Shown: one piece after another, positions 1-64,000 of the stretch | How the letters are laid out: every line of letters begins with the position of its first letter | How positions within the stretch are numbered: position 1 is the first letter of the stretch | From: Macrostomum lignano | Lineage: Eukaryota | DNA: 64,000 nt | Reading direction: 5' to 3' | NCBI GenBank assembly: GCA_002269645.1 | Contig: NIVC01000629.1 | Span: 1-64,000, forward strand | The notes under the pieces: model-generated | Told to the model about the DNA's origin: nothing | The model's input: only the letters and a program-made list of their open reading frames with translations | Databases searched by the model: none | Made by a program: the position numbers and the translations under genes

Positions 1-206
1 TGAAATGGGGTTTAAACTCCAAAATGAGTATTTAAACTCTAAAATGAGTGTTTAAGCTCTGAAATGAGTGTTTAATTTCAAGAGGAGTGTTTAAGCTCCA
101 AAAATGGGGGCCAACCCTCCATGCCTCCTTGGCCAGCGCTTGCCTTATAAAGAGGTGACAAAAACTAACAATAGCTACAAGTGGCCAAAGTCAAGAGAGC
201 AATTAC

Positions 207-418
207 CTGGTGGTTCGACTGTTGTTTGAAGCTGCCTGCCCAGTCCATCTGTTCAGTGGCCGGTGATTTTTGTTGTACTGTTTCGGGTCCAGCAGCGCTC
301 CAACGATTCTTTCCTCATCAATTGAATTGTTAACCGCGCAGGTCGCCTCGACAACAAGCAGCAATGATAAGCGGCCTTGCAAAATGAGCAACACCAGCAG
401 CGGACGCATAGTTGACAT
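207..418 (-). CDS. First coding exon of a probable Cys-loop ligand-gated ion channel subunit
   Basis: Hydrophobic signal peptide followed by EERIVGALLDPKQYNKNHRP, matching the N-terminal helix/YNKxxRP motif of Cys-loop receptors. Ends at a CAG|GTAAT donor at 207/206. The rest of the gene is outside the window. Confidence 0.6.
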
Positions 419-1006
419 GCGAATAATTTTCGCTCCGCTGCTGACTCGTTGGAGAAGACAATATCGATTGAAGGGAATCCTACTGTGCGTGCTCTGGGAA
501 TATAAGTATAAAGAGGCTCCGGTCAGCCTTGTACAAGAGACAATGAAGTGCAGTGCCGCTTATGGCTTCAACCATTCAGATTTCTAATGAACTTGTTTAA
601 GCAGACTGTCTTGGTGGCCTCGTGTGGTCCAATCGGTTCACAGAGGTTGCTTAATAAACACATGCCGAATGCCCCCCGGACTTAGCCAATAGGGAGGAAT
701 GCTGACTGTTCATTGAGAGCGCAACCCGGGCTTCCCCCAGTTTTCCCCTCCTATAGACTGATATACAGTGGCTCCTTTCAAGGCGACCAGAACTAGAACT
801 TGGACTAGCAGGTCTTCAGACAATTTTAGGCTGAAAGTTTTCGACAAGTATTGACACTTTTAGTGATCAGGACTAGATATCTACGCCCCCGTAGGCCAGG
901 GAACAAACAAAGAATATAATAATTTTTTTTAAAATAAACCACGTAGCTTTTGACCCCCCTTAAGACTTGATATTTCAGCAATTCCCCAAGTAAGTCTTGA
1001 CATCTT

Positions 1007-1460
1007 GATGGAGTTTCGAGCTTGTGATGGAGTTTCGAGCTTGTGATGGAGTTTCGAGCTTGTGGTGGAGTTTCGAGCTTGTGATGAAGTTTCGAGCTTG
1101 TGATGGAGTTTCGAGCTTGTGATGAAGTTTCGAGCTTGTGATGAAGTTTCGAGCTTGTTGGAGTTTCGAGCTTGTGATGAAGTTTCGAGCTTGTGATGAA
1201 GTTTCGAGCTTGTGATGAAGTTTCGAGCTTGTGATGAAGTTTCGAGCTTGTGATGAAGTTTCGAGCTTGTGGTGGAGTTTCAAGCTTGTGATGAGTTTCA
1301 AGCTTGTGATGAGTTTCGAGCTTGTGATGAAGTTTCGAGCTTGTGATGAAGTTTCAAGCTTGTGATGAAGTTTCGAGCTTGTAAATCGTGATGAAGTTTC
1401 GAGCTTGTAAATCGTGATGAAGTTTCGAGCTTGTGAATCGTGATGAAGTTTCGAGCTTGT
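1007..1460. repeat. 19-bp tandem repeat (GAAGTTTCGAGCTTGTGAT)
   Basis: Directly visible tandem array. Confidence 0.9.
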
Positions 1461-3039
1461 GAAGTCCCTCCCTCGGCTAAAGCGAAAAACCGCAATCAGT
1501 CTACAGTTGTCTACAAATCGATGTGATAGGTAAGAGCTGGTAACTCCAAGTCTAGTTCTAGATCTCCATGGTCCTATATGGATGGGACAAAGAACCCGGT
1601 CTGACAGCTGTAACTAGCTATATGCGGATTGCTTTGGAGGACTGTTACGCCATGGAATGCTAAATCTGCCATCTGGATTGTAACACAGCGTAAGATAAAC
1701 TAGTAGGACAAATGATCATTTATTAAAAAATGCTAATACTAATTATTAATGATTAATTGATAATTAATCATCTCTATATTAAAAAAATTCTAACGTATAT
1801 TCATGAGTGTTTGATGTTTTAGCTTCTGTGTCTGGTAATTCTTCTCTAAACAAAACCGAGTTACGAGCTAAAAGAACTCCTCGGTTTGGGGAGAGCTGGC
1901 CTTGAAAACGGGACAGTCCACAGTCGGGGCGGGATAGGGTTGCGGAGAAGCACGTGACGCATCCATTGAATCGGGTTTGTGTGCTCTGTGCCATCTGGCC
2001 TTGTGTTTGCCCAGCATTGTCTGGCTCTGCAGTTGCCGAGACCGCAACTTTATTGTCACTGTTCTTGTCTTGAGTGATCTGCTGTTCCCGGCCCTCTCAC
2101 TCTCAGAACCATAACTTACTGTGGTACCCTATGACCCCCTGACAGTCTCCGACACTACTGACACTGCAGTAGCTCCCCTGACACTACTGACACTGCAGCT
2201 ATCGATACTAACTCTCCTGACACTACTAACACTGCAGTAACTCCCCTGACATTACTGACACTTATGTAGCCTCCCTGACACTAACTGACACTTTAGAAAC
2301 TTTCCTGACACCGGGCACTTCATTAGCTTTGTGTCAAAGTACAATTGTGCCAATGGATTTCCAAACGAAGCAGTCGCATATAATGGAAAATTTGCCTGAC
2401 TGTGGCTCATTATGTTTTAATTAATTGTTTTAATTTTAGCTAAGATAGATCATAACAAATTTAATTAAACAGCAAACTAAAAACACTTATAGAAACAGTT
2501 CTTTTTAGAAAAAATACGCGAAACAAGCCTACTTATTAAGTAGTGTGTCGCTAGGTTTGCAATTAGTTTAATGGAATAAACAGTCAGATTAATTGCACCT
2601 CCTAGAGTATTCAGATTTGTATAAATCTGAGCACACAGACTATTCAAATAGGATAAGTAGGAGGTGCAAACATGACTACTTAACTTGGTCAGAGTATCCT
2701 ACTCAAATAACCGGGTTGTTGACAAAGGATCAAAATGTTGCGATCAGCTAAGGATATAATGCATTTTAAAAATGGGTAAGAAAAACCAAGACTGAAAATT
2801 CTAAAATCAACCTATCCATCGTTTAGACTGGCTGCAATTTCTGCGAAATAAACATACAAAAATATCAATTTGCTACTGGTTGCCGCACTTCACGCTTAGA
2901 GACAGTATCTGATATAGAGAACTTTGTGTTTCAAGTATCTAGATATATAAACCTGGGGTCGGCAAAGTCTCTCTATACGGCCCTCGGGTTATTTGAAACT
3001 TCACAATAAGCAATCCGGCTCGCTTTGGGTTTAAGTCTC

Positions 3040-3360
3040 TTCTCTCCCCTCCTCTCTTCTCTCTTCTAAGCCCTCTTATCTTCTCTCTTCTCTCTCTTCC
3101 TCTCTTCTCTCTTCTCAGCCCTCTTCTCTTCTCTCTTCTCTCCCTTCCTCTCTTCTCTCTTCTCTCTTCTAACCCCTCTTCTCTTCTCTCTTCTCTCCCC
3201 TCCTCTCTTCTCCCTTTTCTCCTCTCTTCTCTCCCATCTTCTGTCACCTGCATGTTCTCTCATTCATCTCTCATCTCATCTCCTTTCTCTCCTCTCTCAA
3301 ATCTCATCTTTCCTTCCTCTTTTCTCTCTCTCTCTCTCTCCCTTTCCTCTCCTCTCCGCT
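3040..3360. repeat. CT-rich (CTCTT)n low-complexity tract
   Basis: Directly visible. Confidence 0.85.
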
Positions 3361-4261
3361 ATCATCTGGCTGGCAGCCATGAGCCAGATTCTCCATCTGG
3401 CCGTTAAGGTTAGAAAAAATTCCCGACCCCTGACATAAACTATGCTTTGAGAGGCCTCAAGCGCACGCTACAAATTTAATCTATCAAAACGGCATGGCTT
3501 GAATTCTCCGGTTCCTCAGTTTGCACTGGGTGGGGTTGGCGATGAAGGCTCATACGGCTGCTGTACCAACATAAATATTTCTCACCTGGTCTGTCTTACC
3601 TTAAAGCTTAAAATCCCATGGGAATTATTGAGCATAGAGATTGCGCGCCAATGAGTAGCTTGTAAGCGCACTTACAGTATACCCTTCCTCTCCTCCTTTA
3701 CCATGCAGCCACCTTCCCGGGCCTCTCCCTTCCCGCTTCTCCAACTTTCCCATACACCTGACTAGAATGGCGGAGGGTGGGAAGGCGATGGGGGGGGAGA
3801 GACCGGCAGCAGACAATGCTGAGAGCCGTTCTACCATCCCATTGCCTGCTCATTGGTTAACTGCTCACTGCTCAAAACTTCATTGAGTTCAGCGAGGCCC
3901 GCTCAGCCGTCACTCCCGTACCGCCGCCACCCCACAACCTCCCCCTATTCTCCGCGAGTGTCTAACAAAAGCATCTGCCCTAATATCTCAGGACTTTGTC
4001 GCTCAGAACTGTAACCGTAGTGTGTAGGCCAATCCAACATTGTGCAGCTGCTGTTTCTGAAAACAGAATTAGAGTAATAGCTATGCTGGAGTGATCAGCA
4101 AAGAGAAGAAGCAATAATCTGCCACCGCAACAAGCAGGAAGAATAGGTGTGGGCCTCCATTCAGCACTTGAAGAACAGAAGCGGCAATCTCACCCTGGCT
4201 GGTAAGACTGGGAAATTTTGATTTTATTACTTATATTAGTCAGTTAGTTATTTAGGCAGTC

Positions 4262-5298
<1,037 letters not shown>

Positions 5299-5571
5299 GA
5301 TACTTTCGGTACTCATTCTGTATCCTAACGGTTAGCCCTCACGGGCGATAAGTTAAGCACAGAAGCAAAAGAAGATTCGCCACAGACCATCTGGACGGGT
5401 GTGAAAAATGTACATTTGCACTAAATCGATAAAATCAAACAGTTTGACCATAGACATTATTCACAGGCTGCTACTGCAACAAATATATATGAGGCATTTG
5501 GAGTTCTAAAAATGACTAATACGAGTACATAATAAGTATATATTAATCACCTAATTGCTACACAGCCTCTC

Positions 5572-6627
5572 ATGTCCACCATCAATCTGAGCTTTCGATC
5601 GCCAATTTATTCAGCTGCAGCTGGGCACGCTCGACACGACTCGTTGGTGTGGCGGCAGCTGATGAAGCGCTGCCCCGGCCCCGCCCGGCGCCACCTAAAC
5701 CGGATGCGAATTCGCAGCCCGAAGCTCCGGCTGGCACTCGGCCTCCCAGCTCTGCTCCTGACGCTGATGATCGCCTCGCATCTGGCGCACCGGCTGGCCA
5801 AGGAGCTGGAGTTCTTCCCGGCCATACCGATGTTGCCCCTGCACTCGACCGGCGCCAGCGCCAGCGGCCGAGGCATCCCTCCGAGCTTCGTGCACCAGTC
5901 GTGGAAGTCGGCCAGCCTTCCAAACCGGTTCTCTGTCTGGTCGGCCAGCTGGCGCCGCTGCTTCCCGGACTGGCAGCACCGGCTGTGGACGGACGCCGAC
6001 AATGCCGACTTTGTGCGTCGGAAATTTCCCGACTTCTATCCGACTTGGCGCTCGCTGCCGACAAAGATTGAGCGAGTGGACTCTGTCCGGTACCTGTACC
6101 TGTACAGCATGGGCGGCCTGTACGCCGACCTGGACTCGGAGTGCCTGCACCCGTTCCACCACCTGCTGGCCAACTGCAGCGTGGTCCTGGGCTCGATGTC
6201 CGTCGGGTCCGGCTGGACAGCTTGGCGAATGCCGTCCGGCCTTGTGCAGAACTCGCTGATGTACAGCCGGCCGGGCCAGCAGATCTGGCTGGACGCAATC
6301 CAGGAGGTTCAGCGTATCGCCAGCCAGCGCCGGTGGAGTCTGCTGACGGGCAGCTACCCGCTAGAGGAGGACCGCACCGGGCCGCTGATGCTGATGCGGC
6401 TGCTGAAGAGGAACTGGGCAAGCTACAGTGGCTCCGTCTGTCTCTACAGGCCGGAGTTCTTCAACCCGTTTAGCTGGTTCGGCAGTGACCCAGCCTGCCG
6501 GACCCTTAACGGCATGACGGCCGATGAGCTGGAGACCTGCCGCAGGCGCTACAACTCCAGCTACGCCATCCAGTACCACACCCAGGTGTGGCGCCACGGC
6601 AAGTCTAACATGGCCAGGGCGAGCTGA
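5572..6627 (+). CDS. GT32-family (DXD, OCH1/SUR1-like) glycosyltransferase, type II membrane protein
   Basis: 351 aa with an N-terminal TM segment, HQSWK, WTDAD and RVDSVRYLYLYSMGGLYADLD motifs. CDS is intronless. Confidence 0.85.
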   Translation: MSTINLSFRSPIYSAAAGHARHDSLVWRQLMKRCPGPARRHLNRMRIRSPKLRLALGLPALLLTLMIASHLAHRLAKELEFFPAIPMLPLHSTGASASGRGIPPSFVHQSWKSASLPNRFSVWSASWRRCFPDWQHRLWTDADNADFVRRKFPDFYPTWRSLPTKIERVDSVRYLYLYSMGGLYADLDSECLHPFHHLLANCSVVLGSMSVGSGWTAWRMPSGLVQNSLMYSRPGQQIWLDAIQEVQRIASQRRWSLLTGSYPLEEDRTGPLMLMRLLKRNWASYSGSVCLYRPEFFNPFSWFGSDPACRTLNGMTADELETCRRRYNSSYAIQYHTQVWRHGKSNMARAS

Positions 6628-6767
6628 AAACTGAGACATTGCCGATGAAGCCAAAGTGAAATGTGGTGCTTCTCGAATGATTTAAGGGTGCAAGTTTGAT
6701 GGCTTCATTCCAAAATATCTTTTAATAGCAGGGCATTATTGGTCCCTAGACTACAAGTACAGAACAG

Positions 6768-7507
6768 GGTCCTCAATGGGCTCACAGCTACAGTTAATAG
6801 AGGGTCCTCAATGGGCTCACAGCTACAGTTAATAGAGGGTCCCCAATGGACTCAAAGCTACAGATAATAGAGGGTCCTCAATGGGCTCACAGCTACAGTT
6901 AATAGAGGGTCCCCAATAGACTCAAAGCTACAGTTAATAGAGGGTCCCCAATGGACTCAAAGCTACAGATAATAGAGGGCCCTGAATGGACTCAAAGCTA
7001 CAGTTAATAGAGGGTCCCCAATGGACTCAAAGCTGCAGTTAATAGAGGGTCCCCAATGGACTCAAAGCTACAGATAATAGAGGGTCCTCAATGGGCTCAC
7101 AGCTACAGTTAATAGAGGGTCCCCAATAGACTCAAAGCTACAGTTAATAGAGGGTCCCCAATGGACTCAAAGCTACAGATAATAGAGGGCCCTGAATGGA
7201 CTCAAAGCTACAGTTAATAGAGGGTCCCCAATGGACTCAAAGCTGCAGTTAATAGAGGGTCCCCAATGGACTCAAAGCTACAGATAATAGAGGGCCCTGA
7301 ATGGACTCAAAGCTACAGTTAATAGAGGGTCCCCAATGGACTCAAAGCTGCAGTTAATAGAGGGTCCCCAATGGACTCAAAGCTACAGATAATAGAGGGC
7401 CCTGAATGGACTCAAAGCTACAGTTAACAGATTGTCCTCAATGAACTCAAAGCTTCAGTTAATAGAAGGTCCCCAATGGACTCAAAACGACAGTTAATAG
7501 AGGGTCC
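6768..7507. repeat. 35-bp tandem repeat (AGAGGGTCCCCAATGGACTCAAAGCTACAGTTAAT)
   Basis: Units start at 6801, 6836 and so on. Confidence 0.9.
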
Positions 7508-7936
7508 TACGAGCGTAAAAGGGTAAAAATTCAGCTCCTCAAATGGTCACAAGGCCAGTCCTTGAAAATGTGTACAAATTAAGCACAAGCAGTATATCAT
7601 GTAAGAGTCTAAGATCACACATGATTCTGATGCATCCAGTAAAATTCTACATACTTACACAGCTTAACATTTAAAATGAACTCCAGTTTTAAGCATAGCT
7701 CGTACCTGCCCAGATTTTATCCTAAATTCAAATTTGTTCCTTTATAAATTGTTAGTTTCTGTAAAATTTTCTATAAATTCATACACTTCTTATGACTAGT
7801 AATCATAGAGGTGCGGTGCCTTGTCAGGTTATTGATGACGAATAAACAGCATTAATATGTTGAATTGAAATTGTGCTACTTCAAGTTGTGCAAATTCTGA
7901 CTTTTAAAAATACTTGTTCATTTCTTGCTCAATTGT

Positions 7937-10900
7937 GTCTGTTTGAGCTGACTAGACCACTTTAAGTGTCTGTTTGAGCTGACTAGACCACTTCAAGTGT
8001 CTGTTTGAGCTGACTAGACCACTTTAAGTGTCTGTTTGAGCTGACTAGACCACTTCAAGTGTCTGTTTGAGCTAGGCCACTTCAAGTGTCTGTTTGAGCT
8101 GACTAGACCACTTAAGTGTCTGTTTGAGCTAGGCCACTTCAAGTGTCTGTTTGAGCTGACTAGACCACTTCAAGTGTCTGTTTCAGCTGACTAGACCACT
8201 TCAAGTGTCTGTTTGAGCTAGGCCACTTCAAGTGTCTGTTTCAGCTGACTAGCCACTTCAAGTGTCTGTTTCAGCTGACTAGACCACTTCAAGTGTCTGT
8301 TTGAGCTGACTAGACCACTTCAAGTGTCTGTTTGAGCTGACTAGACCACTTCAAGTGTCTGTTTGAGCTGACTAGACCACTTCAAGTGTCTGTTTGAGCT
8401 GACTAGACCACTTCAAGTGTCTGTTTGAGCTGACTAGACCACTTCAAGTGTCTGTTTGAGCTGACTAGACCACTTTAAGTGTCTGTTTGAGCTGACTAGA
8501 CCACTTCAAGTGTCTGTTTGAGCTAGGCCACTTCAAGTGTCTGTTTGAGCTGACTAGACCACTTTAAGTGTCTGTTTGAGCTAGGCCACTTCAAGTGTCT
8601 GTTTGAGCTAGCCACTTCAAGTGTCTGTTTGAGCTGACTAGACCACTTCAAGTGTCTGTTTGAGCTGACTAGACCACTTCAAGTGTCTGTTTGAGCTGAC
8701 TAGACCACTTCAAGTGTCTGTTTGAGCTGACTAGACCACTTCAAGTGTCTGTTTGAGCTGACTAGACCACTTCAAGTGTCTGTTTGAGCTGACTAGACCA
8801 CTTCAAGTGTCTGTTTGAGCTGACTAGACCACTTTAAGTGTCTGTTTGAGCTGACTAGACCACTTCAAGTGTCTGTTTGAGCTAGGCCACTTCAAGTGTC
8901 TGTTTGAGCTGACTAGACCACTTTAAGTGTCTGTTTGAGCTAGGCCACTTCAAGTGTCTGTTTGAGCTAGGCCACTTCAAGTGTCTGTTTGAGCTGACTA
9001 GACCACTTCAAGTGTCTGTTTGAGCTGACTAGACCACTTCAAGTGTCTGTTTGAGCTGACTAGACCACTTCAAGTGTCTGTTTGAGATAGGCCACTTCAA
9101 GTGTCTGTTTGAGCTAGGCCACTTCAAGTGTCTGTTTGAGCTGACTAGACCACTTTAAGTGTCTGTTTGAGCTAGGCCACTTCAAGTGTCTGTTTGAGCT
9201 AGGCCACTTCAAGTGTCTGTTTGAGCTGACTAGACCACTTCAAGTGTCTGTTTGAGCTGACTAGACCACTTCAAGTGTCTGTTTGAGCTGACTAGACCAC
9301 TTCAAGTGTCTGTTTGAGCTGACTAGACCACTTCAAGTGTCTGTTTGAGCTGACTAGACCACTTCAAGTGTCTGTTTGAGCTGACTAGACCACTTTAAGT
9401 GTCTGTTTGAGCTGACTAGACCACTTCAAGTGTCTGTTTGAGCTAGGCCACTTCAAGTGTCTGTTTGAGCTGACTAGACCACTTTAAGTGTCTGTTTGAG
9501 CTAGGCCACTTCAAGTGTCTGTTTGAGCTAGGCCACTTCAAGTGTCTGTTTGAGCTGACTAGACCACTTCAAGTGTCTGTTTGAGCTGACTAGACCACTT
9601 CAAGTGTCTGTTTGAGCTGACTAGACCACTTCAAGTGTCTGTTTGAGCTGACTAGACCACTTTAAGTGTCTGTTTGAGCTGACTAGACCACTTCAAGTGT
9701 CTGTTTGAGCTAGGCCACTTCAAGTGTCTGTTTGAGCTGACTAGACCACTTTAAGTGTCTGTTTGAGCTAGGCCACTTCAAGTGTCTGTTTGAGCTGACT
9801 AGACCACTTCAAGTGTCTGTTTCAGCTGACTAGACCACTTCAAGTGTCTGTTTGAGCTAGGCCACTTCAAGTGTCTGTTTCAGCTGACTAGGCCACTTCA
9901 AGTGTCTGTTTCAGCTGACTAGACCACTTCAAGTGTCTGTTTGAGCTGACTAGACCACTTCAAGTGTCTGTTTGAGCTGACTAGACCACTTCAAGTGTCT
10001 GTTTGAGCTGACTAGACCACTTCAAGTGTCTGTTTGAGCTGACTAGACCACTTCAAGTGTCTGTTTGAGCTGACTAGACCACTTCAAGTGTCTGTTTGAG
10101 CTGACTAGACCACTTTAAGTGTCTGTTTGAGCTGACTAGACCACTTCAAGTGTCTGTTTGAGCTAGGCCACTTCAAGTGTCTGTTTGAGCTGACTAGACC
10201 ACTTTAAGTGTCTGTTTGAGCTAGGCCACTTCAAGTGTCTGTTTGAGCTAGGCCACTTCAAGTGTCTGTTTGAGCTGACTAGACCACTTCAAGTGTCTGT
10301 TTGAGCTGACTAGACCACTTCAAGTGTCTGTTTGAGCTGACTAGACCACTTCAAGTGTCTGTTTGAGATAGGCCACTTCAAGTGTCTGTTTGAGCTAGGC
10401 CACTTCAAGTGTCTGTTTGAGCTGACTAGACCACTTTAAGTGTCTGTTTGAGCTAGGCCACTTCAAGTGTCTGTTTGAGCTAGGCCACTTCAAGTGTCTG
10501 TTTGAGCTGACTAGACCACTTCAAGTGTCTGTTTGAGCTGACTAGACCACTTCAAGTGTCTGTTTGAGCTGACTAGACCACTTCAAGTGTCTGTTTGAGC
10601 TGACTAGACCACTTCAAGTGTCTGTTTGAGCTGACTAGACCACTTCAAGTGTCTGTTTGAGCTGACTAGACCACTTCAAGTGTCTGTTTGAGCTGACTAG
10701 ACCACTTCAAGTGTCTGTTTGAGCTAGGCCACTTCAAGTGTCTGTTTGAGCTGACTAGACCACTTTAAGTGTCTGTTTGAGCTAGGCCACTTCAAGTGTC
10801 TGTTTGAGCTAGGCCACTTCAAGTGTCTGTTTGAGCTGACTAGACCACTTCAAGTGTCTGTTTGAGCTGACTAGACCACTTCAAGTGTCTGTTTGAGCTG

Positions 10901-11507
10901 ACTAGACCACTTCAAGTGTCTGTTTGAGCTGAGACCACTTCAAGTGTCTGTTTGAGCTGACTAGACCACTTCAAGTGTCTGTTTGAGCTGACTAGACCAC
11001 TTCAAGTGTCTGTTTGAGCTAGGCCACTTCAAGTGTCTGTTTGAGCTGACTAGACCACTTCAAGTGTCTGTTTGAGCTGACTAGACCACTTCAAGTGTCT
11101 GTTTGAGCTGACTAGACCACTTCAAGTGTCTGTTTGAGCTGACTAGACCACTTCAAGTGTCTGTTTGAGCTACTAGACCACTTCAAGTGTCTGTTTGAGC
11201 TGACTAGACCACTTCAAGTGTCTGTTTGAGCTGACTAGACCACTTCAAGTGTCTGTTTGAGCTAGGCCACTTCAAGTGTCTGTTTGAGCTGACTAGACCA
11301 CTTCAAGTGTCTGTTTGAGCTGACTAGACCACTTCAAGTGTCTGTTTGAGCTGACTAGACCACTTCAAGTGTCTGTTTGAGCTGACTAGACCACTTCAAG
11401 TGTCTGTTTGAGGCCACTTCAAGTGTCTGTTTGAGCTGACTAGACCACTTTAAGTGGCTTTTTGAGCTGACTAGACCACTTTAAGTGGCTTTTTGAGCTG
11501 ACTAGGC
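7937..11507. repeat. 3.6-kb satellite of 31-bp and 27-bp unit variants (GTGTCTGTTTGAGCTGACTAGACCACTTCAA)
   Basis: Head-to-tail units without spacers. Confidence 0.95.
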
Positions 11508-11802
11508 CAAGCTCAAGATTTCTGCTTGATTCCAGAACCTTAATTCACGCAAGTAACTCATTTAACTTACGTTGTAGTAGACTTAATTTTAGCTATTTTT
11601 GTTCTGATAACCTGTAACTACTGTACTGCTCAGTTATACTGCCAGCTTCATTAAACTTGAGATATACACATGAAACGCAGTTAAATAAATATTTAACTTT
11701 AAGCTGCCGGATGGTCAGCTGCTGACCATGGGCCAACAGCCTTTACTGCTAGTAATTTTTTGGAGTCTATGGTAAAAGAAAAGTTATGAGCTGCACATTA
11801 GG

Positions 11803-12314
11803 CGTTCCTGCCAAGCATGGTCAGCAGCGCTGATCATACGAAGAATGGGTGAAAAATGTCCTACTTATCTGCAATGGAATGCAGCGAGTCGGTTTCAGCA
11901 TTCTCTGTGATGACATCATCAGTCTCAGAATCCGATGTATGCAAAAATATCCATGGTTGTAGCTGATTTACTTTTCAATAAAATGATGCACTACTCGTAT
12001 TAAGGAGGTGCAGTGCTTTCTCTTTCAAAAAGGCCTGTTTGCAGATTTTAAAGCGAACTGTAGTGTCTATTGTTAGATATCGAGTGTACACACTGCATAA
12101 TCTATTCAGAGAGAATTAAGTGAAATGCACTTTGAACTGCTTTTTTCGACCCTAGATTTGTCCAAGCCACAGATTCGGTTTATAGAATCTGTGGTCTAAG
12201 CCAAGTATAGCTCGTGAAATGCTCCATTCTCGGCTAGAAAGGCTTTGCACAGGGGCGCATTAAGATTCTAGCTATGGTCTATGGCCAGCCCTGCTGACCA
12301 TGTCGGCAGGAACG
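11803..12314. mobile_element. Possible degenerate MITE
   Basis: Imperfect ~30-bp inverted repeats (CGTTCCTGCC..CATGGTCAGCAG and CTGCTGACCATGTCGGCAGGAACG). No TSD seen. Confidence 0.3.
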
Positions 12315-12599
12315 GAGCTTTTGTATTTCTAAGCTCCGGCGCGAAAAGGTAGGATTCAGTACAACCGAAACAATGCGATTCCAATTGCATGATATGAATT
12401 TACATACAAAGGAAATCTAAAACATTCAAAACTATCCTCTTGGCTGCAATATATAATCTTTCGCGTGGGTCCATTAGAATTGCCCACGAATGAATCGGCC
12501 TCGCGGGTCTGTGCAGTGCAGTCTCAGATACAGATACTCGGTCAGTCAGTCCAAGGACTAGGAAATAAAATTTATAAAAATGGGACGCCTTATGTTGAA

Positions 12600-12885
12600 G
12601 CCGCCAGTCTCCCAGATCCTCAGTTACTGAGCCTGTCTCTCCAATCTTCAGTTGCTGGGGGAGCCTCTCCAATCCTCAGTTGCTGGGCCAGCCTCTCCAA
12701 TCCTCAGTTGCTGGGCCAGCCTCTCCAATCCTCAGTTGCTGGGCCAGCCTCTCCAATCCTCAGTTGCTGGGCCAGCCTCTCCAATCCTCAGTTTCTGGGC
12801 TGGCCTCCCAGATCCTCAGTTACTAGGTCACAGCCTCCCAGATCCTCAGTTACTAGGTCACAGCCTCCCAGATCCTCATTAGCTG
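12600..12885. repeat. ~30-bp tandem repeat (GCCTCTCCAATCCTCAGTTGCTGGGCCA-like)
   Basis: Directly visible. Confidence 0.8.
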
Positions 12886-13244
12886 GGCAAGTTAGCAGAT
12901 AAAGCAGTAAAAAACCACACGCACAGACACAAGCGGCTTATAACAAAGCAAGTCAGTCAATAGACAGACTGCCGCCAATACCGCAAACGATTAATTAGTT
13001 AACCTGTTTTCCAACTGTACAGCATAACCAAGGCTAAGGCACGCGCGAATCGAATCGAACAGGACAGACATAACATGGATGCGAAAGACAGAGGGAGTAG
13101 ATTTTGAAACGTGCAGTTCGTTCGAATCCAATTACAGACGAGAGAATTGACCCGTATTGCTTTTAGTAATTAATAACAAAAGAAACGTTTTTTTATTTCA
13201 ACTTTATCATTTGATAAATAGTCAATATCACCTTCTGTCAGATT

Positions 13245-13726
13245 CTGTATGACCCAGACTGTGGATTCTGTATGACTCAGACTGAGGATTCTGTATGACC
13301 CAGACTGTAGATTCTGTATGACCCAGACTGGGGATTCTGTATGACACGAACAGGGGAATCTGTATGACCCAGACTGGGGATTCTGTATGACCCAGACTGG
13401 GGATTCTGTATGACACAGACTGGGGATTCTGTATGACCCAGACTGTAGATTCTGTATGACCCAGACTGGGGATTCTGTATGACACGAACAGGGGAATCTG
13501 TATGACCCAGACTGGGGATTCTGTATGACCCAGACTGGGGATTCTGTATGACACAGACTGGGGATTCTGTATAACCCAGACAGGGGATTCTGCATGACCC
13601 AGACTGGGGATTCTGTATGACCCAGATCCTGTAGATTCTGTATGACCCAGACTGGGGATTCTGTATGACCCAGACTAGGGATTCTGGATGACCCAGACTG
13701 GGGATTCTATATGACCCAGACTGGGG
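13245..13726. repeat. 23-bp satellite (CTGGGGATTCTGTATGACCCAGA), left part
   Basis: The same array resumes at 49992, so it is the target of Polinton A. Confidence 0.9.
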
Positions 13727-13966
13727 AGTAGTAGGTAAAAGTACGAGTCTATCCCTGAGAGCACCTATTAAACATACGATTTGAAGGTCTAGTGGGGGGT
13801 ACTAGGGGAAACTTAAAAAAACACAAATAAACACATCTAATCTCCCCAACAATCGAAAAAAACCAAAAACAAAATCTGAATCTAACCCCCTAGTACCCCC
13901 CACAAGACCTTCAAATCGTATGTTTAATAGGTGCACAGTCCTATACGCGTACTTTTACCTACTACT
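13727..13966. repeat. Left terminal repeat of Polinton A with internal inverted copy of the terminus
   Basis: 13727-13745 is inverted at 13948-13966, and further arms pair (about 13763-13809 with 13886-13934). Confidence 0.85.
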
Positions 13967-14066
13967 ACACAACCAACACTTACTAACTCTTCCAACACTT
14001 CCAACACCCACAACTCTTTCTAACCCCCGACCGCGCCGCAGGCGCTTGGGGCACAAAGGCTTTTAT

Positions 14067-14340
14067 CTGATGACTAACACAGGAATTCGGGGTTCTATTC
14101 ACGCTACACACAAACAAGTTTGCATTGCAACAATATAGACGGCTATAGCAAACTTTATTCTATCGCCCGAAGGGTCGCAGACACAGTCTGATGACTAACA
14201 CAGGAATTTCGGGTCTACTCGCGCTACTCACAAACAAGCTCACATCACAACAATAGGGTCGACTATAGTAAACTTCATTTTATCACCCGAAGGGACGCAG
14301 ACACAGTTTATGACTAACACAGGAATTCGGGGTCTTCAAG
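14067..14340. repeat. About 2.3 copies of a 120-121-bp subterminal repeat in Polinton A
   Basis: Units start at 14067, 14188 and 14308 (xTxATGACTAACACAGGAATT). Confidence 0.8.
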
Positions 14341-14672
14341 TGCCCATTCACCCACAGCACGATATTCTGAGCCTTGCATTTTATTCAAACCAAAACGTGA
14401 GGCTAAATTTTTTTTTTGATTTTCGAAAATTTTTTCTCACGTTTTGCTCTCGCCACGTGACTAGAATGGAATGCATGAATTCTTTCTATTATCATGAAAA
14501 TATATATATATATGAGCACCCCAGAGCATGAATTAGCTCACATATTTTATCTTCGCAAATTTTTCTGAGCAAGGTTGTGAGGTTCTTTGAATGCGCTTAT
14601 ATTGTTTTTCAGCTCTATTAGTTCTCTCAATATCTTATCATTAAGCAGCTAGTAAAATGAACGACAAGGAAA

Positions 14673-15388
14673 TTGAAAGCATTTATGAGCAATTTGAAGA
14701 GTCTAACAAAGAAAAGCAATACATCAATTGCTTTATTTTTGAATCGCCTTCCAAAAGAAAAACGCGGTTCCTTCAATGATACTTTGGTAAGCCTCGTTCA
14801 TCAAGCCACCGATAAGACGATTGAGGATGACGAATCTAGTAGCAACAAGAAGAAATCAAACAAAGCCGAACAAAGTGCGAGATTCATTGTCAACTTGAAA
14901 GCGTGGCTATCTAAGCATCACACTGAGGCGATTCATATCAAGACAGACTATCGAGAGCTGGAGAAGCTGATCAAGGCTGAAATCACATCTGACGACACTG
15001 CTACTAGCTTATACGCGGAGCTATGCATCATTGAAGAAAAGGTCGATGAGATTAAGGGAGTAATTGGCGCCAAAAAGCCGACACCATCGCGTTTCTATCC
15101 GAGACTATGAGCAATCAGGAAATTCAAAGTCGTCTTAAGTGCGGCGACAACTATGTTTCACGAATGAAAACTTTCCACAAACTTTGTGAAGACTATCCGG
15201 CTCTTCGTTTCGCGCCATACGCATATAACACAATTTTGCAGTATAAAACCACCAGTGAGTCTGCTGCAAACTCAGACGAAGACTTTTGCTCGATGTTGAA
15301 GACACCTCTGACGCCACAATTCGAAGGACGCGATGACAAAATAGCAGTGGGGATCAGCCGGAAAGTTTCTATTAGCCATCGGAAATGA
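14673..15388 (+). CDS. Unknown cargo ORF pair (14673-15110, 15107-15388) specific to Polinton A
   Basis: Two overlapping ORFs, possibly one frameshifted gene. No counterpart in B and no motif recognised. Confidence 0.4.
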
Positions 15389-16112
15389 TTGATTTTATTT
15401 GTTTTAAATAACTGATAATAACTGAATCGCTTGTTTTAGCCATTATTCAATAACAGTTTATAATTCCACACCATTTTAGCCACTATCAACAGTTTTATAA
15501 TGTATAACATTTATAAAGAAAAGCGCCAACTGAGTCAAACTAAACTAACACTTAACAAAATTATTTACTCTCTTACTCCTCATTGTTCCTTTTACATAGA
15601 TAAATGCGGCAACTCAACTAGCGCCAATCTTTATAATTATAAAGAAAAGCGCCAATTCTAGCCACACTAAGCTCCTATGGAATCTAGCCTATTCTTTTGA
15701 GTGTTCACGCATTCATTTTTCTGTTACTAAAAATAGACAAAAATGGCACACCATACGCAAGTATACAATCTGAATGAATTGCAAATAGGAGACCCAGTAG
15801 AATACCGAGGTGAGTGTCTTTTTGACATAATAGGCGCCGCAGCAAATACAATAAAAGATAATATGCCACTAATAGCACAAGCAGGCTCAGCAGCAGGCTC
15901 TGTAACCAACGCAGTCAAGGGTGGAATAGAAGCAGCTAAGGCAGCAGAAGAGCTCAAGAAATTGAGAGAATTTAACGACACCCTCTCGCAAATAAAAGCA
16001 ATAAAATATTTAAAGCTAGCACAAGAAGCTGCTCAAGCCGCACAAGCTACTGAAACACCTACTAAAAGTAACCCATTGAGCAATAAAGATATCCAAGATT
16101 TTAATAAAATGT

Positions 16113-17031
16113 TGTAGTGATCCGCTAGTTGATGTTAGGCGTCCCACTTTGTCAGCAGTCTCCCTCGCCCTCGCCCTGGGTTGCTGTCTGCCGCTGGTCA
16201 GCTTCCCGCCCCCCTTGGCCCGTCTGTTGCTGCCCTTGGCCTGTTCTGCCCTTCTGCGTCTCTGTTCTCAGCCCTCAGCTTCTCTGCTGTGGGCTGTCTC
16301 TGTTTCGTTCCCGTCCCGTTTTCCTCTGTCATGTGAGCAAGTCACATGACAGACTCTGCGTTCTTCGAGTCCTAAAGTGCAGTAAACATGTTTACTGCAC
16401 TCGTTGGCCCTGTTTACCGGGAGAATCACGTGCTTTCGGACCCCTCCCTTCTCTAAGGAGAGGAGTGACTCATGTTGCTAAAAATAGCAACTGAGTCACA
16501 GCCGCGTGTACTCTGGCCGGAGACCTCAAGTGACGTCAGTTCTAAAAATAGAACGAGTCACGAGGTCTTGTGCGTGGGTGTTTCCCGTCTATAAATAGGA
16601 CCCCTCTCCCCTTGTTTCCGTCAAGGAGGCTTCTTATCTGCGGAGAATTCACTAAGATCCCGTGTGCGTCAGTGTCTAACTAAGTGCCCTTTGCGTACTG
16701 AATCCGTTTGTACTGGTCTGACTGAGACCCCACTAAAGCCCAAGCCTAAGGGAGGCTAACACTGCCTTCCCAGCCACCCCTGAGCCCGGCGGGGATCTGC
16801 TGATCAGGACGCCTTGTTCATTAATCTGCAAATCTGCACGCTGTGCTGAGTTCGTTGACTTGTTTATTTCGTTCCGACGGGAAGCTCACCTCATCGAAGG
16901 CCGAGACCTGAAGGAACTGGTGGCAGCACTACCTACGCTACTGAGAGTTGAGAGAACTTCCCAATGAAGAGGCTCGAGTCTTAAGGTAATCCGCAAGGGC
17001 CTAATCCGGGAAGCAAACAGCCAGTATTTCA
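16113..17031 (+). mobile_element. Solo LTR (919 bp)
   Basis: TG...CA ends, 4-bp TSD ATGT (16109-12 and 17032-35), TATAAATA at 16590. Absent from the homologous gene in B. Confidence 0.85.
16466..16597 (+). promoter_or_regulatory. Enhancer/promoter cluster in the solo LTR
   Basis: AP-1 TGACTCA (16466) and TGAGTCA (16492), MEF2 CTAAAAATAG (16478, 16542), CRE TGACGTCA (16531), TATA (16590). Confidence 0.55.
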
Positions 17032-17086
17032 ATGTTAACCACAATTAAAGGTGGAAAAGGATTAAAGAAGTTTTAGTAATATAAAA

Positions 17087-17296
17087 ATGGACTCAGATAA
17101 TGATGAAAATCGCACACTTTTCATATCTGAAATAGTAGACAGTTTAAATTTAGATGATAACAAACATAGCCACACAATTTTTAAACGAATCGATAGATTG
17201 GGTAAAAAATTGGATTATGATATTGACACGTTTAAACTTGCTAGAAAATATGCACAAAAAGGAAGACCAATCTCATTTAAGCTTAGTAATTTCTAA
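17087..17296 (+). pseudogene. Truncated homologue of the protein-X-like gene; marks the deletion of pPolB in A
   Basis: Matches the N-terminus of B 37991-38950 and then breaks off. Confidence 0.8.
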
Positions 17297-17750
17297 TAAA
17301 AATTTTGTTGGGATGGAAAAATCAATTCCAATATAAAATAGGGTGAAATATCGCTCGATCATTAAATCCTGCTCGGCAGATGTTTTATATTTTTTCTGAA
17401 ACTCTAATATTCTTTCACACGCTCCTTTGTAATCTTCATACCAAAAGGCATATCTTGATCTTCTTTTTGCGCTATTTTCACATGCAACATAACTCCTAAA
17501 AGGCTCCAATTGAGAAATTGAACTATGACTCATAACTATAATTTTTTATAATTTTTTTACATCATCAATTGGTTCAGAAAACCCAAAATATAAGCCCTCT
17601 TTACCTGGCGGCTTGGAATTTTTTATATCATTTAAAACTCTTAAATAATCTTCTAATTTAGTTTTAAACATATGTATATGTAACATTTGTATTCTCTTCC
17701 TCAAAGTATACCAAAATAACTTCAATAATATCTATAGTTTCCTTCATTTT

Positions 17751-18953
17751 TTATACTTCAAAATATGGATAAATCTGCAAATATGAAACTCCTGGATTGC
17801 CCGAACCACCAGTAGCGGTTGTGCAAAACAATCTATAAAAAGTATAAGCAATTGTTGTATACGGTAAATTAAAATATTTAATTGCTGTTCCAACCAAACC
17901 AGCAGTAGTTGATAGTAAATCAGTCCATGTGGAGCCGTCATTACTTCCTTGAAAGATAATATCGTTTGGGTTTTCACCACTCAATCTACCAACTAAAGAA
18001 AATCTCCAAATTTTTACTGCGCCCGGAAGTTAAATTTTCTTCATTTCCTGTTTGCTGTTTCACCATTTGTTGCCCACTCATTATCCGAAGCAAAATTCTG
18101 ATTAAAAGCGCGAAATCCTTCATATCCTGTAAAATTCGTTGATGTTGTTACAAAAAATGTGGGGTCGTTATTATCAAATAAAGTTGGAATGTGCCCATTA
18201 ACATTTTTCAATCTGTCAAATTGAAACTTAGTAACGGCTTCGCTATCGTTGGTTGGATTCGGTAGATTGGTAATAGCATTTCCACCCATATCAATTACTT
18301 GATCAATTATTCCTAAATTCATTTTAAGAACCGCTGATCATGAAGTCTGACGATAAATCTGCATTGCGGATAGACCCGGATTTGTTGAACCGGATGTTGA
18401 AGTAAGACAAAATAATCTGAAATATAAATATTCTTTATCAAAATTTTGTGTGACATTAAATGTTCGGGTTGTCGATGATAATGCAGTATTTTCTGTTAGA
18501 ATTAATATGTCCCAACTTGTATTGTCATTACTCCCTTCAAATCTCCATGACGCGGGGTGCTCGGTAGATGGCGATGCTCTCCCAGTCAAATCAATTTTAT
18601 TACAAAGTATTGCAGATGGGCATTGAACTTTTATCCAATAATCGGTTTGAACTCCAGCAGTAGCCCAATCAGTTGTTGAATCTGCATCAAACGCTTTCCA
18701 GCTTGCAAAATCAGTTGTGTTAAATTCTGAGCTGGCTGTAATTGCAAAACCATTTCCACTCCAATCAGCCATGGTTGGAATTTGACCAGTTTCTGTCAAA
18801 TTAAATCTGTCTTGTTTCATATCTAATAAATTGTCGGTCTCTGTTTTTGTATAACCACTAGATGTGTTTACCAAATTATCAACTTCGGTTTTGGTATATG
18901 AATCATATATTTCGTTTTAAATTTTATGAATTATCAACTTCGGTTTTGGTATA
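17751..18953 (-). pseudogene. C-terminal part of the Polinton A fiber/receptor-binding protein, with two F5/8-type-C (discoidin)-like domains
   Basis: ASSEFN..WKAFD...W and P..WRFEGSND..WD motifs occur twice. Frameshifted, and separated from its N-terminus (42828-43233) by the Gypsy insertion. Confidence 0.75.
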
Positions 18954-19457
18954 TGTTATGTTAGAAGTCAAGGCGAGTGTGTGCGAGATACGAAACGCTT
19001 AAAGCCAGCGATGGGCAGAGAGCCGATATATATATTATTGTTTAGTCAAGTGCAGTGAGCAATGTACATTGTACGCGTCAATGGGGGACTAGGGGCAGGT
19101 GCACTGAGAGAGAAAGAGAAAGACTGCACGTCGGCTAGCCAGCATCGATCATTACACAACACCTCCTTACATTGAAAAGTACGAATATAATGGCACGAAA
19201 ATAGTAGCACGAATAGAGTCGCACGAAAACAGTTGAATGGGGAAAAATAAAAACATTGAAATATTTTACGATCATATGGAACAATACAATATTAATGTTG
19301 AAAAATATCATTTTAGACCGCTTTTTAAATCGCACGCTTGAGCAGCAAAGGCAACACATCAACTTATGCTATACCTCCTTTCACCAAAATTATAGAAACT
19401 TAAAAAGAGCTTTCAGTTCCTTTAAATTCAGTCAACAGTCAGTTTTCACTCAAAAGT

Positions 19458-20945
19458 TCACCACGAGGCCTGGTACCTCTGCGGCTGATGGACAAGCCGA
19501 CCTCGCTTGGTCCGGAACCCAGAGTCGTCCGAGCTTGAGCACGGTTGCACAGATGCCGGCTGCTCAGCTGGCTGCACTGGCTCTGCAGGCTGCTCTGTCG
19601 CGGGTTGCACGGCCGGTTGCACGGGTGCCTGCTGGTCGTCCGCCTCCGACAGATTGACATCCTCATCAGCCACTGCCACTGGGTAGCTTTCATGGAATGG
19701 CACGCCGATCTCACGTGGCCTGATAAACCGCCGGTTGCGCCTGAGCAGCTGGCCCGACTCCGTGCGAAGCCAGTACGACCGCGGGCTGCCGTCCACCTCG
19801 CTGTCGACCTCGGCAGCCACCCAGTTCCGACGATCGCACTGAAGCCAGACCGGCTCGCCGACCTCCAAGCGTCGAAGTGCGCGCGCACCGCGGTTGCAGA
19901 GCTGAGCTGCCCGGGTCCGCTCCTTCTGGAATGCTTCGATGCTGGCATGCACGTAGGTCTCCCGAGGCCGCAGATCTTGCACCGTTGTCGGCAGGTCGCA
20001 CCGCAGTTTCCGGCCAAACGCCATTTCCGCCGGGCTGGGGAAGCCGCTGCCGACCGGCGTGTTGCGATAGTGCAAAAGGGCCAGTGCCAGGCTCTGTCCA
20101 GTCTCCTGGCACTTCTTCATCATATTCTTGGCAGTCTGCACATATCGCTCTGCTTTGCCGTTGGACTGCGGGTAGGCCGGACTCGATGTCCGGTGCTCCA
20201 CTTGAAATCTGGTCATGAACTGGCGGAACTCTCCTGCGGTGAACTGCGGCCCGTTGTCACTGATGAGCTTCTCTGGCACTCCAAAGTTCTGGAAATGGTC
20301 TTGGAGCACCTGAACTACTGCCAGGCTTGTTGTCGACCGCAGGCGGGTGATGCTCATCCAGTGGCTGTAGGCGTCTACGTACACCAGGTGCGCAGCGCCC
20401 CGGAACTCGAACAAGTCGGTCGAGCAGACTTGGAACGGAAACTCGGGCATTTCAACGGTCATCAAAGTCTCCTTTGACTGGGCCTTCATGTTACGCTGGC
20501 AGGCCTCGCACTGGCTGACAGTTCGCTCGATGCAGGTGCGCATTCCTGGCCAGTAAAAATAATCTTTGGCTTTCAGGTCCATCTTGACGATTCCAGGGTG
20601 TCCAGCGTGCAAAATTCTTAGGATCGAGCTTCTGGCGCTGCCGGCTGGCACGTAGATGCGGTCCTTCAGGCACAGGAGTCCTGAGACGAAAGTCAGATCA
20701 TGGCGAAGATCCCAAAATACTCTCAAATCGTCAGGTAATCGGTTTCGATGCTCGGGCCATCCGGCTTGAATGACCTCCTGCAGACGCTGGCTCGTCTGGT
20801 CTGCAGCCGTGGCCTTCTTGATCATTGTCAGAATCTCGCGGTCTCCACTGAAGCATCGCTCCACAGCTAGCACTTGTCCGTCCAAAGCTTCCTCCAGCAG
20901 AAGCGTCAGGCTGTCCGTCTTTCCGTGAGCTCGGCTTAGCGTGTC
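19458..20945 (-). CDS. Gypsy pol 3' half (integrase, HHCC plus DDE)
   Basis: LHAGHPG..CEAC, TDLF, SDNGPQF and PQSNGKAER motifs. Joins the 5' half in frame as LYVADTLSRA once B is removed. Confidence 0.9.
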   Translation of the reverse strand, partial: DTLSRAHGKTDSLTLLLEEALDGQVLAVERCFSGDREILTMIKKATAADQTSQRLQEVIQAGWPEHRNRLPDDLRVFWDLRHDLTFVSGLLCLKDRIYVPAGSARSSILRILHAGHPGIVKMDLKAKDYFYWPGMRTCIERTVSQCEACQRNMKAQSKETLMTVEMPEFPFQVCSTDLFEFRGAAHLVYVDAYSHWMSITRLRSTTSLAVVQVLQDHFQNFGVPEKLISDNGPQFTAGEFRQFMTRFQVEHRTSSPAYPQSNGKAERYVQTAKNMMKKCQETGQSLALALLHYRNTPVGSGFPSPAEMAFGRKLRCDLPTTVQDLRPRETYVHASIEAFQKERTRAAQLCNRGARALRRLEVGEPVWLQCDRRNWVAAEVDSEVDGSPRSYWLRTESGQLLRRNRRFIRPREIGVPFHESYPVAVADEDVNLSEADDQQAPVQPAVQPATEQPAEPVQPAEQPASVQPCSSSDDSGFRTKRGRLVHQPQRYQASW

Positions 20946-21276
20946 AGTAGTATGTAAAAGTACGCTTCTAGCCCCAGAGCCCTTTTCAAACAGACGATTT
21001 GAAGGGCTAGAGGGGGGACACGAGGGGGAACCAAAAAACACTCTTAAACACCCTTTATCCCCATCCAACACCCCCAACACCCCCAACACTACACAATACT
21101 ACTAACACCACCCAATACTACTAACACTTCCAAACAATTCCCTCGCGTCCCCCCATTATTAGCCCTTCAAATCATCTGTTTGAATAGTGACTGATCTAGA
21201 AGCGTACTTTTACATACTACTACTTATAACCCCAGGCCGCGCCGCAGGCGCGAAGGGTCTTTTTCTGTTACTAAAA

Positions 21277-21579
21277 ATGAACCGAGTTTACACCTTTTCA
21301 GTTAGCGATACTTTTGAGACTGTTGCTAAAAATTCAGAGATTATAAAACAACATATTTTGAATGGAATAATTGATGAAGTTTATTTAAAATATGACGATA
21401 AGCACGAACTAAAACTTTATCCGTTAGAGTTGGATGGTTTGTATGATCTAGAACAAGAGGGTGAGTTAATATTTCAACTTGGAGATTATTTAAATTCGGA
21501 TGATTGGGAGGTTCGTTCAGATGATTCCAATTCAACAAATAGTTCATATGAAACCAGCGATTCAGAAAATTATTGTTAA
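21277..21579 (+). CDS. Small acidic hypothetical viral protein
   Basis: AAAAATG start lying inside the TIR, with an open frame. Confidence 0.55.
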   Translation: MNRVYTFSVSDTFETVAKNSEIIKQHILNGIIDEVYLKYDDKHELKLYPLELDGLYDLEQEGELIFQLGDYLNSDDWEVRSDDSNSTNSSYETSDSENYC

Positions 21580-21594
21580 AAAAATATATAAAAA

Positions 21595-21792
21595 ATGAAG
21601 GTAAATCGTATCAACGATACGCATGCAAAGCATGATTATTCCTACATTGGATATGTGCCAATTAATGAACTTAATGAAAATTTAAGTTTGATAACAGTTG
21701 AACAAATGTCAATAATAATATTAGTAACAATAATAGTGATAATTTTGTTTTTATTTGTTATAAAAAATTTATTACCATGTTGTCTTAAGTAA
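21595..21792 (+). CDS. Small transmembrane viral protein
   Basis: C-terminal hydrophobic helix. A homologous remnant is present in A at about 49715-49840 (minus). Confidence 0.6.
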   Translation: MKVNRINDTHAKHDYSYIGYVPINELNENLSLITVEQMSIIILVTIIVIILFLFVIKNLLPCCLK

Positions 21793-21818
21793 TTATTATT
21801 TAAAAAATAAACTAGAAA

Positions 21819-22208
21819 ATGAGGTCTGATTTTGCAAACAATTATGCCAGCACTTATGACAGCGCCCATCCTATAGCAGAACCGCCCCTTTTATTTGATA
21901 AACACAAAGATTGTAAAGAAAAGGATGCTAACGACCTAACTGAAGCGAAATTCAATCTAAAGATTATAATTGCTATTATTTTACTAGTCTTACTTGAGAT
22001 GATTATTTTTCCCGCCTTATTTTTATCTAAAAAATTAAATATAGAAGGAATACCATATAATGAAAGAAATATAAACTTCGCAATAGCATTAATAGCAATA
22101 TCAAGTACATTACTAATAATTGCATTACTTATATTAATTATTACAATTTCAATACTGCTTAATGATAAACGAAAACAACATAACTCCCTAGCTTCATTTA
22201 AAGTCTAA
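21819..22208 (+). CDS. Two-TM hypothetical viral protein, absent from A
   Basis: Two hydrophobic stretches and an AAAATG start. Confidence 0.55.
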   Translation: MRSDFANNYASTYDSAHPIAEPPLLFDKHKDCKEKDANDLTEAKFNLKIIIAIILLVLLEMIIFPALFLSKKLNIEGIPYNERNINFAIALIAISSTLLIIALLILIITISILLNDKRKQHNSLASFKV

Positions 22209-22209
22209 A

Positions 22210-23787
22210 TTAAACTAACATTAGCTGGTTCTCATAAAACGAACCTAATATTTCTTCACCATCCTTATCAGCAATGATATAGGTTGTGGGATTTGTATTT
22301 AAAACTTTACTGATAGTAAATTTCTCACTTATTTTCCAATATCCTTTTCTTCCCTTTTCAAACTTATCTTTCCATTTATAGATATACACAGAATCACCAA
22401 CCTTAAAAGGTTTCTTTTTATTTTTTTCAAAGTCCCCGAAGGTAACATTAACATTTTCAGGCTTGTTATAAGCTTGTTGAGGAGTCATCTTTATAGCTGA
22501 ATGATATGAATTGTTATAATCTTTCACTACGTCTGGTAATATTTTTACCCATTTTTGGTTTCCATTCAAACTAAACTGAAACCATAATTTTTTACCTAAA
22601 GTTCGATTAAATCTTTCTATTAATGCGTTTTTGCTTTCTCCATAAATAGAATAAATTTTATTAATATACTCCCCATTCGCGTCCTTTTTCCTTTCTTGTC
22701 CTTTTTCAAAATGATACAATTTATACATGTGAGGATTGTAAAATTCTTTTCCTTCGTCAACACACAACCTTTCACTTCTTTCTCCAAGGCTTCTAAAAGC
22801 AGCAGCAACCTCCTCTCCCTTTTTGGATTTTAAAGGAACAGCCCACGCGTATCGAGTAAAACCATCTAATATGGTTAAGATATATTTATATCCTCTATCG
22901 TTCGGCATTGACATTAAATCAGCATACCAAATTTCATTCTTTTTGAAGTTCATGATTTTTCTATAAAATTTAGGTTTTCGGTATTCTTTATGAAGAACTT
23001 TTGCCTCATCAGAACTTAACCCACTACCACTTAACAACAAACAGTCAACACAATTATTTCCATGTTGGTTGTAATTAATTCCTAAACCAAATTTAACTTT
23101 AGATTGCAAGATCTTTTTAACCATCCACCGAGTTAATCTTTGGCTTACCGATAAGCCCTGTAGATTATCTAATCCTTGAATCATCTTTTTATCGGCTTCA
23201 TGTTTTAATCTTAATGCTTCCTCGGGAGAGTTCTTGTCAGCATCTCTGTATGCTAAGTCATGATAATATGCTAACCAATCAATGCCATTAATGGGAATTG
23301 AATCAGCTTTTGGAGTATCATCAGGATTTAATCTCAAATCCAATCGCGTACCCGGCCGTTTGCCCTCAATCTTTCGAAAGAGGCTGGAGCACACCTTAAG
23401 CGGCGATGATTACCGCCCACCTCCGTCTGCTCTCTGAACCTTCTCCTTATATTTAAAATACTTAGGAGCTTGGCTGCGCATTGCCACCGTGTCTTCAAGC
23501 TTGTTACCTTTGGGAAGAGGAGTTACCTCTGTTCCTTCAAAAGATTTCTCAGTTGAAGTGGTACTTGAAGCTGTATGACGGGTTTCACGCAATTTGAAGA
23601 TGTCGCCACAAATAGTGACTAGCAGTAGCTTTGCTTCTACCACTCAGGCCACGGGTTAACCTGCAAACGAGTACCCAGGAATGTGTAATTCATTTGTATA
23701 CCTCCCAGTAGTAAAGACTGGTGGTAAGCTAGTTAATCCTTTTTGTAAGTCTAAAAATCCTCCTTCAAATACTAATTGATTGCTCAT
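22210..23787 (-). CDS. Phospholipase A2 - rve integrase fusion, join(23787-23659, 23355-22210), 424 aa
   Basis: Splicing restores ELHIPGYSFAG^PGTRL...PINGIDWLAYYHDLAY (parvovirus-VP1u-like PLA2), followed in frame by WYADL..YILTILDGFTRYAW, VDEGKEF and IERFNRTL (DDE integrase). Confidence 0.9.
23356..23658 (-). ncRNA. Group I self-splicing intron, subgroup IC1 (303 nt, no ORF)
   Basis: Exon ends in U with P1 CAGGU/GCCUG (U.G pair), and the intron ends in G. P3 CAUCUUC/GGAGGUG, P4 UGCGUG/UGCGCA, P5abc with GAAA loop and A-rich bulge, P6 GCC/GGU, P7 GAGAGCA/UGCUCC with intact G-binding pair, P9 GAAA. Confidence 0.93.
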
Positions 23788-24271
23788 TTTTAGTGACTAA
23801 AAAACAATTCTCTATCAGTTTAATAACTTCTAAATATTGATCACCATATAAAAAATTTAAAGCAAATTCCCCAGTTAACAAGGTAACACCATTATCAAAT
23901 ACCTTTTGTACGGGGTTTTTAGTAGTATTATTAATGCAAATATAATATAAATCAAATTCGGGATTAACATATTTAAATTCTAATAACTTTTGAATATTTC
24001 TAAATCGACTCGATGAATTATCTGTGTTATCAGAAGATTTTAACTCTAACGCAATTTTTCTATCTGTTTGAATTAAATCAATTTTATTTACTTTTTCAAA
24101 ACAAAAATGTTTAATAGCTAATAATTCATAAAGAGACCCAAGACGCATCTGAATTGTTTTAATACGGTTTGCAATTATTAATTCATCTTGAAATATTTTA
24201 TTTAGTGTTCTGTCAGAACCAACTTTATCATAAATAGGTTTACAAAGACAATCTTTTATCGTATTTTCCAT
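23765..24271 (-). CDS. PD-(D/E)xK endonuclease, Eco47II-like
   Basis: IDL..TDRKIALELKSSDNTDNSSS fits the D..ExK..NTxNSSS pattern I recall for RE_Eco47II-type proteins. Assigned by eye and needs an HMM check. Confidence 0.65.
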   Translation of the reverse strand: MENTIKDCLCKPIYDKVGSDRTLNKIFQDELIIANRIKTIQMRLGSLYELLAIKHFCFEKVNKIDLIQTDRKIALELKSSDNTDNSSSRFRNIQKLLEFKYVNPEFDLYYICINNTTKNPVQKVFDNGVTLLTGEFALNFLYGDQYLEVIKLIENCFLVTKNEQSISI

Positions 24272-24316
24272 TTAAAAAAAATAAATTTAATTAAATCGAA
24301 CCAAAGGTTCGCGACC

Positions 24317-24994
24317 CTACGGGGCGATCCCCGTATGTCCAGCAGCTTTCGCAGCAGCTAAAACAAGTTTTCGCGGAGTTTTAAATCCTTCGCCAATCGC
24401 CGGTTTGTTATTTATAGAATCAACAATCCTTTTATACAAGCTGGTATTTTTAGCAGCCCGTACTCCTAACTCATCATAAAAATTTTTAGCACTTACTAAT
24501 TCATCCCTTGTATATAATTCAGGGTTAAATCTTACCCTAGGGTTCATAATAATATTATATGCTCCACCCAATTCTCTATATAGCTCATTTCGATTTTTAT
24601 CAACCCCACCAATTCGGTAATTATCATTACCTAAATCCATCACAGCAATACTTTGTGGTGCAGCTCTCGGATATTCATCAACTCCACCCCGCTCTGCGCG
24701 CCTAATCTCTGCAACTCTCAATAGTGCTTGATCAACATCATAAGCAGGCGGCTCATCCAAAATTTCATCCTCTTTTGGCTCCGTATTCTTAGCAATTTTT
24801 TCAAGAAGGTCTTTATCTGTTTTTTCTAGTTCACTAATTTTCCCCGTAATAGGATTAACAAAAGGCGCAGCAAATCTTTCGCCAGCTAGCTGCATTCCTA
24901 ACTTTCTTTTTTGTAAATTTCTAACAAAATCAGGATATCTTTGCTTCTCTTTATAAATCGCTAACTCTCCATCAACGTCCATAAATTGACTCAT
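24317..24994 (-). CDS. Conserved hypothetical viral protein
   Basis: Homologue in A at about 46974-47653, with a highly conserved C-terminus GFKTPRKLVLAAAKAAGHTG. Confidence 0.75.
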   Translation of the reverse strand: MSQFMDVDGELAIYKEKQRYPDFVRNLQKRKLGMQLAGERFAAPFVNPITGKISELEKTDKDLLEKIAKNTEPKEDEILDEPPAYDVDQALLRVAEIRRAERGGVDEYPRAAPQSIAVMDLGNDNYRIGGVDKNRNELYRELGGAYNIIMNPRVRFNPELYTRDELVSAKNFYDELGVRAAKNTSLYKRIVDSINNKPAIGEGFKTPRKLVLAAAKAAGHTGIAP

Positions 24995-25027
24995 TTTTTA
25001 ACATAAAAACTTTTTTAACTTAAAAAA

Positions 25028-26508
25028 ATGGCCGAAACAAAAACCATATGGAGTGATAAATTTCATTTTAAAAAGCATCGTCAGTATATTAATGAGATCA
25101 GGGCAAGAGATTTAAATTCTACCCAACCAACAAGTGATAATTCAAACAATTTTACTACGGGAACGGTAACTTTTGACATTGGGGCAACAGACAGCGTTTT
25201 AGATATGAAAAACGCGTTTTTCCGCGTTAGATGGTTGTATACCAGAAACGATGGAACTGCTCTTGCAGCCGGTGATATCGCAGATCGTTCTGGAATTATT
25301 ATAGAAAATGATTGGTTTTATAAATGTTTTTCCCAAGCCCAACTAACAGTTAATGGAGCCGAGGTTGAGACATCAACAAACCCAGCAGAGATTAATGGAG
25401 TTTTGAAACATTTAAATTATACTTATTTATCAAAACAAGTTGGCGATAGTGTTGGGTGGATGCCGGATAAGGGTAATGGACAAGCAGTAGTTTTCCCTAA
25501 TGTACAAAATGCAGCTGGCGCAGATACCGCAGCTCTTATAGCTTATCTTAATACAAATATAGTTCCAGTTGTAACTGCAATGACTAACACAAAAGATATT
25601 AACACTGGTTTTATAGATCGTCAGAAAAAATTCCCAGTCGCGGTTTTAACCACAGCAACCGCATATGAGCAGGACTTTTCAATATTCCCACTATTTGGGT
25701 TCTTCTCACCAAATCGGGTATGGAAAGGATTAAAATTTGGGGTACAGTTGCAAATATCTGGTGGATATCAGCCTAGGATACTTTATGGAACCTCGATTTC
25801 AACCGAAATAGCAGTTCGCATAGCATCAATTCAATTAGTCGTGCCAAAACTCGAGCTAACGGCACCGCTTTTAGAACACGTCAATAATCAGATAATGCTT
25901 GATCAAGAAATATTTTATTTGAATCGTCGACACTTTATGCGAACCATTAATAACAATCAGGATTCATTCCAGTGGCAAATAATGATATCAAAACGCCGGG
26001 TGAGATATATTTTTGTTTGGTTTAAGATAACAAATAGAAGGAGTAAAAGAGCAAACGGGGATTTATATTGGCTTCAATCAGAAGATGTAGCAGCTCATGC
26101 AGCCACCGCAACCGACAACGCGGTTTCAGCTATTTACGAGTTTAATGTCCAGAATATCCGCCTGCAGGTTGATGATCAATATTATCCGGTTAAAGACCCC
26201 TTAATCTAAACATAGCAAATAATAATGTTAATGATTTTATAAAATATTATCAGGATTATGTCAAAAATGAAGCGTGTGCTGTTCCTCAGTACACACCCAC
26301 AGAGTTTCTAAACATTCACCCAGTGGTTGTTTTTGATCTAACCGCACAGAAAGAAAATGTAGCCAATGTTGGTTTGAATTATCTGTTAGAGATTAATAAA
26401 ACCGGTAATCAGGCACTAGACGCCCACGTATTGTTTCTAGAGGAATATATGGCAATTGCTAAAGCAGATGGTACCGTTGTTCAGAATGCACCCATAGATA
26501 AAAATTAG
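25028..26508 (+). CDS. Major capsid protein (hexon-like), with one frameshift near 26197
   Basis: Size, beta-rich composition and position beside the ATPase and penton. Comparison with A shows a 1-nt deletion at KDPL/NLNI. Confidence 0.8.
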
Positions 26509-26527
26509 TTAAATTATATCCTTAAAA

Positions 26528-27290
26528 ATGGTAAAAGCAAAACACAATCCAATATTTCCAAACGATCCTTTTCTTTGTTTAGTAATTGGTGGGTCTGGTA
26601 AAGGAAAAACACACTTTGTTTATGACCTGTTAACAACCGATGGAATGTTAGACTATAATAATTTATTAATATATACTAACAAACCTAGAATAAAATATTA
26701 TGAATTTCTTAAACATGGATTAAAAAACAAATTAAAAAAAGATATCTTGTTTAGAATGTTAAGAGCATATGAGAAATATGAGGATGATGACGAACCTCGA
26801 TTTAACCTAGCAGACATTGAGGATTTATGTAAAAAAAACGGCAGAAGATCCAGAAAATATAGACAACAATTATCCAACTGTTAAAATATCAACCCGATTA
26901 TCCTATGATCAAATTCCAAAACATGATAAAACACTAATTATTTTTGATGATTGTATTAATGACGGAGATCAAGAATTGCAAAAGGAAATTTTTGTTAGTG
27001 GCAGAGGAGATGGAATTGGAGCTTTTTATCTTACTCAATCCTTTAGAGAATTAGAATCGATTGTAAAAAAGAATGCTAGCTGTTGTGTAATGTTTGATTT
27101 AGATAACTATGATCTACAAAATATACACGCGAGATTTAATCCAGGGTTGGATACAAAACCATTTAAAAGTATGTGTAAAAAAATTTGGGATGATAGTCAA
27201 TACAAACACATATATATCAACCCTAGGTTAGAAAGAAAAAATCGAATCTTAACAAATTTGATAAAAGAAGATAATGAGGACGAGGATTAA
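26528..27290 (+). CDS. A32/FtsK-like packaging ATPase, frameshifted at a poly-A run near 26835
   Basis: Walker A GGSGKGKT, Walker B LIIFDD, then GRG...YLTQS. Confidence 0.9.
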
Positions 27291-27425
27291 AGCTCGAACC
27301 TTTGGTTCGCGTGCCTGTTGCACGTTTCACACTATAAAAATGGCAACAAATTTAGACACTATAAAATAATTGGTACGCTCGTAGATCGAACTAATTCAAA
27401 GTTTAGTACAACCTTACAGTTTATA

Positions 27426-28133
27426 ATGACAACCAGCGAGCAACTGATTCAATTGCGCGATCCGTTACAACTCGATCAAAGTCTAAGTTATCAAATTGGT
27501 TTGATACTATTTTCGGTTTTTAACATGCCTCAATTAATTAATGCAACAAATAATCAATTTAGATATTCTAAAGATTCAGGAGTCAATTGGACAACATTTA
27601 GCGTTAACCCAGGGGCATATAGCTATACCGATTTGAATGCTTATATAGAAGGTGAATTAACAGCTAATGGTGATTGGGTATCAGGCGCGATTGTTATAGG
27701 TGTTGATTTACCATCGGGAAGATTCAACCTATCACTAGGATCTGGATATCAGGTTGATTTCACAATTGCAAATTCACTCAGAACCATACTTGGATTTAAT
27801 TCCCGAATCGTTACCACATCAAGCACCGGTGATACGGTGGGAAACATTGAGGGTGGAGTCAATACAATTAATATAACAACCGACATATCAAACGGCGGTT
27901 ATATAACAGATGATAATGGAGTTTTGGTTCAACGTGGAATCATTTATTCAATCCCGTTTCTTGCTGTTCCAATTGGAGAGAAAATGATTGTTTCACCCCA
28001 AACTCCAATATATTATCCTTTAAATCAATATAGCGTTCAATCAATTTATATTAGGATCGTAGATGAAAGCGATAGGTTAATAAGTTTTGGCGGACAATCA
28101 ATAACAGTAATTTTACGTATTAAACAGATTTAA
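27426..28133 (+). CDS. Minor capsid protein (penton-like)
   Basis: PGAYS..DLN, LRTILGF, INITTDI and SIYIRIVDE motifs typical of Polinton pentons. Start codon uncertain. Confidence 0.8.
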   Translation: MTTSEQLIQLRDPLQLDQSLSYQIGLILFSVFNMPQLINATNNQFRYSKDSGVNWTTFSVNPGAYSYTDLNAYIEGELTANGDWVSGAIVIGVDLPSGRFNLSLGSGYQVDFTIANSLRTILGFNSRIVTTSSTGDTVGNIEGGVNTINITTDISNGGYITDDNGVLVQRGIIYSIPFLAVPIGEKMIVSPQTPIYYPLNQYSVQSIYIRIVDESDRLISFGGQSITVILRIKQI

Positions 28134-28143
28134 TATAGTAAAA

Positions 28144-28312
28144 ATGGGTAATAATATAAAAAAACAAACGGAAAAAGTTAAAAAAGCTGAAGATAATTAT
28201 GAACTAGAACTAACGAAATTGAAACATTTTACAAGCGGAAAAAATCAGAAAGGAGCTGTTAAAACCCGCGGCTACGAAACTAACTAAAACCAAGAGTTTT
28301 TCAGGAACATAA
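28144..28312 (+). pseudogene. Small basic protein (MGNNI...KLTKTKSFS), frameshifted
   Basis: A homologue lies in the same position in A (about 43680-43855, minus). Confidence 0.45.
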
Positions 28313-28313
28313 A

Positions 28314-28790
28314 ATGGCACCGAGCAAAGCTCGCGACCCTACGGGGCGATTAACGTGGGGCGAGTTCAAACAAAGATATGGAACCGACACAACAAGCAAT
28401 ATCGAATTAACAAATTGGGCGAGACAATTAAAGATAAAACCATTTAGATGCGTGATGCGGGATGAGATCAAAGACTTACCACAATATGGATCATTCATTG
28501 TTAATATAGAAACAACAAAAGAAAATGGGGTTCATTGGTCGGCAGTTTATTCAAAACCCAAACTTGTTTATTTTTTTGATTCATACGCACTTCCTCCGTT
28601 ACAGGAAATAAAAGACAAATTTAACCATACTAAAAATCGTTTATGTGGAGACCACCACGAACAGTTTCAAACCTTTGACAAAAGTTATTGCGGACAAGCG
28701 GCGTTATTTTTTTTATATAAAGTTAACAAATCTAAGGAAAGACCCGAAGACTTTAAGATTATCATACAAAGTATGCGACCTGAGGTCTGA
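28314..28790 (+). CDS. Adenain-like cysteine protease
   Basis: GVHWSAVY, YFFDSY and QTFDKSYCGQ (His/Asp/Gln/Cys catalytic motifs). Confidence 0.9.
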   Translation: MAPSKARDPTGRLTWGEFKQRYGTDTTSNIELTNWARQLKIKPFRCVMRDEIKDLPQYGSFIVNIETTKENGVHWSAVYSKPKLVYFFDSYALPPLQEIKDKFNHTKNRLCGDHHEQFQTFDKSYCGQAALFFLYKVNKSKERPEDFKIIIQSMRPEV

Positions 28791-28820
28791 TTTTAGACTC
28801 TATAAAATAGACAGTAAAAA

Positions 28821-30866
28821 ATGTTATTTTCTGGAACACCCTCATGGAACGGAACAACAAGTAGTGGTGGTGGTGGCACATCTGGTGGCATCAGTGTTAC
28901 ATTCGGAGATAACCGATATATTAATGAGGATGAAGGTTATAAAAAAACTGAAATTGATAATAAACTAAATTTAAAAAGAAACGTTGCAGATTCCTATACC
29001 AAAACTCAAATCGATGATTCATTAAATTTAAAACGGAATGTTGCAGATTCCTATACCAAAACCGAAATCGACACATCATTAAATTTAAAACGCAATACAG
29101 CCGATTCCTATACCAAAACCGAAGTTGATAATTCATTAAATTTGAAACGGAACGTAGCCGATTCATATACAAAAACAGAGGTTGATAATTCATTAAATTT
29201 GAAACGGAACGTCGCCGATTCATATACAAAAACAGAGGTTGACACTGGGTTAAATTTAAAAAGAGATATAACTGATTCTTATTCTCGAACTGATTCTGAT
29301 TCACGTTATGTTCAAACCACCGCAACCGGAACCTTAGATATGGATAACAACCGAATTATAAATGTTTCAATTACAACGAATAACTCGGTGGTTGATAAGA
29401 ACTATGTCGATAATCAGGTTGCTAGTCGTAATGGTAATATTAATATGAATAATTTTAAATTAACAAATTTATTATTAGGATCAGAGGACGCAGACTCGGT
29501 AACTCTAGGCCGAGTAAACGAGCGAGCTAATGCAACAGACGCCGATATTTTTGCCACACCGCTTACATCAAATACTTCAAATCCTGATGTTGTTCTTACA
29601 GCATCTGAAAATACCAACAATGCTTTTCGAGTTGGAGATGGAAGCCTTGCGACACAATGGTCACCAAATACCGGAACCACAACCAATATGGAAATTCAAT
29701 TTGAATTTTTAGGTTATAATCGAAGAATAAATGAATTAAGAATTACAGGCAGCGCAACAATTGAAATACCCTCAGGGTGGTCGGTGCACGCAAAAAATAC
29801 TGCTGGCGACGCATGGACGGTATTAGGAACGTCGGGATCACCAATTCAAGCAACTTCATTTGCGTTATCTAATTTAACGACTAATTTTTGGAAATATTAT
29901 AGTGTTTTCTTCCCAACTGGTGGTACCGTTACACAGCCTATCGAAGTTCGCCTAATACAATTATTTGAACACCGAGTTGAAATTCAGGATCTTAATTGGC
30001 CAAATCAAATACTTTCTGCGACCCCGCGAGCGTACGTAGATCAGCTAGCAACCCCAACTTCAAATGGCAGAATGTCTGCCAGTGATAAAAATAAATTGGA
30101 TAAAATTCCCGCGATTGATGCTGCATTATTCGAGCCAGTAATTTGTAATTGGACTGGATATCAAAATCCAACAACCGCCGGAGATATATATCCAGTTGGT
30201 TCTTTAATTGGTGACGCTTCTTATATCGATTATCAAAATGGTGCTAGACTTACTCGTGAAACTGGTGGAGTCAGTGGGGCATTGCAATTTAATTTCACAC
30301 ATTTTCAAAATATATCAGCGTCTTTCTTTTTCAGAGTTGCCAATGCTGGAGGAACTGGAGCAGATGCCGTTTGGTTTTATGCATATTGTCACGAACGACC
30401 AACAACCGAAAGTGGGGCAGGTTTAGCAACAGACGCCGGATTGATAGTTTTTGCAAGTGAGTGGCATGATAAATTTGGCCTACTTTGGAGTTCTAAAAAA
30501 TCAGACGGATCGACCCGCGCGGATGTTAATACTGCCGCGGATCAAACGGTAGACTATGCAAATATTGATAATGGCGATTGGCATTTATTTGAAATTAATA
30601 TTTTAAATCAAAGGGTTTGGCATCGATTACAATCATACAATGTTTCGGGTGATTCTTATACCCTCATTGGGCAAAATGTTTTTACTTATGATAGTGGAAC
30701 TTGGGGAACTTTAGATAAATCTGGAACTCTTATGGGTTTTGGTGCTCGAACTGGTGGAGCGGATGCTGCACATTTTATTCGTGGTGCGGTTGTATGTGGT
30801 AGTACATCGTTTGGTTATGTTTTTCCCTCTACTGTTTATTTGGAAAAACCACCTACACAAATATAG
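28821..30866 (+). CDS. Fiber-like protein: 19-aa YTKTEVDNSLNLKRNVADS repeats, a discoidin-like domain and an L-type-lectin-like C-terminal domain
   Basis: Six full repeats, then ASENTNNAFRVGDG..TQW, RLT...SGAL...F.F...GADAVWF and GFGARTGG..H.I motifs. Confidence 0.75.
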   Translation: MLFSGTPSWNGTTSSGGGGTSGGISVTFGDNRYINEDEGYKKTEIDNKLNLKRNVADSYTKTQIDDSLNLKRNVADSYTKTEIDTSLNLKRNTADSYTKTEVDNSLNLKRNVADSYTKTEVDNSLNLKRNVADSYTKTEVDTGLNLKRDITDSYSRTDSDSRYVQTTATGTLDMDNNRIINVSITTNNSVVDKNYVDNQVASRNGNINMNNFKLTNLLLGSEDADSVTLGRVNERANATDADIFATPLTSNTSNPDVVLTASENTNNAFRVGDGSLATQWSPNTGTTTNMEIQFEFLGYNRRINELRITGSATIEIPSGWSVHAKNTAGDAWTVLGTSGSPIQATSFALSNLTTNFWKYYSVFFPTGGTVTQPIEVRLIQLFEHRVEIQDLNWPNQILSATPRAYVDQLATPTSNGRMSASDKNKLDKIPAIDAALFEPVICNWTGYQNPTTAGDIYPVGSLIGDASYIDYQNGARLTRETGGVSGALQFNFTHFQNISASFFFRVANAGGTGADAVWFYAYCHERPTTESGAGLATDAGLIVFASEWHDKFGLLWSSKKSDGSTRADVNTAADQTVDYANIDNGDWHLFEINILNQRVWHRLQSYNVSGDSYTLIGQNVFTYDSGTWGTLDKSGTLMGFGARTGGADAAHFIRGAVVCGSTSFGYVFPSTVYLEKPPTQI

Positions 30867-30950
30867 GGTGAGGACTTCGTCCGCGTTCCTAAGGAACGAT
30901 CGCCCCGTAGGGTCGCGTGCAAAGTACGATTTAAAATATTTCTATATAAA

Positions 30951-31277
30951 ATGGCTTTTAGTAGAACCCCATCGATGCGACAAAATAATGTTATTATTCC
31001 TATTCCTAAACAAGAATCAAATATAAAAACATTCAAATCTCATACCAAATTTTTATTTAGCAATGTAAATGTTCAGGATAACAAGAAACTTCAAGAATTA
31101 ATTAAACTATTAAAAAATCATATTATACTTCAAGAGTTTTGGAAAACCGGATTTAAATGGGAGAAAAAAGAAAGAATAACTCCAATACAATACTTATTAA
31201 GCTCAGGACAAATCCCCAAAGAGCGCGGGGAATTCATTTTGGTGCTATTAAAAATAGACGAAAATGTCAGTGTCTGA
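30951..31277 (+). CDS. Hypothetical viral protein
   Basis: AAAATG start and a 108-aa open frame. Confidence 0.5.
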   Translation: MAFSRTPSMRQNNVIIPIPKQESNIKTFKSHTKFLFSNVNVQDNKKLQELIKLLKNHIILQEFWKTGFKWEKKERITPIQYLLSSGQIPKERGEFILVLLKIDENVSV

Positions 31278-31521
31278 GGCAGATAAAAGGGAACGTGACC
31301 ATTTTAACCAACGTAAGGGTCACATGTTAAGTAATGTTGATCGTATTAATTATGATTATGATTTATATGCTAAAAAAGTAAGAAGGGTTTCAAACCATAT
31401 CAGAAATATGGATTTTTTCAATATTGGATTTGGAAGCTTATCAATGTTATGTGTAATTGTTTTATTCATACATATTCATACATTACCAGCTTTGCAAAAT
31501 CTAAAACAGCCATTCCAATAA
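31264..31521 (+). CDS. Hypothetical protein with TM segment, probably 3'-truncated against pPolB
   Basis: AAAATG start. The C-terminus overlaps antisense pPolB. Confidence 0.4.
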   Translation: MSVSEADKRERDHFNQRKGHMLSNVDRINYDYDLYAKKVRRVSNHIRNMDFFNIGFGSLSMLCVIVLFIHIHTLPALQNLKQPFQ

Positions 31522-32899
31522 AGATTGGTTTAAGAAACTTTGTTGTTTTATTGCGCATATGAATTCCCATAAACTCATCATCAAATTTTATAAAGTCTTT
31601 AAAGTTTGGTTTAGAAAAATATTTCTTTGCTTTATCAATATCCTTTTCTAAATGGAATTGGGTTCTATCTCTAATATTTTCAACCGTTTTTCCATAAAAA
31701 GCATTGTTCATTAATTTCCAGTTATCTTTCTCAAAATTTGTTTTTGACATCTGTCTCTGATTTGAATTAAAGTCAATATATTTAGCTAACCACTCTTCCT
31801 CAATAAACGATATTGTTCGATGTACTTTTGTAACTTTTAGTCCCTGCTTTTCATAAAATTGTAGAAGCTTATAATGCACTACATAGTTTTTCTTATCATG
31901 TAAATTTAGTATTAACTTTTTTGTTGCTAGATGTTTTGCATTATCCGCTTTGAGGTAATCTTTTTGTGTTTGTGATAAATCATCTTCATTAACTGAACAA
32001 TGCTCTGGAGCTAGAGGATATTTATATGTTTTTGCTTTTGCTTCCCGAGTATATTGCAAATCCACTTCTAAGATACATCCCCTTCCTTCAGGAATGTTTT
32101 TATAGTAATCTGGATCGTCTTCCCATTGGAAATCGGCAATTGGTAATTTTTGTTTCATACAACCGCCGTATAAATTGTTTGCATCTAGATATAATACATA
32201 TGATGATTTTTCTTTTTTATTATAATTTGGAAGATACTTATTATTTACTTTAGTATATCTATCTCCTAGTACCCCTGAGAATCCGCCACGAATTCCTCTC
32301 TCAATCATTAACAACATATCATGATCTGTTAGTAAATCAATTTTAACATCTGTATGTTTCAATCCACACGCCCATGTTAATCCCGGCGCGCTGAAACAAT
32401 ATGCGGGATCGATTTCGAAATTCTCATATGTATGATTTCTAAAGTTTTCAAACGCATCAGCTAGCAGGAGAACATCTGCTTTAAGATAAAGGTTATGATA
32501 ATCTTATAATGTTTTGCAATTAAAATATTTCCATACTTTTTGAGCATGTTCATAATCCGATTCGGTTATATTTGATTGTGATAGTATTGAGTAAAACTTT
32601 TCAATTGGGGGTAGTTGAGTATCATTAAATACCTTTTCAGATGTTACATATTCATATGGGTAGATGCCCTTGCGAGTTAATAGCATTAGTTCTTCCTCGG
32701 ATAGTTTTTCCTTTTTGAAACACTTCAATAGGATTGGAAAGTTTTTCTTTACTATTTCTAAATCCCATGGTTTTGGAACTAATGATGAAACAACATTCGC
32801 TAATGATGTTGATAAGAATCTCAAGGAGTCTAGAAAAACTAGATGGGAATATTTTTTCCATATGTTATTGATATGTAATTTTCTGATGTTTTAGGTAAT

Positions 32900-33019
32900 A
32901 TATTTACTTATATTTACTTATATTTACTTAGAGCCACTTATATTTACAGAGCCACTTATATTTACAGAGCCACTTATATTTACAGAGCCACTTATATTTA
33001 CAGAGCCACTTATATTTAC
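32900..33019 (+). repeat. Tandem repeats at the LINE 5' junction
   Basis: 3x ATATTTACTT (32900-29) followed by 5x AGAGCCACTTATATTTAC (32930-33019). Confidence 0.9.
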
Positions 33020-36000
33020 ACTGATGTGCAAGTATAATGCTGACGCCTCCTGGTGACGCAGCAGCAGCACCTGCATCAGACTGCGCTCTCCTCGGTCGGC
33101 TCGGTGAGCCGCGCCCCCCGGCTGCGGCTGCAAAAGTCAGCACCAAAGTGAGACGGGGCAAGCGGAGCGTTCGGCGTCGGATTGAGAGGCGTCGTGAACG
33201 GAATCGCAGAGGCCGGCTGCGCGGATCCAACATGCGCCGCCAGCCCACCCCGTCCACTGAGGATTTGGATCTGCCGGGTGGCGCCGGAGACCATGAGGCC
33301 CAATGTCAGCGGGCCCCAGCCGTACCAAACTGCACGCTTAGATTGGCAACCTTCAACTGCCGCACTCTGAAGGCAACCTGGCGAAGAGGATTGGTTGCCC
33401 AACTCGCCCAAGATCTGCGTTTGGACATCCTGATGTTGCAAGAGCATTCCATCGTCAGCGGACCCAACTTGCAAGTGGAAGACCTTGGTGGCGGCTGGAC
33501 ACTGTTCTACACCTCCGCGGACAAGAAAGGACGTGGCGGGGTCGGTGCCCTTGTAAACCCTCGGCTGCGACAAAGCGTGCGCTGTCTCCCCCTGAGCCCC
33601 CGACTGATGCGGGTTGACATTCGCCTACGTAACCGCAACGCGCGCCTCTTCTGCGCGTACGCGCCGACAGCTGCCCACCCAGAAGAAGCTGGCAGGTTCT
33701 ACGATCTCCTGTCGGCTCAACTAGAAACCATCGCGCAGCGAGACACTCTGGTGGTGCTTGGCGATCTGAATGCGGTGATGCGTCGATCCGCTAGCGCCCC
33801 TTATGTGACTTCACGCGAGAATCCAAACACTGATGCGCTGGTGAGTCTGACAGAGCAGCACGATCTGGTGTCCGCAAATACCACCTTCCGCAAACCTGCC
33901 AGCCGGCTCGCGACCTTTACCGGCTGTAAACGGAGAAGGCGAAATGCAACCGGCCGTAACGCGACTTGCAGGCTAGCGCAGTTAGACCACGTGCTACTGC
34001 GCACTCGCGAACGCCGCCGAGCATTGAATTGCGACACCGTCAGACCACTGGCCGTGGGGTCAGACCATAAGTTGCTGTTCTGTGACTTGCGTCTCCGTGA
34101 CCCCCTGTACCGACCACCGAAGAAAAGACCGAGGCGTTTCTTTAGAGCACTGCGGAACCCAGCAACTAGGAACCGCTTCTCTCGCGCCTTCTCCACCGCG
34201 CTGGGCGACACCCACAACGCTCAGTATGGTGACATATGCGACGCAATCCACACCGCGGCGGAAAGCACGCTACCACTCGTGCGTCCACCGCAGCGCTCAC
34301 AACCAGTGTGGATGAGCGACCCAGCGATCAGAGAGGCCCAAGATCGAGTGCAGCGACTCAGGAGGAGCAGGCACACAACAGACGAGGCGGAAAAGGCCCT
34401 CGCCATTGTCTACAAAGAGCAGCAGCTGGCTGCCGTGAGCGAGGCCATCCGCGCCGTCACCTCCGCCGCCCCGGACAGGAAAAGCGGCACCGTGTGGACT
34501 GCCATCAACACCCTCACTGGCAGGAAGCAACGCACGGCGCTCAACCTGGTTGGGGACACGCCGGATGAGCGCAAGAACAGCCTGCGGGACTTTTTCGCTA
34601 GCATAGTGAATGCGCCACCACCTGCGCTCCCTGATGTGCTGGCGCTGCCCCCTGACACGCCACTGCCGCCTCCGCATCATTTCTGTACCGGCCATGTGAC
34701 CGCAATCGATGTTTGTCAGCTCGCCAAGAAGATCCCAGGCGGCAAGGCAACGGGTCCCGACGAAGTTCCCAACGAGGTGCTCAGACTGCCCAAGGTCGCC
34801 CAGGAGATCGCCAGGGTGATCAACAACGTTCTCGATACTGGCGTCGCACCTCTGGAGTGGACCCGAGCACATATCGTCGGAATCCCCAAGAAGCCGGGCA
34901 CCAACAAGATTGAAGAACATCGGGGCATCTCCCTGATGTCGTGTGCCGCCAAGCTGCACAACAAGCTGCTACTGTCGCGCTTGCAGCCAGTGCTGGACCC
35001 TTACCTGCGGTACGAGCAGAATGGGTTCCGGCCACGACGTGGTACAGTCACGCAAATTCTGGCGCTCCGGAGAATTATCGAGGAATCGCGCATTCGCCAG
35101 TCGGACCTTTTCTGTCTGTTCATCGACTTCCTGAAGGCTTTCGACTCGGTGGCTCGAGGCGTGATTCCACTAGTTCTCCGAGCCTACAACGTGCCAGAGA
35201 AACTGATTGCAGCAGTGATGGCGCTCTACCACGACACGCACGCTGCTGTGATCACACCTGACGGCCTTTCCGACTTCTTCACCACCTCATCCGGAGTCCT
35301 GCAAGGAGACACCCTCGCTCCCTTCCTGTTCATCCTCATCTTGGACTGGGTGCTGCGGACAGGACTACCGGACAACTCGGACGGCTACATCCTTTGCAGG
35401 CGAACGAGCAGCCGGCACCCGGAGAAGCGGCTGGCAGTCCTCGGATATGCTGATGACCTCGCCCTGCTGGCATCCACTGCTGCTGGTGCTCAACGCCTCC
35501 TCGACGGCCTAGCTGCTGCCGCTGCGAAGGTTGGCCTTAAGATCAACGCCAAGAAGACGGAGGTCCTGACTGTGCCAGCCGATCTGCCAGCGGTCATCCG
35601 CCTTCCCAGCATGGACAGCGCAACGGCAGCACCGCTCCCCCGATGTGAGCAGTTCCGGTACCTTGGTGGTCTCGTGCCCAGCGTCCAGGAGGACCTGCGG
35701 CGTCGCAGAGGGCTTGCGTGGGCGGCTTTCCGCTCAGTGCGCATCGTGCTCCAAAGCGACGCCCTGCCAGACCAGCTGAGAACCAGACTGTTCCAGGCGG
35801 TGGTGGAAACGGTGCTCTTCTACAACGCCGAGACCTGGACCATGACGGATGTGCTGGAGCGCCAGCTGGACGCGGCGCACTCCAGCCTGCTGCGCGCTGC
35901 CTTCAGCGTGCACCGTCACGCCGAACACGTCACCAACCAGGCTCTCTACCAGCGGGCCAAGCTGAGCCCTCCCAGCGTGACCCTGCGACAGCGCCGCCTG

Positions 36001-36269
36001 AAGCTGGCGGGCCACGTCATTCGCGCCGAGTCCTACTGCCCGGAGCCGCTGCAGGAGGTCTTGCTGTACACGCAGCAGGGCCCGTTCCGGCGGGGGCAGG
36101 CGCGGACCCGGAGGTTCGTCGACTGTCTGACAGAAGACGCCAGGGCGCCTGATCAGATCAATGGCGCTACCTTCATCAGAGACTGCGCAGCTAAGCGTGC
36201 TTTTTGACAATGTCCCCCCTTTCCTGACCACTTGTGGCCGGTGGCCATTGTATTTATTGTATTGTATTG
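32910..36269 (+). mobile_element. RTE-like non-LTR retrotransposon inserted in pPolB
   Basis: 9-bp TSD TATTTACTT (32901-09 and 36270-78), short 3' UTR with an (ATTGT)n tail. pPolB reads EYEVN/ILPK across the empty site. Confidence 0.92.
33037..36207 (+). CDS. APE endonuclease plus reverse transcriptase (1056 aa, open)
   Basis: TFNCRTL, LQEH, GDLNA, LDHVL and SDH (APE); QNGFR, FIDFLKAFD, QGDTLAP and YADD (RT). Confidence 0.95.
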   Translation: MLTPPGDAAAAPASDCALLGRLGEPRPPAAAAKVSTKVRRGKRSVRRRIERRRERNRRGRLRGSNMRRQPTPSTEDLDLPGGAGDHEAQCQRAPAVPNCTLRLATFNCRTLKATWRRGLVAQLAQDLRLDILMLQEHSIVSGPNLQVEDLGGGWTLFYTSADKKGRGGVGALVNPRLRQSVRCLPLSPRLMRVDIRLRNRNARLFCAYAPTAAHPEEAGRFYDLLSAQLETIAQRDTLVVLGDLNAVMRRSASAPYVTSRENPNTDALVSLTEQHDLVSANTTFRKPASRLATFTGCKRRRRNATGRNATCRLAQLDHVLLRTRERRRALNCDTVRPLAVGSDHKLLFCDLRLRDPLYRPPKKRPRRFFRALRNPATRNRFSRAFSTALGDTHNAQYGDICDAIHTAAESTLPLVRPPQRSQPVWMSDPAIREAQDRVQRLRRSRHTTDEAEKALAIVYKEQQLAAVSEAIRAVTSAAPDRKSGTVWTAINTLTGRKQRTALNLVGDTPDERKNSLRDFFASIVNAPPPALPDVLALPPDTPLPPPHHFCTGHVTAIDVCQLAKKIPGGKATGPDEVPNEVLRLPKVAQEIARVINNVLDTGVAPLEWTRAHIVGIPKKPGTNKIEEHRGISLMSCAAKLHNKLLLSRLQPVLDPYLRYEQNGFRPRRGTVTQILALRRIIEESRIRQSDLFCLFIDFLKAFDSVARGVIPLVLRAYNVPEKLIAAVMALYHDTHAAVITPDGLSDFFTTSSGVLQGDTLAPFLFILILDWVLRTGLPDNSDGYILCRRTSSRHPEKRLAVLGYADDLALLASTAAGAQRLLDGLAAAAAKVGLKINAKKTEVLTVPADLPAVIRLPSMDSATAAPLPRCEQFRYLGGLVPSVQEDLRRRRGLAWAAFRSVRIVLQSDALPDQLRTRLFQAVVETVLFYNAETWTMTDVLERQLDAAHSSLLRAAFSVHRHAEHVTNQALYQRAKLSPPSVTLRQRRLKLAGHVIRAESYCPEPLQEVLLYTQQGPFRRGQARTRRFVDCLTEDARAPDQINGATFIRDCAAKRAF

Positions 36270-37990
36270 TATTTACTTCATATTCATCTCTACCTAAATG
36301 AAGCAATTCTCGAACTAAGAAATGAAAATCATAGCCGGAACCATTATGAAAAAATACTGGTATTTCCTTACATCCTTTTCCTTCTTTTGCGTTACATGAT
36401 CTACATGCTGCCCCCGCGATAAATTCCTGTTAGATGGCAATGCTCTCGTATCTTATTATTCTTACTTAAATATCTTTTGCACATAAAACAATTTGTTGCA
36501 TTTTTATAATTATCTCTATCCTTATCCGTCATAATAATATCTTTTGATAACTTATCATATTGATTTTGAATATATTCAAATACATTTACTAATTCTTCTG
36601 CCATGTGTTTTGCGGCATCCTTGCCATGATAAGTAATCATCTTTGATTTAAATATATGATCAGCTACAGAGTGTACATATATGCAATAACTATTTGGAAA
36701 CTGCTGTGCTAATTTTTTTGTGCAGTCGGTGCTATCCTGTTGTACAAGTGGAACATTTGTTGCTTCAAAATCAGCATAAATTACTATTGGTTTTTTAATT
36801 GCCATATAATGTTGTTGGAACATTAGGGTTTGTTCTTTTTCATTGGGCATTACAACATTAGCAAATTTGTGATCTAAACAAAACCTTTGGTGGTTTCTAA
36901 GAGCTGTTTCATCCTTTTTAAATGTGAAACAATTTCTACATAATGGCATTCTATTTCCATTTTCTCTTAAAAAAGAACTAATGTCCTTTATGTAAATATA
37001 ATGTGTTTCATTTTCACGCTGTATGTACAAAAGGTCGATTTGATCCGGTGCTGTTATATCTGTTGCTGGCTTAACAAGATAACATCTTTTCTTATACCAA
37101 TCTTTATTATCAATTAGAATTTCTTCTGGCTCTTCAATTGTAAACACATTAATATTTAACCCATTCATTTTTTCAATCTTATATATATCATCAATGGCTA
37201 CTGGGTATGATATGTTTTTCATTATTATTTCATCCTCATATTTTCTATAATTATATATTTCATTAATGTGGGATTTTACTTGTTTGTGGTATTTGTGAAT
37301 TAGTAAACACCATAATAAACACTTATCATCTTTATTATTAGGATTTATGATCATTGGTGATTTAAAGTAAAGCTTCATATGCGCTCGTCCTCGAAGAATT
37401 TCAATTGGAACAATCTTTACTGTGGCTGAGTTACAAGATACAAATATAAACCCAGATCCGTTTTCTGTCATCTTATCTATCCATTCATCAAACTCTGCTT
37501 CAATTTGATCAAATTGACTATTAAATACTTTCATAGCTAAAAGAGACTTATAGGATTCTTGTGAGAATTTGTTTATTACTTCAATTTCTGTATTTGCATT
37601 TATCATATTTGGTTTTTTAAATTCTGTTTCAATTTCTATTTTATACTTAATTGGCTGTCGTTTGTTATTAGATTTCATTGTATATTTATCTAATATAGTC
37701 TTTAATTTATTTTTCATTTGTTTAAAATATTCTTTATAATCAGTATTTATATAAATATCTATATTAATTACTTCAACACCATCTGTTTTTGGTGTTGATT
37801 GTTCAATAATATCTAATTGTCTTTGTAACCGAATTTCATTTTCTGCTCTAACTCTTGCTTCTATTTCTGCCCTATCGGCCATTCGTTGTGCTTCTATTTG
37901 AGCCATTAATTGCGCTCTTAGTTCTGGATTGTCGATTTGGGCTAAAATAGCTTCCATTTTATAGAAAAAAATTTATACAATTTTTGCTCC

Positions 37991-38950
37991 CTACTCGAGA
38001 TCTGCTTTCGGGAACAGTAATCCGCTGCCCATAACGTTTGCATTTAAGAAGATTCCTGAACCTGCTTTTGGCCTCATTTTGAGATATAATCCGCTTCCGT
38101 CGTGTTTTTCGATTATGTTAAAATCTTTTCTTAACTTATTAAAAATCTTCTGAACCGCAGGTCTAAAATTGGCTCCAATATTATCAAAAAATCCTTTAGC
38201 TTTCTCGCCCGTTTTTTCTAAAGTTTGACCAAACTCGTGTAGTTTATCTGCGACAACTCCGCTTCCTTGGGTCGTTCCTTTTAAAATTAAACCTTTTCCA
38301 GCTGCTAATTTAGCTTCTGCATTTCTTTTTTGTTCTGCTGTTGCTGAGCTACTATTAATTGTATCTATAAGTTTTTGTTTGAATTGTGCGTCCTGTGTTA
38401 TTTGCTGCCTTTGAAATTCGGCCTCTCTTTTGGCTTTTTCATCCGCAGCTTTTTTGTCATTTACTGCTTTTGCAATTCCAGCTGCTCCACCAGCAACTCC
38501 TCCAGCTGCTCCAATTCCTGCAAAAATTATTGGGAGCAAAGTTGCAAGTGGCAAGATTCCCCCCTGTTTCGCTTTTAGCTCTCCTAGCTGTTTTATATTA
38601 TCGTGAATTCTTTTTCCTGCTAAACCGGCTGCTCCAGCTGCCCCAAGTCCTAAAAGAATTGGTAGAATGGGTAGTAAGCCACCGTCCTTTTTAGTGTGAG
38701 TCTCCAATAAAAATTTCACATCGGAGTCTGTTAGCCTATAGTTTCTACCGCGATTCTTAAAGGATATTGGTCTTCCTTCTTGTGCATATTTCGCAGCAAG
38801 TTTAAATGTATTGATGTCGTAGTCAAATTTTTTGCCTAAGCGATCCAATCTTTTTAACATTGTGTGGGTTTGCTTGTTATCGTCTAGATTTAAAGTATCT
38901 ACAATTTCTCCTATAAAATATAGCCGTTTTTCGTCATTACCTGAGTCCAT
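37991..38950 (-). CDS. Adenovirus protein-X-like core/membrane-active precursor
   Basis: Two GG-LLP/GG-ILP...Gly/Ala-rich hydrophobic motifs resembling adenovirus pX (GGILPLLIPLIAAAIGA), plus repeated GxG-hydrophobic putative protease sites. Confidence 0.6.
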   Translation of the reverse strand: MDSGNDEKRLYFIGEIVDTLNLDDNKQTHTMLKRLDRLGKKFDYDINTFKLAAKYAQEGRPISFKNRGRNYRLTDSDVKFLLETHTKKDGGLLPILPILLGLGAAGAAGLAGKRIHDNIKQLGELKAKQGGILPLATLLPIIFAGIGAAGGVAGGAAGIAKAVNDKKAADEKAKREAEFQRQQITQDAQFKQKLIDTINSSSATAEQKRNAEAKLAAGKGLILKGTTQGSGVVADKLHEFGQTLEKTGEKAKGFFDNIGANFRPAVQKIFNKLRKDFNIIEKHDGSGLYLKMRPKAGSGIFLNANVMGSGLLFPKADLE

Positions 38951-38960
38951 TTTTATATTG

Positions 38961-39371
38961 TTAAAATTTCTTTAATCCTTTTCCGCCTTTAATTGTGGTT
39001 AACATTTTATTAAAATCCTGAATATCTTTATTACTTATTGGTGTGCTTTTCGTGGGGGTTTCTGTTGGTTGTGCGGCTTGAGTTGCTTCCTGCGCTAGTT
39101 TCAAATCTTTTAGTGCTTTTATTTGTGAGAGGGTGTCGTTAAATTCTCTCAATTTCTTTAGTTCTTCTACTGCCCTCGCTGCTTCAATTCCACCCTTTAC
39201 AGCGTTTGTTATAGAACCTGCTGCAGAGCCTGCTTGGCCTATAAGACCCATATTATCTTTAACGAAGTTTGCTGCTGTTCCAAACACATCAAAAAGACCC
39301 TCACCTCGGTATTCAACTGGGTCTCCTACCTGCAATTCATTCAGATTTTGTATATGAGTAACGTGTGTCAT
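38961..39371 (-). CDS. Small Ala-rich putative virion core protein
   Basis: Strongly conserved with A 15743-17076 and carries GxG motifs. Confidence 0.7.
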   Translation of the reverse strand: MTHVTHIQNLNELQVGDPVEYRGEGLFDVFGTAANFVKDNMGLIGQAGSAAGSITNAVKGGIEAARAVEELKKLREFNDTLSQIKALKDLKLAQEATQAAQPTETPTKSTPISNKDIQDFNKMLTTIKGGKGLKKF

Positions 39372-39998
39372 TTTTGTCTATTTTTAGTAATAGAAAAATT
39401 AAGTTGCAGACGCTAAAGAAAGGGTAGTGTGCAAGCATCTCGAGCGGTTTTATTTTATAGCTCTTTTTTACTCTTTTTTTGTATAGAAAATATAGAAGGC
39501 GCAAACACAAAATATTCTCTATCCAAAAATGGCCTACCCCGCTGGAGCACAATAGCCGCTTTTTATTCTCTGTCCTCGGTGCATTGTGTGTAAAACAGCA
39601 CATGAATTTTTATATTCGTTAGCATGTATCATGTGAAATTCATGTAAACTCGGTTCATTTTTAGTAACAGAAAAAGACCCTTCGCGCCTGCGGCGCGGCC
39701 TGGGGTTATAAGTAGTAGTATGTAAAAGTACGCTTCTAGATCAGTCACTATTCAAAAAGATGATTTGAAGGGCTAATAATGGGGGACGCGAGGGAATTGT
39801 TTGGAAGTGTTAGTAGTATTGGGTGGTGTTAGTAGTATTGTGTAGTGTTGGGGGTGTTGGGGGTGTTGGGGGTGTTGGATGGGGATAAAGGGTGTTTAAG
39901 AGTGTTTTTTGGTTCCCCCCTCGTGTCCCCCCTCTAGCCCTTCAAATCGTCTGTTTGAAAAGGGCTCTGGGGCTAGAAGCGTACTTTTACATACTACT

Positions 39999-42584
39999 CG
40001 TGTCTGCGACGTACAGCTCCTTTACTGGTGTGTACTTCACACGAATGTCGTAGGGCTGCAGCTGCAGCAGCAAGCGCTGAATGCGCGGCGTGGTGTCACA
40101 GAGCTGCTTCTTTAAGATGGACTCCAGTGGCTTATGGTCACTCTGGACATTGACAGTGCGGCCCCAGAGGTAGCGGTGAAATTTCTTGCAGCCGTACACA
40201 ATAGCCAGGAGCTCCTTCTCAATCTGCGCGTATGCCTGCTGAGCTTTAGTCATGGCTGATGAAGCGAACTCAACCGGACGGTCCTCTTGGAGTAGCACAG
40301 CACCGATGCCGCTCTTGCAGGCATCCACAGACACGGTGACTGGCTTGCTGACGTCAAATGTGGCCAAAACCCTGTTAGAACACAGCTCCGTGATGATCGA
40401 GTCGTACGCCTCGTCGTGCTGATGCGTCCAGCTCCAAATGACGTCTTTCTTGAGCAGGTGTCTAAGCGGCTCTGCAGTAGCGGAAAGATGAGGACAAAAC
40501 TTGACCAGGTACGTCACACAGCCGAGAAATCGCCTTAGCTGCTCCTTCTTCGAAGTGAGACCTTCAACATCATTCGGCCGGATCATTTCTTTGATGGCTT
40601 TGACCTTCATTGGATCTGCTCGCAACCCTTCCGAGCTGAGCACATCGCCTAGGTAGTTGAGCTCTTGGACACCGACTCGCATCTTCTGTGGGTTCAGTGT
40701 CACCTTGGCACGCTTGCACTGCTCCAGGAGCTCTCGCACAGCTTGGTCGTGCTCCTCGACTGTTCTTCCCCACACGATGATGTCGTCAAAGAAGTTCTTA
40801 GAGTTTCTCACGTTGTTTGTGACGTTTTCTTCCATTCTCTTCTGGAAGACCTCGGGAATGGACGAGAGACCGTATGGAACTCGTTTCCAGCGATATCGGC
40901 CGAACGGGGTGTGGAACGTGGTCAGGAAGGAGCTTTCATCATCGAGTTTTAGTTGGTGAAAGCTCTCGTTCGCATCGAATGAGCTGTACAGGATGGCTCC
41001 AGCAGTCGCAGCTCGAACTTCCTCGGCGGTGGGGATCGGGTGGTACTCTCTGATGATGAACCTGTTCAGGTAGGTCGGATCTAGACACAGTCGCATCGAG
41101 CCGTCCTTCTTCCACACGATGGCCACATTGGAGACCCACTGCGTCGGTTCGTCGACTCGCGCTATCGTTCCTTCCTTCTCGAGTCTCTCCAGCTCGCACT
41201 TCAGAGGTTGATACGCAGCAAATGGCACCTTGCGAGGAGGCTGCACCTTAGGCACTGCGTTGTCCGACAGTTGAATGGTGTATGGCTGCTTCATGCAACC
41301 AACGCCGTTGAATACTTCTGGGAAGCTGGCCTTTAACTGGCTGGAGTTCAGTTCCGATAACTGCTGCTTGCTCACCTTGCTGATGCTGCTTGGACTCTGC
41401 TGCAGCTCCTCAATCGCTGACTTCCAGCCGATGATGGGCGTGGAGTTCTCTCCGACAACAACAAACTGCAGTCGGGCATTCTTCCGGCAGGGCGAAGACA
41501 CAGTCAAGTACGTGATGCCGACCACGTCCAGCATCTGCTTGTTGTACGTTGTCAGAGTCCAGGATGTCGGCTCAATCGATGCTGCAGGGGCGAGCTGGAT
41601 CAGCCGGTTCAGAGGGATCACGTTGACGTCCGCACCGGTGTCCACCTTGAACTGAAGCTTTCTTCCAGAGTCCGTGACAGTCAGGCACACCATCATCGCC
41701 GAGCTGTCGGTTTGCGCCTTGGTTCGAGCACCTGGCTGCTCCACGGTCATGATTGCTGCAGCCGGGCCATCACCCGCGGACTCGGTCTCGGTGTTCTCCA
41801 CCAGCTCGTTGACCTTCTTAGCTGAGCGGCACACGGACGAGAAATGGTTTGCGCGACCACAGTTATTGCAGGTCTTACCGAATGCCGGGCACTTGCGCCG
41901 CTCATGCTGCCGTCCGCAGAAGCCGCAACTGCGAGCCGACTTGGCATTGCTGGCGGGCTGCGACCGGCTGGTTCGGCCTTGAACTGCCTCGACGGACGCT
42001 GGCGCGGGTGCAGGCGTTGCTCGGCTGATCTGCGCTGTGGCCAGGGTCCGAGCCTGCCGCTTCGAAGTCTCCGACGCTCGACCCATCTGGATGGCGCGGT
42101 CCAGCGTCAGCTTTGTCTCGCGGAGAAGCCTCTCCCTCAGAGCTGGGTCGTTCGCACCGATGACGATCTGATCTCGAATGACGCTGTTCTCGATGGTCTC
42201 CTTGTTCGCTGGCTCGCTGTAGTTGCATCGCTTGATGAGCTGGCGAAGTGAGCCAACGAATTGGTCGAAGTCCTCAGCTTCTCCTTGCACTCTTGTTCGA
42301 AGCTGGTAGCGCTCAAAGGTCTCATTCGACAGAGGCTCGCAGTACTCTTGGAACGCACTCTTTACAGCTGCGTACGTTGCTACTTGGTCTGCAGAAAACG
42401 TGGAGAATACGTCCTGTCCATCGGATCCCAGCGCGGTCAGGAGAACAGCGATCTTCACTTCTTCACTTTCTTCAGTCCTCTTCGTAGCTTTCATGTAGAA
42501 ATCAAATGCACTGATCCATCGCCTCCAGTTGTCTGCCCTATTGGTGTCAAAAATCATGGGCTCTGGCGGCCTCAATCCATCCAT
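39999..42584 (-). CDS. Gypsy gag-pol 5' half (Gag, CCHC knuckles, protease, RT, RNase H)
   Basis: CGFCGRQH..C and CNNCGRANHFSSVC, VDTGAD, FFDD, VDAC and ELLAIV motifs. Confidence 0.93.
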
Positions 42585-42827
42585 GCTGGCTTGCTAGAAA
42601 GTTTAGACTTGCGACGCCATGTTATGTTAGAAGTCAAGGCGAGTGTGTGCGAGATACGAAACGCTTAAAGCCAGCGATGGGCAGAGAGCCGATACATATA
42701 TTATTGTTTAGTCAAGTGCAGTGAGCAATGTACATTGTACGCGTCAATGGGGGACTGGGGGCAGGTGCACTGAGAGAGAAAGAGAAAGACTGCACGTCGG
42801 CTAGCCAGCATCGATCATTACACAACA

Positions 42828-43233
42828 GTATATGAATCTGATATATTCCGTTTTAAATTTAATGAATTATCTATTTCAGTTCTAGAATAAGAATCCGTTA
42901 TATCTCTTTTTTCATTATCTGCAGAATCAACTCAGCTTGACTATAAGAATCAAGTATATTTCTTTTTAAGTTTAATGAATTATCTATTTCAGTTTTGGTA
43001 TAAGAATCTGCTGTATTCCGTTTTAAGTTTAATGAATTACCTATTTCTGTTTTGGTATACGAATCTGCTATATTTCGTTTTAAATTTAATTTAGTATCTA
43101 TTTCACTTTTTTTATAACCTTCATCGTCATTTATATACCTATTGTTTTCAAATGTAACACTAATCCCACTTGATTCCCCACCACCACCGCTGCTTGTTGT
43201 TCCATTCCATGAAGGTGCTCCAGAAAATAACAT
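42828..43233 (-). pseudogene. N-terminus of the Polinton A fiber
   Basis: MLFSGAPSWNGTTSSGGGG and YTKTEI repeats, matching the B fiber start. Confidence 0.85.
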
Positions 43234-43264
43234 TTTTAGAGCCTATTTTATAGTCTAAAATATT

Positions 43265-43676
43265 TTTAAAATGACTCTGGTTGGTTAGAATTATTAATTC
43301 GATACAAAAAATACAATGCCGCCTGTCCGCAATAACTTTTTATCAAAGGTTTGAAACTGTTCGTGGTAATCTCCACATAATCGATTTTTTGTATGATTAA
43401 ATTTGTCTTTTATTTCCTGCAATGGAGGTAATGCATAAGAATAAAAAAGTAAACAACTTTTGGTTTTGAATAAACCGCTGACCAATGAACACCATTTTCT
43501 TTTGTCGTTTCAATATTTACAATGAATGATCCATACTTTGGTAAATCTTTCATTTCATCGCGCATAACACATCTGAATGGTTTTATTTTTAATTGCCGCG
43601 CCTAATTTGTTAACTCGATATTATTAGTTGTGTCAACTCCATATCTTTGTTTAAAAGCATCCCAACTCAAAGTCAT
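43265..43676 (-). pseudogene. Protease of A (frameshifted)
   Basis: Homologous to B 28314-28790. Confidence 0.85.
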
Positions 43677-43859
43677 TTTAAGTTATTGAAAAACTTTTTG
43701 TTTTTGTTAGTTTATTCGTTGATTGTTTTAACAACTCCTTTCTCGTTTTTTCTGCTTGAAGTTGTTTTAATTTTTTAAATTCAGTTTCATATATTTTTTT
43801 GCTTTTTGAACATTATCCGATTGTTTTTTATCTTAGCTTCGATGTTATTACCCATTTTA

Positions 43860-44572
43860 ACCTGACTAAACCGGATTAAACTTGTTTTATTCGTAAAATT
43901 ACTGTTATTGATTGTCCACCGAAACTTATCAACCTTGTTGGTTTCGTCTACAATTCTAATATAAATCGATTGAATATTATATTGATTTAAATGGGTTTGG
44001 GGTGCAACAATCATTTTCTCTCCAATTAGAACAGCCAGAAATGGAATTGAATATATTATTCCACGCTGAACCAAAAATCCATTGTCATCTGTTATATAAC
44101 CACCGTTTGAGATATCAGTTGTAATATTTATTGTATTAACTCAACCCTCAATGTTTCCTACGGTATCGCCCGTGCTTTATGGGGTAACAATTCGGGAATT
44201 AAATCCTAATATGGTTCGAAGTGAATTTGCAATTGTAAAATCAACTTGGTATCCAGATCCTAGTGATAGAGTGAATCTGCCGGATGGTAAATAAACTCCT
44301 ATAACAATTGCGCCTGCTACCGAATCACCATTAGCTATTAATTCTCCTTCTATATACGCATTCAAATCGGTATAACTATATGCCCCCGGATTAACACTAA
44401 ATGTCGTCCAATTTGCTCCAGAATCTTTAGAATATCTAAATTGATTATTTCTCTCAATAATTAACTGTGGCATATTAAAAACCGAAAATAAAATTAATCC
44501 AACTTGATAACTCAGAGTTTGATCGAGTTGTAACGGATCACGCAATTGAATCTGTTGTTCGCTTGTTGTCAT
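43860..44572 (-). pseudogene. Penton of A (frameshifted)
   Basis: Homologous to B 27426-28133. Confidence 0.85.
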
Positions 44573-44679
44573 TATAAACTGTAAGGTTGTGCTAAATTTC
44601 TAACTTGTTCTATCAACCAATTGTTTTATGGTGTCTAAGTTGTTTGATGCCATTTTTATATTGTTAAAATTCCGCGTCC

Positions 44680-45429
44680 TCATCCTCATTCTCATGTAAT
44701 ATATCTGTTAAAATTCTATTGTTGCGTTCCAATCTTGAATTAATATATATGTGTTTGTATTGACTATCATCCCAAATTTTTTACACATACTTTTAAATTG
44801 TTTTGTTCCCTTCCGGGATTAAATCTCCTATGTATATTCTGCAAACCATAATCATCTAAATAAAAAATTACACAACAACTTGCATTCTTTTTTATAATTG
44901 AATCTAATTCCCTAAATGATTGAGTAAGATAAAATGCCCCAATTCCATCTCCTCTACCGCTAATAAAAATTTCTTTTTGCAATTCTTGATCGCCATCATT
45001 AATAAAATCATCAAATAGTATTAGGGTTTTTATCATGTTTTGGAATTCGATCATAAATTATTATTTTTGTTTTTTGAATTGTTGGTGATTTTTCGCAGAT
45101 GTTATTTGGATCTAGTGCCATTCTTCTAACCAAATCCTCTATGTCATCAAGTGAGAATTTTGGATTATCATCATTCTCGTATTGCTCATGTGCTCTTAAC
45201 ATTCCAAATAAAGTATCTTTTTTATTTTTTGTTTTAATCCATGTTTAAAAAATTCATAATATTTAATTTGTGGTTTATTTGTGTACACTATTAAATTATT
45301 ATAATCTAACATTCCTTCGGTTGTTAATAGGTCATAAACAAAATGTGTTTTGCCTTTACCCGATCCTCCAATTACTAGACAAAGAAAAGGATCGTTTGGA
45401 AATATTGGATTGTGTTTTGCTTTTACCAT
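44680..45429 (-). pseudogene. Packaging ATPase of A (frameshifted)
   Basis: GGSGKGKT and LILFDD motifs. Confidence 0.85.
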
Positions 45430-45478
45430 TTTTTAAGGAAACATTTACAATGGTGCGATGGTCGGAGACCTGCACCGC

Positions 45479-46957
45479 CTACAGCGGGGCGTCCTGAATA
45501 ACAGTTCCATCGGCTCGTGCAATTGATAGATATTCCTCGAGAAATAATACGTGTGCATCAACCACCTGATTTCCTGTTTTATTAATCTCTAACATATAAT
45601 TCAAACCAGTGTTGGAGCGATTCTCTTTTTGTGCGGTTAGATCAAACACAACAACTGGGTGAATGTTTAGGAACTAGGTGGGAGTATATTGGGGAGTAGC
45701 GTATGCCTCATTTTTAACATAATCCTGATAATATTTGATTAAATCATTAACGTCGTTGTTAAGAATGTTTAGATTAAGGGGGTCTTTAACCGGATAATAT
45801 TGGTCATCAACTTGGAGCCGAATGTTGTTCATATTAAAAGCTGTAATTGCTGCGGCTCCAGTATCAGTTGCATCGGCTGCTATGGCGGCAACGTTATCAG
45901 ATTGAATCCAATATAAATCACTGTTGGCTCTTTTTGCATTTGTATTAGTAATTTTAAACCAAACAAATGCATATCTCACACAGCGTTTTGATGTGAGAAT
46001 CTGCCATTGGAATGAATCCTGATTGTTATTAATTGTTCGCATAAAGTGGCGGCGATTCAAATAAAATATTTCCTGATCCTTAATTAGCTGCTCATTGATA
46101 TAAGATAGAAGTGGGGCTGTTACATCAATTGTTGGAACAACTAGCTGGATTAAAGCTATTCGGACGGCTAAATCGGTTGATGCTGCGGCTCCAAAAAGTA
46201 TTCTACCCTGATACCCACCAGATATTTGCAACTGCACACTAAACCTAAGTCCCTTCCAAACGCGATTTGGTGAGAAGAAACCAAATAGTGGGAAAATTGA
46301 AAAGTCCTGCTCATATGCGGTTGCAGTTGTTAAAACAGCTTCTGGGAATTTATTTTGTCTGTCAATGAATCCGGTATTAATATTTTTTATATTACTTATT
46401 TGATTAAGAACTCCTTTAATAGCATCTAAATCAGCACTAATTACAGATACTGTGGCGGCTGCTATGTCTCTATTTGGGGAAAGGTGGCTGTTTGTCCATT
46501 ACCCTTATCCGGCATCCATCCAACATTATCACCAACTTGTTTTGTTAAATAGGTATAATTTAAATGTTTCAAAACTCCATTAATCTCTGCTGGATTTGTA
46601 GATGTCTCAACCTCAGCTCCATTAATTTTTAGTTGGGCTTGAGAAAAACATTTATAAAACCAATCATTCTGGATGACACAATGCCAGCACGATTCGGTAT
46701 ATCTGCTGCGACGAGTGCGGTGCCATCATTTCTAGTATATAACCATCTAACTCTGAAAAACGCATGTCTCATATCCAATATGGTGTTGGTTGCGCCAACA
46801 TCAGAAGTAACAGTTCCATTAGTAAAGTTGTTTGTATTGTCACTTGTTGGATTGGTATAATTTAAATCTGTTGCCCTAACCTCATTAATATATTGGCGTC
46901 ATGGCGTGGTTTTTTGAAGTGGAACCTATCACTCCATCTAGTTTTTGTTTCGGCCAT
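45479..46957 (-). pseudogene. Major capsid protein of A (frameshifted)
   Basis: Homologous to the B MCP. Confidence 0.85.
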
Positions 46958-46973
46958 TTTTATAAGTTAAAAA

Positions 46974-47653
46974 TGAGTCAATTTATGGATATTGGTGGAG
47001 AAATGGCTCTTTATAAAGCTAATAAAAATATTGGATTTTGTTAGAGATTTAAAAAAAAGAAAGTTGGGTTTCGAAATAGCTGGTGAGAATTTGCTGCTCC
47101 TTTTGTTAATCCAATTGTTGGGAAAATTGGTGATCTAACACAAACTTTTGGAACTTTTGAAAAACTTTTGAAAAAGATTGCTGAGAATACAACTCCAAAA
47201 GAGAATGATGGTGTTGATATAGAGGATGAGCCGCCTGTTTATGAGGTGGATCAAGCAATATTGCGAGTTGCAGAGATTAGGAGGCAAGAAGTGGGCGATC
47301 GGGAAGATTTTCCGAGCGGTTCCGCAAAGTATTTCTGTGACAGAATTGCCTAATGATAATTTTCAAATTGGCAGGACTGTAAAAAACAGGAATGAACTAT
47401 ATCGGGATTTAGGTGGGGCATTTAATATTGTTACAAATCCTAGAGTAAAGTTTAATCCTGATTTATATGACAAAGATGAATTAGTAAGCGCAAAAAATTT
47501 TTATGGTGAATTGGGAGAAAGAGCTGTTAAAAACACTAGTTTGTATAAACGTATTGTTAAATCAATAGAGGCGAAAAGATCCGTTGGATTTAAAACTCCG
47601 CGCAAACTTGTTTTGGCTGCTGCTAAAGCTGCTGGACACACTGGTATTAATTA
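46974..47653 (+). pseudogene. Homologue of B 24317-24994 (frameshifted)
   Basis: Shares MSQFMD at the start and FKTPRKLVLAAAKAAGHTG at the end. Confidence 0.8.
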
Positions 47654-47665
47654 AATTTTTTTTAA

Positions 47666-48130
47666 ATGGATGATACGATAAAGTCCTGTCTTTGTAAACC
47701 CATTGATTATAAAACTGGATGTGATAGAATATTGAATAAAATATTTCAAGATGAATTAATAATTGCAAATCGTATTAAAACGATTCAGATGCATCTTGGA
47801 TCTCTTTATGAATTATTAGCTATTAAACATTTTGGTTTTGAAAAAGTAAAGAAAATTGATTTAGTACATAATGATCGTAAAGTTGCGTTAGAGTCGAAAT
47901 CTTCTGATAATACCGATAATTCTTCAAGCCGATTTAGAAATATTCAAAAGTTGTTGGAGTTTAAAAATATTAATCCTGAATTTGATTTGAATTATTTTTG
48001 CATTAATAACACTAAAAACCCAATACAAAAAGAATTTGATAATGCTGTTACCTTTAACTGGGGAATTTGCTTTAAATTTTTTGTATGGTGATAAATATTT
48101 GGAAATTATTAAATTGATAGAAGATTGTTT
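47666..48130 (+). pseudogene. Eco47II-like endonuclease of A (frameshift near the 3' end)
   Basis: IDLVHNDRKVALESKSSDNTDNSSS. Confidence 0.65.
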
Positions 48131-48144
48131 TTTAAGCATAAAAA

Positions 48145-49725
48145 ATGAACCAAATTGTGTATGAAGGTGGATTGTTGGATATTCAGAAAGGATTAACAAG
48201 CTTACCACCAATATTTACTTGTGGGAAATATACAAATGAATCGCATATTCCGGCTATTCGTTTGCAGGTTACTCGTGGCCTGAGTGGTAGAAGCAAAGCT
48301 ACTGCTAGTCACTATTTGTGGCGACACCTTCAAATTGCGTGAAAGCCGTCATACAGCTTCAAGTACCACTTCAATTGAGAAATCTTTTAAAGGAACAGAG
48401 GTAACTCCTCTTCCCACTGGTAAAAAGCTTGAAGACAAGGTGGCAATGCGCAGCCAAGCTCCTAAGTTGATAATTCAATATGGAGAAGGTTCAGAGAGCA
48501 GACGGAAGTGGATGGTAATTTAGCTACTTAAGGTGTGCTCCAGCCTCTATCGAAAGACAGAGCGTAAACTGCCGGGGACTCGGTTAGATTTGAGATTAAA
48601 TCCTGATGACACACCAAAAGCTGATTCAATTCCCATCAACGGTATTGATTGGTTAGCATATTATCATGACTTAGCATACAGAAATGCCGACAAGAATTCT
48701 CCTGAGGAAGCATTAAGATTAAAGCATAAAGCTGATCGAAAGATGATTGAGGGATTAGATAATTTACAGGGATTATCGGTAAGCCAAAGATTAACTCAAT
48801 GGGTGGTTAAAAAGATTCTGCAATCTAAAGTTAAATTTGGTTTAGGAATTAATTACAATCAACATGGAAATAATTGTGTTGACTGTCTGTTATTACTCAT
48901 CAGTGGGTTAAGTTCTGATGAGGCAAAAACACTTCATAAAGAATACCGAAAACCGAAATTTTACCGAAAAATCATGAACTTCAAAAATAATGAAATTTGG
49001 TATGCTGACTTAATGTCGATGCCGAATGACAGAGGATATAAGTATATTTTAACTATATTAGATGGTTTTACTCGATATGCGCGTGGGCTATTCCATTGAA
49101 ATCCAAAAAAGGTGAAGTTGTTGCTGCTGCTTTTAGAAGTATTGGGGAGAAAAGCGAGCGTTTATGTGTTGATGAAGGAAAAGAATTTTACAATCCTCAT
49201 ATGTATAAATTATATCATTTTGAGAAAGGAAAAGAAAGGAAAAAGGACGCAAGCGGTGAGTATATCAATAAGATTTATTCTATTTATGGCGAAAGCAAAA
49301 ACGCGTTAATAGAGAGATTTAATAGAACTTTGGGGAAGAAATTGTGGTTTCAGTTCAGTCTTAACGGTAACCAAATGTGGGTAAAAAATAGTACCAGATG
49401 TAGTGAAAGATTATAATAATTCATATCATTCGGCGATAAATATGACTCCACAACAAGCTTATAACAATCCTGAAAATGTTAAAGTTACTTTTAGAGAAGT
49501 TGAAAAAAATAAAAAGAAATTTTTAAAGTTGGTGATCAAGTATATATTTATAAATGGAAAGATAAATTTGAAAAATGTCGAAAAGGCAACTGGAAGATTA
49601 GTGAGAAATTCATTGTAAGTAAAGTTTTGAATACAAATCCTACAACTTATATCATTGCCGATAAAGATGGTGAAGAAATATTAGGATCATTTTATGAGAA
49701 TCAATTACTTAAGGCAACAAGGTAA
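48145..49725 (+). pseudogene. PLA2-integrase fusion of A, join(48145-48269, 48572-), frameshifted
   Basis: Same exon/intron layout as in B. Confidence 0.85.
48270..48571 (+). ncRNA. Group I intron IC1, second copy (302 nt)
   Basis: Same insertion site GGT^CCG, same P1/P4/P7, an exact 11-nt tetraloop receptor CCUAAG...UAUGG, and a terminal G. Confidence 0.92.
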
Positions 49726-49857
49726 TAAATTTTTATAACAAACAAAAACAATATTATTACTATTATTGTTACTAAAATAATTATTGACATTTGTTTAACT
49801 GTTATCAAGCTTACATTTTCATTAAGTTCATTAAGTGGTACTTTTTTTCGATTTTTT

Positions 49858-49991
49858 GTTTTTTTCGATTGTTGGGGAGACTAGATGTGTTTATTTGTGT
49901 TTTTTAAGTTTCCTCCTAGTACCCCCCACTAGACCTTCAAATCGTATGTTTAATAGGTGCTCTCAGGGATAGACTCGTACTTTTACCTACT
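49858..49991. repeat. Right terminal repeat of A (internally truncated)
   Basis: Inverted copy of 13730 to about 13865. Confidence 0.85.
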
Positions 49992-50165
49992 CTGGGGATT
50001 CTGTATGACCCAGACTAGGGATTCTGGATGACCCAGACTGGGGATTCTATATGACCCAGACTGGGGATTCTGTATGACCCGAACAGGGGATTCTGTACGA
50101 CCCAGACTGGGGATTCTGTATGAACCGATCAGGGGATTCTGTATGACCCGGACTGGGGATTCTAT
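49992..50165. repeat. 23-bp satellite, right part
   Basis: Continuation of 13245-13726. Confidence 0.9.
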
Positions 50166-51055
50166 GATGGCATTCAGTAGAGTGTAGCTATGCATGCCAG
50201 GGTCTAACCTGGAGTTCGACACTACAATGTACATGAAGCACGTAGAGTTAAGCGATCAAAATCGAAAGACAAAAATATCATATTGCGTACTGACACACCA
50301 TATAGTAAGCTGGTTTGTTCATATAAAACACGCGTATATTGACCGAATTTTACAAAGAGTACACGAAGTCCCTTGATGCGCAGCATCAGGGGTGTATCAT
50401 ACATTATAAAGATATATCATTTATTATAAGCTAATAAATCTTGTAATACGAAATAAAAAACATAAGGCATGTTTTAAGAATATTGGACATTGTAAGCACA
50501 GATGGACGGATAAATAAGTAAATCGGGCAACTGTAGACTGGCAGGACTACCACAAATATTAATTATATTTTATTTCACTACCTGGGTGCATTGGAATAAA
50601 ATTACAGTGTTAGCATAAATAAAAATACAGACAGTTTCTCTATTACTGGCTACTTACAGTATTAACAAAGCGTTTTTATTTTTTTAAAATGATTAATTTA
50701 TTCGTCTATTTTAAAAGATTATCTAAACTGAAATAGATTTATTAAAATCTCCATCCCTAATCTCACGCTTGACTTAATATTATCCTTCGAAACTGCTTAC
50801 CTCTACTCTTTTCTGTCAGTAAGATAGCAATTATACATTAGTAAGATCTCAAATGAGTCAGTCAGTCAGATCTCAATGAGACGTCAGTCAGATCTCAATG
50901 AGATGTCAGTCAGATCTCAATGAGATGTCAGTCAGATCTCAATGAGATGTCAATCAGATCTCAATCCTAAAGTGTCATAAAAACTGCATGTATAATAAAT
51001 TTTTTCATTGAATATATTCTAAAGTAAATTTATCAGTCGCGGTCACGCCCCAGCA

Positions 51056-53592
51056 TCACAGATGCCGCAGCTCATTCTCCAGGCCGTACATCATCGCTTT
51101 GAGCTGTTTAAGCTCGTCGCCCAGCTGCTTAGACCGGCCGGAGGTGGCCCGCACCTCCTTCAACAGGGCCATGTCGACGCCGTCGGCACCAACATCGGCG
51201 GCCCCGCCGCCGGCTGGACGCAACAGTCGGGCGCCGTTGGTTACGCTGTCGCCCAGTCCGATGGTCAGCTTGTACAGCTGACGCTCGACGCCGCGCAGCT
51301 TCTGTCTGAGCTGTTGAATGTCGGTTTTGAAGCCTTCGACTTCTAGATTGCGCCGACGTTCCAGCTCGGCGTAGCGCTGGTTCATCAGCTGCAGGCGGCC
51401 GCCGATTTTGCTGGCCCGGTCTTTGTAGAGATCGGCGGCCGACTCGCGCTCCTCCCGCAGCCTGCACAGCTGGTCCTCGGCCTGCACCACCTGCGGTTGG
51501 CGGCAGCGGGGTGTGGGGTGCCAGGGAGACCCTCCAACACAATGGTCTGGGGTGTCAGGGGGACCCTCCAACACAATGGTCTGGGGTGTCAGGGGGACCC
51601 TCCAACACAATGGTCTGGGGTATCAGGGGGACCCTCCAACACAATGGTCTGGGGTGTCAGGGGGACCCTCCAACACAATGGTCTGGGGTGTCAGGGGGAC
51701 CCTCCAACACAATGGTCTGGGGTGTCCCTATACATATCGGCCAGCTCACCTGCTCCCTATACATATCGGCCAGCTCAGTCTGCTGCTGCAGCTGATACTC
51801 CAAAGTTTTGACCTGCTGTCTCAGTTCGTCAACCACAGCCGACTGCTCAGCTTTGGCCCAGCTGGCCTCAGCCTGTCCGGAGACCAGCTGCCGCAGGCGC
51901 TCCCGCTCAGATGGGGTATTCTGATACCTGGGCCGGCGAGTCTCAATCTCCTGAAGTAGGCGGGCCTTCTCCTGTATCCAGGTCTTCTCTGCCTGCTTGT
52001 GCACCTTGCGCTGCTCCAATAAATCTTTAGTACTGTCTTGCAGCATCTCCTGGGCCCGTTTGAGCTTGTCGGCAAGCTCTTTGATCTTGTCCTGATCCCG
52101 ATCCCGGCTGGAATCCGCTTCCATTGCGCGAATACGCCGGTCCTCCATTAGTGCGTTAACCTGCGGGATTGTGTGGGAGTTTAACATGAGCTTACCAATG
52201 ACCGGTGCTCACGTGACTACAGAAATTGGTCATGATCGATGCTAATATGACTAGAAATGAGACACGACATGACATTATTTGAAAGCGGTGCAATGATCAC
52301 AATTCTGTAATGACATTATTCTAATGACTAGAAAGGGGTGTAATGACCATTATTCTAATGACTAAAAAGGGGTGTAATGAATAAAAACATACAAAAAAGA
52401 GAATAGGAACGGACACATAACTAGATAAGAGCCTACAGTAATACAGATAAAAGAAGCAGACCCCACTCACTCACCTGCTCCTTAGACAGTTTAGCCTGCT
52501 CCTCCAGCTGGCTCTGCAGCGAGTGCAGCTGCAGCCGGAGCGAGTCGCACTCCCTCAGCACAGCTTCGTGCTCCAACGCTGGCACAGTTTTGCGCAACGC
52601 CTCAGGCAACGCTTGAGCAGCGCGTAGCAACTGCGGATTAGCCGACTTAGCGGCCTGTTGCACCTGGCCGGGCAGTTTCTGGGGCACAACGGCCACGTCT
52701 GGCGGCTCCTTGAGGAAATAAGTGACTTCGCTGTCGCTAACGCCGGAAATTTGCAACAGATGGGCCATCTTCTTTCTATCTTGCAGCTCTTTGATCTTCA
52801 ATCGGTCATTCTCGGCGTATAGGCGAAGTACTTGGTCGCGCTCCTTGAGGGGGAAATAAGGCAAGTTTTGTTTTATACTACCGAGTGGAGTAATCAGTAG
52901 TAACTATAGAATTGAGTTTTTCAAATTAAATTGTGCCCAAATATGATTATTGAATGCCGAAAGTACAAAGCATTTTTAGATGCATGAAAGTTGCATCCTC
53001 CAGACGGACTCCCTTGAGCAGGCACAAAAGCGCGTGGATACGTACGCAGTCAAACGCACAGACACACACTCACACAGGAGTGTACAGCGGCCCTAACTTT
53101 CGGTCATGTGAGAAGCTTATAGTTATCGTGAAAGTGATTAACGCCATTGCCTCTTACCTGGAATAGGTACACCTGCAGATCAGACAGGGCCTTCTGCAGT
53201 TCGGCAATCTCGTCCTCGCGCTGGCGCAGCTCCCACTGCAGCCGGTGCTGGTCGCCGCAGGCGGCACTAAATTCCTGCAGCCGATGCTCCAGCTGCTGAT
53301 GATCGGCATCGAGGTCTTGAACTTTTCGCCTGTAGTAATCCAGCAGCTCCTTGGACGGCTGCATCAGGGCCAGGCGGGCACCGAGATCGTCGCGCGGCGT
53401 CGGAGACTGACGGCCGTGACTAGCTGACGCTGTCGGCGCCGGTTGCGTTGGCGCCGACGAAGTTGGCGCGTTTTGTGCGCCGCTGCTACTGGCGCCACGC
53501 TTTGATGTCGCCGCAGGAGTTTGGCGCGTTGACGGCTTCACCGACCGCCTGTTTGGCGCCTGCGCCTGCTGTTTCTGCTTGGTCTGTTCAGG
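51056..53592 (-). CDS. CCDC77: Coiled-coil domain-containing protein 77; exons 53592-53158, 52843-52475, 52160-51750, 51490-51056 (first exon not located)
   Basis: SKELLDYY...QREDEIAELQKALSDLQVYLFQ|ERDQVLRLYAENDRLKIKEL and ERRRNLEVEGFKTDI match CCDC77. GT-AG junctions preserve frame. Confidence 0.85.
51510..51725. repeat. 32-bp intronic tandem repeat (GGGGGACCCTCCAACACAATGGTCTGGGGTGTCA-like)
   Basis: Directly visible. Confidence 0.85.
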
Positions 53593-56500
53593 CTACAAAT
53601 GTCATTATATAAGACACTTTAGCATACATGCTTAACACCCAGTAAGTCTGGCCAAGGAAAGTTGAAATAACGCCGACCCAAAACAATACAAACGTAGTAC
53701 TAATTAGATGACGAGGCATTTAGCCTTAATAATACATCTATAGTTACTCCTGTCCTTTACCCAAAATTACGTGAATTTGGTTTAGGGTTTCTTTCATAGG
53801 TAAGTCGCATTTTTTGGTCAAAAAGTAAGTTGCAGTTGTCACTACAGGCAGTTGTCATGCAGGCAATTGTCACTGCAGGCAGTTTTCATGCAGGCAGTTG
53901 TCACTGCAGGCAGTTGTCATGCAGGCAATTGTCATGCAAGCAGTTGTCATGCAGGCAGTTGTTGCGCAAGCAGTTGTTGTGCAGGCAATTGTGCATAAGT
54001 AATTGTTGTAAGAACTGTATCTAAAATTTCAGCCATAGACACTCATGGGTGATTATGTGATGGCTCTTTCATTTTAATGATTAATGACTCTTTCATGGAG
54101 GCATTCCTAGATGCAATGCCTTATGGGTGTTTCCTCCACTATGCTTAAGCAATGTTAGCAAAGATGAAAAAAATTGGGCTATATATAGAGATATTTGCCA
54201 CAACGTGACTTGACTATCTAAGGTAAAGAAATAAGAGCTCAATGAAATTGTCTTTAAGTTTATACTAAACAAAGTTAGAAGTTTTACATTGAAACAAATT
54301 AGTTGGGGAAATTTTAGGTCTAGCATTAGGGGAAAAATCTTACTTTCATAATGTTAGAACAAATTTTGAGACTAATATTATATAGTATTACAATTAAAAA
54401 TGATGCAGCTACTTGTTTAAAATATTAATGATTTATTAATAGGCCCTAAAAAGATTAGGCATATATCTAATAATAATGATAATTAATTGGTTTTTTTCTA
54501 TATTTTATTTTAAATTTTAGAACTAAATTTGCTAATTTAAGTTTAGATTATCTTTATTAATTTTTATTTAAAGTTTTATAATAGCCACAATTTAGCTTTG
54601 ACTTTGTTTGAGAATTAAGTTTTGAGCATATTGATAAATAATATCTAAAAAATGCAAAGACTAGCTAGGGCCTAAGAGCTATACCCTGTTGACTATTCTT
54701 ATAATCTTATATTTATAGGGGCCTAAAGCAATAATATTGGCCCTGGCCTAGGCCTAAGCTGCCTAACTAACATATCTGCAAGAGCCAAGCAGCATGTTTA
54801 AATATTATATAGATTTAAATTTATAGTTTTTATATGTAAAGGGCCTCTCCCGATTTCTTTATCAATTAGTCACCGGTTAGCCAAATTAAACTTACGCAAA
54901 AACTAAGAAATATATTTTGTTTTACTACTCGTATTTTCAAAAATATTTCACGCGAATTAATTTTTGTTTTAAATCATCGTAAAAATTAGTATAAATAGAA
55001 GCATTTTCGGTGGAGGGAGAACCAACCTCGCGCATTGCAGTTCAATAATAAAACAGTTGATAGCTAATAATAAGAGTTCCGAGAAAATCTAATTGAAGAG
55101 GTGTTTTCTGTGTTAATTCCTTTTAAGAAGTAAGAGTGAAATAGACTGAAGCGTATACAGTATATACTATTGAGAAGCAGCAGTATTGAGTAGTAAGAGA
55201 ATACGAAGTAGATCTGAAGTCATACGTGTAAGAATAACCGGAGGCTATGACCCTCTGATCTCGGTAACGCCCAAGGACTTGCAAAGTACATGGAATACAT
55301 ATACCAGTATAGCCAATAGACCACTCAGGCCAGAATAATAATAAACGCTACCAGAACAATAGTAAACGCTACTGGAATAACAGGAGAACGAGAACAATTG
55401 TAAGGGCTAAATAATATTCTAAGAACAATATACTCAGATAAATACTCAGAAAAAATACTCAGATAAATACTCAGACTAAATACTCAGATAAATACTCAGA
55501 CTAAATACTCAGATAAATACTCAGACTAAATACTCAGATCAATTCTAAGAAACATTTCTCAGATTATTCTAAGATTGATAAACTCATAATTTATTAATAG
55601 GCCTAGGATAATCCTGGTGGCAGCTACCAACTTAAAAGATTAGTGTAGGAAGTTTAGCCCTCTGACAATCCTAGTGGCAGCTAGTAAGGCTAAACAAAAA
55701 ATAATTAGGAGCCCTGGGACTGGGGACAGCTTTTGGTAACAACAGTGGGATATTATTAGGCCTAAGAAGGAAGAATCACCCCTGTTACATATACTTTATC
55801 TTTATATTTATTAATTATAGCATGCTTGATAATATATAATTTTGTATTAACAATTTAGTAAAATAGTAGGCCCTAAATTGGCCTAATATAAAGGAACCAG
55901 AAGATTTGGAGGAAATGAAAGATTAATCCTGCAGTTAAAAGCAAAACAAAAAATTAAACTATACAGTCCACCTTAAGCTTAGTCCTAGAGTCGAGATCCA
56001 AGCCTAAGCCTAAAAGCCTAGTATACTGTATACACTATACACATAGATAGGTCTAGCCTAGGTAGGCAGGCAGCTAGGGGGCCTCGCCGGCTCGCCCTCG
56101 CGTTGGCCATTGGGCCTACTATGTCATGTGGCTAAATCTGTAGACAACCTGTGGGCTGTGGTTTACTTAATAGACTGCAGGGGTAAAAAGCTCAGTAAAA
56201 TGTATCCCATAAACAGTCTATTTTCTTAACAGTTAACCGAATTTTATACTGAGACATGTACTGTTAGGAGAGTTATGGCCTGATATATGGTAGTGGTACC
56301 CCTGTACCTGTACCGATAGGTTTTTTTAGATTTGAATATAGTAAGTCAGCAAGTATGAAATTCTACTTCTAGCCAACAATTTATTATTATAGCATTTTTT
56401 AAATAACAGCGTTGCAAACACTTAAAAATAAAATTCTAATGTTTGTTGTTTCACTGAACTAAAGTAATAACCTCGAATTTTAAAAAAGAAGAAATACCGC

Positions 56501-57749
56501 GGTTTATCATCTTATCATCATGATGACGCGTTTGTTTCCCCATTGATATCCGCATTGATATTCGAATTTTAGCAAAAACAAAATACTAAATGCAATCCGT
56601 AGCATGAAACTTTACACAGAGTAAACTGCAACCGTGAAGCGACTATTGGTCAAGTTTCAGCTCGATATGTAACTTTGGCTTTGAGCGGGAGCGATTTTCG
56701 ATGTGTTCCATTTAAAATACATACGTATGTGACTCCAAAAATTCATATTGATATTCGAGTACAGGTACTTCTGCCTCACCAATCTTGACGAAACTTTCTA
56801 TCGGCCATCATCCATGTAGAATAAATCGATTTAGTCTTTTCTGGTCTGTATGGCATCACCATTCCCTTATTTTTAAATTGATATTACGCCATGCCTACCA
56901 ATCCAATATTAATTACATATGACCAACTATGAAAAGCTTCTTGTACTACAATAGGTGTAGCTATCAAATATTTCAAGTTGTTTTATTGTTCACACATTGA
57001 AGTAATAATTAACTTTAGTATGTTCAAAAATAATAGTAGCTGTTATTTTTCTACACTATATAACAGGCAGTTATTAAATCAGATTTTTATTTAAAATTTG
57101 TGTGCAATAAATTTTAGCCTAAAAAAATGCTAATAGGATTATAAAATACTTTTGTTAGCTAAGTTAGGCACTTAGGGTTTTAGTTTTGTAACAAAACTTT
57201 TGTTATTCTTTGGTAATATTTAAGTAATTAAAGAAAAATGTAAACCATTAGTTATTGTTTAATTTACAAATTCTCTTAATACAAATTTGCCACAATCCTG
57301 CTATAATTTTTTTATGATTTATATGCCTAATTATTAGATAGCTATAATAAAAGTGTACTTTTATGCTAACATTGGGCCTATCAATATGTTATCACTATAT
57401 TAGTATTGTTCAATGACAGATCTGGGGCATAGGGCTATACTGACCCTCAAAATTTTTGTAGATTTATACTTGTAATATCTCAAGAATAAGCCTCAACTAA
57501 TATTATTAATCAGCTTAATTTTATTAAAAACAGTTTTTTAACAGTTAATATCATTAATACTAATAATAGTTAAATTATAAAATTATAAAATTATTTTTTA
57601 TAATTGATTTTTTCTTGAAAGAGAGAATATTAAATTTCCTCACTAATAGCAACCTTAGGCTTAACTTTAAAAACAAAATATTTACTAGAAAATTTGTTAT
57701 ATTATACCTTTTTAACTGCATGTTGGCTCATCTATACTTATAATTTTGC

Positions 57750-60700
57750 ATGGCAATGCAAAACATGGATAGCAAATTAAAACTAGCTTTTGATGAATAT
57801 ATCCTGCTTGAGCAGAATGTCACTTTTCGCAATGAACTAATAAACTTAGCTCAGAGTAGCCCAGCTGATCTAGCCAAGCGACTGCTTAACCGTATGGAAT
57901 TTGGTACAGCTGGGTTGCGAGCCCGCATTGGGGCTGGCTTTGCCTGCATGAATGATCTAACACTGGTGCAGACTGGCCAAGGCCTTTTTAGCTACATGCA
58001 GGTAAGCAGATCTTGCCTTCTTGCCTCACTATCTATAATGTTAACTAAAGTGTTTGCTACAGGTAGGTTTTTTACAAAATGCTGATTCTTGCAAATCGAG
58101 ACAATTGGCCTAGTCAGCTTGCAGCCAGCTCCTAAACTCTCATTAACTCCTAAAGTTGGCAGCAGGCAGCAACAATACATATATTGGCACACATTCATAT
58201 AGAGCAGGGGTCGGTAAAGAAACTTGCTAATAGCTGCAGGCCGGATGAGAGAGGAGAGAAGAGGGAATAGAATAGAGAAAGAAGAGGAAATAGGAGATGA
58301 GAGAGAAGAGAAGAGAGGAAAGGCGAGAGAGATAGGAGGAGAGAGGAAAAAGAAAAGAAGGGAGAGGCGAAGAGAAGATAGATAAGATAAGAGATGAAAT
58401 GAGAGAAGATGACAGGAGAGAGGAGAGCATAGAAACGAGAGAAGAGGTAGAGAGGAGAAAAATGAGTTCATCATTTTCATGGGAGAGAATTTCATAGAGA
58501 GAGAGACAATTTCATGGGAGAGAATCGAGAGAAGAGGGGAGAGAGCATGTATAAGAAAGCTGAGAAGATACCTTGAGCGGGGCCGGATTGCCATTATGAT
58601 GTTCAAAGGATCTGAGAGCCGGATAGAGAGGCTTTATTGGCCGCATGTGGACCGCGGGCCGGAGTATTGTACCTTAATCCACTATCATGATGGCGATCTA
58701 ATTCTCCGGATCTTACATCTCCAACTAGGCCCAGTTCCCGGACCTTACCAAACGCAGCATTGTTGTTGGCTTCGATGGCAGGCACCATTCGGATCGGTGG
58801 GCCCGACTTACTGCCAACATATTCCGTCGGAAAGGTGTGAAGGTATGTTTTCATTTTTCAATGAGGTTATTGTATCCTGTGCATAGATAGATAGCAAAAC
58901 AGCTGCTATATTATAATATCCACTATCAATATCAGATGCTGCTTCAGTCTGCTTGTCGTAACTGATGTTGGAGTCTGTCTGTCATAACTGATGTTGGAGT
59001 CTGTCTGCCATAACTGATGTTGGAGTCTGTCTGTCATAATGATGGAGTCTGTCTGTCATAATGATGGAGTCTGTCTGTCATAATGATGGAGTCTGTCTGT
59101 CATAATGATGGAGTCTGTCTGTCATAATGATGGAGTCTGTCTGTCATAATGATGGAGTCTGTCTGTCAAATGATGTTGGAGTCTGTTTGTCATAACTGAT
59201 GTTGGAGTCTGTCATAACTGATGTTGGAGTTTGTCATAACTGATGTTGGAGTTTGTCTGTCATAAATGATGTTGGAGTCTGTCTGTCATAACTGATGTTG
59301 GAGTCTGTCTGTCATAACTGATGTTGGAGCCTGTCTGTCATAATGATGGAGTCTGTCATAATGATGGAGTCTGTCTGTCATAATGATGGAGTCTGTCTGT
59401 CATAATGATGGAGTCTGTCTGTCAAATGATGTTGGAGTCTGTCTGTCATAAATGATGTTGGAGTCTGTCATAACTGATGTTGGAGTCTGTCTGTCATAAC
59501 TGATGTTGGAGTTTGTCATAACTGATGTTGGAGTTTGTCTGTCATAAATGATGTTGGAGTCTGTCTGTCATAACTGATGTTGGAGTCTGTCTGTCATAAT
59601 GATGGAGTCTGTCTGTCATAATGATGGAGTCTGTCTGTCATAATGATGAAGTCTGTCTGTCAAATGATGTTGGAGTCTGTCTGTCATTAATGATGTTGGA
59701 GTCTGTCATAACTGATGTTGGAGTCTGTCATAACTGATGTTGGAGTTTGTCATAACTGATGTTGGAGTCTGTCATAACTGATGTTGGAGTCTGTCATAAC
59801 TGATGTTGGAGTTTGTCTGTCATAAATGATGTTGGAGTCTGTTTGTCATAAATGATGTTGGAGTCTGTCTGTCATAAATGATGTTGGAGTCTGTCTGTCA
59901 TAACTGATGTTGGAGTCTGTCATAACTGATGTTGGAGTTTGTCTGTCATAACTGATGTTGAAGTTTGTCTGTCATAAATGATGTTGGAGTCTGTCTGTCA
60001 TAAATGATGTTGGAGTTTGTCATAAATGATGTTGGAGTCTGTCATAAATGATTTTAAAGTGTGTCTGTCATAAATGATGCTGGAGTTTGTCTGTCATAAA
60101 TGATGTTGGAGTCTGTCTGTCATAAATGATGTTGGAGTTTGTCATAAATGATGTTAAAGTGTGTCTGTCATAAATGATGTTGGAGTTTGTCATAAATGAT
60201 GTTAAAGTGTGTCAGTCATAACTGATGTTGGAGTTTGTCTGTCATAAATGATGTTGGAGTCTGTCTGTCATAAATGATGTTGGAGTTTGTCATAAATGAT
60301 GTTAAAGTGTGTCTGTCATAAATGATGTTGGAGTCTGTCATAAATGATGTTAAAGTGTGTCTGTCATAAATGATGTTGGAGTCTGTCTGTCATAAATGAT
60401 GTTGGAGTCTGTCATAAATGATGTTGAAGTCTGTCATAAATGATTTTAAAGTGTGTCTGTCATAAATGATGCTGGAGTCTGTCTGTCATAAATGATGTTG
60501 AAGTCTGTCATAAATGATGTTGGAGTCTATTAATTAATGATTATGTCTGAGAGTGGTCGGTTAGTCAATCGAAATCAATGAAACAGTTTTCATTTGACAA
60601 TCACGAACCCGTCTTCTGCCGCACAGGTTTACCTGTACTCAGCCGTCACCCCGACTCCATTTGTGCCGTTTGCAATTCGCCGCCTCGGCGCCGCAGCCGG

Positions 60701-62201
60701 CGTTATGGTAACGGCGTCACACAATCCCAAGGAGGATAATGGCTACAAGGTCTACTGGGACAACGGCGCCCAGATTAAGTCGCCCCACGATCGCGGAATT
60801 GCTGACGCTATTATAGCGAATCTGAAGCCTTGGGAGTTCTCCTACGACTTTGATGATGTGAGTAGCTGATAGTATTTTCAGTTATTTCATTATAGGAATT
60901 CTCGTAATATTTCATCAGCCTTCTTGTGTACGATGGAGCAATAAAAGCAGTCATTAGCTGTTTGATTGGGCAATAAAAACAGCCATTATCTACCTGTTTG
61001 ATGGGGCAATAAAAACAGCTATTATCTACCTGTGTATGATGAGGTAAAGAAAGTATCTTTTATCTACCTGTGTATGATGAGGTAAAGAAAGTATCTTTTA
61101 TCTACCTGTGTATGATAAGACAATAAAAGCAAGCCATTATCTACCTGTGTATGATGAGGCAATAAAAACAGCCCTTATCTACCTGTGTATGATAAGACAA
61201 TAAAAGCAAGCCATTATCTACCTGTGTATGATAAGACAATAAAAGCAAGCCATTAACTACCTGCGTATGATAAGACAATAAAAGCAAGCCATTATCTACC
61301 TGTGTATGATAAGACAATAAAAGCAAGCCATTAACTACCTGCGTATGATGAGGCAATAAAAACAGCCATTATCTACCTGTGTATGATGAAACAATAAAAA
61401 CAGCCATTATCTACCTGTGTATGATAAGACAATAAAAACAGCCCTTGTCTACCTGTGTATGATGAGACAATAAAAACAGCCATTATCTAGCTGTGTATGA
61501 TGAGGCAATAAAAACAGCCCTTGTCTACCTGTGTATGATGAGACAATAAATGCATCCTTATCTACCTGGCAGCTGAAGCACGACGGCGATCAGGTGGTGG
61601 ATCCGCTTGCTGAGATGCAGGCCGCCTACTACGAGGCCCAGACTGAGCAGCTGCGCTACAATGGCACCCAGGCCAACTCGGCCTGCCCTGTCCGGGTTGT
61701 GTACACAGCTATGCACGGAGTCGGCACTCGCTACGTCACCAGCCTGATGTCCAGTTTTGGTTTCCCAGACAATTTCCTTATTTCCGTGCCGGAACAGGCT
61801 TGGCCAGATCCCGAATTTCCTACGGTTCGATTCCCGAATCCCGAGGAGGGTCGCAGCTGCTTGGACTTGGCTTGCCGGCTAGCCGATAAGGAGGGCTGCC
61901 CGGTGATTCTGGCCAACGATCCCGATGCCGACCGCCTGGCCGTGGCCGAGGTTGTCGACGCCGGGGCTAGCGCGCCCAGGTAGGCCCGCGGCTGCATCTA
62001 GTTTGACACTTATTGATTGATTGACGAATCGATGGCTGGACAGATAAATAAATACACTGATATCCATTGGTTAACTGTACTAATTCAAAATTGCACATCA
62101 GTTTATGATACATATTTAATATTGCAGACGAATAAGATTGATTGACAGGCAGGCAGACAGAGACAAAGAGACAGCTTGGCAGGCAGGCATGCAGCAGACA
62201 T

Positions 62202-62272
<71 letters not shown>

Positions 62273-62359
62273 GGCAGACAGACAGACAGACAGGCAGACA
62301 GACAGGCAGACAGACAGACAGACAGACAGGCAGACAGACAGACAGACATACAGACAGAC

Positions 62360-62412
<53 letters not shown>

Positions 62413-62539
62413 GGCAGACAGACAGGCAGACAGACAGGCAGACAGACAGACAGGCAGACAGACAGGCAGACAGACAGACAGACTGGCAGACAGACAGGCA
62501 GACAGACAGACAGACAGGCAGGCAGACAGACAGACAGGC

Positions 62540-62573
<34 letters not shown>

Positions 62574-64000
62574 CTAACCCAGAAAGCGACTAAATCTTGC
62601 AGGCCCTGGCGCGTGTTCACCGGCAACGAGACGGCCGCCCTGCTGGGCTGGTGGTGCCTGACGTCATTCAAGCGGCGGCACCCGCAAATGCCAGCCGAAT
62701 CGCAGCACATGCTGTTCAGCACGGTGTCATCTCGCATTCTGGCCGCCCTGGCCAGACGGGAAGGCGCCCAGGTGCACGAGACGCTCACCGGGTTTAAGTA
62801 CATGGGCAACGAGGCGCACAGGCTGCTGGGAGCCGGCCAGCAGGTTGTGTTCGCCTTCGAGGAGGCCATCGGTTTCATGTGCGGCTCCGCCGTGCTGGAC
62901 AAAGACGGAGTCAGCGCCGCAGCCGTCTGCGCGGAGTTGGTGAGCTTTGTTTCTCTAAGTCTTTGTTAGGTTTTTGATGCATACAGATTTTCTGTGCTAT
63001 CTCAAGATGATATTCAATAGGTCTCTGTATCTGAAGGTGTCATTTCATATATATATAATATTATCGTTTTGTTAGCTTAAGGTAAAATTTTGAAGTTTTG
63101 CTATCTCACTGTGAGATTTTGGAGTTTTGCTATCTCAGTGTAAGATTTTAGAGTTTTTTATCTTGGAGTGAGATCTGATAGGTTTGTCATCTCAAGGTAA
63201 GATTTCATAGTCTTCTGCTAGATCTCATGCTGAGGTTTCATAAGCTTCTGCTAGATTTCATGCTGAGATTTCATAATCTTCTGCTATATCTCATGCTGAG
63301 ATTTCATAATCTTCTGTTATAACTCATGCTGAGATTTCATAAGCTTCTGCTAGATCTCATGCTGAGATTTCATGCTGAGATTAAGAATTCATGAGGCTAC
63401 CTCACAGAGAAGAATTCGATGATTAAAAACCAGCTCAGCACTAAAAGCCCAGAGCTTCATTCGGCCATCCGCCAACTGCAGGTAAATCGAGTCTACTCGG
63501 AGGGCAAAACCCTGGCGGCAAAGCTGGCCGAAATCTACGCCGAATACGGCTGGCACGTGACCAACAATGGCTATTTCTTTGCGCACGACCCAACGGAGAC
63601 CAAGGCAATGTTTGCCGCTATGCGGGACCCGGCCTACCCTACCCAGCTGCCTGGCATTGATCACGCCGATCCGCCCAAAGCCTACGATGTACTTTCTGTA
63701 CGCGACGTGTCGCTCGGTTTCGATTCCGGCCAACCGGACAGGCGCTGCGTTTTCCCGGCAAGCTCTGGCGGCGAGATGCTCACCCTGGTCTGCCGGCCAG
63801 TTGGCGTCACCGACGGTGCAACGGCCACGGTGACTCTGCGTACTAGCGGCACAGAGCCGAAGCTCAAATGGTACTCGGAGATTGTCGGCTCCCCTGGCTG
63901 CGGTCCGGAGCCGCTGAGGCACCAGTTGGATCATCTCATTCGCTGTGTGCATCAGCACCTGGTGCGGCCGGAGCTGCACGGATTCAAACGGATGGACCAG
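57750..64000 (+). CDS. PGM2: Phosphoglucomutase-2/phosphopentomutase; exons 57750-58001, 58729-58842, 60627-60857, 61573-61979, 62603-62939, 63482->64000
   Basis: [39 protein letters not shown] and [10 protein letters not shown] motifs. Exon phases are consistent. Confidence 0.92.
58950..60530. repeat. Variable 19-26-bp intronic satellite (GTCATAACTGATGTTGGAGTCTGTCT)
   Basis: Directly visible. Confidence 0.9.
60950..61570. repeat. ~37-bp intronic tandem repeat (TATCTACCTGTGTATGAT...)
   Basis: Directly visible. Confidence 0.85.
62140..62572. repeat. (CAGA)n microsatellite
   Basis: Directly visible. Confidence 0.95.
63200..63380. repeat. ~33-bp intronic tandem repeat (TCATGCTGAGATTTCATAA...)
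   Basis: Directly visible. Confidence 0.7.

Follow-up and report, generated by a model that had tools for sequence, protein, structure and literature searches.

A putatively mobile group I intron and an Eco47II-family nuclease in a Polinton lineage that avoids GGNCC

A Polinton lineage that is otherwise free of the word GGNCC appears to harbour, in its PLA2-integrase gene, a mobile group I intron with a homing endonuclease derived from the Eco47II family of restriction enzymes, a reading to which we give a probability of about 0.65. The evidence comes from the window, that is, the whole 64,000-nucleotide stretch of Macrostomum lignano contig NIVC01000629.1 that was analysed, and from related elements in other sequence collections. 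Restriction enzymes and homing endonucleases are thought to have a common ancestry, and intermediates between them are, to our knowledge, few. In the present case the homing enzyme of an intron seems to be a member of a classical type II family that has kept its short recognition word. The cost is visible in the carrier genome, from which the other copies of the word are gone and whose proteins lack Gly-Pro, an unusually clear effect of a nuclease on protein sequence. Together, a nuclease with a short site and a mobile intron seem to have remodelled the genome of a virus. Because the nuclease is both intronic and free-standing within one family, the proposed pathway of mobile-intron origin is open to study by comparison alone.

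The nuclease and the interrupted gene in two Polinton copies

Two Polinton copies, A and B, were found in the window, each with a nuclease gene next to an interrupted PLA2-integrase gene. The features are as follows.

20946..39998, (-), the strand of the nuclease/integrase module: Polinton/Maverick copy A, from self-BLAST, ends, duplication and gene content
23765..24271, (-): copy A nuclease gene, open, 168 aa, free-standing, ending 23 nt inside exon 1
23659..23787, (-): copy A exon 1 of the PLA2-integrase gene, 43 codons ending ...Y-S-F-A-G with GGT, from translation and alignment to copy B
23356..23658, (-): copy A group I intron, 303 nt, ORF-less, full-length model match to Rfam RF00028
22210..23355, (-): copy A exon 2 of the PLA2-integrase gene, open, 381 codons, starting CCG GGT (P-G-T-R-L-D)
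13727..49991, (+): Polinton copy B, from self-BLAST and ends, with breaks counted relative to A
47666..48164, (+): copy B nuclease gene, broken by one frameshifting and two in-frame indels relative to A, no in-frame stop, 86% identical to A
48145..48269, (+): copy B exon 1, broken by one frameshifting indel relative to A, ending ...GCAGGT
48270..48571, (+): copy B group I intron, 302 nt, Rfam 54.8 bits
48572..49719 (3' bound approximate), (+): copy B exon 2, three frameshifting indels relative to A, no in-frame stop, starting CCG GGG

Both copies were recognised as Polinton/Maverick elements by their terminal inverted repeats, 6-bp target-site duplications, and rve and Pox_A32 matches, with DJR-like_dom and DNA_pol_B_2 matched in relatives. 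Copy A (inverted repeats 20946-21292 and 39643-39998, 6-bp duplication CGTGTC) is inserted in an LTR retrotransposon and itself contains a LINE at about 33020-36250. It carries genes for an rve integrase and a Pox_A32-type ATPase and pieces of capsid-like, protease-like and protein-primed polymerase genes; in the window copies the polymerase, capsid and protease were assigned solely by position and by similarity to relatives. The nuclease and integrase genes of copy A are open, and its capsid, ATPase and polymerase genes are split. Copy B (inverted repeats 13727-13869 and 49852-49991, 6-bp duplication CTGGGG) is about 80% identical to copy A and heavily decayed. It is split by the LTR retrotransposon that holds copy A (18953-42827), and its native DNA comprises 13727-16113, 17031-18952 and 42828-49991. 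Both copies are endogenous and decaying, and copy B is a fossil. An AT-rich stretch at 54-58 kb was considered as a third element and rejected, as it was without viral ORFs and had nine GGNCC sites.

The nuclease gene lies directly upstream of exon 1 and overlaps it, by 23 nt in copy A and with a matching layout in copy B, as the original prediction had described. That prediction had also proposed a relationship of the nuclease to the Eco47II/Sau96I enzymes, and here the direct search fell short while the indirect evidence was consistent. The window nuclease matched Pfam RE_Eco47II (PF09553) with E = 8.2e-5 and 22.7 bits, below the gathering score of 25.9. A profile search found 279 relatives of the nuclease, 52 of which were sampled for Pfam matches; RE_Eco47II was the sole Pfam family matched, by 9 of 10 close and 45 of 52 wider relatives. 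Three relatives clearly exceeded the gathering score (49.2 bits for P0300, 49.4 for P0299 and 39.2 for P0279), and hhalign linked the window nuclease to P0300 at 99% (E = 4.5e-18). The catalytic residues D65...E76-x-K78 were invariant or nearly so across the relatives. The best PDB match of an AlphaFold2 model of the nuclease (pLDDT 88) was EcoO109I bound to DNA (E = 2e-4), a moderate fold match (TM 0.62, rmsd 7.4 A, 13% identity), and McrC and BamHI were matched as well. Judged by these comparisons, the window nuclease is an Eco47II-family PD-(D/E)XK enzyme, with a family assignment that is clear through the intermediates. Eco47II and Sau96I recognise GGNCC and EcoO109I recognises RGGNCCY, and specificities can vary inside one restriction-enzyme family; the window nuclease would presumably cleave at GGNCC, for which the loss of exactly this word and the insertion of the intron at GGT^CC are indirect support. 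No match to the nuclease was found by tblastn in GenBank phages and PLSDB plasmids or by a profile scan of IMG/VR. The PDB sequence search returned nothing significant, NCBIfam returned nothing, and a fold search of viral predicted structures returned weak generic PD-(D/E)XK matches and nothing more.

The interrupted gene could be reconstructed from its two exons. Exon 2 of copy A holds the HD motif and the rve integrase core (Pfam rve, E = 2.2e-7), and on its own it matched Phospholip_A2_4 (PF08398) weakly (E = 0.016), a family that was matched strongly by full-length intron-less relatives of the gene. The PLA2-integrase was aligned over its full length to four relatives, and 609 relatives had E < 1e-20. 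Exon 1 of copy A, with its ATG at 23787, was matched by tblastn to exon 1 of three related elements (L005, L007 and L008).

Rfam RF00028 matched both introns above its gathering score of 50, at 23365-23667 (-) with 61.2 bits and at 48246-48562 (+) with 54.8 bits, and also matched the intron of L005 (65.3 bits). At the gathering threshold it missed the ORF-containing introns of L001 and L002, which were recovered by BLASTN with the window intron and by reading of the junctions. Splice junctions were read off the genomic sequence: exon 1 ends in ...TTTGCAGGT and exon 2 begins CCGGGT.. in copy A and CCGGGG.. in copy B, and GGT^CCG is the sole junction that preserves the reading frame. In eight of eight introns the 5' splice site follows an exon U, which can form the P1 U.G pair, and the intron ends in G. 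The joined exons read ..A-G|P-G-T-R-L-D.., the YxGxG loop upstream of the HD motif of a probable PLA2 domain. As had been predicted, the intron in both copies splits the Gly-Pro codons of the PLA2 calcium loop (GGT^CCG). RNAalifold analysis of the eight introns predicted 64 core pairs, 18 of them with compensatory double changes, and the intron presumably splices in vivo. The two window introns were 91.6% identical, which exceeded the identity of every gene compared (78-88%).

Intron and nuclease in related elements

In all six of the related metagenomic elements that were fetched (L001-L005 and L015), the nuclease ORF was found within the intron, with exon 1 and P1-P2 upstream of the ORF and the P3-P9 core downstream. 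Eight database homologues, down to 38% identity, had C-terminal tails that were translated intron core. An extra C-terminal domain considered for five homologues (P0001-P0004 and P0007) was rejected on the same grounds, the tails being intron core translated in frame, and the intron-core peptide is also present in the window as a spurious ORF (23410-23643). From this arrangement, together with the polymorphism and the intact GGNCC of intron-less alleles described below, the nuclease is most likely the homing endonuclease of the intron, standing outside it in this window only. The suggestion that a free-standing nuclease drives homing was borne out as to the layout of the window and the plausibility of homing, but not as to the relatives.

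The intron and the nuclease were also polymorphic. L011, which has neither, and L015, which has both, were 98.4% identical over 9.6 kb from the start of exon 2. Identity between them was 86-89% in exon 1, 95% over the initial 100 nt of exon 2, and 100% in the following 1 kb. Since the nuclease is within the intron in six of six relatives, and since intron and nuclease vary in presence with mismatches clustered at the junction, the data point to a mobile intron equipped with a homing endonuclease of its own. The junction carried an intact GGNCC in the intron-less alleles L007, L008 and L011-L013, and among 120 integrase relatives listed, most read uninterrupted ..G-P-G-T-R-L-D. Thus, as for homing endonucleases, the gene lies inside a self-splicing-type intron (in the relatives) or beside one (in copies A and B), and there are intron-less alleles whose presumed target is disrupted by the insertion.

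One lineage appears to have lost the site by substitution. Its members L014 and L006 have Gly-Ala at this position and no intron. In L014 the integrase is directly preceded by a diverged nuclease-like gene, which indicates that the nuclease can persist without the intron. The original prediction had called the intron essential, as a means of hiding the one site that the virus needs, and had assigned the nuclease a role as a weapon; both the essential intron and the weapon are only partly supported. The intron does sit exactly in the one GGNCC forced by the Gly-Pro codons and splits it, but L014 and L006 manage with Gly-Ala instead, and the intronic position of the nuclease in six of six relatives, together with the polymorphism, speaks against an intron recruited to hide the site.

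The nearest relatives of the nuclease outside Polintons sit by C5 methyltransferase genes, one of them on a giant-virus-like contig. This relative, P0300, shares 45% identity with the window nuclease over 93 aa and adjoins a C5 DNA methylase; its contig also encodes a D5-type primase-helicase with an intein, Evr1_Alr, and a protein kinase, a gene set that we take to be typical of giant viruses. P0279 is likewise paired with a C5 methylase. These relationships point to gene flow between giant viruses and Polintons.

Avoidance of GGNCC and Gly-Pro and its explanation

None of the 127 GGNCC sites in the window fell in native element DNA, as had been predicted; all of those between 13 and 51 kb were in the LTR retrotransposon, the LINE, or a GC-rich insert at 16114-17030. 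Under Markov models of order 1, 2 and 3, 21.4, 15.7 and 11.0 sites were expected in copy A and 13.1, 10.7 and 3.5 in copy B, and GGNCC ranked first in depletion among the 256 XYNZW patterns. The nine nuclease-bearing elements (102 kb) had a single GGNCC against 68.6, 50.8 and 30.2 expected, counts that are non-independent because the elements are related; the relatives stem from a small number of samples and from perhaps four or five independent lineages. At 25-35% G+C, few GGNCC sites are expected in each element. The mirror pattern CCNGG occurred 65 times in the same nine elements, with 67.8 expected. GGWCC was observed once (41 expected) and GGSCC was not observed (28 expected), and avoidance extended to every flank class. 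A restriction of the avoidance to GGWCC or to RGGNCCY was rejected, since every variant and flank class was absent. The sole exception (L003:5457) was a change private to one copy, which a retrotransposon has disrupted. Avoidance of GGNCC is real, specific and family-wide, which agrees with the predicted purging of sites.

Because GGNCC is absent genome-wide, no protein contains a Gly-Pro dipeptide: none was found in the nuclease-bearing elements where 39.9 were expected, and Pro-Gly occurred 31 times. Two distant Polinton-like elements without the nuclease, obtained as controls by scanning IMG/VR with profiles of the integrase and the capsid, each of which yielded one distant locus, had 18 sites with 13.9 expected (L010) and 13 with 12.9 expected (L021). 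GGNCC was retained on contigs that pair the nuclease with a C5 methylase, and the host DNA flanking the elements was rich in it. No methyltransferase domain was found in the ORFs of the window elements, in keeping with the original prediction, or in the precomputed Pfam hits and gene tables of the relatives; the cognate methyltransferase of a type II restriction-modification system was not found with the Polinton nuclease.

L011-L013, which have neither nuclease nor intron, had no GGNCC other than the Gly-Pro site, so the avoidance is not tied to the nuclease in cis. These elements are 95-98% identical to nuclease-bearing ones, and their depletion may be an inheritance from such kin, leaving no clean correlation in cis.

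In the explanation that we favour, the small PD-(D/E)XK nuclease would cut at or around GGNCC, and an element without a methyltransferase would stay safe by having GGNCC-free DNA. The Gly-Pro of the PLA2 calcium loop would be the one site that is hard to lose, and there the intron interrupts at GGT^CCN; with the intron inside the site, the DNA of the element would be no substrate for the nuclease, and the Gly-Pro codons would be rejoined in the mRNA by self-splicing. Where a relative without the intron shares the cell, it would offer a single GGNCC at exactly the Gly-Pro position. A cut there, followed by repair from the intron-bearing copy, would copy in the intron, the nuclease gene and nearby exon sequence, and it is this logic of homing that would place the insertion point inside the presumed site of the enzyme. 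In most relatives the intron carries the nuclease ORF in a hairpin loop between P2 and P3. In the window, the nuclease would act from just upstream of exon 1 on an ORF-less intron, the layout called collaborative homing. Homing is inferred, as is any effect of the nuclease on the DNA of hosts or rivals. Homing endonucleases usually recognise 14-40 bp, and the recognition site of the homing endonuclease I-Ssp6803I is long; the genome-wide loss of a 5-bp word in these elements argues for a short recognition site. A true 5-bp cutter would shred host DNA too, which speaks against homing by such an enzyme.

A fuller history can be proposed tentatively. The Polinton lineage may have captured a GGNCC enzyme from a giant-virus restriction-modification system without the methylase, after which the word was purged. 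The enzyme would drive the intron and would double as a weapon against, or a means of excluding, the DNA of the host, of giant viruses and of rival elements. The intron would keep the indispensable Gly-Pro, and the whole would be a living restriction/homing intermediate.

It is rather doubtful that the nuclease is primarily a restriction enzyme without a methylase, directed against host or competing viral DNA, with self-protection by purging of sites, an intron kept to mask the unavoidable site, and homing as a secondary matter. The intronic position of the ORF in the six fetched relatives and, by their read-through tails, in eight database proteins does not fit this explanation, nor does the gain or loss of intron and nuclease as one unit between elements that are 98.4% identical; intron-less and nuclease-less elements with an intact site are, moreover, common. 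What it does accommodate is the complete purge of GGNCC and Gly-Pro with no methylase, the free-standing nuclease gene in both window copies, and the GGNCC-rich surrounding host DNA. L014, in which a nuclease-like gene is present without the intron and the site was removed by a Pro-to-Ala change, is also consistent with it, as are the nearest non-Polinton relatives, which are true restriction-modification partners of C5 methylases.

An externally imposed avoidance seems similarly improbable. Here, giant viruses that share the host and carry Eco47II-type restriction-modification would have exerted the pressure, and the nuclease, captured from one of them, would have been tolerated because the genome was already near site-free. 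The methylase-paired P0300, on its giant-virus-like contig, and P0279 are in line with such a source, and restriction by giant viruses has been discussed as a pressure on Polinton-like viruses (PMC12220804). The nuclease-less L011-L013 are GGNCC-free besides the Gly-Pro site, as this explanation would have it, but their depletion can be inherited, given their identity to nuclease-bearing elements. No giant virus was linked to the hosts of these elements, and the two distant Polinton-like controls, whose hosts may differ, were undepleted. Since this explanation covers the avoidance and leaves the position and polymorphism of the intron unexplained, it supplements the mobile-intron explanation and does not replace it.

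It is very improbable that the lack of GGNCC follows from low G+C, codon usage or common descent, with a coincidental intron position, and this reading was rejected as a compositional artefact: few sites are expected per element and the counts come from related elements, but the pooled count was 1 against 30-69 expected even under a third-order Markov model, CCNGG was at expectation while GGNCC was the most depleted of 256 patterns, Gly-Pro was absent against 40 expected with 31 Pro-Gly, equally AT-rich controls were normal, and the one site left in intron-less relatives is exactly the intron insertion point.

Comparison with known systems

The mobile-intron explanation places this system beside the mobile group I introns with intron-encoded homing endonucleases (PMC3943268, PMC3984707). 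As in those, a protein gene is interrupted at a conserved codon by an intron of the self-splicing type, a peripheral hairpin loop holds the endonuclease ORF, the insertion point is inside the presumed target, presence and absence vary between near-identical genomes, and exon differences cluster at the insertion. Unlike those, the intron here resides in a eukaryotic Polinton/Maverick host, its enzyme comes from a family of type II restriction enzymes, its presumed target has only 5 bp, and the word and Gly-Pro have been removed elsewhere in the carrier genome. A parallel in fold is I-Ssp6803I, a PD-(D/E)XK homing endonuclease from a cyanobacterial tRNA intron (as cited by PMC3943268 and PMC6083498), in which a restriction-enzyme-like fold likewise serves a group I intron. 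Unlike the case here, genome-wide avoidance is not described for I-Ssp6803I, and a PDB sequence search detected no sequence relationship between it and the window nuclease.

Collaborative homing, in which a free-standing endonuclease serves an ORF-less intron, has been described for the cyanophage psbA intron and F-CphI and for T4 mobE and I-TevIII (Zeng et al. 2009 and Bonocora & Shub 2009, both cited in PMC11296320; see also PMC2790892). The window is similar in that the nuclease adjoins the interrupted gene and an ORF-less intron splits the presumed target. It differs in that one family has both states, with the nuclease intronic in the relatives and outside in the window, and in that the nuclease belongs to another family.

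Eco47II and Sau96I (PF09553) and EcoO109I (PDB 1wte) share with the window nuclease the sequence family, the catalytic motif and the best fold match, and the avoided word is their recognition sequence. The Polinton gene, unlike theirs, has no partner methyltransferase; it is associated with an intron, its carrier is a eukaryotic virus-like element, and its GGNCC specificity is presumed. Site avoidance in phages and restriction-modification in giant viruses (PMC7253447; PMC12220804) offer a further parallel, as a short palindromic word is lost without a protecting methylase and Eco47II-type nuclease/methylase pairs occur on giant-virus-like contigs. Unlike phage site avoidance, however, the avoidance here concerns a word that matches the element's own nuclease, and it reaches into the proteins, which have no Gly-Pro.

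Group I introns have also been reported in Polinton-like viruses of Paulinella micropora, Rhodomonas lacustris and Desmodesmus armatus (PMC12220804). Like the introns described here, they match RF00028, are about 300-380 nt long, and occur in Polinton-like elements; unlike here, the interrupted gene is unannotated in that report, in which a nuclease, a target site and site avoidance are not reported. If the two sets of introns are the same, the present analysis suggests a possible function for these unannotated introns of Polinton-like viruses. They lie in a short unannotated ORF (about 50 aa) that may be the counterpart of exon 1 here (43-64 codons).

The interrupted PLA2-integrase gene and its intron

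In both Polinton copies of the window (A and B), the gene for an rve integrase with an N-terminal PLA2-like domain was split by a full-length group I intron, which exceeded the Rfam gathering score of 50 bits in each (61.2 and 54.8 bits). Exon 1 ended in ...TTTGCAGGT, after which the in-frame codon was a stop, and exon 2 began with CCGGGT in A and CCGGGG in B. A U preceded the 5' splice site, where pairing with the G of an internal guide is possible (CAGGU with GGCCUG), and G was the final intron base in both copies. Joining the exons gave Y-S-F-A-G|P-G-T-R-L-D and then an H-D dyad, predicted to form the calcium loop and catalytic centre of a PLA2 of the parvovirus type; the DNA at the junction read GGTCC once the intron was removed. 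The Rfam scores and these junctions confirmed the original prediction of an intron in the Gly-Pro calcium loop at GGT^CCG in both copies. As also predicted, a nuclease gene (23765-24271, 168 aa) preceded and overlapped exon 1, its ORF ending 23 nt inside that exon, with an identical layout in B. The intron was 91.6% identical between A and B, above every compared gene (78-88%). The aligned cores of eight introns, taken as they stand, folded into 64 predicted pairs, and compensatory changes were present in 18 of these. At 23410-23643 (reverse strand) and 48284-48523 (forward strand), the intron core read in one frame gave spurious ORFs of 77-79 aa.

The copies formed part of a four-level nest at 13727-49991, and each level could be told by a target-site duplication or pair of LTRs of its own.

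Nested elements, from the outermost inward
13727-49991: Polinton copy B; target-site duplication CTGGGG; split by LTR retrotransposon
18953-42827: LTR retrotransposon inside copy B; LTRs 99% identical
20946-39998: Polinton copy A, inserted next, inside the LTR retrotransposon; duplication CGTGTC; 96.6% identity between its terminal inverted repeats
about 33020-36250: LINE inside copy A, inserted after A

The two Polintons lay in opposite orientations with ~80% identity across 7 kb. Copy A encoded the integrase with its PLA2-like domain, a Pox_A32-type packaging ATPase, ORFs resembling capsid, penton, protease and fibre genes, and fragments of a protein-primed polymerase. Its nuclease and both integrase exons were open, its capsid-like and ATPase genes were each present as two ORFs, and its polymerase was in at least three pieces, the LINE insertion being one break. 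Compared with A, copy B had frameshifting indels in every compared gene (one in the nuclease, one in exon 1, three in exon 2 and 2-12 in each other segment), some of which may be assembly errors, and a few in-frame stops besides. Both copies are endogenous and decaying. A GC-rich (about 51%) insert at 16114-17030, in B and not in A, held all five GGNCC of that arm. The fibre-like ORF (28821-30866) contained tandem 19-residue repeats at 28938-29282 (D-S-Y-T-K-T-E-I/V-D-x-S-L-N-L-K-R-N-x-A), also found in B at 42828-43117. A satellite array with units resembling GGGGATTCTATATGACCCAGAC surrounded copy B.

The nuclease family and intron-encoded relatives

RE_Eco47II was the sole Pfam match to the window nuclease, at 22.7 bits against a gathering score of 25.9; the proposed family membership was upheld through relatives and fold. 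The same match was found in nine of ten close homologues and in 45 of 52 proteins sampled from the 279-protein family. Some members, among them P0300 and P0299, were clearly above threshold (about 49 bits), and P0300 aligned to the Polinton nuclease profile with 99% probability (E=4.5e-18). The D...ExK motif was conserved (D65, E76, K78), followed by a family-wide NTDNSSS stretch. An AlphaFold2 model (pLDDT 88, pTM 0.80) had EcoO109I on its DNA as its top PDB fold match (E=2e-4, TM 0.62). EcoO109I recognizes RGGNCCY, while Eco47II and Sau96I recognize GGNCC. The Eco47II family has been placed in the PD-(D/E)XK fold (PMC3424549). Of the six families of homing endonuclease that are known, PD-(D/E)XK enzymes make up one (PMC3943268, PMC6083498). 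Among the sampled members of the wider family, P0025 was fused to a C5 methylase, and another protein also matched the ribonucleotide reductase small chain, which could be a different intron or homing context.

Close homologues were rare: only eight in 5.8 billion proteins, at 51-61% identity. Five of their contigs (L001-L005), and likewise L015, were Polinton-like throughout, each encoding a double jelly-roll capsid, an rve integrase and an ATPase. Gene order in all six was exon 1, P1-P2, nuclease ORF, P3-P9 core and exon 2, with exon 1 ending in ..Y-N-Y-L-G or ..Y-S-F-T-G, with GGT, and exon 2 starting CCN GGN. The nuclease in these relatives is thus encoded by the intron, its ORF occupying a hairpin loop with the stem visible on either side; the equivalent hairpin of the window intron was short and ORF-less, the nuclease gene being upstream of exon 1. 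Long C-terminal "tails" in several database homologues proved to be in-frame translated intron core, and were also present in distant homologues (P0009, P0014 and P0288, down to 38% identity), which indicates that the association of nuclease and intron is old. The peptide of the window's spurious ORFs (..SSTTS.EKSFEGTEV..) was appended to the nuclease in several database gene calls, which makes these records chimeras. In L001-L005, L007 and window copy A, exon 1 and the nuclease ORF had the start context (T)TAAAAATG in common, also where the ORF is internal to the intron; a promoter or initiator motif used by both may explain this, or no more than AT-richness.

Avoidance of GGNCC and of Gly-Pro

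Native Polinton DNA held none of the 127 GGNCC sites in the window; between 13 and 51 kb all fell in the retrotransposon, the LINE or the GC-rich insert. Markov models of order 1/2/3 predicted 21/16/11 sites for A (21.4 at order 1) and 13/11/3.5 for B, and GGNCC ranked first in depletion among 256 XYNZW patterns. A domain search of the element ORFs found no methyltransferase. Both the absence of sites and the absence of a methylase agreed with what had been noted at first. In nine nuclease-bearing elements (102 kb) there was one GGNCC against 68.6/50.8/30.2 expected, while the mirror word CCNGG occurred 65 times against 67.8 expected. GGWCC was seen once (41 expected) and GGSCC never (28 expected); since every flank class was missing, the avoided word is GGNCC, neither narrower nor wider. 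No other 4-bp palindrome was strongly depleted in these elements. Gly-Pro was absent from stop-free stretches of 100 codons or more, against 39.9 expected, and Pro-Gly occurred there 31 times. The lone GGNCC (L003:5457) was a private one-base change, reading AGAACC in four relatives, in a copy disrupted by a retrotransposon. GGNCC was not depleted in two distant nuclease-less Polinton-like contigs (18 against 13.9 and 13 against 12.9 expected), in AT-rich host DNA of the window (9 in 4 kb), or on contigs pairing the nuclease with a methylase, where sites were kept. The core of the original prediction stands: a putative GGNCC cutter, sites purged across the family, no methylase, and an intron in the one unavoidable site.

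Three contigs with neither intron nor nuclease (L011-L013) had no GGNCC besides the Gly-Pro site, against about 3.5 expected each; they showed 95-98% identity to elements with the nuclease, and inheritance would account for their depletion. Even so, avoidance cannot be tied to the nuclease in cis. In L014, a diverged homologue (9441-9974; hhalign 98.6%, E=9e-16), retaining the ExK motif and lacking the NTDNSSS stretch, lay directly upstream of an uninterrupted integrase (10001-11356). Its calcium loop read T-G-A-Q in place of G-P-G, with no GGNCC there or elsewhere in the element, and L006:133-480 had the same Gly-Ala. Substitution can thus remove the site, and a nuclease gene can be retained where no intron is present; the intron, which had been proposed as essential, is not strictly so.

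The nearest non-Polinton relatives of the nuclease adjoined C5 DNA methyltransferases, as in ordinary restriction-modification pairs (the P0300 contig, from JGI sample 3300059473, and L016, L017 and L020). One methylase-paired contig had giant-virus hallmarks (a D5-type primase-helicase with intein, and Evr1_Alr), making giant viruses, which carry restriction-modification systems (PMC7253447), a likely source of the gene to judge from this contig. The pairing suggests that genes have passed between giant viruses and Polintons, and giant viruses may in addition select against GGNCC from outside.

Intron-less alleles and probable intron mobility

PLA2-rve integrases were widespread (609 proteins with E<1e-20), and most of the 120 listed among them had an uninterrupted ..G-P-G-T-R-L-D. 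In these 120 (P0157-P0276), the residue after Gly was mostly Pro, with Ala, Leu and Lys variants. The fusion, common in these Polinton-like elements, suggests an integrase that may be carried in the virion and aid entry. Five contigs (L007, L008 and L011-L013) had an intron-less integrase with intact GGNCC at the Gly-Pro codons, and no nuclease was found on them. L011 and L015, from one sample, were 98.4% identical over 9.6 kb starting exactly at exon 2, and differed by the intron plus nuclease. In 100-column windows, identity was 86-89% in exon 1, 95% over the opening 100 nt of exon 2 and 100% in the following 1 kb. Such a cluster of differences at the insertion site, against an otherwise identical background, is what gene conversion in intron gain or loss would leave, in a co-conversion-like tract (L011:9981-10280, L015:8986-10130).

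The idea that the virus recruited the intron as a mask for a needed site is less satisfactory than homing, given the intron-encoded nuclease in six of six relatives and the L011/L015 polymorphism. The best-supported reading is that the group I intron is mobile and that a homologue of restriction enzymes, recognizing a short target, would serve as its homing enzyme; we infer the specificity of the nuclease and the splicing and mobility of the intron. The carrier genome would tolerate the nuclease only because it is free of the target word, and the single GGNCC that the protein's function tends to retain would be the homing site of intron-less relatives as well as the position taken by the intron. 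A small number of metagenome samples supplied the relatives compared, in which the independent lineages may number four or five. That the nuclease acts on DNA of the host or of rivals is a hypothesis.

With its nuclease outside the intron, the window layout is of the "collaborative" kind (PMC2790892; Bonocora & Shub and Zeng et al., cited in PMC11296320). The ORF was inside the intron in L005, the closest long relative, and in a second group, so the free-standing state may be derived, although the nuclease-like gene of L014 occupies that upstream position too. Lists of group I introns exist for Polinton-like viruses, with the interrupted gene and any nuclease unannotated (PMC12220804). The literature searched held no report of an Eco47II-family enzyme serving an intron, of an intron within a PLA2-integrase gene, or of nuclease-linked, proteome-wide Gly-Pro loss.

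Relatives also carried PDDEXK_3 genes (L011:19733-20116, L013:17659-17949) and Endonuclease_7 domains in the two largest ORFs of L001 (390-3416, 5122-7863), which are unrelated to the Eco47II-like gene. A palindromic 118 nt at L001:8265-8382 matched the Rfam plant microRNA MIR7504 on both strands, just over the gathering score, and is probably an inverted repeat and not a microRNA.
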